64,000 nucleotides of DNA from Pristiophorus japonicus (taxonomy: Eukaryota), in contig NC_091999.1 in assembly GCF_044704955.1 (NCBI RefSeq), positions 48,794,001 to 48,858,000 on the forward strand, in the 5' to 3' direction. A model generated the notes under the pieces. The model had not been told where the DNA came from and did not search any database. It saw only the letters and a list, made by a program, of their open reading frames with translations. Every line of letters begins with the position of its first letter. Position 1 is the first letter of the stretch. A program made the translations under genes and the position numbers. Shown here piece after piece: positions 1-64,000 of this stretch.

Positions 1-17
1 GACCAAAAGGAGCGGAT

Positions 18-580
18 TTTTGGACATATACTTGACTAGCATACGGGATCAAACATTTGTTTTTATTTTCCCCTTGAATTAATTTTGTAAGGTACAATAC
101 TGATGCAATTTGTTTTTGCAAAAAAACACAGTTAGACTTCAAGGTATGCTGACCTTGAGTTATGGAGATAGGAAAGTGAGATAATGAACAACTGGAGAGA
201 TAAGTGGGGGTATGTTTGTCTATACCGGTGCCAAAAAGCCTGCCACTTTTTTTTTTGTTGATAAAAGGGGAACTAGTCCTCTTGGATGTATATAATTCCT
301 GTCACAATGCGAGGCTGGTTTATATCAAGAGCTCAGCCTTGGACAGTAATTGTATGAAAAGCTTTGTAAACCTTGTAATGCGACGATTGGACTTAAGGAC
401 TAGTGCTAAAGCACATGATGTAAAGTGATGTAATTTGTAAGATAAAAGAACCTCACTGGAGATATCAAATTGTGAAGCTGGTTCAGAGACAGGTGTATCT
501 AACACTTCTCCCAAAGCTTTGTCTCCGATTTAATAAACCTCTCTTTATATATTATACAGTCTCGGAAATATTTTTCCACA
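18..580 (+). mobile_element. Probable LTR (3' LTR of an LTR retroelement/ERV)
   Basis: Purine-rich PPT-like AAAAGGAGCGGA just upstream, TATA-like GATAAAAG at ~441, AATAAA at ~532 and a ...TTTTCCACA terminus. No coding potential. Confidence 0.4.
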
Positions 581-849
581 AAACCTCAGAGCATCTCTCT
601 CTAAACCAATCACATCAAATAATTGGCAAAGGTTTAGAATCAACTAGATGAATAAGTAAACACATCACAGCCTAATAACCTCGCTCTATATTCACAGGAG
701 AAAGACTGTTATCTCACGCCTCGAATGTCAATTGGTGAGATGAGCGACTGAATCACTGTCCATGTGCAACAGCAATCGTGTCCCCACATTTGCAGTGTTG
801 AGTCAGGTGGGCGCACGAGTATCACAGGCTGAACGATTGTTTAAGGTAC

Positions 850-1090
850 ATCCACACACACAACATGTGTCCTGTTTCTCCCCGCTGTGATTGGTGTTTT
901 TACAAAGGCTGATGATAAGCTGATCCTGATCAATCCAGGGAATCTGTCAAATCTTGACGTGATGTCTGGTTTGAGTTTCCCAGCTGCAGATCCTCCTCTT
1001 CTAATACTCTGCAAATGGTGGTTACAAACGTTGTTACTTTAAGTAAAGGATTGAAATTCAGAACACACTATTCCAGATTCTACAGAACAT
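850..1090 (-). pseudogene. Relic of a ZNF finger-exon 5' end (acceptor plus degenerate first finger)
   Basis: Aligns by eye with 23540-23920 and 44150-44290 (TTTGCAG acceptor, ...GGGAAACTCAAAC...CATCACGTCAAG, CACAGCGGGGAGAAAC). The finger array is absent. Confidence 0.65.
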
Positions 1091-1289
1091 CTTGTCCTCT
1101 CGTGTCCCCCCTAAGCTGTAAATTCCTTATTCAAGACTCTCCCCTCCATCCTCACTCTCTAAAACCAACATTCCTTTCATCGCCTGAGATGTATTATCTC
1201 CAGAAAGTGCTGAATCTGGCTGGGTGCAATTCCACAGACATTAGAAAACCTCTCGTGCCTCACCGTCAGTCGACACAGTGAGTGCCAGC

Positions 1290-1530
1290 AGGATTCCCAC
1301 TGTGGTAGGCATCACAGCCTCAAATCCTGTCCTCAAATGACATCCACACACTTCCCAGTTGACGTCACTTGATCGGTCTGAAGAGCAGGGGCAGTGGATG
1401 GTTTTTACTCTTATTTAGCCCAATGGTACTGAGGACAATTATAACCCCTGAACTGCTGCCTTGGCTGAGGTCAACCAACAGCCCAGATCAAGGATTGAAC
1501 TTGGGACCTTCCCAGTCAGTATTGTAGTGT
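1290..1530 (-). mobile_element. Old tRNA-derived SINE relic
   Basis: Minus strand carries B-box-like GGTCCCAAGTTCAATCC followed by a SINE-like body. Confidence 0.35.
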
Positions 1531-2794
1531 TCTAAAATTTGGGGGGTTGGGGAACGGTTAGAACAGAATATTTTGAAACTAATTTTACTCCACCTTTAAA
1601 TGAAATCTTCGTCACACTGCACAAATCTGGACTCTTTCCAAATTATACAATTGAATCATCAAAATCAGTGAGACATTTTAGAAATGCTCAAGTCACTGAA
1701 ATGGACAGCTTTACAATCACTGCACAGTACAGAAGGGAGAGACTGTTAATGGGAGCTCGGTTAGTGAAGTCCTCCGACACCCCAAGATAAACTGGACTGT
1801 CCCTTTAACTATAAAGTAGCAGAGAAAGGGGAGTCCCTGTCCCTTTAAATATCTGCCCCATTCCCCTTGGCAGTGGTAGGAGGAACAGCGCACGGTCTCT
1901 TTGTATCCTGACCGAGCAAGCACCGCCGGATGGGCTGCCGCAGGGTCCTAAATTCCACATCATCGTTATCGGGTTGAGCAGAACAATTGAAAAGGGCACA
2001 CACACATTCTTTGCTATATATGTAAATATTTATGTGTGTGTGTGAGCAAAACATGACACTCTTAATGTTTGCTCGTCAATTGCACAGAGATAAATAATTA
2101 TCTTCACCAATTATTTTCCAACAATTTATTTCCATTTTGTTTACAATGCAATTGCGGGGTGTTTAATAACTTTACCATTTATTGATACCACATTGTCTTG
2201 TGTGCTCGTGTTCAGAAAGTGACGTCACACTGACCATTCTGTTACAAGGTGACCATGTCTGTCTGCAGTAATCAGTGGGAAAGCGGATTATATCACATCG
2301 AGGATAATGAGCAGCCCCCACCCCCCCTCCCCGCCGTCTCTGCGCTTTATTGTCCAGTGATCATCGCACCGTCACACAGAAGCTCCTGAGATTTACCTCC
2401 AGTGTGGATCATTGCTGTAAGTGATGGTAAAAATGAAATTGTATTGGTGAAAGAGGAGCTGGGGTGAGGAGTTGTATTTAGAGAGGGAGTTGAAGAGTCG
2501 GGATGAAGGAGGTGTATGAGTGAGGGCGATTTACTGAAATTAATCAGCTCTGTTTTGCTATGATGTGGTTCATTTTTATTTTAAAATGTTTAGAATTGCG
2601 TGTTTCACTGAAGTTAAATGTGGGGCAGCAGTTACTTGTGGAAACTGGGTTGTTTCTGTTGAATTAATGTGGACCGTGTTAATTGGGAATAGACTGAGTG
2701 GGATCATTCTGTGCTGAATGCAATGCTGGGCTGCGGGTTTGCACTCAGTCCCAGTGACGAGGTGCTTTCGACAACAAATCCAAAAGCTACTCGC

Positions 2795-2930
2795 ATTGTG
2801 ACACTAAATCCAGGGACCAATTACACTGAGACACCAAATTCAGGGACCACTTCCACTGCGACACGAGATCCTTGGACCACTTACACTGAGGCACCAATTC
2901 CAGGGACCACTTACACTGAGACTACAAAAT
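2795..2930. repeat. 30-bp minisatellite, ~4.5 copies
   Basis: CAGGGACCA(C)TTACACTGAG recurs at 2811, 2841, 2871 and 2901. Confidence 0.85.
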
Positions 2931-3129
2931 TACACAGGATATACGACACATAAATGGGCCATTCAAAATAGCCAGTCCATGCTGGCGTTTGTGCACCATT
3001 CGGGAATTAGAGAGTCTTAGTGTGGGCAATGGTCATGATGCTGAAACCACCTCTAGTGAGGGCAAAAGTTGAGTAATGGATGAAGATATCACGGTGGAAT
3101 CACATGGTGAATGGTGGGGCCTGGTACAG

Positions 3130-3870
3130 GAACATAAAAAGTAGGAACAGGCATCGGTCTCATGGCTGATCTGATCATGGACTCAGCTCCACTTTCCTGC
3201 TCGTACCCCATAACCCTTTATTCCCTTATTGCTGAAAAATCTATGTATCTCCGCCTTAAATTTATTCAATGACCGAGCCTCCTCAGCTCTCTGGGGCAGA
3301 AAATTCCACAGATTTACAAGCCTCTGAGAGAAGAAATACCTCCTCATCTCAGTTTTAAATTGGCGGCCCCTTATTCTGAGACTTTGCCCCCTAGTTTTAG
3401 TTTCCCCTGTGAGTGGAAATATCCTCTCTGCAAGCACAATGTCGAGCTTCCTCATTATCCTGTATTTTTCAATAAGATCACCTCTCATTCTTCTGAACTC
3501 CAATGAGTATAGGCCCAACCTACTCAACCTATCTTCATAAGTCAATCACCTCATCACTGGACTCAACCTAGTGAACTTTCTCTGAACCGCCTCCAATGCA
3601 AGCATATTCCTCCCGAAATACGGAGATGAAAACTGTATGCAGTACTCTTGGTTTGGATTCACCAATATCTTGTGCAGTTGTAGCAGGACTTCTCACCTTT
3701 TATAATCCATCCCCCTTGCAATAAAGGTCATCATTCCATTTGCCTTTCTGTTTACTTGCTGTACCTGCATACTAACGTTTTGTGTTTCATGCACAAGGAC
3801 CACCAACTACCTCTGTATTGCAGCACTTTGCAATTTTTCTCCATTTAAATTATAATTTGCTTTTCTATTT
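3130..3870 (-). mobile_element. CR1-clade LINE 3' fragment
   Basis: ORF 3183-3545 reads YEDRLSRLGLYSLEFRRMRGDLIE...FFSQRLVNLWN...AGKWS, the CR1 ORF2 C-terminus. Confidence 0.92.
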
Positions 3871-4186
3871 TTTTCAATTTTGTAATAGGTTATTGTCAGA
3901 AGCACTTTTCAGACAGGCTGATAATTTGATGTAACCAGCGCAGAAAATGTATCCGTCTGATCTTGTTCCAAAATACCAAAATCTAATGTCACTAATTAAA
4001 TGTTCGGTGAGATTTGTAGAGATGTGGAAGAAGGGATGAAATGAGGCTTTCAGGAAATAAGGTTCTTTGAATGAACAATTTGTGAGGCAGTTTTGTGACT
4101 CGTCTGCATGAGGTTAAAGGCATGAAATGGAAAAGGACACGTCCAGTGACACTTATATTGTCAATAATGGTTTCGATGTTAATTAC

Positions 4187-4720
4187 TCATCATCATAGGC
4201 AGTTACTCGGAATCAAGGAAGACTTGCTTCCACTCCTGTAGTGAGTTCTTTGGTGGCTGAACAGTCCGATACGAGAGCCACTGATTTGTCACAGATGGGA
4301 CAGATAGTTGTTGAGGGAATGGGTGGGTGGGACTGGTTTGTATACGCTCTTTCTGCTGCCTACACTTGACTTCTGCATGCTCTCGGCGTTGAGACTCGAG
4401 GTGTTCAGAGAATTACTATCTCCTAAGCCTCATCATCATCATCATAGACAATCCCTCGAAATTGAGGAAGAATTGCTTCCACTCTAAAAGTGAGTTCTCA
4501 GGTGATTGTACAGTGTAATATGGGAATTATAGTCACTGTCACTGGTAAGACAGACAGTCGTTGATAGAAAGTCTGGGTGAGGAGTCTGGTTTCTCAGATG
4601 CTCCTTCCGCTACCTTCGCTTGTTTGCAGCATGCTCTCGGCGATGAGACTCGAGGTGTTCAGCGCCCTCCTGGATGCTCTTCCTCCACTTACGGTGGTCT
4701 TTGGCCAGGGATTCCAAGGT
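4187..4720 (-). mobile_element. Two 5'-truncated RTE LINE 3' fragments (4187-4408, 4431-4720)
   Basis: (CAT)n tails followed by sequence matching the 3' end of the long RTE at 6113. ORF 4610-4804 has ESLAKDHRKWRKSIQEGAEHLE. Confidence 0.85.
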
Positions 4721-5189
4721 GCCTAATATCCTACTGACGATCCCAACCACTAACCCCAATCCTAACAAATAACCACAACCACTAAACCCTAAACTCGCAC
4801 CCAAACCCAGTCCCGAACCAAAGGTTGTTCACAGGGATCAGTGGAGGAGCTAAAGACCCGATAATGGAAATATTTAAACAATTATCTTGATGCAAGAAAT
4901 TCTGCAAGTTATGTAAGTAACAAGAAATTATATCAACAAAACTTTCAAAATCAGCAAAGATAGTTACAAAGATCACACATTTCAAAGACTATTACATATA
5001 GTAACCACATTCAAAAATCGTTAAACAATGTACAAAATAATAGATTTCAAGTCTAAAGCATCATAGTTTAATCAATAGTTGGTTGAAAGGAACGTTATAT
5101 GAGTGTAACATGAGACACTCCGGTTCAGTTTATGACACGCACAAGCCGAATACTCAAACAGAACAACCTTGGGATTTGATGTCATAAAA

Positions 5190-5430
5190 GATGAACTGGG
5201 TGAGAAGTGAAATAATCTACAGTAAGAAAAGGCCCAAAATGGAACAGTCGGTAACAGAACATTAAGTAGATATTGTTATGGAGAAATCAAACATTCGACA
5301 CAGTGTGTTTGAACCAAGCTGATTTATTCAATATTTGTATAGAACATTAATCTCCAGCTCAGGTATAGGGGTTATTAAGATCAGCAGAAACAAACAATAT
5401 CTGCCAGAATGAATATCGTTCAATGCCCAA
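5190..5430 (-). pseudogene. Relic of a ZNF 3' UTR/downstream flank
   Basis: Homologous by eye to 22375-22590 and 42740-42950. The coding fingers are missing. Confidence 0.6.
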
Positions 5431-5499
5431 TGCAATCCCAGTATATCCTGACCGATTCACCAATGCAGCTTTTAAATGGCAGGTTATTTACCCAGTATG

Positions 5500-5900
5500 C
5501 ACCACGGGCGAGAAGGTGCCGAACCCAAACTACAGGAGTTCAGTGCGCAGGCGCGCATCGTGGCTGGTTTTGGAGCATGCGCGGGGAATGTAGTAGCGAA
5601 GGAGAAACGGGCAAAATGACCTCCGCAGAAGCGTTCCATTTGAGCGGGTGGAGGGGAGCAATGGACCAGCGGGTCCCTTGGAAGGCTTCATAAAGCATCG
5701 GTGCTGCCGCAAGCCCGGAATAATAACCGGCATATCGGCAGTTGCAGTTTTGGGGCTTTCTCCCGGTCACAGGCCCAGGCTAACGGCGGCCATCTTCGTG
5801 CAGGAAGGCGGGCTCAGCGCTCGGCCAGCTTGATTCGGTGAGTCGCACCGCGCATGCGCGGCCATCTTGGTTCAGGAACAAAGTGAGCGATGTCAGTGTC
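5500..5900. promoter_or_regulatory. CpG-island promoter-like region with NRF1 and YY1 motifs
   Basis: CpG-dense. GCGCATGCGC at 5850-5859, GCCATCTT at 5789 and 5861, and a + strand donor-like G|GTGAGT at 5837/5838. Confidence 0.6.
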
Positions 5901-6112
5901 TGTTTCCAACCGGGTCCCAGTGGGTAAAGTTGTATATCAGATATTTTATTCTCACTGTCCACACCTCGAATTTCTCAACATCTCCCCTAAAGGCGATGCT
6001 TAGTACCGACCCTTTGGGTTAAGTCCTACATAATTGTAACAGAGAAGGGCCAGAAATATTCAATCCTTGGGTTAGATTCCCCATGTTCAGTCCCAGGGTT
6101 AGAATCTCCATC

Positions 6113-9100
6113 TCATCAATATCATAGGCAGTCCCTCGGAATCGAGGAAGACTTGCTTCCACTCCTGAACTGAGTTTATTGGCGGCTGTCCAGTCGAATA
6201 CGAGAGCCACAGATTCTGTCACAGGTGGGACAGATAGTCGTTGAGGGAATGGGTGGGAAGGACTGGTTTGCCGCACGCTCTTTCCGCTGCCTGCACTTGA
6301 TTTCTGCATGCTCTCTGCATTGAGACTCGAGGTGCTCAGCGCCCTCCCGGATGCACTTCCTCCACTTAGGGCGGTCTTTGGCCAGGGACTCCCAGGTGTC
6401 AGTGGGGATGTCGCACTTTATCAGGGAGGCTTTGAGGGTGTCCTTGTAACGTTTCCGCTGCCCACGATTGGCTCGTTTGCCAAGAAGGACCTCCACAAAA
6501 GACCACTTGCTTCGGGAGTCTCATGTCTGGCATGCAAACTGTGTGGCCTGCCCAGTGGAGCTGATCGAGTGTGGTCAGTGCTTCAATGCAGGGGATGTTA
6601 GCCTAGACGAGCACAGGATGTTGGTGCACCTGTCATTCCAGGGTATTTGTAGGATCTTGTGGAGACATCATTGGTGATATATCTCCAACGACTTGAGGTG
6701 TCTACTGTACATGGTCCGTGCCTCTGAGCCATTCAGGATGGTGGGTATTACTACAGCCCTGTAGACCATGAGCTTGGTGGTAGCTTTGAGGGCCTGGTCT
6801 TTGAGCACTCTTTTCCTCCGCCGGCTGAAGGCTGCACTGCTGCACTGGAGGTGGTGTTGAATCTCCTCATCAATGTCTGCTTTTGTTGATAAGACGCTCC
6901 CGCAGTATGGGAAATGCTCCATGTTGTCGAGGGCTGCACCGTGGATCTTGATGACTGGGTGGCAGTGTTGTACGTCGAGTACTAGCTGGTGGAGGATCTT
7001 TGTCTTACGGATATTTAGCATTAGGCCCATGCTTTCGTGTTCCTCAGTAAATACGTCGACTATATCCTGGAGTTCAGCCTCAGAATGTGCGCAGACGCAG
7101 GTGTTGTCCACGTACTGTAGCTCAACGACAGAGGTTGGGGTTATCTTGGACTTTGTCCCGGAAGGGGCGAAGATTAAACAGCTTCCTGCTGGTTCTGTAG
7201 TTTTGTTCCACTCCAGCAGGGAATTTGTTGACTGTGAGGTAGAGCATGGCAACGAGGAAGATTGAGAAGAGGGTGGGAGCAATGACGCAGCCCTGTTTGA
7301 CCCTGGTCCCGACGTGGATTGGGTCTGTAATGGATCCGTTGGTAAGGATTATCACCTGCATGTCATCATGGAGCAGGCGAAGGATGTTGAGACATTTTTG
7401 AGGGCATCCAAAATGGAGGAGGATGCTCCATGGAACCTCATGGTTCACAGTGTCAAATCCCTTTGTAAGGTTGAAAAAGCCAATGTATCACGGCTGGCGC
7501 TGGTCCAAGCATTTTTCCTGCAGCTGTCGCGCTGCAAAGATCATGTCCGATGTGCCCCGTGGGGCACTGTGACTTCAGGAGGAGCTCCTCGGCCACAGGG
7601 AGAAGACGGTTGAAGAGGACTCGAACAAAAACTTTCCCAGTGGTTGATTAGCAGGGAGATTCCTCTGTAGTTGCTGCAGTTGGACTTGCCCCCGCTTTTT
7701 AAAGATGGTCACGATCACTGCATCTCTGTGATCTCCCGTCATGCTCTCCTCCCTCCATATGAGAGTGATGAGGTCATGTATTCATGCCAACAACACATCT
7801 CCGCCATGCTTTAGCGCCTCAGTAGGGATTCCATCCGCTCCCGTAGCCTTGTTGTTCTTGAGTTGTCTTATGACTTTTCCTACTCATGTAACGTTGGTGT
7901 TTCACTGAAGTGGGGGCGGGACGCATACTGTGGGATGGAGTCGAGAACACTCGAGTCAAATTCAGAATCTCGATTGAGGAGATCTTCGAAGTGCTCCTTC
8001 CAGCGGGCCTTGACAACCTCGGTGTCCTTGATGAGTGTTTCCCCATTCTTGGCCAGCAGTGGGGTGGGGCCTTGGGAGTTTGGACCGTAGGTGGCCTTGA
8101 CTGATATGAAGAACCCTCGCACATCATGGCTGTTGGCCAGTTATTGTATCTCCTGTGCTTTCTCCATCCACCACCTGTTCTTTAGGTGCCAGGTTTTTTG
8201 TTGGACCTCAGCTTTGAGCCGCCTATAGTGTTGCTTTGCTGCTGCTGAGTTGGGTTGTTGCTTGAGCCTCAGAAATATAAATTCTTGGATCTCTGATCAT
8301 TCTCATCAAACCAGTCCTTGTGTGTTCTGGTTGAATGACCAAGTGTCTCTTCACAGGCACTGGTTATGAGGCCTGGAGGGCAGACCAAGCACTGTGGGCA
8401 TTCAGCATCTCAGCGTCATCAAGGCACGTCAGGTTAGCTGTGAAGCATTGGCTGTATAGGACTCTCTTAGCTGGGACTTTAATTGCACCGACATTGACGT
8501 TCTTGCGGCACTGCTTCTGCTGTCCCCTCCACATTGGGGTTAATGTCGACGATGGGTCAGGCGGTCGTCCGGCCAACAGTCGTCAGCTCCTGTCATGATG
8601 TGGGTGATGCGCACAACCTTGCGATCCCTGGCTCGGATGATGACATAGTCGAGCAGGTGCCAGCGTTTAGAGCAAGGGTATTACCACGATGCCTTGTATT
8701 TTTCCCTCTGGCGGAACAAGGTGTTGGTGATGAGAAGTTCATGTTCTAGATATTTTGTCAGGAGTAGGATACTGCTGGAGTTGGCTTTCCCTACCCCCTC
8801 ACTGCCAATCACGCCTCCCCAGTGGGCTGTATCTTTGCCGACCCTGGCATTGAAGTCACCGAGGAGGATCAGTTTGTCACCTGTGGGGACACAGGACAGG
8901 GATGTTTCGAGGTTGGAATAAAAATCCTCTTTGGTCTCATCCATTGCATCCAGTGTTGGGCCATACGCACCGATGACTATGGCGCATTGGTTCCGGGATA
9001 GGGTGAGTTGAAGCGTCAAGAGGCGTTCGTTAACCCCAGAGGTGGTGTCTTTGCGGCTGTCGACCAGCTCATTTTGATGGCGAAGCCGACTTTATGAAGG

Positions 9101-9425
9101 TGGCGTTCTTCCTCTGGTATTCTTTTCCAGAAAAAGGTGTAACCTCTATCTTGTTCCTTGAGCTGGCCTTCCCCTGCCTGCCGGATCTCGCTTAGGGTGG
9201 CGATGTCGATGTCAAAGCTTCTAAGTTCCCGGGCATCTATGGTGGTGCGGCATTCTGGCCTGTCCAATGGGAGTCCTGTCGTTTCAGGTCCCAAACTTCA
9301 TGTTAACGGAGTGGAAGATGCCTGTGTGTGAGTTCTTTTAACGTGGGGTGGCATAGCTGAGCAAGGTCTTGGTCCAGTGGCAAGGGATCCAAGACGACTG
9401 GAGACCAGGCACTTCTGTATGAGCC
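6113..9425 (-). mobile_element. Near full-length RTE-clade non-LTR retrotransposon (APE endonuclease + RT, disrupted)
   Basis: Endonuclease motifs AYGPT and LILLGDFNARVG (8681-9019). RT motifs VKQGCVIAPTLF and ELQYVD (decayed YADD). C-terminal KRYKDTLK...CPTC. (ATG)n-type tail. Multiple frameshifts and stops. Confidence 0.92.
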
Positions 9426-10214
9426 TAATTGCCGAAGGCAAAATGTTGGCTGCAAGCTCGGTGCTGAGTAGCACCCTTGTTGGTAAGTGGTCCGAGGCTT
9501 GGTTGGGGGCAGGCATTAGGAAGTCAGTTGTCTGCTGGAGTTCCAAGTGGGAGGTCAGGAAGGAGTAGGAGGGTGAAAGAATCATAGCCAGGCCACCAGT
9601 GGGGAAGCGGAGGTCCAGCCGTCGATGAGGAGAGGGATGTAGGCCCGCTGCTGCAGGGATGAAAACCCGCCGCTGGAGTGATATAAGCCCGCCGCAGGAG
9701 GGGCTGGGTGATGTCGCGGTCGCCTGGTCGGAGGCACACCTGCTTGCTGGGTGTCGTCGTGAGTAACCTGGTTTCAAATGGCTGAAAATGATGCTAATAA
9801 AGCACACCAAACTATTTTCTATTTCGATTGGGGTACAGTATTCAATTGCTTAATAAAACATTTTTAAAATAAAATTATTCTTAAAGGTTCCTCCACATTG
9901 TTTAAAAGTTTCTTCAGAAGTTTTAAAAGTTTCTCCCGGAGTTTTAAAAAAGGTTTGCCAAGTTATTTAACATTTTTTCCAGAGGTTTTAAAAGTTTCCC
10001 CAAGTTGTTTAAAAGTTTCTCTTGAAGTTTTAAAAGTTTTCCCAAGTTGATTAAATGTTTAAAATTAAAGTCAGTAGTAAGCTACCTGCCTTCATACTGT
10101 TCTATGGGTGCTGCCATCCCACTGCAGCTGCACAAAGCCCTGGCTAGACCACACCTGGAGCACTGCGGGGAAGTAGAGGCTCAGTCATCTCTGAAGGGGG
10201 CCCGAATGCCTGGA

Positions 10215-10540
10215 CGCCATGTACATTCCCAGTGTTAGAATCCCCATGTACAATGCCAGAGTTAGAATCCCCATGTACAGTCCCAGGGTTAGATTCTCCA
10301 TTTACTCTCCTAGGGTTAGAATGCCCACATCCTCGCCCAGGGATAAAATCCCCATTTCCAGTCCGAGGGTTAGAATCCCCATTTACAGTGCCTGGGTTAG
10401 AACCCCCATGTATGGTCCCAGGGTTAGAATCCCCATGTACTCTCCCAGTGTTAGAATGCCCAAGTACTCTCCAAGGGTTCGAATCCCCATGTGCAGTCCC
10501 AGAATTGGAATCCCAATGTACAGTCTCAGGTTTGGAATCC
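10215..10540. repeat. 27-bp minisatellite (~12 copies); a 2-copy relative lies at 6065-6110
   Basis: CCCAGGGTTAGAATCCCCATGTACAGT, period 27 (10234, 10261, 10288...). Confidence 0.9.
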
Positions 10541-10869
10541 TGTGACTGCACACAGATGAAGAGAACAATTGAGGCCTTGAATCTGAGTTGGGGAAAAATC
10601 ATAGAAACATGATTCAATTTCCATCCTAAACAATTTGAAATCAAATGAAATGAATTGTTGCAATTAACACATTACTTCCATGCCAAATGGGAAACACGTG
10701 ATGTGTGGGCTGTGCAGGAGTGTTTGCGCCCGGTTACACAGCATGTCCCTGGCTCTGCACTCTAAATGCACTTCTTTAGGTTCACAGTATCATTGACACA
10801 TCCAACTGACTAGATGGACCTCGCCCTTTAAACCCCATCTGAGAAATATCAGCATTTGATGTTTAATTT

Positions 10870-11420
10870 GCTAAACCTTTATAAAACACTGGTTCGGCCT
10901 CAGCTGGAGAATTGTGTTCAAGTTTGGGCTCCAAACTTTCATAATGATGGCAAGCTTTTAGAGAAGGTGCAGAAGGAATGGTGCCAGGGAGATGAGACTT
11001 CCGTGATGTGGAGATCCTGGTGAAGTTTTCTCCAGAGAGCAGGAAAGGGTAAAAGGAGATTTGATGGAGATGTACAAATTTATGAACGATTTAGGTAGAG
11101 TAAATGTGGAGAAAGTGTTTCTAGTGGCATTAGGGAAGGTAACCAGAGGAGTCAGACTTCCGATGATTGGCAAAATAACGAGAGGTGAGATGTGGGATCA
11201 TTTGTTACTCAGCAAATTGTTCTAATCCAGATTGCACGGTCTTAAAGGGTGGTGGATTGAATTGTAACTTTTAAAACGGAATTGGATAAATACTTGCTGG
11301 GAAAAATATATCTAGCAATGGGTAAAGAGCAGAGGAGTGAGACTAATTGAACAGCTCCACCAAAGAGCCGGCACAGACAGGATGGGCTGCATGGCCTCCT
11401 GTGCCCTACTCTCCGTGACA
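10870..11420 (+). mobile_element. CR1 LINE 3' fragment (old)
   Basis: Decayed LYKTLVRPQLE.CVQ.W coding sequence and a CR1 3' UTR. Paralogous to 36030-36595. Confidence 0.75.
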
Positions 11421-11659
11421 ATGGTGGATGATCTTACCCAGAGTGCTCCGAATACGCCCTATCTCCATCAGCAGGGGGGCAACGTGGGTAGGCCTGGTCC
11501 CTGGAGAGTATGCCCCTGTGCGGAGAGGCACCCGTGGACTGATTGGAGTGAGCATGGCATCAGCATCACCAAGTTTGGCTCTCAGTCACCAGGCAACACC
11601 AAGTGTGACTCTCAGTCCCGGGCAGCACCGATTGTGGCTCCCAGGCCTCATGCACAAGG

Positions 11660-11780
11660 TCGCATGCATCATCGAGTGCGGCTGTCAGGCCCCTGTCAAC
11701 ACCGAGAGTGGCTCTCAGGCCCCGGGCAACACCGAGAGTGGCTCTCAGGTCCCGGGCAACACCGATTGCGGCTCTCAGCC
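11660..11780. repeat. 30-bp tandem repeat, ~4 copies
   Basis: CACCGAGAGTGGCTCTCAGGCCCCGGGCAA units. Confidence 0.8.
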
Positions 11781-11934
11781 TGCGTGTCAAAGCCTCCGGG
11801 CCCGACACCAGCAAATCCCAGGGGCAGTGCCTCCCCCACACCATGAAATACAGCATGCCCAGCAATTCCCAGCCGCTCTGTATCAGGGTGGGTGCTGGAT
11901 GCGGAAGTCACTCCCTGGTCTCCTGTACAGTATA

Positions 11935-12205
11935 ATATTAGGCAGTCCCTTGAATCGAGGAAGACCCACTTCCACACCAAAACGTGATGAGTTCACAGAT
12001 GTTTCAATATGAGACCTGATATTCCAGGTCCCGAATTACATATTGAAGGGTGGGAGATTCCTGTGCGTGGATTCTTTTAACGCGTGTGTCCGTTGCATAC
12101 CAGCCACCAGCCGGGCTGAACAGAGCGAGGTCTTGGTCCAGTGGGAAGGGTTAACCAAGATGACTGGAGACCAAGTTCTGCTGCACAGACCTGGTGCACA
12201 TACTC
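11935..12205 (-). mobile_element. Short non-autonomous RTE derivative (5' UTR joined directly to the 3' tail)
   Basis: 12010-12200 matches the RTE 5' UTR/ORF start at 9285-9420. 11935-11975 matches the RTE 3' terminus at 6113-6165. Confidence 0.75.
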
Positions 12206-12269
12206 CTACTGCCCATAGATCGCAGTGTGGTCTGGCCCATGCTGTCCCTGGGCCCTTGCCTATCCCGGG

Positions 12270-12700
12270 CCCCGAACTCGCGCCTCTTGTGGCCCCAATC
12301 TCTTCACCCCAAACTCCTGTCTCTTGTGGGGCCCAATCTCTCCGCCCCGAACTCTCGCCTTTCGTGGGCCCCAATCTCTTCCCCCACTGAACTCTCGCCT
12401 CTCGTGGGGCCCAATCTCACCGCCCAGAACTCTCGCTGCTTGTGGGCTCCAATCTCACCGCCCCGATCCCTCACCTCTCCTGGGCCTCAATCTCTCCGCC
12501 CTGAACTCTCATCTCTCCTTGGCCACAATCTCTCCTCCCTGAACACTCACTTCTCCTTGGCCCCAATCTCTCCATTCCGAACTCTTCCCTCTCCTTGGCC
12601 CCAATCTCTCAGCCCCGAACTCTTCCTTATCCTTGGCCCCAATCTCTCAGCCTCGAATTCTCGGCCTTGTGGGCCACAATCTCTCAGCCCCGATCTCCCG
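12270..12700. repeat. C-rich ~37-bp minisatellite
   Basis: GGCCCCAATCTCTC(C/A)GCCCCGAACTCTC units, ~11 copies. Confidence 0.85.
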
Positions 12701-13322
12701 GCGCTACTCCACCTGGACCTCACCACTCCTCTGCTGCTTGCCACACCACCTGCTGTACCTGGGCCGTTCTGATGATCCTGTCCATGCTCCAATCGCTGAC
12801 CTGGATTCCGGTACAAAGCAAAATCTAGAATCTCAAGTCTACAAATCTAGGGCAATTTAGAATAAATCGCCTCTCAACTATGCTGCAAATGTTAGAAAGA
12901 CGCTTTGGATACCTGGCCTCCTATGTGGGTCTGTTTGTTGCATCTGTTTGAGCTGGAGTGGAGATGGAGGAGAAGCTGCTGGGTTTCACTCCCAGTATTT
13001 CTGGGCCCAGTGGGACCAACAATTCCCCATGTGGGGCTCTCAATGGAGGTGGGTTCCCTTTCCTGAAGGACATTAATGAACCAGTTAGGTTTTACCACAA
13101 ACTGGCAGCTTTTATGGCTACTATTTCTAGTGCTGGTGCCAGAAATTACCAAGTTCATTAAGTTCAATTTCTCAAAGTGCCTTTGTATTTTTGTGGGTTC
13201 TCTCTCATCCACCCTTTTTCATGAATGAAATTCACTTTACAGGGTGTTAAAAGGGGAGGATTTATCGACCGGAGGCTCAAACATCACATTAACATCTGAC
13301 GAAGTCACTCGATTCATCGGGA

Positions 13323-14045
<723 letters not shown>

Positions 14046-14399
14046 TTATAGGGGTTGGATTATGCTGTTATTGCTGCTGTTAATCAAAACCCGACTGAAC
14101 CATGTTCATTATGACAATTGGGGGTTGTTTCTGCTGATGAAAACTCCTGTAATATTCGGGATATAGACAAATAAATTCATGTTGCTTTCGACACATTGCT
14201 GCAGGCTTTTCTCTTTCCCACCCGAGTGTTTAGCATCACCTGACTGGAGCTCAGAGAGGACAATCTGTGGGGAGGATCATATGGGTGAAGAACTTCAGCA
14301 TGGACACAGTCCTTCAGGGTCATACTGAGAGGGCCAAATGGCACTTTGTTCTTTCTCATCTCTCTTCACTGACAGCAACCCGTGCGGGTTAATCTTGAC

Positions 14400-14790
14400 A
14401 GTGTAAGGTGCGGATGATATCCACCCAAGGGTGCTAAAAGAGATAGGATGGGAGCTCTGCCAGCCTCTTGCCCATATCGCCAACAGATCAGTAGATTCAT
14501 GGGTTGTTCCCTGAGATTGGAAGGTAGCACATGTAGTTCCAATTTTCAATTGTGCACATGTCAGAGCTCGGAAACTGAAGGCCCATCAACGTGACCTTGA
14601 TCACTGGGAAGGTGCTTGAAGGGACCCTGAGAGATGCTGTTTTCCATCATGGGGAAAGTGAAGGGGCCATTAGAGATACTGAACATGGATTCCGGAAAAC
14701 AAGGTCACGTCTTACAAACTAGCTTGAGTCTGTAAAGAAGTTGTTAGGTTGGTGGATGGGGGAATGTGGTTGACATTGTCGACCTCAAGG
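14400..14790 (+). mobile_element. Old CR1 RT fragment
   Basis: Decayed IHPRVLKE, DWKVAHVVPIF and HGFRKTRSRLTN motifs. Confidence 0.65.
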
Positions 14791-16986
14791 TGTCAAACTC
14801 ATTTTCTAGGGTGGGCCTGATCCAATATCCTGGCACTTGGCATGGGACACATTCAGCAAAAGCTATTAAAATAGGAATAATTGAAGATAAACTACATCGG
14901 AATTTACATTTAGATTTTATTTACTGCCGCTGCTCCCAATCCCTGGCACCTCTTAGCTTGAGCATTCATGAACTGACCCTGCTCAAACCATAACCACAAG
15001 GATATCGGTGCATGGTTCTGCCTGTGACCACAAGGCTGTTTCACTGCCACACACACATACCGTTTCCTTGTTTCACATCTCCATACAAACACCATCTCTT
15101 CACACATCACCTTGCTACACAATTGCAGCAGACATGAGCAAGGCCCTGAGGCTTATTACAATACATATTTCATTACAGCAAAGGTTACACTGGGAGAAAT
15201 GATCAGTTATTTTCCATTACAGGCAAAATTCCGGACAAACCTGCAGCACATTGGCACCTGAACAGTGTTTCATTGGCCTACAGGCTTTTCTTAAATAGAT
15301 ATTCTGCCTGGATATAAACTTAACCAGCTTTGCAGGCGTGATGCCCTATTCACACATTGAAGGTGAGAGAGATGCTGTGGGGCACACGCTATGTCCAGTA
15401 GCAGAAAGTGATTCACAGACTGGGTTTTGTGTTTAGTGATCCCGGGCGTGTTACCAATACCAGCAAAGATGAAGCCCATGGAATAAAAGGGACAGTGGAT
15501 ACTGTCTCACTGTGAGCGAGTCAGAATGAGAAGCTTTAACAACAGCCGATGTTTCACAAATGGAGACCTCACCAGACCAAAGGACATTGGTGGCGTTTAA
15601 TGGGCTGTTTGTGTCACTGGGCTACAGGAGGCTATTTGTGACAGAAGGAAAGCAGTTTACCGACCTGTCCAGGGCCCACTCTGACCCCCACCTTCTCTCT
15701 CTCACTATTGATGGACACTGCTGCAGTAATTGCTCCTCTGACCTTTCCTCTCTTGTCCCTCCTACATCCCTAATACACGGCCCGACACAATCTCCCTCCC
15801 CCTACATCCTCACTATGCTGGAATCCACACCAGTCTCCCCATCTGCTCCTTGTTCTCTCCCTGGATCCTGAAACTACAGAACTCACTGATCCCTCATGAA
15901 TTCTACAGGCTCTAAAACTGAAGCTTGGTGGCCCTCAGTCCCCTCTCCTTGATTTACCTCCCCTTCTCTCCTCCTCTTTCCCCCTTGGTTGTGTTCCACA
16001 CTTTGGGCCTTCCCCGGGGACTCTCAGTATGAACAGGGGGATGTGTGTTGAGACAGAATGTCCCAGCTCTCCACCTTTAAAGGGACAAGGAGAGGACCAG
16101 CTGGGCTGAATGGCCCTGCTTTATGACATCACTGCAGTGCCGAGCAACCACCCTCCCTGAGCCCTGCTCATTATGGGATGGGTTGAGCTCAGTGCTGTTG
16201 CAGGAAGGGAAACAGGAGCAGGGTTCGAGCCATGTGCAGCCCAGGATTAATGGGGAGAGGTACAGGATCAATTTATACCTTATTGAGTGAGAAATGTCAG
16301 TGTCCCGGACACTCCCTGTCCCTCAGTATCTGTGTCGGGGAGCGACCGATGGGTTCACTCTGTATATGACCTGTGTTGTGCCTGACTGGAGAGTGTTTGA
16401 TGCTGACATGGGCTGCTCAGCTCGATGAGCACAACATTTAACTCAATGATGATCAGATACACCCATCAGCTTCTCCCCTGGACACAGGTCCTGAAGGACA
16501 GGGAATGTCTCTATTAATTTGGCTGGTGTCCTTGATCAAATTTAAATACCTCATCTCTTTTTAAACATTCGTTCATGGGATGTGGGTGTCGCCTCTCACC
16601 TCTCATTCTTCTAAACGCTGGAGAATATAGGCCTGGTCTACTCAATCTCTCATAGGACAATCCTCCCATCCCAGGAATCAGTCTGGTGAATCTTCATTGC
16701 ACTCCCTCTATAGCAAGTTTATCTTTCCTAAAAAGCACCTGAAGGTAACAATGATGTAATTTACTGTGTTCTGTAAGAATGTGCTATTTTGTTTGATTTT
16801 TTCTGCACTGTATTGTGTTTAGTTCATAAAATATTAATTTGAATTAAATTGGAGTTATTGAAATTAACTAAGCTATGTTTTATTCAAGGTCAATAATGAT
16901 AGCTTTACGAATGATTTCTGCTGTTTTAACGAATTTTTAATTCCGAAGGAAGTTTTGAAGTTCCAAACTTAAAAAAAATAACCAAG

Positions 16987-17520
16987 TGTTGATTTAAAAC
17001 AAACTTCTGTTTGTTCACTTGAGTAGTAACGAATTCAGTCTTCTGTTTATAATCAATTTACAAGTGGAGTATAGTCACAGATGGAGCACGTGTAACCAGG
17101 CACGGGTATCTCCACGCTAACAAACAAAGGAAAAAGCTTACATTTATTGACTGTTTTCTTATCAAACTGGAGCCGGCATTGCCTAATATGGTAGTCTCTG
17201 GCTACTGCATAATCCAGAGACACAAGTTTACATCAGCAACACATTTAGAAGCTTTGCGGCCTGGCTACCGTGATTATAAACCACCAGTTCTTGACTTTTC
17301 TTATCCAAACAATATTTCTAATCAATTCTATTATTAATATCGAAGCCTGGTTGGTCACAAAACACCAGCTGTTGCTCAGTGAAATCTGTCTCTCTCTCCC
17401 TAATAATACGAACCACATTTTTTCCTCTATCAAATGAATGAAACATAAACCCTTTTCAGAAGCTGAATTAACCAGGGTCCACATGTCAACCAGTCCCACA
17501 GGTTTTTTTTATGGGTTACA
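16987..17520 (-). mobile_element. Probable 3' LTR of the decayed env-bearing element
   Basis: Minus strand begins TGTAAC and ends ...AATCAACA, just downstream of the env TM segment. Related sequence at ~21500-21873 and ~41870-42237. Confidence 0.5.
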
Positions 17521-17599
17521 TTACCTGTTGACAAAGTGTTTTATATCTTTCTTTGTCTTTACTAATCCTGGTTTCCTCTCAGCGTCCTTCCCTTTCCTA

Positions 17600-19110
17600 A
17601 TATTTTCAATGTCCCTTATTGACTTCCTTACAGCATAATGCAATGACCAGAATCCCTGAAGCTATTATCCGTGCTATCACCAATCCCAGCTGGAACAATC
17701 TAACTAGATCCGACTTTCCACCATTCCTGATTGGCAAGTCTCGGGATTTCCTGTTCTGTCTCTCTCTTCCTCTATATGATTTGCACTGTGTGTTTCTGGG
17801 ATGTCCTAATTCGCAGAATTATGAGCTTTAAAGCCAGAAACAGGGAGCATATATTGTCCGATGTGTGGAATGACTCGACTGGCTTCATCCTCCAGAGGCA
17901 GTCTTGTCTGCAGATAAGTTGCGTTGTGATGATGTACCAGAACCAACGTTTAGCACCGATGCATGTGTTCCTCGGTGGAATCAAGCTAAAGTGATGTTCT
18001 AGTATGGGGCATCGGGTTGAACCCACAGTCATATACGTGACAGTAGTAGTCACACAATACTGTCCTTTTCCTTTATACATGGTATTAGTTTGGCCTTCGC
18101 CCCATTTATTTATTTCAATCTGGCATTCTGGAGATTCTTTGTCGAGGGTGAACCCACAAGCTGGAACATCTACAAACCCATGTTGTCCCTTTCAGAGTAC
18201 AACACTGCATATCTGGTGCTATCCAAGTTCCTCCCTTCTGAATCAGATATCTTGGATATTCCTCATACTGTTTATGGATCGACCTAACTCAGTCTTCGAC
18301 CCTTGCAAACGATTCTACCCTATAAACCATCCAAGGTTTCGTTTCATTTCCATTTTTCCTCAGCAAAGGCAAGATCAATCCCACTGGTCTAATATCTTCA
18401 CTTCTTTCTCCTTCCCGCGGGGCCAAAATCCCCATTCCTATTGGCTGCATCACATGAAAGCCTATGACTTGATTGCCCTGAACCATGTTCTCAGTTGTTC
18501 TTCATGAATAAACAAAGGGATTTGATTACTCTCTCTCTTGTCCAGTCCCTTCTGTACCACATTCATCATAAATGTCACAGAGGCGACACACAATACCACC
18601 AGTGAGCCACATCGTGTTCCCATTCACTTTCTATATCTATTCTGTTTACTCCTGCTAACCTTGCTGTGGCTCCTATTCTGAGCTATCCTGTCAGCTCTCA
18701 CTTTCCTTGCGATTTAAACTGATTCTCCTTGTGTTCCCCATCTTCCTCATCCCTTGGTTCCTGTTTTCTATTCTTTCCTAACACATCCTTTTACAAATTC
18801 TCTTCCCATTTTATCTATTAATTGTGAATATCTCCCTTCACAAAATCTAGTTGATAGATTCAAGCTCATGTTTAAAACTTTTGATTTCAATTAACAATTT
18901 AAAAACACACATTGTCATATAATACTTTTCCTGATCCAGTTACTTCTAGTCCATTAAAATGTGGGTTCTTTTACTGGATCAGACAGGTAGAGTTCTTTTT
19001 GTGAGGTGGTATGTCATTTTATTTAAGTCCCACATATGATGATCACTATTAGCGTTTGTACTTGGCAAACCAATAGTTAACATTACTGATCAACATACAA
19101 CATTTCTTAC
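17600..19110 (-). pseudogene. env: Decayed envelope gene, class I fusion protein with paramyxovirus F-like motifs (lokiretrovirus-type env)
   Basis: Manual translation across frameshifts gives RKVR (18696-18707), IGATARLAGVNRIDIE, GLILPLL...VYRVESF, PRYLIQKGGTWIAPDMQCCTLKGTTWVC (18172-18255), ACGF...C...GQYCVTT...CP, and hydrophobic LVRLFQLGLVIARIIASGILVIALCCK (17627-17707). Confidence 0.6.
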
Positions 19111-19199
19111 TTTAAAATAACCTGCCGTCATTATCTTTTTAGTTTGTATTGAAGTATTTTATAATGGTCTTGAATTACTTATTGTCCTTGTGTGATACT

Positions 19200-19810
19200 A
19201 ACTCTTTAAGTGAACACTATTAATTTAGTGTTTGGGGTCAGGGTATGGACCAACCCACCTGGTTCAGGGGAGTCTTCCTGGTCTCCCAATCTTCCCAAGG
19301 AGCAGGCTTTAGGGTTCTTTCTCTATTACCAACAAAATTATGCTTTTTAGGGTCTCTTCTCGGTTTATCAAGGATTCCAAAACTAACCCTTTTGAGGTCC
19401 TCTGCTTCCTCCTGGAGATCGCCTCTCATTTGGATCCATGTTTTGTTATGGAGCCTGAGAGGTCTGGCCTCCTTATCGCCCACCTTCAGCTTGTAGCTGA
19501 GCTGTACACAGCCATGGCCACCTTTTCCAGACAGAGACAGGCTGACTTTTTTTGTTTTTAGCCTCTCTACAAGCTTTCTTTGTTCAGCACTTAGTGGAGG
19601 CCTTGAAACTGATGACCATTCCAGCTGTAAGGAAATCCTAATTTGATCAGCATTCTCGCTCCTGTTAATTCTAATGCCTCTGACAGGTAGCAGTGTGTTT
19701 AACTCTATCCGGATTATTTCAAAGTCGCTTTCTCTATGGAGAATGTGTCACGACCTTGATGGTTTAAAAAGTTGTCTCACTCTCCTGTGCCACATTAGCC
19801 ATTTCATGTT
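19200..19810 (-). pseudogene. Possible gag N-terminal remnant of the same element
   Basis: Broken frame ...LIKLGFPYSW...VWKRWPWLCTAQLQ... lying upstream of env in the same orientation. No pol motifs seen. Confidence 0.25.
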
Positions 19811-20774
19811 GTGCTGTTGTCGATAACTGAGCATGCCTGAGACTCGTTCACACACACACGCAGCGGTATCCCAGTATCATGCCACATGTGACATCTGATC
19901 CAAGCCATTTGAGGTGATCTTATCAAAAGATCGTGGGGTGTCTGAAGATCTTTGCTCATCTCCCTCTGCACGGTCCTGATGTATGGGGTAGTGGCCAGGC
20001 GATCAAATTCAGTTTTCTTATTGTTCAGTGTAGGCAATGACACAAACATCTGAGAGAGAAATCTTAGCAATTTCCTACACTTCCCTGACTTTAACAAGAA
20101 TTTACATTAACACCAGATTGTACCCAGGTGATTTATGACATTTCGCCCAGGAACAATGAGTGAAGAAACATTTCTATTTGGAGGTGTAACTTTCCTGTTT
20201 TCCTTTTATATCCTCACTCATTTCCTCTCATTACATTTTATACAGTGTTCACCATTTCACTCATGAGCCCGGAGGAACTTTACTGTATGATACAATATTA
20301 TCATACTGTCTTTAAACATCGATCAAATAATCCCACTTGGTCCAAGTTTTGACCCAGTTTCTTTGTTTAATTTAATTTAACCGAACCTCTTCTTGGACCT
20401 TTTATTCTGCAAAATATGCCAGAGAGCAATTCAGTCTCCAAGAGGAAGGATGTTAGTTACCTTTGGCATAACAGTCACCCCCAAAAACTTATTTCTGAAT
20501 ACATAGTTTGGACAGAACCAGAGAGACGGGACTTTTTCAAAAATAAAACATAATTATCTCAATTGTCAGCTAAATTTTCCTTCCCATGTGTTTGACCAGC
20601 GACGCTTAGCAATATATATATATATATATATATAAAATCAGTTCTAATTTCACAAACAAATTATGCCCAGACTTTGTCATTTTACAAAGAAGACAAAATT
20701 AACAATCGCGTTTGGATGCAAGTCATTTATCTTCCCCTTCGAGCAGTGTGACTTGGACAATAGGATTAAATCGG

Positions 20775-21345
20775 ATATACGACACAGAAACAGGCCATTC
20801 GGCCCAACCAGTCCATGCCGGCGTTTATGCTCCACTCGAGCCTTCTTCCTTCTTTCCTCATCTAACTACATCCACATAACCCTCGATTCCCTTCTCTCTC
20901 AGATACTTGTCTAGCCTCCCCTTAAATGCATCGATACTATTCGCTTCAACCACTCCCCGTGGCAGCGAGTTCCACATTCTCACCACTCTCTGGATAGAGG
21001 TTTCTTCTGAATTCCCCATTTGATTTCTTGGTGACTATCTTATGTTGATGGCCTCTAATTATGCTGGTCCCCACAAGTGGAAACACTGTGTCTACTCTAT
21101 CAAAACCTTTCATCATTTTAAAGACATTAGCTCACCCCTCAGCCTTCTTTTTTCAAGAGAAAAGAGACCCAGCCTCTCCATCCTTTCCCGATACGTATCC
21201 GCTCGCCTTTCTGGTATCATCCTTGTAAATCTTCTCTGCACCCTCTCCAGTGCCTCCATACCCTTTTTATAATATGGTGACCAGAATTGCACACACAAAG
21301 TCTAACCAAGGTTCGATACAAGTGGAGCATAACTTCACCACTTTT
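20775..21345 (-). mobile_element. CR1 3' fragment (duplicated at 41140-41710)
   Basis: ORF 21113-21298 [25 protein letters not shown]. Confidence 0.85.
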
Positions 21346-22632
21346 CCATTCGATAACAATTCAATTCTAAAACAATCGATTCCAATAATTTAACTCAATA
21401 CTTTAAATTCTTAAGTCCAACTTTGTCAGCATGCTGCGACATCCGATGTCTGCAGATAACTGGAGATAACTTTATTTTAACTGCTGGATCTTATGCTATG
21501 CCATCAACCTCTTATCCAACTGGAACTGGCATTGCCTGATATAGTCGTCTTTGGCTACGGCATAGTCCAGAGACACAAGTCTGCATTTTCTTCAACATAC
21601 ATCAACAATGTTAGAAGCACGTAAAACACTGGTCTTCCTGTGGCAAGCACACACCACGAGTCTCTGAACTTTTCTTATTCTAACATAATATTTCTAATCT
21701 AAACATTCTATGATGAAAATATCCATGGCCAGTTGGTTGCAAACACCAACTGTTGCTCAGTGAAATCTTTCTCTAATGATAACAACCACATTTTCCCCGA
21801 TATGGAATGAACGAAACATGAACACCTTTCAGAAGCTGAATTAACCGAGTTCCCTATACCAACACCCCTCACATCTTCCTTTCACTTCAACTGAAAGGAA
21901 AACACCAGATTGCATCAGTCGGAATTTGAAAGATATTTACAACAGATGCTCGATATTCTTAGAGTTAGCATTGTTCTATATTCTGTCTACTCGAGGAGTT
22001 TGATAAGAGACTTTCTCCTGTGAATGTAGAGCTGGAATATTGGGCCGGGATGTATTTACTTGTTCATCTTGTTGACTCTAAACCGTTGCCAATTATTTGA
22101 CGTGACCTGTATTTTCTTAAATACATTTCCTGAATGGATTCAAATTTAAATTGAACCCAGGTTTGCAGGCGTGATGCTCCATTCACACATCGAAGGTGAG
22201 AGAGATGCTGTGGGGCACACGCTAAGTCCAGCATCTGAAAGTGATTCACAGACTGGGTTTAGTGTTTAGTGATCCCGGGTGTGTTACCGACACCTTCCCA
22301 CAATACCAAGGCTAGGAGAGGCACTCTGGAAGATATGGGGAACTTGAACTAGTCCACGAGAGTAACCAAAGGTATGAGAACTGAAATAATCCAGAGTTAG
22401 AAAGGAGAAAAACCCCCAAAATGGTGCAGTCAGTAACAGGACATTTATTAGTCTCCTCTTATCTTGGAACATTAAATACCGACACACTCTGTTATTGAAA
22501 TATCAAAATATTATAGTCCAGCCCAGTTATAGGGCTATTATCATCAGAAACAAACTTCAACTGTCGGAATGGACACGATTCAGTCAGGATGTGATTAACA
22601 GCAGCAATGATAGCAGAATCCAACCACTGCAA

Positions 22633-23427
22633 TCACTTGTGAACTTGCTGGTGTCTCAGCAGGTGGGATGACCGAGTGAATACCTTCCCACACTCAAAGC
22701 AGGAGAACGGCCTCTCCCCAGTGTGAACTCGCTTGTGCCTCAGCAGGCGGGATAACACAATGAATCTTTTCCCACACTCCGAGCAGGTGAACGGCCTCTC
22801 CCCAGTGTGAACTCGCTGGTGTGTCACCAGGTGTGATGGCCAAGGGAATCGCTTCCCACACTCAGAGCAGGCGAACGGCCTCTCCCCAGTGTGAACTCGC
22901 TGGTGTGCCAGCAGGTCGGATGACTGCGTGAATCCTTTCCCACATTCAGAGCAGGTGAATGGCCTCTCTCCAGTGTGAACAAGCTGGTGTTTCACCAGGC
23001 TGGATGACTGAGTGAATTGCTTCCCACACTCTGAGCAGGTGAATGGCCTCTCCCCTGTGTGAACTCGGTGGTGTTTCTGCAGGGTGGATGACCAAGTGAA
23101 TCCCTTCCCACACTTTGAGCAGGTGAATGGCTTCTCCCCGGTGTGAACTCGCTGGTGTTTCAGCAGGTAGGATGACTGAGTGAATCGCTTCCCACACACG
23201 GGGCAGGTGAACGGCCTCTCCCCAGTGTGAGCTCGCTGGTGTGCCACCAGGTCGGATGACTGAGTGAATCCTTTCCCACATTCAGAGCAGGTGAACGGCC
23301 TCTCCCCAGTGTGAACTCGGTGGAGTTTCACCAGGCTGGATGACTGAGTGAATCGCTTCCCACACACGGGGCAGGTGAACGGCCTCTCCCCGTTATGAAT
23401 GTGTTGATGAATTTGCAGCGCAGACAT
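22633..23427 (-). CDS. C2H2 zinc-finger gene (ZNF-B), open 264-aa ORF with 9 tandem fingers
   Basis: Provided ORF with HTGERPF linkers, ending HQQVHK*. Exon acceptor TTTGCAG with exon start at 23835. Upstream fingers in the same exon are degenerate and carry stops. Confidence 0.85.
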
Positions 23428-23959
23428 GTAGCTGAATCCCTTCCCACAGTCCCCACATTTCCACGGTTTCTCCGTGGTGCGGGTGTGCTTTCGTCTCTCC
23501 AGGTTGGATGATCAGTTGAAGCCTCCTCCACACACAACACGTTTACAGTTTTCCCCCGCTGTGAATGGTTCGAGGGTTTTTCAGGCTGTGTAATTGGTTA
23601 AAGCTCTTTCCACAATCAGTGCACTGAAACACTCTCACTCGGGTGTGTGTGTCTCTGCTTTTTCAGTCACACTGATGTTTGTAATCTTTCCCCACAGACA
23701 GAATAAACAAACATTTCTCCTTCCACATTCAAAGGCCGATGATATTCAAGTTCTGTTGCATCGAGTGAATCTATCTGATCACGACGTGACGTTTAGTTTG
23801 AGTTTCCCTTCTTCAAATCCTCCCTTTCTAACACCCTGCAAAAGGAGTTTAAAAAAGTCATCACTGTAAGTACAGGATTGAAATTCAGAAGAGACAATTC
23901 TAGTTTCTATGGAACATTCTTTCCTTCTGCTGTGTGGTTTTAAGTATTGTCTTAAAAAA

Positions 23960-25830
23960 ATAATAAAGAGGGAGAAGATAGACTGAGATTAAACTGGCAA
24001 GAAATATAAATACAGTCAGAGCTTCTACAGATATATAAAAAGGAAGAGATAGCTAAAATAAACGTTGGTCCCTGAGAGGATTAAACGGGGAAATGGCAGA
24101 GACTTGAAATAAATATTTTGTGTGGTCTTCACGGTGGAAGACACTAAAAACATCCCAATAATAATAGATAATCAAGGGGTCACAGGGAGCGAGGAACTTG
24201 AAACAATCACTATCACGAGAGAAAATGTACTAGACAAACTATTGGGACTAAAGGTGGACGTCCCCTGGACCTGATGGCCTGCATCCTGGGGTCTTAAAAG
24301 TGGCTGCAGAGAAAGTGGATGGATTGGTTGTAATCTACCAAAATTCCCTGGATTCTGGCAAGGTCCCAGTGTTTTGGAAAACCTCAAATGCAACACCTCT
24401 ATTCAACAAGGGAGGGAGGGACAGAGAAAGCAGGAAACTATAGAGCAGTTAGCTGAACATCTATCATTGTGAAAATGCTGCAGGCCATTATTAAATAAAT
24501 AGTAGCAGGACATTTAGAAAATCATAATAGTCAAGCAGAGACGGCATGGTTTTATGAAAGGGAAATCACGTTTGACAAATTTGCTGGAGTTCTTTGAGGA
24601 TGTAACGAGCAGGGTGGATGAAGAGGAACCAGTAGCAGTTGTGTATTTACATTTCCAGAAGGCATTCGATAAGGTGCCAGATAAAAGGTTACTGCACAAT
24701 ATAAGAGCTCACAGGGTTGGGGGTAATATATTAGCATAGATGTAGGATTGGCTAACTAAGAGAAAACAGAGAGTCGGGATAAATGGGTCATTTTCAGGTT
24801 GGCAAACTGTAACTAGTGGGATGCCACAGGGATCAGTGCTGGGGCGTCAACTATTTACAATCTATATTAATGACTTGGATGAAGGGACGGAGTGCACTGC
24901 AGCCAAATATGCTGCTGATACAAAGATAGGTGGGAAAGCAAGTTGTGAGGAGGACACAAAGAATCAGCAAAGGGTTGTAGACAGGCTCAGTGAGTGGGCA
25001 AAAAATTGGCAGAGGGAGTATAATGTGGGAAAATGTGAGGTTATGCACTTTGGTTGGAAGAATAAAAAAGCAAATTATTATTTAAATGGAGACTACAAAA
25101 TGCTGCGGCACAGAGAGATCTGGGGGTCCTTGTGCATGAAACACAAAAAGTTAGCATGCAGGTACAGCTAGTAATCAGGAAGGCAAATGCAATGTTGGCC
25201 TTTATTGAAGGGAAATGGAGTAGAAAAGTTGAGAAGTCTTGCTGCAACTGTACAGGGTGTTCGTGAGACCACACCTGGAGTACTGCGTACAGTTTTGGTC
25301 TCCTTATTTAAGGAGGGCTATACTTGCATTGGAGGCAGTTCAGAGAAGGTTCACGAGGTTGATTCCTGAGATGAAGGGGTTGTCTTATGAAGTAAGCTTG
25401 AGCAGGTTGGGCCTGTACTCATTGCAGTTTCGAAGAATGAAAGGTGATCTTATTGAAACGTGTAAGATTCTGAGGGGGCTTGACAGGGTAGATGCAGAGA
25501 GGATGTTTCCCCTCGTGGGGAAATCTAGAACTAGGGTGCATAGTTTCAGAATAAGGGGTCGCCCATTTAAAACGGAGATGCAGAGGAATTTCTTCTCTGA
25601 GGGTCGTGAATCTTTGGAATTCTCTACCCCAGAGAGCTGTGGAGGCTGAGTCAGTCAATATATTTAAAGGGGAGATAGACAGATTTTTGAAGTACAGGGG
25701 AGTCAAGAATTATGGGGAGCAGGCAGGAAAGTGGAGTTGAGGTCAAGATCAGATCAGCCGTGATTTTATTGAATGTCAGAGCAGGCTCGAGGGATCCAAT
25801 GGCCTACTCCTGCTCCTATTTCTTATTGTT
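23960..25830 (+). mobile_element. CR1 LINE ORF2 RT/3' fragment
   Basis: HGFMKGKSRLTNLLEFFE, FQKAFDKVP, PQGSVLG, YAADTK and CR1 C-terminal motifs. Confidence 0.93.
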
Positions 25831-25961
25831 AATCTGTTAACCTTGACCTGGACGTTCCAAAATGTTACTGATTTTGAGGAATAGACAAAATATCTAAGCA
25901 TTGATAAATGCATCATCGAACATCTCCAACTGAGCTAACCTGCTCTAACTATGTCAGTATT

Positions 25962-26395
25962 TGTGTCAGCTGTGACTCAGTGGGTAACACACTTGCCTCT
26001 GGGTCACAAGGTTGTGGGTTGATGTCGCACTCCAGAGACATGAACACAAAACTCTAGGCTGATGCTCCAGTGCAGTGCTGAGGGACTGCTGTACTGTCGG
26101 AGGTGCTGTCTTTGGGATAAGATGTTAAACCGAGGCCCCGTCTGCTCCCTCAGGTGGATGTAAAAGGTCCCATTGCACTATTTCAAGCCGAACAGGGGAG
26201 TTATCCCCGATGTCCTGGCCAATATTTTCCCTTAACATCAGTAAAGCAGATTATCTGGTCATTATCACATTGTAAATTGGTTGCTGCGTTTCCTACATTG
26301 CGATAGTGACTAAACTTCAAAAATAACTTGATTGACTGTAAAGCGCTTTGGGGCATCTGGTGGTGGTGAAAGGTGCAAAATAAATGCAAGTCTTT
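25962..26395 (+). mobile_element. tRNA-derived Deu-domain SINE (SacSINE1-like), near full length
   Basis: tRNA-like head, central GATGTTAAACCGAGGCCCCGTCTG...GGTGGATGTAAAA block and L2-like tail ...AAATGCAAGTCTTT. Family assignment from recall. Confidence 0.75.
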
Positions 26396-26629
26396 TTATT
26401 TTCTATATGTCTTTTATTCCTCTCCCTTCTCCCATTGTGCCTCCTTTTGTCTGCTGTCACTTCCCCACTTCTTCTTCCCCACTCAAATTTACAGTTCATT
26501 TCTTGTGTACATAGTCTCTCTCTCTCCTTTCCCTCACTCTGTCGCTCCCTATAAGCTGTCCATCTGCCATATCTCCCAGTCCTGATCAAATGCTCTCCCT
26601 GACCCATCACCATTTCTCCTTCCTTTATA

Positions 26630-28905
26630 GACAACAACAACTTTCATTTATATAGCGCCTTGAAGAACATAAGAGTTATGAGCAGGAGTAGGCCATAGGG
26701 CCCCTCGAGCCTGCTCCACCATTCAATAACATCATGACTGATCATCAACCTCAACTCCACTTTCCCGCCCGATCTCCATATCCCTCGATTCCCCAAACAC
26801 CAAAAATGTATCTATCTCAGCCTTGAAATAAACGTGTAAAATGGCCCCTGGTGCTTCACAGGAACATTATCAGATCGAATTTGACACCGAGGGTCAAAGA
26901 GGCACATTTTAAAGAGGGTTAAAAAGGAAAAGAGTGGCTCAAGTAAATGTTGGTCCCCTGGATGATGAGACTGGGGAATTAATAATGGAGAACAGGGAAA
27001 TGGCAGAGACGTTGAACAAATATTTTGTATCGGTCTTCACGGTGGAAGAAACTAAAAGCATCCCAATAGTGGATAATCAAGGGGCGATAGGTAGGGAGGA
27101 ACTTAATACAATCACTATCACTAATGAAGTGGTACTAGGTAAAATAATGGGACTAAAGGCGGACAAGTCCCCTGGACCTGATGCCTTACATCCTAGGGTC
27201 TTAAGAGAAATGGCTGCAGAGAGAGTGGATGCATTGGTTGTAATCTCCCAAAATTCCCTGGATTCTGGTGCGGTCCCAGCAGATTGGAAAGCCGCAAATG
27301 TAACGCCCCTATTTAAAAAAGGAGGCAGACAAAAAGCAGGAAATTATAGTCCAGTTACCCTAACATCTGTCGTTGGGAAAATGTTGGAGTCCATTATTAA
27401 GGAAGCAGTAATGGGACATTTGGAAAAGCATGATTCAATCAAGCAGAGTCAGCATGGTTTTATGAAAGGGAAATCAGGTTTGACAAATTCACTGGGGTAC
27501 TTTGAGGATGTAATGAGCAGAGTGGAAAAGGGGGAACCAGTGGATGTGGTGTATTTGGATTTCCAGAAGGCATTCGATAAGGTGCCACAGAAGAGGTTAC
27601 TGCACAAGATAAAAGTTCACTGGGTTGGGGGTAATATATTAGCATGGATAGAGGATTGACTAACTTACAGAAAACACAGTCGGGATAAATGGGTCATTTT
27701 CCAGTTGGCAAACAAGTGACTAGTGGGGTGCCGCAGGAATCGGTGCTGGGTCCTCAACTATTTACAATTTATATTAATGACTTGGATGAAGGGACAGAGT
27801 GTAATGTAGCCAAGTTTGTTGATGATACAAAGATGGGTGGGAAAGCAAATTGTGCGGAGGACACAAAAAATCTGCAAAGGCTCAGTGAGTGGGCAAATAT
27901 TTGCCAGATGAAGTATAATGTGGGAAACTGTGAGATTATCCACTTTGGCAGAAATAATAGAAAAGCAAATTATAATTCAAATGGAGAAAATTGCTAAGTG
28001 CTGCAGTACAGAGAGACCTGGGGGTCCTTGTGCATGAAACACAAAAAGTTAGTATGTAGGTACAGCAAGTCATCAGGAAGGCCAATGGAATGCTGGCCTT
28101 TATTGCAAGGGGGATAAAGTATAAAAGCAGAGAAGTCCTGTTACAGGGTATTGGTGAGGCCACACCTTGAGTACTGCGTACAGTTTTGGTCTCCTTATTT
28201 AAGGAGGGATATACCTGCATTGGAGGCTGTCAGAGAAGGTTCACTCGGTTGATTCCGGATCTGAGGGGGTTGTCTTATGAATATCGGTTGAATAGGTTGG
28301 GCCTATACTCATTGGAGTTCAGAAGAATGAGAGGTGATCTTATTGAAACATCTAAGATAATGATGGGGTTCGATAAGGTGGATGCAGAGAGGATATTTGC
28401 ATTCATAGGGGAATCTAAAACTAAAGGACATTGGCTTAGAATAAGGGACCGCGCATTTAGAACTGAGATGAGGAGAAATTTCTTCTCTGAGGGTTGTAAA
28501 TCTGTGGAATTCTCTGCCCCAGAGAGCTGTAGAGGCTGGGTCATTTTATATATACAAGGTGGGGACAGACAGATTTTTGAACAATAAGGGAGTAAAGGGT
28601 TATGGGGAGCAGGCAGGGAAGTGGAGCTGAATCCATGATCAGATCAGCCATGATCTTATTGAATGGTGGAGCAGGCTCAAGGGGCCGAATGGTCTTCATG
28701 TAGGAAGGAGTTTTAGGGAGGGAATACTGGAGCTTAGGGCCGAGGCAGCTGAAGGTATGGCCAACAATGGTGGTGTGATTAAAACCAGGAATGTGCAGGA
28801 CGCCAGAGATCCTGGAGGGTTGTAGGGCTGGAGGAGGTTACAGAGATAGGGAGGGGCGAGGCCACGGAGGGATTTGAAAACAAGGATGAGAATTTTAAAA
28901 TTGAA
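26630..28905 (-). mobile_element. L2 LINE 3' fragment interrupted by CR1 insertions
   Basis: L2-type tail ACAACAAC...TTTATATAGCGCCTT at 26630. Coding FKILILVFKSLRGLAPPYL at 28696-28905. Confidence 0.65.
26920..28695 (+). mobile_element. CR1 LINE ORF2 RT/3' fragment
   Basis: ORF 26934-27659 KSPGPDALHPRVLRE...YLDFQKAFDKVP, then FVDDTK and a CR1 3' UTR. Confidence 0.95.
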
Positions 28906-28919
28906 CTTCGTGCCCATGC

Positions 28920-29045
28920 GTCATTTCTCCTTCCTTTACAGACGCTCCCTGACCACTCTCCATTTCTCCTTCCTTTACAGACACTCCCTGACCACTCTCC
29001 ATTTCTCCTTCCTTTACAGACACTCCCTGACCACTCTCCATTTCT
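28920..29045. repeat. 39-bp tandem repeat x3 (degenerate continuation at 29750-29845 after a CR1 fragment at 29080-29750)
   Basis: CATTTCTCCTTCCTTTACAGACACTCCCTGACCACTCTC units. Confidence 0.85.
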
Positions 29046-29919
29046 GCTACATTTTTTGAAATATTTAAAGAGTTTAATAAATCTTTGAAGGTCACAGGAC
29101 AGGTTAACAAAGCTGTTAATAAAGCGTAAAGGATCCTGGGCTTTATAAATCGAGGCACAGAGTACTAAAGCCGGGAAGTTATGCTAAAGCGATATAAAAC
29201 ACGAGCTCGACCCCAGCTGGAGGATTGGGTCCAATTCTGGGCACACTTCAGGAAGGACACAAAGGCTTTGGAGAGGAGACAGAAGAGATTTACTGGAATG
29301 GTGCCAGGGATGAGGAACTTCATTTATGTGGAGACTGGAGAAGCTGGGATTGTTCTCCTTGGAGCAGAGAAGGCTAAGACACGATTTGATAGAGGTGCTA
29401 AAAATCATGAAGATGAGATAGAATAAATAGAGAAACTGTTTCTAACACTGATAACCAGAGGGCACAGATTTGAGGCGATTGGCAAAAACAGAGGTCACAT
29501 GAGGAAAACCATTTTCCCACAAGGAGTGGTTAGGATTTGGAATGCACTGCCTGACGGAGCGGTGGAGACAGAGTCAATAGTAGCCTTCAAAAGTGAATTG
29601 GACAAACACTTGAAGCAGAATGATATTGCAGGGATTTGGGGAAAGAGCGGGGGAAGTGGGATAACCGGATTGCTGCCCGAAAGTATCGGCGCAGACTCGA
29701 TGGGCCGAATGGCCCCCTTCTGTGCTGCAATATTCTGTGATTCTAGAATTCTTTACAGACGCTCCCTGCTCAGTCACCATTGCTCCTTCATTTACAGACG
29801 CTCCCTGGTCCATTACTATTTCTCATTGATTTACAGACGCTCCCTGAGAGTTTGACGCAGACACAGCGCATGCACTGACCGCTCCTTCGGGCTGGAGCGG
29901 ACCCAGGACCCGGCAGGCA

Positions 29920-30265
29920 GGGGGAGAATGTTCCCCAGTTTATATCACCCCTCCCCCCCCCCCCGGTGTGGGGAGATTGTTCCCCGGTTTATATTCCCCA
30001 CCCCCCGGTGTGGGGACAATGTTCCCCGGTTTATATCCCCCCCCGGTGTGGGGAGATTGTTCCCCGGTTTATATTTCCCCCCCCCCCGCTGTGGGGATAA
30101 TGTTCCCCGGTTTATATCCACCCCCTCTCGGTGTGGGGAGAATGTTCCCCAGTTTATATCCCCCCCCGGTGTGGGGAGAATGTTCCCCGGTTTATATCCC
30201 CCCCCCCGGTGTGGGGAGAATGTTCCCCGGTTTATATCCCCCCCCGGTGTGGGGAGAATGTTCCC
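29920..30265. repeat. ~38-43-bp VNTR with variable C-runs, ~9 copies
   Basis: GGTGTGGGGAGAATGTTCCCCGGTTTATATCCn units. Confidence 0.9.
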
Positions 30266-32060
30266 CTCCTCTATCCTCTACCTCCCCCTCTCCTCCCGCT
30301 CCCCTTCCCCCCCCTCCTCCCGCTCCCCTTCCCACCCTCTCCTCCCACTCCCCTTCCCCCCCTCTCCTCCCACTCCCCTTCCCCCCCCTCTCCTCCCACT
30401 CCCCTTCCCCCTACGCTCCTCCCACTCCCCCATCCCCTCCCCACGCCCCCATCCCCTCCCCACGTCTCCCCTCATCCCCCTCTCCCTCCTCCTCTCCACC
30501 CTCCCTCTCCCCCTCTCCCTCCACCTCTCCACCCTCCCTCTCCCCCCTTCTCCCTCACTTCCCCCCCTTCTCCCTCTCTTCCCCCTCCCTCTCTCCTCTG
30601 CCCTCCCTCTCCTCCTCCCTTCCCTCCCCTTCCCCCTTCCCTCCCTCTCCTCTTTCCCCCTCCCTCCCTCCCCCCTCCCCTCTTCCCTCCCTCCCCTCTT
30701 CCCCCCTCCCTCCCTCCCCCTCTCTTCCTCCCTCCCCTCTTCCTCCCTCCTTCCCCCCTCCCCTCTTCCTCCCTCCCTCCTTCCCCCTCCCCTCTTCCTC
30801 CTCCCCTCTTGCCCCCCCTCCCTCCCCTCTTCCCCCCCTCCCTCCCTCTCCTCTTCCCCCCACCTCCCTCCCTCCCCTCTTCCCCCCACCTCCCTCCCTC
30901 CCCTCTTCCCCCCCCTCCCTCCCCTCTTCCCCCCCCTCCCTCCCCTCTCCCCCACTCCCCTCCCCTCTTCCCCCCCTCCCTCCGCACTTCCACCCTCCCT
31001 CCCCTCTTCCTCCCCCCTCCCTCCCCTCTTCCTCCCCCCTCCCTCCCCTCTTCCTCCCCTCTTCCCCCCCTCGCTCCCCTCTTCCTCCCCTCCCTCCCCT
31101 CTTCCCCCCCCTCCCTCCCCTCTTCCCCCGCCCCCTCCCCTCTTTCCCCCACCCTACCTCCCCTCTTCCCCCCCTCTCCAGCCCCTCTTCCCTCCCCTCT
31201 TCCCCCTCTCCCTCCACTCTCCCTCCCCTCTCCCTCCCCTCTTCCCCCCCCTCCCTCCCCTCTTCCCCCCCTCTCCCTCCCCTCTTCCCCCCCCTCCCTC
31301 CCCTCTTCCCCCCCTCCCTCCCCTCCCCTCTTCCCCCCCTCACTCCCCTCCCCTCTTCCCCCTCTCCCTCCCCTCCCCTCTTCCCCCCCGTCCCTCCCCC
31401 CCCTCTCCCCTCCCCTCCCCTCTTTCCCCCCCTCCCTCCCCTCCCCTCTTCCCTCCCCTCCCCTCTTCCCCCCCTCCCTCCCCTCCCCTCTTCCCCCCCT
31501 CCCTCCCCTCCCCTCTTCCCCCCCTCCCTCCCCTCCCCTCTTCCCCCCCACACCCTCCCCTCCCCTCTTCCCCCCCACCCTCCCCTCCCCTCTTCCCCCC
31601 CCACTTCCCCCCCCTCTTCCCCCCCTCCCTCCCCTCCCCTCTTCCCCCCCTCCCTCCCCTCCCCCTCCATCCCCTCCCCTATCCCCCTCCCCTCTTCCCC
31701 CCTCCCTCCCCTCTTCCCCCCCTCCCCCTCCCACCCTCCCCTCCCCTCTTCCCCCTCCCTCCCTCCCCTCCCCTCCCCCCTCCCTCCCCTCTTCCCCCCC
31801 TCGCTCCCCTCCCCCCTTCCCCCCTCCTCTCCCCCCTCCTCCNNNNNNNNNNNNNNNNNNNNNNNNNNNNNNNNNNNNNNNNNNNNNNNNNNNNNNNNNN
31901 NNNNNNNNNNNNNNNNNNNNNNNNNNNNNNNNNNNNNNNNNNNNNNNNNNNNNNNNNNNNNNNNNNNNNNNNNNNNNNNNNNNNNNNNNNNNNNNCCCTC
32001 CCCTCTTCCCCCCCCTCCTCTCCTCCCCCTCCCTCCCCTCCCCTCTTCTCTTCCCTCCCC
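30265..32060. repeat. Polypyrimidine (C/T) low-complexity tract with an assembly gap (N 31843-31995)
   Basis: Almost exclusively C/T, built from CCCTCCCCTCTTCCCCC-like words. Confidence 0.97.
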
Positions 32061-32134
32061 GTTTATATCCGGGCCCGGGGGCTGCACTCGGTGTTGTTGC
32101 CCCCAGCGTTTCTTCAACTCACTCCCTGAATCTC

Positions 32135-32300
32135 GCTCACCTCCTGCGTCAGCGTTTGCCACCACCGCCTGCACATGCTCAGCTCACACTGCCCGGGTGA
32201 TTGACCCCACCAATAGGAAGAGTGGGGCGGGGCTGGAGGACCAAATGGGCGGTTGGTCCTCCAACCAATTGGAGTGTGTGAGGGGTGGGGCTTCCGGCAG
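32135..32300 (-). promoter_or_regulatory. Promoter module with putative non-coding exon 1, likely serving ZNF-B
   Basis: GC box 32224-32232, CCAAT at 32210 and ~32266, GAGCATGTGC NRF1-like site, donor GAG|GTGAGC at 32141/32140. Homologous to 38410-38500. Confidence 0.55.
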
Positions 32301-32301
32301 G

Positions 32302-33250
32302 CTGTAACTCGTGGGGTGCAGCAAGGATCAGTGCTGGGGCCTCAGCTATTTACAATCTATATTAATGACCTAGATAAAGGGAATGAGTGTAATATTTGCT
32401 GACGATACAAAGCTCGGTGAGACAGTCAGCGGTGAGCAGAACACAAGAGTGCAAAGATATATAGATAGACGATGTGAATGGGCAGTAAGGTGGCAGATTG
32501 AGTATAATGTCGGGAAATGTGAGGTTATTCACTTTGGTCGGAAGAATAGAAAAACAGAATATCTTTTAAATGGTGAGAAACTTTAAATGTTGGTGTTGAG
32601 AGAGATTTGGGTGTCCTTGTGCAAGAAACACAGAAAGCGAGCATGCAGGTACAGCAAGCAGTAAGGGGGTGGAGTATAAGAGTAAGGATCTATTGCTACA
32701 ATTGTACAGGGCCTTGGTGAGACCACACCTGGAGTACTGGGCAGTTTCGGTCTCCTTATCCAAGGAAAGATACACTTGCTTTGGAGATGGTGCAACGGAG
32801 GTTCACAAGATTGATTCCTGGGATGAGAGAGCTGTCTTACAATGAGAGATTGTGTAGAATGGACCTATACTCTCTGGAGTTTAGAAGAATGAGAGGGGAT
32901 CTCATTGAAACATACAAGATTCTGAAGGGTATTGACACGGTAGATGCTGAGTGCTCGACTATCCCAGGCTGGAGTGACTAGAACTCGGGGGCTCAAGATA
33001 AGGGGGAGGCCATTTAAGACAGAGATGAGAAATTTCTTCACTCAGAGGCTTGTGAATCTTTGGAATTCTCTGCCCCAGAGGGCTGTGGATGCTCAGTCTA
33101 TTCAACGCTGAGATAGATAGATTTTTGGACTCTCGGGGAATCAAGGGATATGGAGATCAGGTGGGAAAGTGTAGTTGAGGGCGATGATCTTATTGAATGG
33201 CGGAGCAGGCTCGAGGGGCCGTATGACCTGCTCCTATCTCTGATATTCTA
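32302..33250 (+). mobile_element. CR1 LINE 3' fragment
   Basis: FADDTKLG, KCEVIHFG and LYSLEFRRMRGDLIETYK motifs. Confidence 0.9.
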
Positions 33251-33289
33251 ATATTGACATGTAAGGCGCTCTAGATTTAATAGTCCCAC

Positions 33290-34950
33290 CCTTTATCTTA
33301 AGGGAACATACTTGCTCTGAACCCTCACTATCACCTCCTTGAATGCCTCCCACTGCTCTGACATTAATTTACCTTCAAGTAGCTGTTTCCAGTCCACTTT
33401 GGTTCAATCACATCTCTGCTTAGTAAAATTAGCTTTACCCCAATTGAGAACTTTTATTCCTGGTCTATCTTTGTCCTTTTCCATAACTACCCTAAATCAA
33501 ACTGAATTATGATCACCAGCACCATAATGCTCTCCCACTGATACCCCTTCCACCTGCCCAAGCTTCATTCATTAAACCTAAGTCCAGAACCAACCCCTCT
33601 CTTGTTGGGCTTGCTACGTAATGGCTAAAAAGGTTCTCCTGAATGCATTTTAAGAATTCTGCTCCTTCTATATCTTTCATACTAATTCTATCCCAGTTAA
33701 TATTTGGGTAGTAGAAATCCCCGACTATTACTGCCCTATTATTTTTGCACGTATCAGAAATGTGCCGACATATTTGCTCTTCTGTCTCCCTCTGACTGTT
33801 TGGGGGTCAAGAGTACATCCCCAGCAGTGTGATCGCCCCTTTTTTGTTCTTCACTTCTCCCATGTGGCCTCATTTGACGATCCTTCGAACATATCATCCC
33901 TCTCCACAGCTGGAATTGTTTCTTTAATCAACACTGCGACGCGCCCGCCTTTTTTTTATCCCTGTCTCTATCTCGTCTTAAAACCCTGTAACCAGGAATG
34001 TTGAGCTGCCATTCCTGCAGTTATTTTAGCCGTGTTTCACTAATAGTTACAATATCATACCCCCACATGTCTGTCTGTGCCCTCAGCTTATCTGCCTTAA
34101 TCCCTAAACTCCTTGCATTGGCATTGAAGTATTTCTAGATTGATTCCTGTGATGAGAGGACTGTCTTATGATGAGAGTTTGTGTAGAATGGGCCTATACT
34201 CTCTGGAGTTTAGACGACTGAAAAGTGATCTCATTGAAACACACTGGCACTGGCATTTAGTGCTGCCAAACCCCCTTATTGTCTATTTTCTAGCCTTTGT
34301 TTCCTCTGCCTTCCAAACACTATCAAAACCCCCAGTGAGGGTCCTGTTGAGGTGCAACCTGTCCGGCTTGTACTGGTCCCACCTCCCCCAGAAACGCTCC
34401 CAATGCCTCAGGAATCTAAAGCCCTCCCTCCTGCTCCAAACTGCAGCCATGCATTCATCTGCTCTATCCTCTTATTTCTGTACTCACCAGCACGGGGCAC
34501 CGGGAGTAATCCGGACATTACTACCTTTGAGGTCCGGTTTATTAATCTCTTTCCTAGCTCCCTAAAATCTGCCTGCAGGATCTCATTCCGCTTTCTACCT
34601 GTGTCATTGGTCCCGATATGGACCACAACCTCTGGATGTTCATCCTCCCCCCTCAACAATGTCCTGCAGCCGCTCAGTGACATCCTTGACCCTGGCACCA
34701 GGGAGGCAACATACCATCCTGGCATCATGTCTGTGCCTGCAGAAGCGCTTGTTTGCTCCCCTAACTATCAAATCCACCACCACTATTGCTCTTCCACTCT
34801 TCTTCCTCCCCGCCCTGTGCAGCTGAGCCACCCACGGTGTCGTGGACATGGCTCTGGCTGCACTCCCCAGAGAAACCATCGCCCTCATCAGTATCTAGAA
34901 CTGAAAACCGGTTAGCGAGCGAGATGCACTCAGGGGACTCCTGTCCTACT
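33290..34950 (-). mobile_element. CR1 5' fragments: ORF2 endonuclease (33290-34120) and ORF1 SGNH/esterase (34325-34950)
   Basis: ORF1 motifs VCCLPGARVKDV and VVVHIGTND...SGLLPVP. The endonuclease region has decayed VGDF.YP.I.W and SDHN motifs. Confidence 0.8.
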
Positions 34951-35814
34951 CTTGCCCCATAACGCTGAAAGTTTTTTAAACTCATGTTTATCTCTTTCGA
35001 AAGTTACAAGTGAATCTGCTTCCACCACCTGAACAGGCAGTGCGTTCCAGGCCAGAACATCTCGCTGCTTCATTAGTCCCCTCATGTAGCATCTGGTTCA
35101 TTTGCCAATCACATTCAATCTGTGCCTCTGGTTGCTGAACTTTCTGACACTGAAAATTGTTTCTCCTTATTAAGAGGGTTGGCGGGCTGGAGGAGATTAC
35201 AGAGATAGGGAGGGGCGAGGCCTTGGAGGGATTTGAACAAGAGGATGAGAATTTTAAAGCCTGAAGCCACCAGCCGTCTCCCCCAGTGCAGAATGTGACT
35301 CACTGCTAACAGAAAGGATTTTTGTTCACTTACAAAAGATGCATAATGAAGGGAAATCAATCTCTGTCCCTTTAACTAACAGCGACATGAGGGAAATGAA
35401 TGACCTTTAAACACCTGGTCCACTAGGCACCGAAGTGTCTGAAACTCATCATAGGAACTCCAGGGAAATAAAATACTGACAAATGTTAAACTGTTTTGCT
35501 GACAAAAGAAATCTCGATTTAACTTTAAAAGATAAATTGTTTAACAGGGGTTCACACAGACTCACCTGACAGGCCGACTCAGGATCCACCCCTCAAGCAC
35601 CGCGATTGGTTACAGAACACGCTGCTCCCTGGGCCCTCCGGCCTCTGACCTCTCTTCCTGTTGGTTCCCGGGGCAATCAATCACCACTCGCCAACATTAC
35701 GCTGCCACATTAAGTTGAGAGGCTCAGAGGAAGAAATAAAATGGGGTCGTGAATCTGAGTTCAGAAATAAAATTAAAGAAGCAGAATTAATTTCATAAAC
35801 AAAACTATTTAAAG

Positions 35815-36640
35815 TAAAATCAAATTAATTGTTGCATTTAATACATCCTTCTGGGACAAATGGGAAACAAGTGATGTGTGGGCTGTGCAGAGTGTCTGTG
35901 CCCGGTAACACAGCGTGTCCCTGGCTCCCCGCTCCAAGTGCACATGTTTCAGCTCACATCCAACTGACTGGATAAACCTCGCCCGTCTAAACCCCATCAC
36001 ACAAATAGCAGCATTTGATGTTTAGTTCTGCTCAACCTTTATAAACACTGGTTAGGCCTCAGCTGACACATTGTGCTCAATTCTGGGCACCACACTTTCA
36101 GAAGGGTATCTACACCTTAGAGAGGGACCAGAAGAGATTTACTAGAATGGTACGAAGGAGGAGGGACTTCAGTTATGTGGAGATACTGGAGAAGCTACGG
36201 TAATTCTCATTGGAACAGAAAAGGTTAAGAGGAGATTTGATCGAGTGTTCAAAATCATGAACGGTTTTAATAGACTAAATAAGGAGAAACACTTTCCAGT
36301 GGTAGAAGGGTCGGTAACCAAAGGACACAGAGTTCAGGTGATTGGCAAAAGAAGCAGAGGCGACATGAGGAACCATTGTATAAGCAGCGAGTTGTTGCAA
36401 TCTGGAATGCACTGCCTGATAGGGTGGTGGAAGCAGATTCAATAGTGGCTTTCATAATTGAATTGGATAAATACTAAAGGGACAATATTTGCAGAGCTAT
36501 GGGGAAAGAGCAGGGGAGTGGAACTAACTGGATAGCTCGACCATAGAGCCAGCACAGGCGATGGGCCGAATGGCCTCCTGCGCTTTCATTCTATGAAAAT
36601 GGTGGATGATCTTATCCAGAATGCTGCGACCACATATCCC
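35815..36640. repeat. Older duplication paralogous to 10640-11460
   Basis: Shared CAAATGGGAAACA.GTGATGTGTGGGCTGTGCAG flank, the same CR1 fragment and the same GGTGGATGATCTTA junction. Confidence 0.75.
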
Positions 36641-36644
36641 CAGA

Positions 36645-37120
36645 AAACCAAGACCACCTATTTCCACCTCCGTAACATCGGCCGTCTCCACCCGTCCCTC
36701 AGCTCACCCTCTGCTGAAACCCTCATCCATTCCTTGGTTACCTCTAGACTTGTCTATTCCAACACACTCCTGGTTGGCCTCCCACATTCTACCCCACGTA
36801 ATCTTTACCTCATCTAAAACTCGGCTCCCCGTTTCCTAACTCGCATCAAGTCTCGTTCATCCATCACCCCTTGTGCTCACTGACCGACATTGGCTCCCGG
36901 TTAAGCAAAGCTTCAATTTCAAAATTCTCATCCTTGTTTACAAATCCCTGCATGGCCTCACCCCTCCCTATCTCTGTAATCTCCTGCAGCCCCACAACCC
37001 CCAGAGATGTCTCCTCTAATTCTGCCCTCCTGAGCATCCCTGATTATAATCGCTCAACTATTGGTGGCCGTGCCTTCTGTTGCTGAGGCCCCAAGCTCTG
37101 GAACTCCCTCCCTAAACTGT
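36645..37120 (+). mobile_element. L2 LINE ORF2 C-terminal fragment
   Basis: [15 protein letters not shown]...[21 protein letters not shown] and GGRAF motifs. Confidence 0.85.
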
Positions 37121-37131
37121 CTGTGCCTCAT

Positions 37132-37638
37132 CCCTGAAAGTACTGACTCTGGCTGGGTTCAGTTCTACACTCACTGGTTCCCCTCCCCTGAAGGTCCTGA
37201 CTCTGGCTGGGTTCAGTTCTACACTCACTGGTTCGCCTCCCCTGAAGGACCTGACTCTGGCTGGGTTCAGTTCTACACTCACTGGTTCCCCTCCCCTGAA
37301 GGTGCTGACTCTGGCTGGGTTCAGTTCTACACTCACTGGTACCCCTCCCCTGAAGGTACTGACTCTGGCTGAGTTCAGTTCTACACTCATTGGTTCCCCT
37401 CCCCTGAAGGTACTGACTCTGGCTGGGTTCAGTTCTACACTCACTGGTTCCCCTCCCCTGAAGTTGCTGACTCTGGCTGGGTTCAGTTCTACACTCACTG
37501 GGTCCCCTCACCTGAAGGTACTGACTCTGGCTGGGTTCAGTTCTACACTCGCTGGTTTTCCTCCCCTGAAGGTACTGACTCTGGCTGGGTTCAGTTCTAC
37601 ACTCACTGGTTCCCCTCCCCTGAAGGTGCTGACTCTGG
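37132..37638. repeat. 54-bp minisatellite, ~9.5 copies
   Basis: CTGACTCTGGCTGGGTTCAGTTCTACACTCACTGGTTCCCCTCCCCTGAAGGTA at 37143, 37197, 37251... Confidence 0.95.
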
Positions 37639-38099
37639 GTGTCTGTGCTCCCGTCACCTCTTTATACACGTGACACTCCCGATATATCTGTGAAATCTCC
37701 CAGTTTTGGTGATGGGCTCTCCCTGACCACTCTGTCCCTGACTCTCACCATTTCAGGGAATCATACGGCACAGAATGAGGCCATTCGGCCCATCGAGCCT
37801 GTCCGACCCACTGAAAGACCTACTCCCTGCACCTGCCCCAAAACACCAGAAAATGTTCCCTTTGACCATTGCTGGATTTGAAAGTTATTATTGATGTCCC
37901 AGAATTGAGGCCAACCCTCAATATCTGAGTCTAACTAGTGAGTGATAAAGGTTGACCAGAACTTGCTTGTTGTTCTCTATACTGCTATTAATGCTGGAAC
38001 AGATTGATCAGCGGACCCTGCCCCTCACAGCTTTGTGTTCACCTGCAAATTGCACCATTTGCTTTAGAATGTCTCCCATTTTTCCTCCTTCCCAAATCC

Positions 38100-38700
38100 C
38101 AGCTGGCGGCCGGTGACCCCGCTGACCCCGGGCCTGTCACCGCGGGTCAAGCCCGGGGTCAGCATCCGGGCTGTGATTGGCCCTGGGCCCTACACCACGT
38201 GTTTATGACGCTCACCAGCCCCACGCGCGGCTCCAATTCCTGCCCCGCGCCGACAACCGACATCATCCGGGCTCCACCAACTGTCGCCGACGCCGCCCAC
38301 ACATGCTCAGTGCAGGAGATCCGGGCTCAGCCCCGCCCCTCGCACACGCCGATTGGTTGGAGAGCTCATCTCCAGCCCGATCTTTCTGCTCCGCCCACTG
38401 TGGGGCCGCAAGCCCCGCCTCTCGCACACTCTGATTGGTTGGATGACCCACCGCCCGCTCGTCAATCGCCCAGGCAGTGTGAGCTGAGCATGCGCGGTGG
38501 GGCGGCTGTGTCTGAGGCAGTGGCTGAGAGATGGGCGGACGAAGGGAGCGGGTTAATAAACCCCGGGGGGGCCGCGGGCTTCACACGCACTGAGTGCGGG
38601 CCCAGGCCCCGCTCGCCCGAGAGACAACACTCCGCATTATCCGCTTCACACACACCCGCTGTGGGCCTCAGGCCCCGAACAACCACCTGCGGCTCCGGCC
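38100..38700. promoter_or_regulatory. CpG island, probable bidirectional promoter
   Basis: Two GC-box + GATTGGTTGG (CCAAT) modules (38330-38360, 38412-38442), flanked by oppositely oriented CATGCTCAG (38303) and CTGAGCATGCGC (38484). Confidence 0.6.
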
Positions 38701-38709
38701 TTTCCCCGA

Positions 38710-39150
38710 GCGGGGCCCCCGGGGAGGTGGGCTCTGGGCCCGTGCGGTGCTCCCGGGGAGGTGGGCTCTGGGCCCGTGCGGGGCCCCCGGGGAGGTGGGC
38801 TCTGGGCCCGTGCGGGGCCCCCGGGGTGGTGGGCACTGGGCTCGGGGCCCCCGGGGAGCTAGGCTCTGGGCTCCGTGCCCCCGGGGAGGTGGGCTCTGGG
38901 CCCGTGTGGGGCCCCCGGGGAGGTGGGCTCTGGGCCCGTGCGGGGCCCCCGGGGAGGTGGGCTCTGGGCCTGTGCGGGGCCTCCGGGGAGGTGGGCTCTG
39001 GGCTCTGGGCCCCCGGGGAGGTGGGCTCTGGGCCCGTGCGGGGCCCCAGGGGAGGTGGGCTCTGGGCTCGGGGCACCCGGGGAGGTGGGCTCTGGGTCCG
39101 TGCGGGGCCCCCAGGGAGGTGGGTTCTGGGCTCTGGGCCCGTGCGTGGCT
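38710..39150. repeat. GC-rich VNTR with mixed 34-bp and ~28-bp units
   Basis: CCCGGGGAGGTGGGCTCTGGGCCCGTGCGGGGCC units. Confidence 0.93.
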
Positions 39151-39194
39151 GTCCGGTGTTGTAATTTCCTCGACCCCGAGTTGGACTCAGACAA

Positions 39195-39855
39195 TTAAGA
39201 ACAAAAGAATTAGGAACAGGAGTAGGCCATCGAGCCCCTCGAGCTTGCTCCGCCATTCAACAAGATCATGGCTGATCTGGCCGTGGACTCAGCTCCACTT
39301 ACCCGCCCTCTCCCTGTAACCCTTAATTCCCTTATTGATTAAAAATCTATCTATCTGTGATTTGAATAAATTCAATGAGCTAGCCTCAACTGCTTCCTTG
39401 GGCAGAGAATTCCACAGATTCACAACCCTCTGGGAGAAGAAATTCCTTCTCAACTCGGTTTTAAATTGGCTCCCCCGTATTTTGACGCTGTGCCCCCTAG
39501 TTCCAGTCTCCCCGACCAGTGGAAACAACCTCTCTGCCTCTATCTTGTCTATCCCTTTCATTATTTTAAATGTTTCAATAAGATCACCCCTCATCCTTCT
39601 GAACTCCAACGAGTAAAGACCCAGTCTACTCAATCTATCATCATAAGGTAACCCCCTCATCTCCGGAATCAGCCGAGTGAATCGTCTCTGTACCCCCTCC
39701 AAAGCTAGTATATCCTTCCTTAAGTAAGGTGAACAAAACTGCATGCAGTACTCCAGGTGCCGCCTCACCAATACCCTATACAGTTGCAGAAGGACCTCCC
39801 TGCTTTTGTACTCCATCCCTCTCACAATGAAAGCCAACATTCCATTCGCCTTCCT
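39195..39855 (-). mobile_element. CR1 3' fragment (young, open frame)
   Basis: ORF 39289-39840, 183 aa of CR1 ORF2 C-terminus. Confidence 0.93.
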
Positions 39856-40401
39856 CTCGCACTTTCTTCGCTTGTCGCACTTTCTTTATTTACTTGCGAA
39901 AGGGGTAGCAGCTGCTCAATCACCGGATGAGCTGGTCATTCCCCCAACACAAGATATCGCACATATTTATACACACAAGCAAACAGGCTCCGTGTATTAA
40001 GTGTAATGAAATTAATGTCATCAGTTAGTTGGAGGAATAAGTCACATTGTTACAAAGTCTCACAGGATCTCAGGTTAGCTGATTAAGTTAAAAACAATAA
40101 ATTCTTTACATATCGCAAGGCCATAGGTTTTAGATCTGCGCTTATCTCTGTCAGCCTTAGTTGTCTGATCGCAGTTTTCCTTATTTTAGGTCATTCTGAG
40201 TCTGACTTACAATCTGTCGTCCTTTATCTTCCCCTTTCTGACCTTTGTGTAACTATGTCACAGGATAACGATCACACAGCATGTGGTTTCAACTGCTGAT
40301 GCCTTGATTTAATTCTAGTTGCTGACAAAAGTTTTGGGTTTTTTTAAATTCTAAGTTGGCCAAGTCATATCCCAATCGAACCTTGTAACTATATTTTCAC
40401 A
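39856..40401 (-). mobile_element. Probable LTR
   Basis: Minus strand starts TGTGAAAA at 40401, with TATAAATA at ~39968 and AATAAA at ~39887. Confidence 0.45.
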
Positions 40402-40957
40402 AGGTGTAACTTTCCTGTTTTCCTCTTATATCCTCACTCATTTCCTCTCATTAAGTTTTATACAGTGTTCACCATTTCATTCATGAGCCCGGAGGAACTT
40501 TACTGTCTAATACAATATCATTAAAGCAGGAATGAGGGACTGAAGTTGCATGTTCAGCCATGAACTCATTGAATGGCGGTGCAGGCTAGAAGGGCCGAAA
40601 GGCCGAATGGCCTACTCCTGCACCTATTCTCGATGTTTCTATGTTTCTATGTATCATACTGTCTTTAAAACATCGATCAAACATTCCCACCAAGTTTTGA
40701 CCCAGTTTCTTTGTTTAATTTTATTTAACCGAACCTCTTCTTGGACCTTTTATTCTCCAAAATATGCCAGAGAGCAATTCAGTCTACAAGAGGAATGATG
40801 TTAGTTACCTTTAGCATAACAGTCACCCACAAAAACTTATTTCTGAATACATATTTTGGATAGAACCACAGAGACCGGACTTTTTCAAAAATAAAAATTA
40901 ATTATCACAATTTTCAGCTAAATTTTCCTTCCCATGTGTTTGACCAGCAACGCTTAG

Positions 40958-40998
<41 letters not shown>

Positions 40999-42996
40999 GA
41001 AAATGTTTTAATTACACAAACAAATTATGCCCAGACTTTGTCATTTTACAAAGAAGACAAAAGTAACAATTGCGTTTGGATGCAAGTCATTTATCTTCCC
41101 CTTCGAGCAGTGTGACTTGGACAATTGGATTATATCAGATATACGGCACAGAAACAGGCCATTCGGCCCAACCAGTCCATGCCGGTGTTTATGCTCCACT
41201 CGAGCCTCCTCCGTTCTTTCCTCATCTAACTATATCCACATAACCCTCGATTCCCTTCTCCCTCATATACTTGTCTAGCCTCCCCTTAAATGCATCGATA
41301 CTATTCACTTCAACCACTCCCTGTGGCAGCGAGTTCCACATTCTCACCACTCTCTGGGTAGAGGTTTCTTCTGGATTCCCGATTTGATTTCTTGGTGACT
41401 ATCTTATGTTGATGGCCTCTAATTATGCTGGTCCCCACAAGTGGAAACACTGTGACTACTCAATCAAAACCTTTCATCATTTTAAAGACATTAGCTCACC
41501 CCTCAGCCTTCTTTTTTCAAGAGGAGAGAAACCCGGCCTGTCCATCCTTTCCCGATAGGTATACGCTCGCCTTTCTCGTATCATCCTTGTAAATCTTCTC
41601 TGCACCCTCTCCAGTGCCTCCGTATCCTTTTTATAATATGGTGACCAGAATTGCACACACAAAGTCTAACCAAGATTCGATACAAGTTTAGCATAACTTC
41701 ACTACTTTTCCATTCTGTAACAATTCAATTCTATAACAATGGATCCCAATAATTTAACTCAATACTTTAAATTCTTAATTCCAACTTTGTCAGCCTGCTG
41801 CGACATTCGATGTTTGCAGATAACTGGAGATAATTTTGTTTCAACTGCTGAATCTTTTGCTATGCCATCAATCTCTTATCCAACTGGAACTGGCATTGCC
41901 TAATATGGTCGTCCTTGGCTACGGCATAGTCCAGAGACACAAGTCTGCATTTTCTTCAACATACATCAGCAATGTTAGAAGCACGTAAAACACTGGTCTT
42001 CCTGTGGCAAGCACATATCACTTGTCTCTGAACTTTTCTTATTCTAACACAATATTTCTAATCTAAACATTCTATGATGAAAATATCCACGGCCAGTTAG
42101 TTGGAAACACCAACTGTTGCTCAGTGAAATTTCTCTCTAATGATAACAACCACATTTTCCCCGATATGGAATGAACTAAACATGAACACCTTACAGAAGC
42201 TGAATTAACCGAGTTCCCGATGCCAACACCCCTCACATCTTCCATTCACTTCAACTGAAAGGAAAACGCCAGATTGTATCAGTCGGGATTTGAAAGATAT
42301 TAACAACAGATGCTAGATATTCTTAGAGTTAGCATTGTTCTCTATTCTGTCTACTCGAGGAGTTTGATAACAGACTTTCTCCTGTGAATGTAGAGCTGGA
42401 ATATTGGGCCGGGATGTATTTACTTGTTCATCTTGTTGACTCGAAAACGTTGCCAATTATTTGATGTGATCTGTATTTTCTTAGATACATTTCCTGAGTG
42501 GTTTCAAATTTAAATTGAACCCAGGTTTGCAGGCGTGATGCTCCATTCACACATCGAAAGTGAGAGAGATGCTGTGGGGCACACACTAAGTCCAGTATCT
42601 GAAAGTGATTCACAGACTGGGTTTTGTGTTCAGTGATCCCAGGCATGTTATCGACACGTTCCCTCAATACCAAGGCTAGGAGAGTCACTCTGGAAGGTAA
42701 GGGGAACTGGCACTTTTCCACGAGAGTAACCAAAGGTATGAGAACTGAAATAATCCAGAGTTAGAAAGGAGGAAAGGCCCCAAAATGGTGCACTCAATAA
42801 CAGGACATCAATTAGTCTCCTCTTATCTTATAACATTAACTATCGACACACTCTGTTATTGAAACATCAAAATATTATATTCCAGCCCAGTTATAGGGGT
42901 TATTATCATCAGAAACAAACTTCAACTGTTGGAATAGACATGATTCAGTCGGGATGTGAATAACAGCAGCAATGATAGCAGAATCAACCCCTGCAG

Positions 42997-44199
42997 TCAC
43001 TTGTGAACTCGCTGGTGTTTCAGCAGGTTTGATGACCGAGGGAATCCCTTCCCACACTCAGAGCAGGTGAACGGCCTCTCCGCAGTGTGAACTCGCTGGT
43101 GACTCAGCAGGCTGGATGACACAGTGAATCCCTTCCCGCACTCAGAACAGGTGAACGGCCTCTTCCCCAGTGTGAACTCGCTGGTGTGCCAGCAGGTCGG
43201 ATGACTGAGTGAATCCTTTCCCACATTCAGAGCAGGGGAACGGCCTCTCCCCAGTGTGAACTCGCTGATGTTTCACCAGGCTGGATGGCTGAGTGAATCG
43301 CTTCCTACACTCTGAGCAGGTGAATGGCCTCTCCCTCGTGTGAACTCGGTCGTGTTGCAGCAGGTGAGATGACTGAGTGAATCCCTTGCCACACTTTGAG
43401 CAGGTGAATGGCCTCTCGCCGGTGTGAACTCGCTGGTGTTTGAGCAGGTTGGATGACCCAGTGAATCGCTTCCCACACACGTGGCAGGTGAACGACCTTT
43501 CCCCGGTGTGAACTCGCTCGTGTTTCCGCAGGTCGGATGACTGAATGAATCGCTTCCCACACACGAGGCAGGTGAACGGCCTCTCCCCTGTGTGAACTCG
43601 CTGGTGTTTCACCAGGCTGGATGGCTCAGTAAATCGCTTCCCACACTCTGAGCAGGTAAATGGCCTCTCCCCAGTGTGAACAAGCTGGTGTTTCAGCAGT
43701 TCGGATGAATGAATGAATGGCTTCCCACACACGGAGCATGTGAACGGCCTCTCCCCGGTGTGAATGTGTTGATGAATTTCCAGTGCAGATAGCAGCTGAA
43801 TCCCTTCCCACAGTCCCCACATTTCCACGGTTTCTCCGTGCTGCTGGTGTGCTTCCGTCTCTCCAGGTTGGATGATCAGTTGAAGCCTCCTCCACACACA
43901 ACACGTTTACAGATTCTCCACGCTGTGAATGATGCGATGGTTTTTCAGGCAGTGTAACTGGTTAAAGCTCTTTCCACAATCAGTGCACTGAAACACGCTC
44001 ACTCGGGTGTGTGTCTCAGTGCTTTTTCAGTCACACTGATGTTTGTAATCTTTCCCCACAGACAGAATAAACTAACATTTCTCCTTCCACATTCAAAGGC
44101 CGATGATATTCAAGTCCTGATGAATCGAATGACTCTATCAGATCTTGACGTGATGTTTAGTTTGAGTTTCCCTCCTTCAAATCCTCCCCTTCTAACACC
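42997..44199 (-). pseudogene. C2H2 ZNF pseudogene (ZNF-C), 9 fingers, two frameshifts
   Basis: 1-nt deletion near 43790 that also removes the ATG used by ZNF-B. 1-nt insertion near 43163 (GGG GAA GAG GCC). Acceptor at 44200-44201. Confidence 0.85.
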
Positions 44200-44324
44200 C
44201 TGCAAAAGGACTTTACAAAAGTCATCACTGTAAGTACAGGATCGAAATTCAGAAAAGACAATTCTAGTTTCTATGGAACATTCTTTCCTTCTGCTGTGTG
44301 ATTTTAAGTATTGACTTAATAAAA

Positions 44325-45657
44325 AATAATAAAGAGGGAGAAGATAAATTGAGAGTAAACTGACAAGAAATATAAATACAGTCACAGCTTCTACAGATAT
44401 ATAAAAAGGAAGACATAGCTAAAATAAACGTTGGTCCCTTAGAGAATGAGACGGGGAATTAATAATGAGAAACAGGGAAATGGCAGAGACTTTAAACAAA
44501 TATTTTGTGTGGTCTTCACGGTGGAAGACACTAAAAACATCCCAATAATAATAGATAATCAAGGGGTCACAGGGAGCGAGGAACTTAAAACAATCACTAT
44601 CACTGGAGAAAAAGTACGAGAAAAACTATTGGGACTAAAGGTGGACGTCCCCTGGACCTGATGGCCTGCATCCTGGGGTCTTAAAAGAAGTGGCTGCAGA
44701 GAAAGTGGATGGATTGGTTGTAATCGACCAAAATTCCCTGGATTCTGGCAAGGTCCCAGTGGATTGGAAAACCTCAAATGTAACACCCCTATTCAACAAG
44801 GGAGGGAGGGAGAGAGAAAGCAGGAAACTATAGAGCAGTTAGCCAAATATTTATCATTTGGAAAATGCTGGAGTCCATTATTAAGGAAATAGTAGCAGGA
44901 CATTTAGAAAATCATAATAGTCAAGCAGAGACGGCATGGTTTTATGAAAGGGAAATCACGTTTGACAAATTTGCTCGAATTCTTTGAGGATGTAACGAGC
45001 AGGGTGGATGAAGAGGAACCAGTAGCAGTTGTGTATTTGCATTTCCAGAAGTCATTCGATAAGGTGCCAGATAAAAGGTTACTGCACAATATAAGAGCTC
45101 ACAGGGTTGGTGGTAATATATTAGCATAGATGTAGGATTGGCGAACTAACAGAAAACAGAGAATGGGGATAAATGGGTCATTTTCAGGTTGGCAAACTGT
45201 AACTAGTGGGGTGCCACAGGGATCAGTGCTGGGGCCTCAATTATTTACAATCCATATTAATGACTTGGATGAAGGGACGGAGTGCACTGCAGCCAAATAT
45301 GCTGCTGATACAAAGATAGGTGGGAAAGCAAATTGTGAGGAGGACACAAAGAATCTGCAAAGGGTTATAGACAGGCTCAGTGAGTGGGCAAAAATTTGGC
45401 AGATGGAGTATAATGTGGGAAAATGTGAGGTTATGCACTTTGGTAGGAAGAATAAAAAAGCAAACTATTATTTAAATGGAGACTGCAAAATGCTGCGGGA
45501 CAGAGGGATCTGGAGGTCCTTGTGCATGAAACACAAAAAGTTAGCATGCAGGTACAGCAAGTAATCAGGAAGGTAAATGCAATGTTGGCCTTTATTGCAA
45601 GGGGAATGGAGTATAAAAGCAGAGAAGTCTTGCTGCAACTGTACAGTGTGTTCTTGA
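44325..45657 (+). mobile_element. CR1 RT fragment (paralogue of 23960-25830)
   Basis: Same motifs and shared lesions. Confidence 0.9.
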
Positions 45658-46004
45658 GATGATTTTGAGGAATAGACAAAATGTCTAAGCATTGATAAAT
45701 GCTTCGTCTAACATCTCCAACTGAGATATAAATGTACAGCATTTGTTTATCATGATATAGAACTATGCAGATTCTCCCAGTGGGACGAAAGTTGCTGAAA
45801 TGACTTTGAAGTATCCTCTCATTAAAGAGCTTCTCTTTGTCTCCAACCTGTGGTGTATATGAGCTGAGAGCGCTGAATGTACCAGCTTTGGCCACAAGTC
45901 CGACAAATATTCTGCTTCAGATTAACAGCCCGCCCCTTGGCTAAAATAGGCAACAAAATTAATTGAGCGGCTGTGTGTGTAACTCACGATTGGAAGAAAA
46001 GGCC

Positions 46005-46020
46005 TTTATTGTTTTTTATT
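46005..46020 (-). terminator. Two poly(A) signals of the secretory mu transcript
   Basis: AATAAA on the minus strand at 46015-46020 and 46005-46010, 30-45 nt past the stop. Confidence 0.7.
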
Positions 46021-46048
46021 TAAGAACTGAAAGGCAATCGAGAGATTC

Positions 46049-46440
46049 TCATTGATAAGAATTGATGTTGTCCATCAGAACAAGAGAAATATTCACAAAA
46101 CTGGGTTTACCTCTGGATTTATTGACGGTTCTGTTGGTGATTTTCAAGGAAATCGGTTTATGTCCCACCACACAGGAGTAAGAAGCGCCGCTGGCCCACT
46201 CCTCGGCTGCAACGGATAGCAGGCTGTACATGAAGAATGATCTGCTGCCGTTCTCCGCCATCACCTCGGTGTTCTTGTAGTTGTCGGAATCCACCGGCTT
46301 GTCATTGACGGTCCATTTGACGAAGATCTCTCGGGGGGAGAAACCTCTCACTAAACAGGTGAGGCTGACCAACCTCTCAGCAGAGACTTCTTCTGCCGAG
46401 GGCAGGAGAACAGACACGGCCGGTTCCCGTGGATCTTTCG
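46049..46440 (-). CDS. IGHM: IgM heavy chain Cmu4 exon plus secretory tailpiece
   Basis: Acceptor TTCTACAG. Reads [13 protein letters not shown]...[17 protein letters not shown]...[15 protein letters not shown]...[20 protein letters not shown]. Internal membrane-form donor G|GTAAA at 46111/46110. Confidence 0.93.
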
Positions 46441-47339
46441 CTGTAGAACAGTTACAATAAAGGCCAATGAACTGGACAGTTCCAGAGACAATGGTGGGAG
46501 TTTTAATCTAATAAAGCAGGCGTGTTGAGGGTGTGGGGGTGATTAAATTTGTAAAAATCGGAATCCCGACATCAACCCGACCACTCCTGGTTGTAATATT
46601 GTATTTGAATAATATATTTATAGGAGGCTGGAATCCTCTATTTTAACCTCCATTCGGTGTTTAACTGTAGCTGGTCCGGCTTGACATACTGTGTAAATCC
46701 CAGCAGTTACAGCGATGCGTGGACTGCTGCACCCAGGTGGTTATTTCCCTTACACCTCCATTCTGGATCCAGGGTCCCTGCCTAACCCACCCCCCGCGTT
46801 CCGAGAGCTCCTCACTCGGATTCCAATCCTCCTCTTCTCCCGGGTGGCCTGTGAGACCACCACCACCACCAACTCGCCTTCTCCGTTTAAATTCGCCAAT
46901 GTCCTGTAGTTACACGTCAGATAAATATGCTCTTCGTTGACATTTAACGCTTTATTATTTCCCCTCTGGGGCCTCTCTTGTTTGCCATCCCGCAGCAGAG
47001 TGAACATAATCTTTCTCTCTGAAATCTTTAAGGGTTGGACTTGAATTTACTGCACAGATCAAGGCGATTTGGCGAACTGGTCTCTGCCTGTGTTTATGCT
47101 CCATACAAGCCTCCACCTGACTCAGTTCATCTAACCCTAATAACATACCCTTCTATTCCTTTCTCGCTCATGGACTTATCCAGTTTCCCCTAAAATACAT
47201 AACCTCAGGTCCAAGAGTGGGATTACCAAACTGAATGATCAGAGTAGCCCATTAAACACTTTATACAATGAATTGGCCCTTGCACATGCACCGGAAATAG
47301 TCACAGTATCTCACTTATTGCAACAATCTCCCCGCTCAC

Positions 47340-47648
47340 CCTTTTCCTTGTGGATGGAATCTCTGATAGGAGTCGGCATATCCTGATGGCTCACCACGCA
47401 GTAGAACTTATCCCCACTCAGCCAGTCTTGTGTCGAGATGTTTAAGTTGCTGATCACACTGTTGGGATCCTCTCCGGGTTGGACGGCAATCTCTGATTTC
47501 AAAGCCTCCTTTTCTCGGGTCCAGGACACGGTGAGCCCATAAGGAGCGTCAGACACGACGCAGGTTAAGGTCACCGTCGCCTCCAGTAAGACCTGTTCCA
47601 GTGACGGTGGGCGAAGAGTGATTTTTGAATCGCTGCATGGGACATCCA
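47340..47648 (-). CDS. IGHM: IgM heavy chain Cmu3 exon
   Basis: 309 nt, phase 1/1, TTTTGCAG acceptor and GTGAGC donor. Reads [19 protein letters not shown]...W...[20 protein letters not shown]. Confidence 0.93.
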
Positions 47649-48354
47649 CTGCAAAACAGGAATGAAAGTCAGGAAAAGCTGCAGCTTCAGAATCCGGACA
47701 CAATATTTAGCCTTAACTCGTTCAAGGGGAATACATCACTTTTGAGATATCAACCTCTCGCTGTTGCTTTAACACCGGCGGTATTGGAAGGACAATGAAT
47801 TGGCAACGATTCCGGGAGATCTGTAACATTTCTTGTGTATTTGCAGCCAGAGCCACCTGTAATGGGCTGTGAAGCAAATAACCAGCGTAAAACGGGAATA
47901 CATTGTGGTGCAATTGGGTTAGGCACTGAATAGCGCTCTTCCTGAAATCTCTTGCTCCTTTACACCCATCTATAGATCCTTGCATCCAAACGCATCTCCG
48001 CTGGTTATAATAGTGAAGCCCAAATAGCCCGAAGTTCAAGAGGTCTACACCAACATTACTCTGGTTCAAAACAAGTGTCAAATTGATTTCAGGATTTATG
48101 GGATAACAGGAAACAAAGTTAAGTTTCTGTTCACTTGCTGTGATCTTTATTGCGGTGAAAATGTGCAGGAACTAGTCACAGCCCCCGTCAGAGGAGAAGT
48201 GCAAGGTCGGGAGAATGGAGTTCCAAGGGGTCTTTTGTGGTGGGGCATCATTTTTAATGATGTCAGGTAGTTTGTTAATTTCTGTCATTACTGAACATTT
48301 ATCATGTCTGGTGAGAGAGAGTCAGAGTTAAATATGACCTCAGGGCATTAATAG

Positions 48355-48860
48355 CAACATAGGAACTGGATGAGGCCACTCAGCCCATCCATCCTGTCCC
48401 GCAATCCAGTTAGATCAGGGCTGATCTACACTCAACACCATCTTCACGCCTTGGTTCTGTAACCCTTGATAATCTTGCCTAACAAAAATCTATCAATCTA
48501 AGTTTTCAACGTTTCAATTGAAACCAAGCTTCAGCAGCTTTTGGGGAGGGAAATCCAGACTTCCTGTGAAGAAATCCTTCCTGACATCACTTCTGCACGA
48601 TCTGGCTCTAATTGTAAGATTCTGCTATTTGTTCTGGAATTTTCCATCAAAGGAAATAATTGTTCAACATCTACTTGATCAATTGTATTTATCTACTTGA
48701 ACACCTCAATTGTATCACCTCTTAATATTCTCTACTCGTCTCCTCATCATTTTATTTTATTAGCCCCGGTATCATTCGGATAAACCTGAACTTTACCGCC
48801 TCCATGACCAGTATATCCTTCCTGAGGTGCGGAGCCCAGAATTGGGCTCAGTGCTCTGAA
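48355..48860 (-). mobile_element. Old CR1 3' fragment in the Cmu2-Cmu3 intron
   Basis: Decayed CR1 3' UTR and LRKDILVMEAV coding sequence. Confidence 0.65.
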
Positions 48861-49044
48861 TAGGGTAGATGCCCATTCCAACAGTGGGTTCTGGACAGCT
48901 AGCAGTAAAGGGTTCCAGACTCTGACTGCCGCTCCGTATATGATCAGCCAACTCAGGATAAACCTGAGAATAAGGGCACGTTACTCACTGCCTGAAATCA
49001 GAGCAGGGGGAAAGCTTCGTTTGCGAGTTTATTAAATCCTGAAC

Positions 49045-49480
49045 AATGAGGAATCCTGAACCAGAAGATCGTGGGTTGAAGTCTCACTCCAGATACTTGA
49101 TCACAAAATGTAAGCTGAGTCTCCCAGTGCAGTACTGGGGGCGTGGTGCACTATCGGAGGTGCGGTCTTTCGGATCACGTGTTAAACCGAGGATCCGTCT
49201 GGCCTCTTAGGTGGACGTAAATGATTCCCTGGATCTATTTCAATGAAAAGCCGAGGACTTTTCCTTAGTGGCCTGGGAATATTTATAGCTCAAAAAACAC
49301 CACTAAGCAAAATATAATCTGGTCATTATCACACTGCTGTTTGTGGGAGATTGCTGTGCACTAAATGATTGCTGCACGTTGTACATTACAACTGTGACCA
49401 CATTTCACAACTTAATTCATTGGCTGGCAAGCGATTTGGTTCCGACTAAGGTAGCTGAAGGCGCTGTTTCAAGGCAAGTT
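49045..49480 (+). mobile_element. Deu-domain SINE in the Cmu2-Cmu3 intron
   Basis: Homologous to 25962-26395. Confidence 0.7.
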
Positions 49481-49615
49481 TGTAATCACAAGAATACACA
49501 AACTGCATGATTGGAAATTAGGAATAGTTCGGTGCTTTTTACTAATTTCAATAAAAGTCCTGACTGAGATCAGCGCTCATAATGGTCTATAACCTCCTGG
49601 GATTGTGCCTCTTAC

Positions 49616-49933
49616 CCGGAGATCTGATGAAGTTACGGCTTTGCGTGACCCCTTCATGAGTGTCCTGGCAGGTGTAGACCGAGCCGGTGAACCATTCCTC
49701 GGCGGGGACTGTCAGCCGACTGGCCGCCGAGAAGTTTCCATTCACCTCAAATACGGGAGAGGTGACGGAGCCAGAATCCAGGAGTTGTCCTCTCTCCAGC
49801 CAATTCACGGTCAGTGACTTTGGCCGGAAATCGATGATTGAACACACGGCGCTTGCATATCTGCTGCTGGTGATTTGTTCAGTAGAACTCAGCGTGAGGA
49901 GAACAGTTGGAGGGATGATGTCGCGTTCAGAAT
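49616..49933 (-). CDS. IGHM: IgM heavy chain Cmu2 exon
   Basis: 318 nt, phase 1/1, pyrimidine tract + AAG acceptor, GTAAGA donor. Reads PPTVLLT...[15 protein letters not shown]...[19 protein letters not shown]. Confidence 0.9.
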
Positions 49934-50049
49934 CTTCAAGAGAAGACAAATTATTGACATTGCTTGCAAAATCAATCATTAAGAAATGCAAAGTGTCCTT
50001 ATATTTTAACAGGTTCTTCGCTGTCAGACTAACACTAACCTGGCATTTA

Positions 50050-50490
50050 CAGAGAGCAGAACTGTGCACAGTCTTTTCAGTGTAATCTGCAGACCGGAAC
50101 TGTGCATAATATTCTTAGTATGATCTGGAGACCAGAACGTTACACAGTATTCCAAGAGTGATGAGGAGACCAGAACTGTAAACAATATTCTTAGTATGAT
50201 ATGGAGACCTGAACTGTGGACAGTATTCTAAATGTGATATGGAAACCAGAACTTGCATAATATTCTCAGTATGATAGGGAGACCAGAACTAAACACAGTA
50301 TTTTAATTGTGATATGGGAGACCAGAACGGTGCACAGTATTATAAGTGCGATAGGGAGACCAGAACTATACACAGTACTCTAAGTGTGATATGGAGAACA
50401 GAACTGTACACAGCATTCTAAGTGTAATATGGAGATCAGAACTGTACACGACACTCTAAGTGTCGTCTAACCAAATTTCTGTACAAGTTG
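50050..50490. repeat. 38-bp tandem repeat (~11 copies) amplified from a CR1 fragment
   Basis: GGAGACCAGAACTGTACACAGTATTCTAAGTGTGATAT at 50127, 50165, 50203, 50241... The reverse complement is CR1 [11 protein letters not shown] coding sequence. Confidence 0.9.
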
Positions 50491-50562
50491 AACATACCTT
50501 CTCTTCTTCTCACAGTTTCACCTGTATCCCACATCACTAACCTAGCATTGTGATGGCCCAGA

Positions 50563-50716
50563 CCGACACACCTCGCAGTAGATGCTGCTGCTGCACACCT
50601 CTGACTCGCTGATGGTTAACCGGCTCTTTATCTTTCTTCCAGGAAAGGCTGGTGATTTTATCTTTCTTCCAGGAAAAGCTGGTGATTTTGGGGGAGTAGT
50701 CCATCGCCAAACAGCT
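50563..50716 (-). pseudogene. IGHM: Rearranged IgM Cmu1 exon remnant
   Basis: Manual translation: CLAMDYSPKITSFSWKKDK-ITSLSWKKDKEP / frameshift / LTISESEVCSSSIYCEV. Both Ig cysteines and the Trp are recognisable. Confidence 0.85.
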
Positions 50717-50899
50717 GAAGCAGTTTCTCCCTACTCAGCGCACGGTGATCTGGGCTCTATTCCATCCTATTGAATGGACGTCTCTTGAGTTTCCTCCTTC
50801 CTCACACTCAATAAATAATCCGAATTAAATACCATTCCAAAATCCGGTTTATTGGAAGTTTCTCCTTAAAACGGTCCATTTCATTTCCCATTGTTGTTC

Positions 50900-51165
50900 T
50901 TGTTATATAACAATGACCTGGACTTGGTTATAGGGATTCCATCTCGAAGTTCGAAGATGAAGCAAAACCTGGCAACGTAGCCAATAGTGAGCATGATAGT
51001 AACAGACTTGAAGAGGAATCAGAGAGACGAGTGAAATGGGCCGGGACATGGCAGGTGCAATTTAATGCGGATAATTGAGAAGCGGTGCACTTTGGGTGGA
51101 ACAAGGAGAGGCAGTATCATCTAAATAGTATTGTTTTGAGGGGATACAAAAACAAAAATATCTGG
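50900..51165 (+). mobile_element. Old CR1 RT fragment
   Basis: Decayed NDLDL...SKFEDE...W..TWQVQFN...VHFG. Confidence 0.65.
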
Positions 51166-51296
51166 ATATTGCCCCGGTGTCAATATTACTAAAAATGTTA
51201 TTTAATGCTCACTGAAAGCCGATGTGCATGTGTTTGTATGTGGGGTTGGGGTTGAAGCCCAGATTCTCACAGAGACAGAATCCAGGTTCTCACAGG

Positions 51297-51378
51297 ACCA
51301 GGATAGCCGAGTGGTTGAGGCGTTGGCCTTAAAATTCAATGGGTTTTTCCCGCGTGGGTTCGTACCCAACTCCTGGTA
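51297..51378 (+). tRNA. tRNA-Leu(TAA), probable pseudogene
   Basis: ACCAGGA...TCCTGGTA acceptor stem. Anticodon-stem mismatch and altered T-arm. Confidence 0.75.
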
Positions 51379-52124
51379 TTTCTTGAATTTAACACGGATT
51401 TCCTCCCATTCTGATCAGTAAAGCCGGATATAAATCGGTTTAATCAGCAATTTTCTGTAACAATGTGACACTCTGAACCGATAATGAAATGAAATTGTGA
51501 AATGTATCTGTGTCGCTCGGTCTCTAACTCTCTCTCTCTCTTCAGAGAGTTGTGTATGCGTTTGTATGTTTGAGTCTTTGTCTCTCTCAGTCTGACTACT
51601 CTGTCTGTCCCTGTTTCTCTGTTTGTCTCTGTCTTTCAATCTGTCTCTTTCTCACGGTTCCACGTCTGTTCCAATGGGATTCTCTCAGACTCTTTGTCTG
51701 ACTGGCTCTCTCTTTTCCATCATTTCGGTCTGTCCATGTCTTTGCCTGTCTCTGTGAGTCCCTGCCTGTAAGCTGAGAAGTATTTCCATCATTTTCTGTT
51801 TTAGTCTCTATCGCTCTCTCTCCATCTGTCTCTCTCCTTGTCACTGTCTTTATCATTTTCTTTCTCTCACTCTTTCCCTCTCTCTCTTAATAGATCACAC
51901 ACACACATCTCTGTATATGTATATGTTTGAGTGTTTTTCACACTCAGTCTGCTTCTCCTTCTCAGTCTCACACTTTCTGTCTCTCGTTGTCTCTATCTCG
52001 CTGTCTGTCTCTCCCTGTTTGTCGGTTTGTCTCTGACTCTCAATGTGTCTGTCGACTTCTCATGGTGTCCGGTTCTGTTCACAGTGGCTCGATTCCTGCT
52101 CTGACAGAGCTGCTACCCGTCAGT

Positions 52125-52196
52125 TCCTCGTTAGCATAGTGCTGAGTATCCCCGCCTGTCACGTGGGTGACCGGGATTGAATTCCCCGACGCAGAG
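52125..52196 (+). tRNA. tRNA-Asp(GTC) pseudogene
   Basis: TCCTCGTTAG...CCTGTCACG... with A/B-box and acceptor-stem lesions. Confidence 0.75.
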
Positions 52197-52426
52197 GCAG
52201 TTGTTTCAAAATGTAGAATTTTACTTCTGTTTCTTGGTAGAGATTCATATTAAAAAGTTCCAGAGCAATAAAGAACTGTAAAAGTACACGCAGAGGTTAG
52301 AGCCTCTTCCAGATTTTGAGCAAACGGAGACTTTTTCACGATTCTTTGGCCGTCTGCTGCACAGAGATGGATGACTGACTTTTTTCTGAGTGAATCTCTA
52401 CCAAGTACTCACCAGGTTCTCACAGG

Positions 52427-52508
52427 ACCAGGATAGCCGAGTGGTTAAGACGTTGGCCTGAAAATTCAGTGGGTTTTTCCCGCGTGGGTTCGTACCCTAC
52501 TCCTGGTA
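52427..52508 (+). tRNA. tRNA-Leu body with anticodon changed to GAA, probable pseudogene
   Basis: Leu(TAA) scaffold with loop CT-GAA-AA (anticodon 52460-52462). Confidence 0.7.
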
Positions 52509-52749
52509 TCTTTTTAATTTGACACGGATTTCCTCCCATTCTGATCAGTAAAACCGGATTTTCATCGGTTGAATCAGCAATTTTCTGTAACAATGTGACA
52601 CTCTGAACCGATAATGAAATGAAATTGTGAAATGGATCTGTGTCGCTCGGTCTCTGCCTCTCTCTCTTCAGAGAACTGTGCATGTGTTTGGATGTTTGAG
52701 TCTTTGTCTCTCTCAGTATGACTCACTCTGTCTGTCCCTGAAAGACACA

Positions 52750-52829
52750 GTAGTCGTGGCCGAGTGGTGAAGGCGACGTACTCGAAATCCATTGGGTTAT
52801 CCCGCCAGGTTCGAATCCTGCCGACTACG
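52750..52829 (+). tRNA. tRNA-Ser(CGA) on an AGA-type body, probable pseudogene
   Basis: GTAGTCG...CGACTACG acceptor stem and intact GGTTCGAATCC. Anticodon-stem mismatches and a 2-nt deletion. Confidence 0.75.
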
Positions 52830-53592
52830 ATTCTCAGCATTTTTCATTCCATTTCACAATTTAACCGGTTATCTGCCAAACTGATCCTGAGATCGATGGA
52901 ATAACGTCCCACACCTTTCAACCTGACATTTTTTTCTCATTTTTATTAATCTGCAATATTCACGATATATCAGTTTCAAAAATGGCAAACATCAGTCAAA
53001 GTTGCGACAGTGATTCAGCCTGTCTATCCCTCGAGATGTCTGAGGCATCTGTGCATGCCCGTTGGTGCGTGCAAATTTTTGGTTATGTATCTGTGTGTCT
53101 CTGTGTCTGTCTATCTCTATATATGTCTCTGTGTATGTGCGACTGTCTGTGGAAATCATCACCATGAATTTGGTATGTCCTGGAACTTATAAAAAAGACT
53201 TGGGGAAAATAATACGGTTGTGAACTTTTGTATCGGCTTTGGTTCAGTGGCAGCATTCTCGACTGAATCGGGAGTTTGTGTGATCAAGTCGCACTCCTGA
53301 GACTTGAGCATTATCATCTTGGCTAACACTCAAGTGCAGCACTTGGGGAATTTTGCAATGTTGAAGCTGTTGACTTTCGGATGAAATGTTAAATTGAAGC
53401 TCCGTCTGCACCCTCGGGTGGATATGAAAGGTCCCAGAGCATTACTCGAAAAAGAATAGGAGAGTTGCCCCCGTGTCCATATTGCTAAAAATGTTCGTAA
53501 ATGCTCACTGAAAGCCGATGTGCATGTGTTTGAATGTGGGGTTGGGGTTGAAGCCCAGATTCTCACAGAGACAGAATCCAGGTTCTCACAGG

Positions 53593-53676
53593 ACCAGAAT
53601 AGCCGAGTGGTTGAGGCGTTGGCCTTAAAACTCAATGGGGTTTTTTCCCGCGTGGGTTCGTACCCCACTCCTGTTA
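53593..53676 (+). tRNA. tRNA-Leu(TAA) pseudogene
   Basis: Paralogue of 51297 with acceptor-stem mismatches. Confidence 0.7.
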
Positions 53677-54393
53677 TCTCTTTAATTTGACACGGATTTG
53701 CTCCCATTTTGATCAGTAAAACCGGATATAAATCGGTTTAATCAGCAATGTTCTGTAACAATGTGACACTCTGAACCGATAATGAAATGAAATTGTGAAA
53801 TATATCTGTGTCGCTCGGTCTCTGCCTCTCTCTCTTCAGAGAACTAAGCATGTGTTTGAATGTTTGAGTCTTTGACTCACTCTGTCTGTCCCTGTTTCTC
53901 TGTTTGTCTCTGTCTCTCAATCTGTCTCTTTCTTACTGTGCCACATCTGTTCCAATGGGATTCTCTCAGACTCTTTGTCTGACTGGCTCTCTCTTTCCCA
54001 TCATTTCGGTCTGTCCATGTCTTTGCCTGTCTCTGTTAGCCCCTGCCTGTAAGCTGAGAAGTATCTCCATCATTTTCTGTTTTAGTCTCTCTATCTGTCT
54101 CTCTCCTTGTCACTGTCTTTATCATTGTCTTTCTCTCACTCTTTCCCTCTCTCTCTTAATAGATCACAAACACACATCTCTGTATATGTATATGTTTGAG
54201 TCTTTTTCTCACTCAGTCTGCTAATCCTTCTCAGTCTCACACTTTCTGTCTCTCGTTGTCTCAATCTCGCTGTCTGTCTCTCCCTGTTTGTCGGTTTGTC
54301 TCTGTCTCTCAATGTGTCTGTCGACTTCTCATGGTGTCCAGTTCTGTTCACAGTGGCTCGATTCTTGCTCTGACAGAACTGGTACCCGTCAGT

Positions 54394-54465
54394 TCCTCGT
54401 TAATATAATGATGAATATCCCCGCCTGTCATGCTGGAGACTGGGGTTCAATTCCCCGACGGGGAG
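54394..54465 (+). tRNA. tRNA-Asp(GTC), probable pseudogene
   Basis: Acceptor and T arms largely intact; D-loop GG lost. Confidence 0.75.
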
Positions 54466-54684
54466 GCAGTTATTTAAAAATGTAGAATGTTACTTCTATT
54501 TCTTGGTAGAGATTCATATTAAATGTTCCAGAGCAATATCGAACTGTAAAAATACAGGGGGAGGAGATTGCCTCGTCCAGATTTTCAGCAACGGAGAATT
54601 TTTCAGGAGTCTTTGGCCGTCTGCTGCACAGACATGGATGACTGAGTTTTTTCTTAGGCCAAGTACGGACCACGTTCTCACAGG

Positions 54685-54766
54685 ACCAGGATAGCCGAGT
54701 GGTTAAGGCGTTGGTCTTAAAATTCAATGGGTTTTTCCCGCATGGGTTCGTACCCCACTCCAGGTA
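54685..54766 (+). tRNA. tRNA-Leu(TAA), probable pseudogene
   Basis: D-arm intact; mismatches in acceptor, anticodon and T stems. Confidence 0.75.
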
Positions 54767-55007
54767 TATCTTTAATTTGACACGGATTTACTCCCATTCT
54801 GATCAGTAAAACCGGATTTAAATCGGTTGAATCAGCAATTTTCTGCAACAATGTGACACTCTGAACCGATAATGAAATGAAATTGTGAAATGTGTCAGTG
54901 TCGCTCGGTCTCTGCCTCTCTCTCTTCAGAGAACTCAGCATGTGTTTGTATGTTTGAGTCTTTGTCTCTCTCAGTCTGACTCACTCTGTCTGTCGCTGAA
55001 AGACACA

Positions 55008-55087
55008 GTAGTCGTGGCCGAGTGGTTAAGACGACGGACTCGAAATCCATTGGGTTAGCCCGCCAGGTTCGAATACTGCCGACTATG
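55008..55087 (+). tRNA. tRNA-Ser(CGA), probable pseudogene
   Basis: Paralogue of 52750 with the same anticodon and deletion. Confidence 0.72.
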
Positions 55088-55382
55088 ATTCTCAGCATTG
55101 TTCATTCCATTTCACAATTTAACCGGTTCTCTGCCAAACTGATCCTGCGATAGATGGAATAACGTCCCACACCTTTCAACACTGACATTTTATTCTCATT
55201 TTTATTAATCTGCAATATTCACGATACATCCGTTTCAAAAATCGCAAACATCAGTCAAAGTTGCAACAGTGATTCAGCCTGTCTATCCCTCGAGATGTCT
55301 AAGGTATCTGTGCATGCCCGTTGTTGCGTGCAAATTTTTGGTTATGTGTGTGTGTGTCTCAGTGTCTGTCTATCTCTATATA

Positions 55383-56035
55383 TGGCATGTTCGCTTTCAT
55401 AGCTAGGTGATTTGAGTATAGGAGCAGGGATGTCTTACTGCAGTTGTACAGGGCCTTGGTGAGGCCATACCTGGAATGTTGTGTTCAATTTTTGTCCCCG
55501 AATCTGAGAAAGGACGTCCTTGATATTGAGGGAGTACAGCGAAGGTTCACCAGCATGATTCCCGGGATGGCAGGATTGACATCTGAGGAGAGACTGGATC
55601 AACTGGACTGGTATCCACTGGAGTTTAGAAGAATGAAAGGGGATCACACAGAAACATATAAAATTCTGACTAGATTGGACAGCTTAGAGACTGGAAGAAT
55701 GTTCTCGTTGCTGGGGAGTATGCGACCAAGGATTAGAGTCGAAGATTAAGGGGTAAGCCATTTAGGACCGAGATGACGAGAAACCTATTCACTCAGAGAG
55801 TGGTTATCCTGTGAAATTTTCTACCGCAGAAAGTAGTTGAGGCCAGTTCGTTAGATATAATCAAAAGGGAGTTAGATATGCCCCTTACGGCTAAAGCGAT
55901 CAAGGGGTATGGAGAGAAAGCAGGAAATGGGTACTGAGGTTGAATGATGAGCCATGATCTTATTGAATGGTGGTGCAGGCTCGAAGGGCCGAATGTCATA
56001 TTCCTGCACCTAATTTCTATGTCTCTATGTTTCTA
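55383..56035 (+). mobile_element. CR1 3' fragment carried in the tRNA repeat unit (also 58440-59165 and 61715-62445)
   Basis: LYRALVRP.LE.CVQF.SP motif and (TTTCTATG)n tail at the same position in three units. Confidence 0.88.
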
Positions 56036-56573
56036 TGTTGATGCGTGTATATTTTTGATTATTGTGTGTGCGTGTATCTGTTTATGTCTATCTGTATGTA
56101 TATCTCTGTGTATGTGCAAATGTCTGTGGAAATCATCACCATGAATTTGGTACGTCCTGGAACTTTTTAAAAAACTTGGGAAAAATAATACGGTTGTGAT
56201 CTTTGGTATCGGTTTTGGTTCAGTGGCTCCATTCTCGACTGAATCAGGAGGTTGTGTGTGTAAGACCCACTCCTGAGACTTAAACACATCATCTTGGATG
56301 ACACTCAAATGCAGTATTTGGGGAATGTTGCATTATTGAAGCTGTTGACCATCGGCTGAAATTTTAAATTGAAGCTCCATCTGCACCCTCGGGTGGATGT
56401 GAAAGGTCCCAGAGCCTTAGTCGAAAAAGAATCGGAGAGCTGCGCCCGTGTCAATATTACGAAAAATGTTCATAAATGCTCCCTGAAATCCAATGTGTCT
56501 CTGTGTCACTGTGGGGGTGGAGCTGAATTCCAGATTCTGACAGAGATAGAGTCCAACCACTGACAGGATCAGG

Positions 56574-56656
56574 ACCAGGATGGCCGAGTAGTAAAGGCGT
56601 TGGACGTAAGATGTAATGGGTTTATACCCGCGTGGGTTCAACCCCGCCTTCTGGTA
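56574..56656 (+). tRNA. tRNA-Leu(TAA) pseudogene
   Basis: Leu scaffold with a damaged anticodon arm and B-box. Confidence 0.7.
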
Positions 56657-57837
56657 ATTCCTTAATAAAACGGAGATTTTTCCCATCCTGCTCAGTGATA
56701 CCCGACTTTCATCTGCTGAATCTCCACTTTTCTGTAACTCTGTGACACTCTGAGCCGAAAAAGAAATGAAATTTTGAAATGTATCTGTGTCGCTCTCTCT
56801 CTTTAGAGAGCTGTGTTTGTGTGTGTGTGTTTGAGTCTTTGTCCCTCTCAGTCTACCTCTCTCTGACACTCTCTGTTTGTCCCTGTTTCTCTGTTTGTCT
56901 CTGTCTCTCAATCTGTCTCTTTCTCACGGTGTCTAGTTCTGTTGCCATGGGATTCTCTCAGACTCTCTGTCTGACTGCCTCTCTCTGTCCCATTATCTCT
57001 GTCTGTCCATGTCCTTGTCTGTCTCTGTTAGTCTCTGTCTCTAACCTGATAAGTATTTCCATTATTTTCTGTTTTTGTCTCTATGTCTCTCTCTCTATCT
57101 GTCTTTCTCTCTATCTATCTCCCTCTTTTTCTCTCTCTTTGTCCCTGTCCTTTTCTCTGTCATTCCATCACTATTTGCCTCCCTCTCTTTATGGAGCATG
57201 CAAATACATCTCTGTGTATGTATGAGTTTGAGTCGTTTTCTCATTCAGTCTGATCCTCCCTTTCAGACTCAAAGTTGATGTCTCTCTTTGTCTCTGTCTC
57301 GCTGTCTGTCTCTCCCTGTTTCCCTGTTTGTCTCTGGTTCTCAATGTGTCTGTCTCTTTCTCACCGTGTCCAGTTCTGTTCGAACGGGATACTCTCAATC
57401 TCTCTGTCTGACTTTTTCACTCTTTACCATCATCTCTGTCTGTCTATGTTTCTGCCTATCTGTCTCTCTTTGCCTGTCGCTGGTAGTTCCTGTCTCTAAC
57501 CTGCTGAGTATTTCCATCATTTTCTGTTTATATCTTTGTCTCTCTCTCTATCTGTCGCTCTCTCTCCATCTGTCTCTCACCTTGTCACTGCTTTATCACT
57601 GTCTTTCTCTCACTCTTTCCCTCTCTCTTCTTATAGATCACACACACGCATCGCTGTATATGTAGGTGTTTGAGTCTTTTTCTCGCTGACTCTGACTGAC
57701 TTTTCAGTCTCACCCTTTCTGTCTCTCGTTGTCTCTCTCTCGCTGACTGCCGATCCCTGTTTATCGGTTTGTCTCTGTCGATCAATGTTTCTGTCGACTT
57801 CTGTTCACAGCTCGATGACTGCTCTGACGCAACCCGT

Positions 57838-57911
57838 TCCCTCGTCCGTGTCATGCCGATTATGCCCCCCTTTTACGTGGGAGAACCGGGTTCAATTCCC
57901 CGACGGAAAAG
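57838..57911 (+). pseudogene. Highly degenerate tRNA-Asp
   Basis: Positional equivalent of 52125; retains GGGTTCAATTCCCCGACGG. Confidence 0.6.
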
Positions 57912-58128
57912 CAGCTTTTTCAAAATGTTGAATTTTACTTCTGTTTCTTGGTATAGTTTTTATTAAAAAGTTCCACATCAATATAGAACAGTAAAAATAC
58001 AGCAAGAGGAGATTGCCTCTTACAGATCTTTTGCAAACGGAGACTTTTTCAGAAGTCTGTGGCCGTCTGTTGCACAGAGATGGATGACTGAGTTTTTTCT
58101 GAATAACATTTAAAGTGCCAGAGACGCA

Positions 58129-58210
58129 GTAGTTGTTGCCGAGTGGTTAAAGCGAAGGTCTAGAAGTCCTGTCGGTTTGCTGCTTGTAGTTTCGAATCCT
58201 GCCGACTACG
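58129..58210 (+). tRNA. tRNA-Ser(AGA) pseudogene
   Basis: GTAGTTG...CT-AGA-AG...TTCGAATCCTGCCGACTACG. Confidence 0.7.
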
Positions 58211-59682
58211 ATTCACAGCATTTTCCATTCCATTTTACAATTTAACCAGGTTTTTGCAAAACGGATCCTGAGATAGGCAGAATAACGTCCCACACATTTC
58301 AACACTGACATCTATTTCTCATTTTTATTAATCTGCAATATTCATGATTCATACGGATAGAAAAACGCAAAAATCAGCCAAAGTACCGACAGTGACCCTG
58401 CCTGTCTATCCATCTACTTGTCAAAGGCAATCTATGTATATCTTGATCTGGGTGCCATGGTACATCAGTCATTGATTGTTGGTGTGCAGGTGCAGCAGGC
58501 GGTGAAGAAGGCTAATGGCATGTTCCCCTTCATAGCTAGGGGATTTGAGTATAGGAGCAGGGAGATCTTACTGCATTTGTCCAGGGCCTCCGTGAGGCCA
58601 CACCTGGAATACTGTGTTCAGTTTTGGTCTCCGAATCTGAGGAAGGACGTCCTTGCTATTGAGGGAGTACAGCGAAGGTTCACCAGCATGATTCCCGGGA
58701 TGGCAAGACTGACATATGAGGAGAGACTGGATGAACTGGGCTGGTATCCACTGGAGTATAGAAGATTGAGAGTAGATCAGAAGAAACATGAAAAATTCTG
58801 ACGAGATTGGACAGCTTAGAGGCTGGAAGCATGTTCTCGCTGCTGGGGAGTTCGAGACCAAGGATCAGAGTCTAAGAGTAAGGGGTAAGCCATTTAGAAA
58901 CCGAGATGAAGAGAAACGTCTTCACTGAGAGAGTGGATAACCAGTGAAATTTTCCACTGCAGAAAGTCGTTGAGGCCAGTACGTTAGATATATTCAAAAG
59001 GGAGTTAGATATTGCCCTTACGGCTAAAGGGATGAAGGGGTATAGAGAGGAAGCAGGAAAGGGGTACTGAGATTGAATGATCAGCCATGATGTTATTAAA
59101 TGGTAGTGCAGGCTCGAAGGGCCGAATGGCATATTCCTGCACCTAATTTCTATGTTTCTATGTTGATGCGTGTATATTGTTGGTTATTGTGTGTGTCGTG
59201 TGTCTGTGTCTGTCTATCTGTATGTATGTCTCTGTGTATGTGCAACTGTCTGTGAAAATCATCACCATGAATTTGGTACGTCCTGGAACTTTTTAAAAAA
59301 CTTGGGGTAAAATAATACAGTTGTGAACTTTGGTATCGGTTTTGGTTCAGTGGCTCCTTTCTCGACTGAATCAGGAGGTTGTGTGTGTAAGTCCCACTCC
59401 TGAGACTTGAACCCATAATCTTGGCTGACACTCAAATGCAGTACTTGGGGAATGTTGCATTGTTGAAGCTGTTGACCATCGGCTGAAATTTTAAATTGAA
59501 GCTCCATCTGCACCCTCGGGTGGATGTGAAAGTTCCCAGAGCCTTAGTCGAAAAATAATAGGAGAGTTGCGCCCGTGATAATATAACGAAAAATGTTTGT
59601 AAATGCTCCCTGAAATCAGATGTGTCTGGAGCTGAAGCCCAGATTCTCACAGAGGCAGAGTCCAACCTCTGACAGGTTTAGG

Positions 59683-59765
59683 ACCAGGATGGCCGAGTGG
59701 TAAAAACGTTAGACTTAAAATCTAATGGGTTTATACTCGCGTGGGTTCGAACCCCACTCCTGGTA
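59683..59765 (+). tRNA. tRNA-Leu(TAA), one of the best-preserved copies (D-stem broken)
   Basis: Fully paired acceptor, anticodon (TTAGA/TCTAA) and T arms. The D-stem 3' strand GGC is changed to AAC. Confidence 0.78.
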
Positions 59766-60823
59766 ATTCCTTAATTAAACAGAGATTTTTCCCATCCTGC
59801 TCAGTGATACCCGATTTTCATCTGCTGAATCTCCAGTTTTCTGTAACGATGTGACACTCTGAGCATGAAATGAAATTGTGAAATGTCTCTGCTGCTCTCT
59901 CTCTCTTTCGAGAGCTGTGCATGTGTTTGTCTGTTTGAGACTTTGTCTCTCTCTGACCCACGCTGTCTCTCAATCTGTCTCTTTCTCACGGTGTCCAGTA
60001 CTGTTGCAATGGTATTCTCTCAGACTCTCTGTCTGAATGCCTCTCTCTGTCCCATTGTCTCTGTCTGTCCATGTCCTTGCCTGTCTCTGTCTCTAACCTG
60101 ATAAGTATTTCCATTATTTTCTGTCTTTCTCTCTATCTGTCTCCCTCTTTTTCTCTCTCTTTGTCCCTGTCCTTTTCTCTGACATTCCATCACTATTTGC
60201 CCCCCTCTCTTTTTGGAGCACGCAAATACATCTCTGTGTATGTATGTGTTTGAGTCTTTTTCTCATTCAGTCTGATCCTCCCTTTCAGTCTCAAACTTTC
60301 TGTCTCTCTTTGTCTCTATCTCACTGTCTGTCTCTCCCTGTTTCCCTGTTTGTCTTTGGTTCTGAATGTGTCTGTCTCTTTCTCACGGTGTCCAGTTCTG
60401 TTCGAAAGGGATTCACTCAATCTCTCTGTCTGGCTGTCTCACTCTTTCCCATAATCTCTGTCTGTCTATGTTTCTGCCTATCTGTCTCTCTTTGCCTGTC
60501 GCTGGTATTTTCTACCTCTCAACTGCTGAGTATTTCCATCATTTTCTGTTTATATCTGTCTCTCTCTCTATCTGTCGCTCTCTCTCTATCTGTCTCTCTC
60601 CTTGTCACTGTCTTTCTCTCACTCTTTCCCTCTCTCTCTTTATATGTAGGGGTTTGAGTCTTTTTCTCACTGAGTCTGCCTCACTTTTCAGTCTCACCCT
60701 TTCTGTCTCGCGTTGTCTCTCTCTCTCGCTGTCTGTCTATCCCTGTTTGTCGGTTTGTCTCTGTCGATCAATGTGTCTGTCGACTTCTGTTCACAGCTCG
60801 ATTACTGCTCTAACGCAACCCGT

Positions 60824-60896
60824 ACCGTCGTCCATATAGTGGTGATTATTCCCGCTTGTTATGCGGGAGAACTGGGTTGAATTTCCCGACGGCGCA
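60824..60896 (+). pseudogene. Degenerate tRNA-Asp
   Basis: TATAGTGGTGA...CCCGC TTGTTAT GCGGG... at the Asp position of the unit. Confidence 0.6.
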
Positions 60897-61114
60897 GCAG
60901 TTTTTTCAAAATGTCGAATTTTACTTCTGTTTCTTTGTATAGATTTTATTAAAAAGTTCCAGAGCAATATAGAACAGTAAAAATACAGCAAGAGGAGATT
61001 GCCTCTTCCAGATTTTTTGCAAACGGAGACTTTTTCAGGATTCTGTTGCCGACCGCTGCACAGAGATGGACGACTGAATTTTTTCTGAGTAACATTTAAA
61101 GTGCCAGAGATGCA

Positions 61115-61196
61115 GTAATTGTGGCCGAGTGGTTAAAGCGATGGACTAGAAATACTTTGGGTTTTCTGCGCGTAGGTTTGAATCCTGCCGACTACG
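61115..61196 (+). tRNA. tRNA-Ser(AGA) pseudogene
   Basis: ATGGACTAGAAAT anticodon arm and the Ser 3' end. Confidence 0.72.
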
Positions 61197-62963
61197 ATTC
61201 TCAGCATTTTTCATTCCATTTAACAATTTAACCAGGTTTTGGCAAAACTGATCCTGAGATAGATGGAATAACGTCCCACACCTTTCAACACTGACATTTT
61301 TTTCACATTTCTGCTAGTCTGCAATATTCACGATACATACGGATAGAAAAATGCAAAAATCAGCCAAAGCAGTGACTCAGCCTGTCTATCCCTCGATATG
61401 TCAAAGGCATCTGTGCATGTCCGTTGGTGCATGTATATTTTTGGTTATGTGTGTGTGTGTGTGTGTGTGTTTCTGTGTCTGTCTATCTGTATATATGTCT
61501 CTGTGTATGTGCAACTGTCTGTGGAAATAATCAACATGAATTTGGCATGTCCTGGAACTTTTTCAAAAGACTTGGAGAAAATAATACGGTTGTGAACTTT
61601 TGCATTGGCTTTGGTTCAGTGGCAGCATTCTCGACGGAAAAACGCAAAAGCCAGCCAAAGCAGCGACAGTGACCCTGCCTGCCTATCCGTCTATTTGTCT
61701 AAGGCACTCTGTGTATATCTTGATCTGGGTGTCATGGTACATCTGTCATTGAAAGTGGGTATGCAAGCGCAACAGGCAGTGAAGAAGGCAAATGGCATGT
61801 TCGCCTTCATAGCTAGGTGCTTTGAATATAGGAGCAGGGAAGTCTTCCTGCAGTTGTACAGGGCCTTGGTGAAGCCACACGTTAAATATTTTGTTAGTTT
61901 TGGTCTCCAAATCTGAGGAAGGACGTCAGAATTGATGGAGCACAGCGAAGGTTCACCAGCTTGATTCCAGGGATGGCAGGACTGTCATATGAGGATAGAC
62001 TGGATCAACTCTGCTGGTATCCACTGGAGTTTAGAAGAATGAGAGAGGATCTCATAGAAACATATCAAATTCTGACGAGATTGGACAAGTGAGAGGCAGG
62101 AAGAATGTTTCTGTTGCTGGGGAGTTCGAGAACCAGGGGTCACAGTCTCAGAATAAGGGGTAAGCCATTTAGGACCAAGATGAGGAGAAACAGCTTCATT
62201 CAGAGAGTGGTTAACCTGTGGAATTCTCTACCGCAGAAAGTTGTTGAAGCCAGTTCGTTAGATATATTGAAGAGGGAGTCAGATATGTCCCTTACGGCTC
62301 AACGGATCAAGGGATATGGAGAGAAAGGAGGATATAGGTACTGAGGTTGAATGATCAGCCATGATCTCATTGAATCGTGGTGCAGGCTGGAAGGGCCGAA
62401 TGGCCTACTCCTGCAACTAATTTCTATGTTTCTATGTTTCTATGTTGATGCGTGTATATTTTTGGTTATTTTATGTGTGTGTGTGTCTGTGTATGTCTAT
62501 CTGTATATTTGTCTCTCTGTATGTGCAACTGTCTGTGGAAATCATCACCAAGAATTTGGTATGTCCTGGAACTTTTAAAAAAACTTGGGGAAAATAATAC
62601 GGTTGTGATCTTTGGTATCGGCTTTGTTTCAGTGGCTCCATTCAAAAGGTCGTGTGTGTAAGTCCCTCTCCTGAGACTTGAGCGCATCATCTTGGCTGAC
62701 ACTCAAATGCATTACTCTGGGAATTTTGCATTGTTGAAGCTGTTGATCATCGAATGAAATGTGAAATTAAAGCTCCGCCTGCACCCTCGGATGGATGTGA
62801 AAGGTCCCAGAGCATTACTCGAAAAAGAATAGGAGAGTTGCCCCGTGTCAATATCACGAAAAATGTTCGAAAATGCTCCCTGAAACCCTCTGTGTCTGTG
62901 TGTGTCTGTGGGGGTGGAGCTGAAGCCCAAATTCTGACAGAGACAAAACCCGTTTCTGCCAGG

Positions 62964-63046
62964 ACCAGGATGGCCGAGTGGTTAAAGTGTTGGACTTAAA
63001 ATCCAATGGATTTATAACTGTGTGGGTTCGAACCCCACTCCTGGTA
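62964..63046 (+). tRNA. tRNA-Leu(TAA), near-intact
   Basis: Acceptor, anticodon (TTGGA/TCCAA) and T arms intact. D-stem and variable arm are weakened. Confidence 0.78.
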
Positions 63047-64000
63047 ATTGTTTAATTAAACAGAGATTATTTCCCATGCTGCTCAGTGTTACCCGATTTA
63101 CATCTGTTGCATTTGCATGTTTCGGTGATACTCTGAGCAGATAATGAAATGTATCTGTGTCGCTCAGTCTCTGCCTCTCTCTTTCGAAAGCTGTGTCTGT
63201 GTTTGAGTCTTTGTCTCTCGAAGTCTGCCTCTGTCTCGTTCTCACTGTGTCCAATTCTGTTCCAAAGGGATTCTCTCTCTCTGACCGTCTCTCTATTTCC
63301 CATCATCTCTGTCTGTGTTGGACCCTGTCTCTAGCCTGATGAGTCATTCCATCATTTTCTGTTCTTATTTCTGTGTGTGTCTCTCTCTCTCTATCTGTCT
63401 TTCTCTCTATCTGTCTCTGTCTTTTTCTTGTCATTCCATCACTATTTGCCTCCCTCTCTTTATAGAGCACGCAAACACATCTCTGTGTATGTAAGTATTT
63501 GAGTCTTTGTCTCACTCAGTCTGACCCTCCCTCTCAGTCTAAAACTTTCTGTCTCTCTCTGTCTCTATCTCGCTGTCTGTCTCTCCCTGTTTCCCTGTTT
63601 GTCTCTGTCGCTCAATGTGTCTGTCTCTTTCTCACGGTGTCCAGTTCTGTTCGAATGGGATTCTCTCAATCACTCTGTCTGACTGTCTCTCTTTTTCCCA
63701 TCATCTCTGTCTGTCTATGTTTCTGCCTATCTGTCTCTCTTTGCCTGTCGCTGTTAGTTCCTGTCTCTAAACTGCTGAGTATTTCCATCATTGTCTGTTT
63801 ATATCTTTGTCTCTCTCTCTATCTGTCGCTCTCTCTCTATCTGTCTCTGTCCTTGTCACTGTCATTAACACTGTCTTTGTCTCACTCTTTCCCTCTCTCT
63901 CTTTATAGAGCACACACACATATCTCTGTATATGTATGTGTTTGAGTTTTTTTCTCACTGCGTCTGCCTCTCCTTCTGAGTCTCACACTTTCTGTCTCTC

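What the first reader, a model, noticed from the sequence alone, without database searches (positions are those of the whole stretch)
46049..50716. Orphan IgM Fc cassette: Cmu1 destroyed while Cmu2-Cmu4-secretory exons remain open
Seen: three consecutive constant exons (318, 309 and 392 nt) have no stops or frameshifts, keep canonical phase-1 splice sites and are followed by two AATAAA signals. Cmu1 is wrecked, and I found no V, D, J, RSS or leader in the 13 kb upstream, which is a tRNA array. Known: sharks have many VDJ-C clusters and cross-cluster isotype switching, and CH1 binds light chain and BiP, so losing it is the route to heavy-chain-only antibodies. Inference: this is either a recent orphon pseudogene or a CH1-less/Fc-only chain that uses a distant V or leader. 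The contrast between several lesions in Cmu1 and no disablements in ~1 kb of the other exons is what needs explaining.
Basis: partly seen in the sequence, partly recalled or inferred. Interest (0 to 1): 0.75.

Follow-up and report, generated by a model that had tools for sequence, protein, structure and literature searches.

The report
Headless shark IgM pseudogene, 23 copies
This is the tail end of a shark antibody (IgM) gene that has lost its variable part, first constant exon and membrane anchor and was duplicated many times; nearly all copies are broken, so this copy's open exons are most likely a chance survivor of neutral decay, not a new heavy-chain-only antibody.

Summary
Observation confirmed; the functional reading is not supported. 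Cmu2, Cmu3 and Cmu4-secretory are open with canonical splice sites, and Cmu1 has lost its acceptor and first cysteine. But the cassette is one of at least 23 genomic copies sharing that Cmu1 deletion. Only 3 of 23 keep Cmu2-4 open; neutral decay predicts about 4. dN/dS is 0.91-1.14 across the family and 0.93-1.16 in the window's four-copy subclade, against 0.31-0.39 in intact clusters. The nearest upstream V lies about 390 kb away in a complete cluster. Two relatives still carry leader-V-DJ, with V broken, so the family descends from a V-DJ cluster by nested deletions. Cmu3 looks refreshed by gene conversion. A window-only 10-nt deletion puts an ATG in the Cmu1 remnant in frame with Cmu2-4 (393 aa, no signal peptide). 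Expression is untested. The scan noted other dead IgM clusters in this genome, not this family.

The parts
50734..51167 (-). Stub of the J-C intron; 5' breakpoint near 51167, shared by the 21 V-less copies
50714..50733 (-). About 20-nt filler at the ~680-nt deletion that removed the Cmu1 acceptor and first Cys; family marker, 23 copies
50542..50713 (-). Cmu1 remnant with 30-nt duplication (50627-50689), 68-nt deletion and window-only 10-nt deletion; donor intact; ATG at 50704 in frame with Cmu2 in this copy only
50052..50463 (.). 38-nt minisatellite of the Cmu1-Cmu2 intron, also present in standard clusters
49616..49933 (-). Cmu2 exon, open; Val90 to Asp in the C-x-V-x-H strand
47340..47648 (-). 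Cmu3 exon, open; protein identical to a standard cluster; likely gene-conversion tract with ~200 nt of flank each side
46049..46440 (-). Cmu4 plus secretory tail, open; penultimate Cys to Tyr
46005..46020 (-). Two AATAAA signals
45136..45720 (.). 3' breakpoint near 45720 (329 nt after the stop) next to a LINE reverse-transcriptase-like fragment (label recalled); TM exon absent beyond it
51297..63046 (+). Array of degenerate tRNA-like genes with CT-rich spacers, co-duplicated with the cassette in place of V-DJ

Best explanation
This is a duplicated IgM constant-region fragment lacking V, J, a usable Cmu1 and the membrane exon, and it is most likely a silent pseudogene whose three open exons have survived by chance. 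Shown: one Cmu1 deletion junction in 23 copies; 2 copies with leader-V-DJ upstream and a broken V; 21 with a second shared breakpoint; 4 (window subclade) with a third that removed TM; 20 of 23 broken in Cmu2-4; dN/dS about 1. Inferred order: a V-DJ-joined IgM cluster lost the Cmu1 acceptor and the tail Cys, then V-DJ was replaced by a tRNA-like array, then TM was lost in the window's subclade. Inferred too: the piece spread as a passenger of large segmental duplications, and gene conversion from standard clusters reset Cmu3.
For: 23 full-length junction matches (40 of 164 candidates scored, so a lower bound). Three sisters are ~97% identical over 30 kb or more. Open Cmu2-4: 3 of 23, against 12 of 16 standard clusters. 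Neutral expectation P(open)=0.18, 4.1 of 23. Segregating nonsynonymous:synonymous changes: family 145:49, window subclade 27:9, 11 intact standard clusters 51:51; Fisher p=3e-5 and 0.011. Derived changes carried by at least 80% of the family: 11 nonsynonymous to 4 synonymous. Tail Cys to Tyr in 23 of 23; that Cys links IgM monomers (PMC7709107, passages). Val90Asp sits at a site that is Val in 11 of 11 intact clusters and in all 8 significant PDB domain alignments shown. An open sister has lost the Cmu2 core Trp. No TM exon. No V for ~390 kb. In nurse shark, promoters appear tied to V segments only (PMC5192425, passage).
Against: Expression was not tested. The three open copies alone give 15:7 (omega 0.66-0.83), too few to separate neutral from constrained. 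Over its whole path from standard clusters the window copy has 17 nonsynonymous to 12 synonymous private changes: p=0.09 against the neutral ratio and p=0.53 against intact clusters. That path probably includes time as a working gene. Cmu3 has no amino-acid change against a standard cluster. The standard set was picked by likeness to the window's Cmu4, which inflates its open fraction; of 8 further clusters picked by V likeness, 4 were open in Cmu1-4. The 23 copies share lesions by descent and are not independent trials.
Confidence: 0.88

Rival explanations
1. The cassette is an occasional recipient of shark cross-cluster switching: a rearranged VDJ from another cluster recombines into the intron stub, J splices to Cmu2 (phase 1), and a secreted, monomeric, CH1-less heavy chain is made.
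For: Cross-cluster switching over more than 120 kb is reported in nurse shark (PMC4279169, passage). Splice phases fit, polyA signals are intact, and a same-orientation complete cluster lies ~381 kb upstream. Loss of CH1, TM and tail Cys would together give a secreted monomer.
Against: dN/dS is about 1 in the subclade, one of its four copies is frameshifted, and core residues are lost. Only ~430 nt of J-C intron remain. The family's own V and J keep the light-chain-facing FR2 and J Trp residues (residue roles recalled), so there is no sign of a single-domain V.
Confidence: 0.05
2. The family's ancestor was a working CH1-less IgM (leader-V-DJ-Cmu2-3-4-TM) that later died; the window is a relic of a lost heavy-chain-only experiment.
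For: 2 of 23 copies keep leader, V with 23-RSS, a 12-RSS DJ-joined segment, the Cmu1 deletion and TM, so the Cmu1 deletion likely came before V loss. Cmu1 was hit by an acceptor-removing deletion, which resembles camelid CH1 skipping (recalled). Exons diverge 6-8% from standard clusters, most introns 10-20%.
Against: Changes shared across the family are 11 nonsynonymous to 4 synonymous, a neutral ratio. Both surviving Vs carry the same frameshift and stop. The closest outside V-J relative (C23:65.03 Mb, 88%) is also broken, with a full-length but frameshifted Cmu1.
Confidence: 0.04
3. The window copy makes a leaderless 393-aa protein from the Cmu1-remnant ATG through Cmu2-4, or a sterile transcript.
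For: A private 10-nt deletion puts the ATG at 50704 (G at -3 and +4) in frame with Cmu2 in 1 of 23 copies; the spliced frame has a single terminal stop. One TATA-like site lies at 50909.
Against: One random indel in three gives this frame shift; 22 of 23 copies lack it. The N-terminus is charged, with no hydrophobic signal, so Ig disulfides would be unlikely to form (inference). No octamer within 10 kb of Cmu2 apart from one chance-level hit ~7 kb away.
Confidence: 0.03

Closest known systems
Elasmobranch IgM minicluster and its pseudogene and partly germline-joined forms (PMC5192425 section 6.1 and passages; PMC2435157 passages)
   Same: Cmu exon sizes, phases, introns and tail; 92-99% exon identity to complete clusters on the same contig; the V-bearing relatives are V-DJ partly joined.
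   Different: No V, D, J, usable Cmu1, TM or tail Cys; amplified to at least 23 copies together with a tRNA-like array. The papers seen describe no V-less, Cmu1-deleted family.
Camelid heavy-chain-only IgG and shark IgNAR
   Same: The CH1-type exon cannot be spliced in, and the downstream exons stay in phase.
   Different: No dedicated V, no purifying selection, no evidence of expression.
IgM1gj of nurse shark (PMC5192425 and PMC4279169, passages)
   Same: A three-C-domain IgM derivative from a germline-joined cluster.
   Different: IgM1gj lacks Cmu2, keeps Cmu1 and a joined VDJ, and is expressed with light chain.
V-less secreted IgD of channel catfish (PMC5192425, passage)
   Same: A constant-only secreted immunoglobulin is a real precedent.
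   Different: It is reported as a produced form from a functional C-delta gene; here no leader exon was found and the exons drift neutrally.

Membership tests
Functional elasmobranch IgM minicluster | V, D and J segments with RSS a few kb upstream | tested here: not met
   none in the window or before the next complete cluster ~381 kb upstream
Functional elasmobranch IgM minicluster | Four intact Cmu exons | tested here: not met
   Cmu1 acceptor and first Cys deleted; Cmu2-4 open
Functional elasmobranch IgM minicluster | Transmembrane exon and tail with penultimate Cys | tested here: not met
   TM absent; Cys to Tyr
Duplicated IgM pseudogene | Homology to Cmu with introns retained | tested here: met
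Duplicated IgM pseudogene | Disabling lesions | tested here: met
   loss of V-DJ, Cmu1 acceptor and TM; 20 of 23 copies also broken in Cmu2-4
Duplicated IgM pseudogene | Neutral evolution of the coding exons | tested here: met
   omega 0.91-1.14 (23 copies) and 0.93-1.16 (subclade of 4) against 0.31-0.39; the 3 open copies alone are inconclusive
Duplicated IgM pseudogene | No protein product | not tested
   no RNA or protein data were obtained
Orphon (Ig gene outside the main locus) | Lies away from the Ig locus | tested here: not met
   lies among dozens of IgM clusters on C23 between 13 and 64 Mb
Heavy-chain-only antibody gene (camelid or IgNAR type) | CH1 not spliced in | tested here: met
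   acceptor deleted
Heavy-chain-only antibody gene (camelid or IgNAR type) | Dedicated functional single-domain V | tested here: not met
   no V in 21 of 23 copies within the 11-33 kb read; V broken in the other 2
Heavy-chain-only antibody gene (camelid or IgNAR type) | Expressed and secreted without light chain | not tested
   no RNA or protein data were obtained
IgM1gj | Germline VDJ, Cmu2 missing, Cmu1 kept | tested here: not met
   Cmu2 present, Cmu1 destroyed, no VDJ (definition from PMC5192425)

The most novel reading that the evidence does not exclude
The window's subclade is a V-less switch acceptor. Having shed Cmu1, the membrane exon and the polymerising cysteine, and with Cmu3 refreshed from a working cluster, it would turn any VDJ switched into it into a secreted, monomeric, light-chain-free IgM: a second, independent shark route to heavy-chain-only antibody, descended from a V-DJ cluster that lost Cmu1 first.
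Probability: 0.05. Interest if true: 0.75.

Novelty: new member of a known kind. Interest (0 to 1): 0.17.

Why it matters
As a pseudogene it matters little. It warns that open Cmu exons inflate counts of shark IgM genes, and it gives a readable case of birth-and-death: three nested deletions, passenger amplification to at least 23 copies, and likely gene conversion between dead and live clusters around Cmu3. If the switch-acceptor reading held, sharks would have a second heavy-chain-only antibody built on IgM, and the subclade markers make that cheap to test in long-read RNA.

Tried and rejected
Distant V or leader: tblastn with IgM V, Cmu1-4 and TM over 451 kb (window to C23:49,245,330) found only this cassette and one complete cluster; nothing Ig-like lies in 40 kb below the window. 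RSS scans gave only scattered weak matches. TM displaced by an insertion: not found in 86 kb downstream here or in 10 kb downstream of the three sisters. Selection on the stem of the window's subclade: one search suggested an excess of synonymous changes (11:11 against standard clusters), but the site table showed that most are shared with other family copies or vary among standard clusters, leaving about 4 synonymous to 2 nonsynonymous, two of them CpG transitions; rejected as too few. An intact-Cmu1 sister of the family: not found among the 40 scored hits of each of two searches. The J reference was mis-placed and its rows were ignored; J was located. One search failed on wrong coordinates and was not needed. 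Branch-wise dN/dS was not obtained; pairwise, segregating-site and outgroup-polarised counts were used. Literature searches for a Cmu1-less shark IgM family listed none; the primary shark switching papers were not among the results, and no supplements were read.
Full report
Observation. All are open, with AG/GT sites in phase 1, and two AATAAA follow at 46020 and 46010. Each matches Pfam C1-set, and mu heavy chains are among the best PDB matches. The window is G000:C23:48,794,001-48,858,000, in a 5.9-Gb genome with 141 Cmu4 candidates, of which 40 were scored. I call it a shark from the cluster layout and sequence type (own knowledge); the species was not determined.

Anatomy against standard clusters. 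Neighbouring complete clusters run leader-V-(D)-J, about 7 kb of intron, Cmu1-4, and a TM exon 3-5 kb further on; 7 of the 8 for which 20 kb were read had a V. The window matches them only from 51167. A ~680-nt deletion with a ~20-nt filler has removed the Cmu1 acceptor and first Cys. A 30-nt duplication and a 68-nt deletion lie 6 nt apart and may be one event (inference), and a 10-nt deletion is private to the window. Upstream is an array of degenerate tRNA-like genes. Over 451 kb, tblastn found no V until the complete, same-orientation cluster at C23:49.22-49.24 Mb, which has its own Cmu1-4 and TM.

It is a family. The Cmu1 junction has 23 full-length matches, 20 on C23 and 3 on two small contigs (40 of 164 candidates scored). 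I read all 23. Three (C23:63.65, 60.16, 40.67 Mb) are ~97% identical to the window over 30 kb or more. Twenty-one share a second breakpoint 461 nt above the junction and have no V or J in the 11-33 kb read. Two (C23:23.11 Mb, C3770:0.41 Mb) keep leader, V, 23-RSS and a 12-RSS DJ-joined segment, but V has a 1-nt deletion and a stop in both. All 10 copies outside the window's subclade with at least 4.4 kb read downstream keep an open TM exon; 9 had too little sequence to tell; the four subclade copies break 329 nt after the stop and have no TM. Eight copies, paired by eye, lie 125-128 kb from a member of a second V family; the one such cluster I read is broken. So the cassette likely spread inside large duplicated blocks (inference).

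Is the openness surprising? No. Cmu2-4 are all open in 3 of 23 copies, against 12 of 16 standard clusters (the latter were chosen by likeness to the window's Cmu4, a bias towards intact ones; 4 of 8 further clusters chosen by V likeness were open). From intron divergence (2.2% substitutions and 0.07% frameshifting indels per lineage), a neutral copy stays open with probability 0.18: 4.1 expected, 3 seen (copies are not independent). Segregating nonsynonymous:synonymous changes are 145:49 in the family (omega 0.91-1.14), 27:9 in the subclade (0.93-1.16), 92:69 in all 16 standard clusters (0.41-0.51) and 51:51 in the 11 left after dropping 5 with lesions (0.31-0.39); Fisher p=3e-5 and 0.011 against the 11. 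Derived changes carried by at least 80% of the family are 11:4.

Missed lesions. The tail ends in Tyr-Gln in 23 of 23 copies and Cys-Gln in 16 of 16 standard clusters; in human IgM that penultimate Cys links monomers (PMC7709107, passages). Cmu2 Val90 is Asp, at a site that is Val in all 11 intact clusters and in the 8 significant domain alignments shown from PDB. The open sister at 40.67 Mb has also lost the Cmu2 Trp44.

Results against this reading. The three open copies alone give 15:7 (omega 0.66-0.83, not different from 1 but weak). The window's 17:12 private changes against intact clusters fit neutrality (p=0.09) and constraint (p=0.53) alike; part of that path probably predates the Cmu1 loss. 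Cmu3 is protein-identical to the standard cluster at C23:35.07 Mb with 4 synonymous differences, while Cmu2 and Cmu4 differ by 20 and 24 changes. Because synonymous sites and ~200 nt of flanking intron are also close (4-10% against mostly 10-20% elsewhere), and family monophyly at Cmu3 is weakly rejected (p-AU 0.033), I read this as gene conversion from standard clusters, not selection. It matters, since Cmu3 is broken in all 19 copies outside the subclade. An early-branching subclade explains part of the pattern too. Finally, the private 10-nt deletion puts the remnant's ATG (50704) in frame with Cmu2, giving a 393-aa spliced frame in 1 of 23 copies; it has no signal peptide, and one indel in three would do this.

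How it most likely works. It does nothing: with no V promoter, V, J, Cmu1 or TM it cannot form a receptor or rearrange, and its exons drift. The inferred history is a V-DJ IgM cluster, then Cmu1 deletion and tail Cys loss, then V-DJ loss, amplification, and TM loss in the subclade. The live alternative is switching: in nurse shark a V region can be expressed with another cluster's C region over more than 120 kb (PMC4279169, passage), and J would splice in frame to Cmu2. Such a chain would be CH1-less, secreted-only and likely monomeric. I put it at 5% because nothing shows selection. Expression was not tested.

Comparison with what is known. Elasmobranch IgH genes lie in up to 100-200 miniclusters, with partly joined forms and pseudogenes (PMC5192425 section 6.1 and passages; PMC12227049 abstract, passages and first Results section; PMC2435157 passages). 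IgM1gj lacks Cmu2, not Cmu1. Six searches (listings only) showed no description of a V-less, Cmu1-deleted IgM family; the library lacks most subscription journals, and I read no supplements. Earlier notes of this scan report other dead IgM clusters in this genome and nothing like this stretch by sequence.

Verdict. A real feature, and an ordinary kind of thing: a duplicated IgM pseudogene, new member of a known kind. Interest 0.17.

Noticed in passing
G000:C23:23,113,500-23,120,300 (L060, L125) and C3770:406,200-413,000 (L131, L061): Two family members keep leader-V-23RSS, a 12RSS-DJ germline-joined segment, the Cmu1 deletion and TM: the layout of a CH1-less heavy-chain gene, with V frameshifted and stopped.
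   Followed up: yes
window 50704-50542: A private 10-nt deletion puts the Cmu1-remnant ATG in frame with Cmu2-4 (393 aa, no signal peptide) in 1 of 23 copies.
   Followed up: partly
window 47850-47140 and paralogues: Cmu3 and its flanks are much closer between dead and standard clusters than the rest of the cassette; ten copies carry standard-type sequence in the Cmu3-Cmu4 intron. Possible conversion hotspot.
   Followed up: partly
C23 at 47.92, 50.50, 23.87, 23.50, 61.51, 58.24, 29.70, 25.81 Mb: A second V family lies 125-128 kb from eight of the Cmu1-deleted cassettes, pointing to a duplicated block of that size; the one read (L155-L156) is broken.
   Followed up: partly
window 51297-63046: Ten degenerate tRNA-like genes (ARAGORN: five Leu-TAA, three Ser, one Phe, one Asp) in a repeated CT-rich unit, opposite strand to the cassette.
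   Followed up: partly
window 13293-14040, 22636-23511, 43000-43906: Three C2H2 zinc-finger arrays (84-nt repeats; label from the residue pattern); 20296-25268 is ~92% like the ~39-46 kb segment of the sisters, so the zinc-finger unit is itself tandemly duplicated.
   Followed up: no
window 37132-37638: A 54-nt minisatellite that also occurs ~16 kb downstream of the standard cluster at C23:47.21 Mb.
   Followed up: no
C19:63,797,500-63,817,499 (L153-L154): A divergent broken IgM cluster on another large contig, a true orphon candidate.
   Followed up: partly
S clusters at C23:27.75, 49.22 Mb (L073-L074, L079-L080): Several standard clusters with open V and Cmu1-4 have a single 12-RSS before a long J-like segment, i.e. 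V-DJ partly joined in the germline.
   Followed up: no
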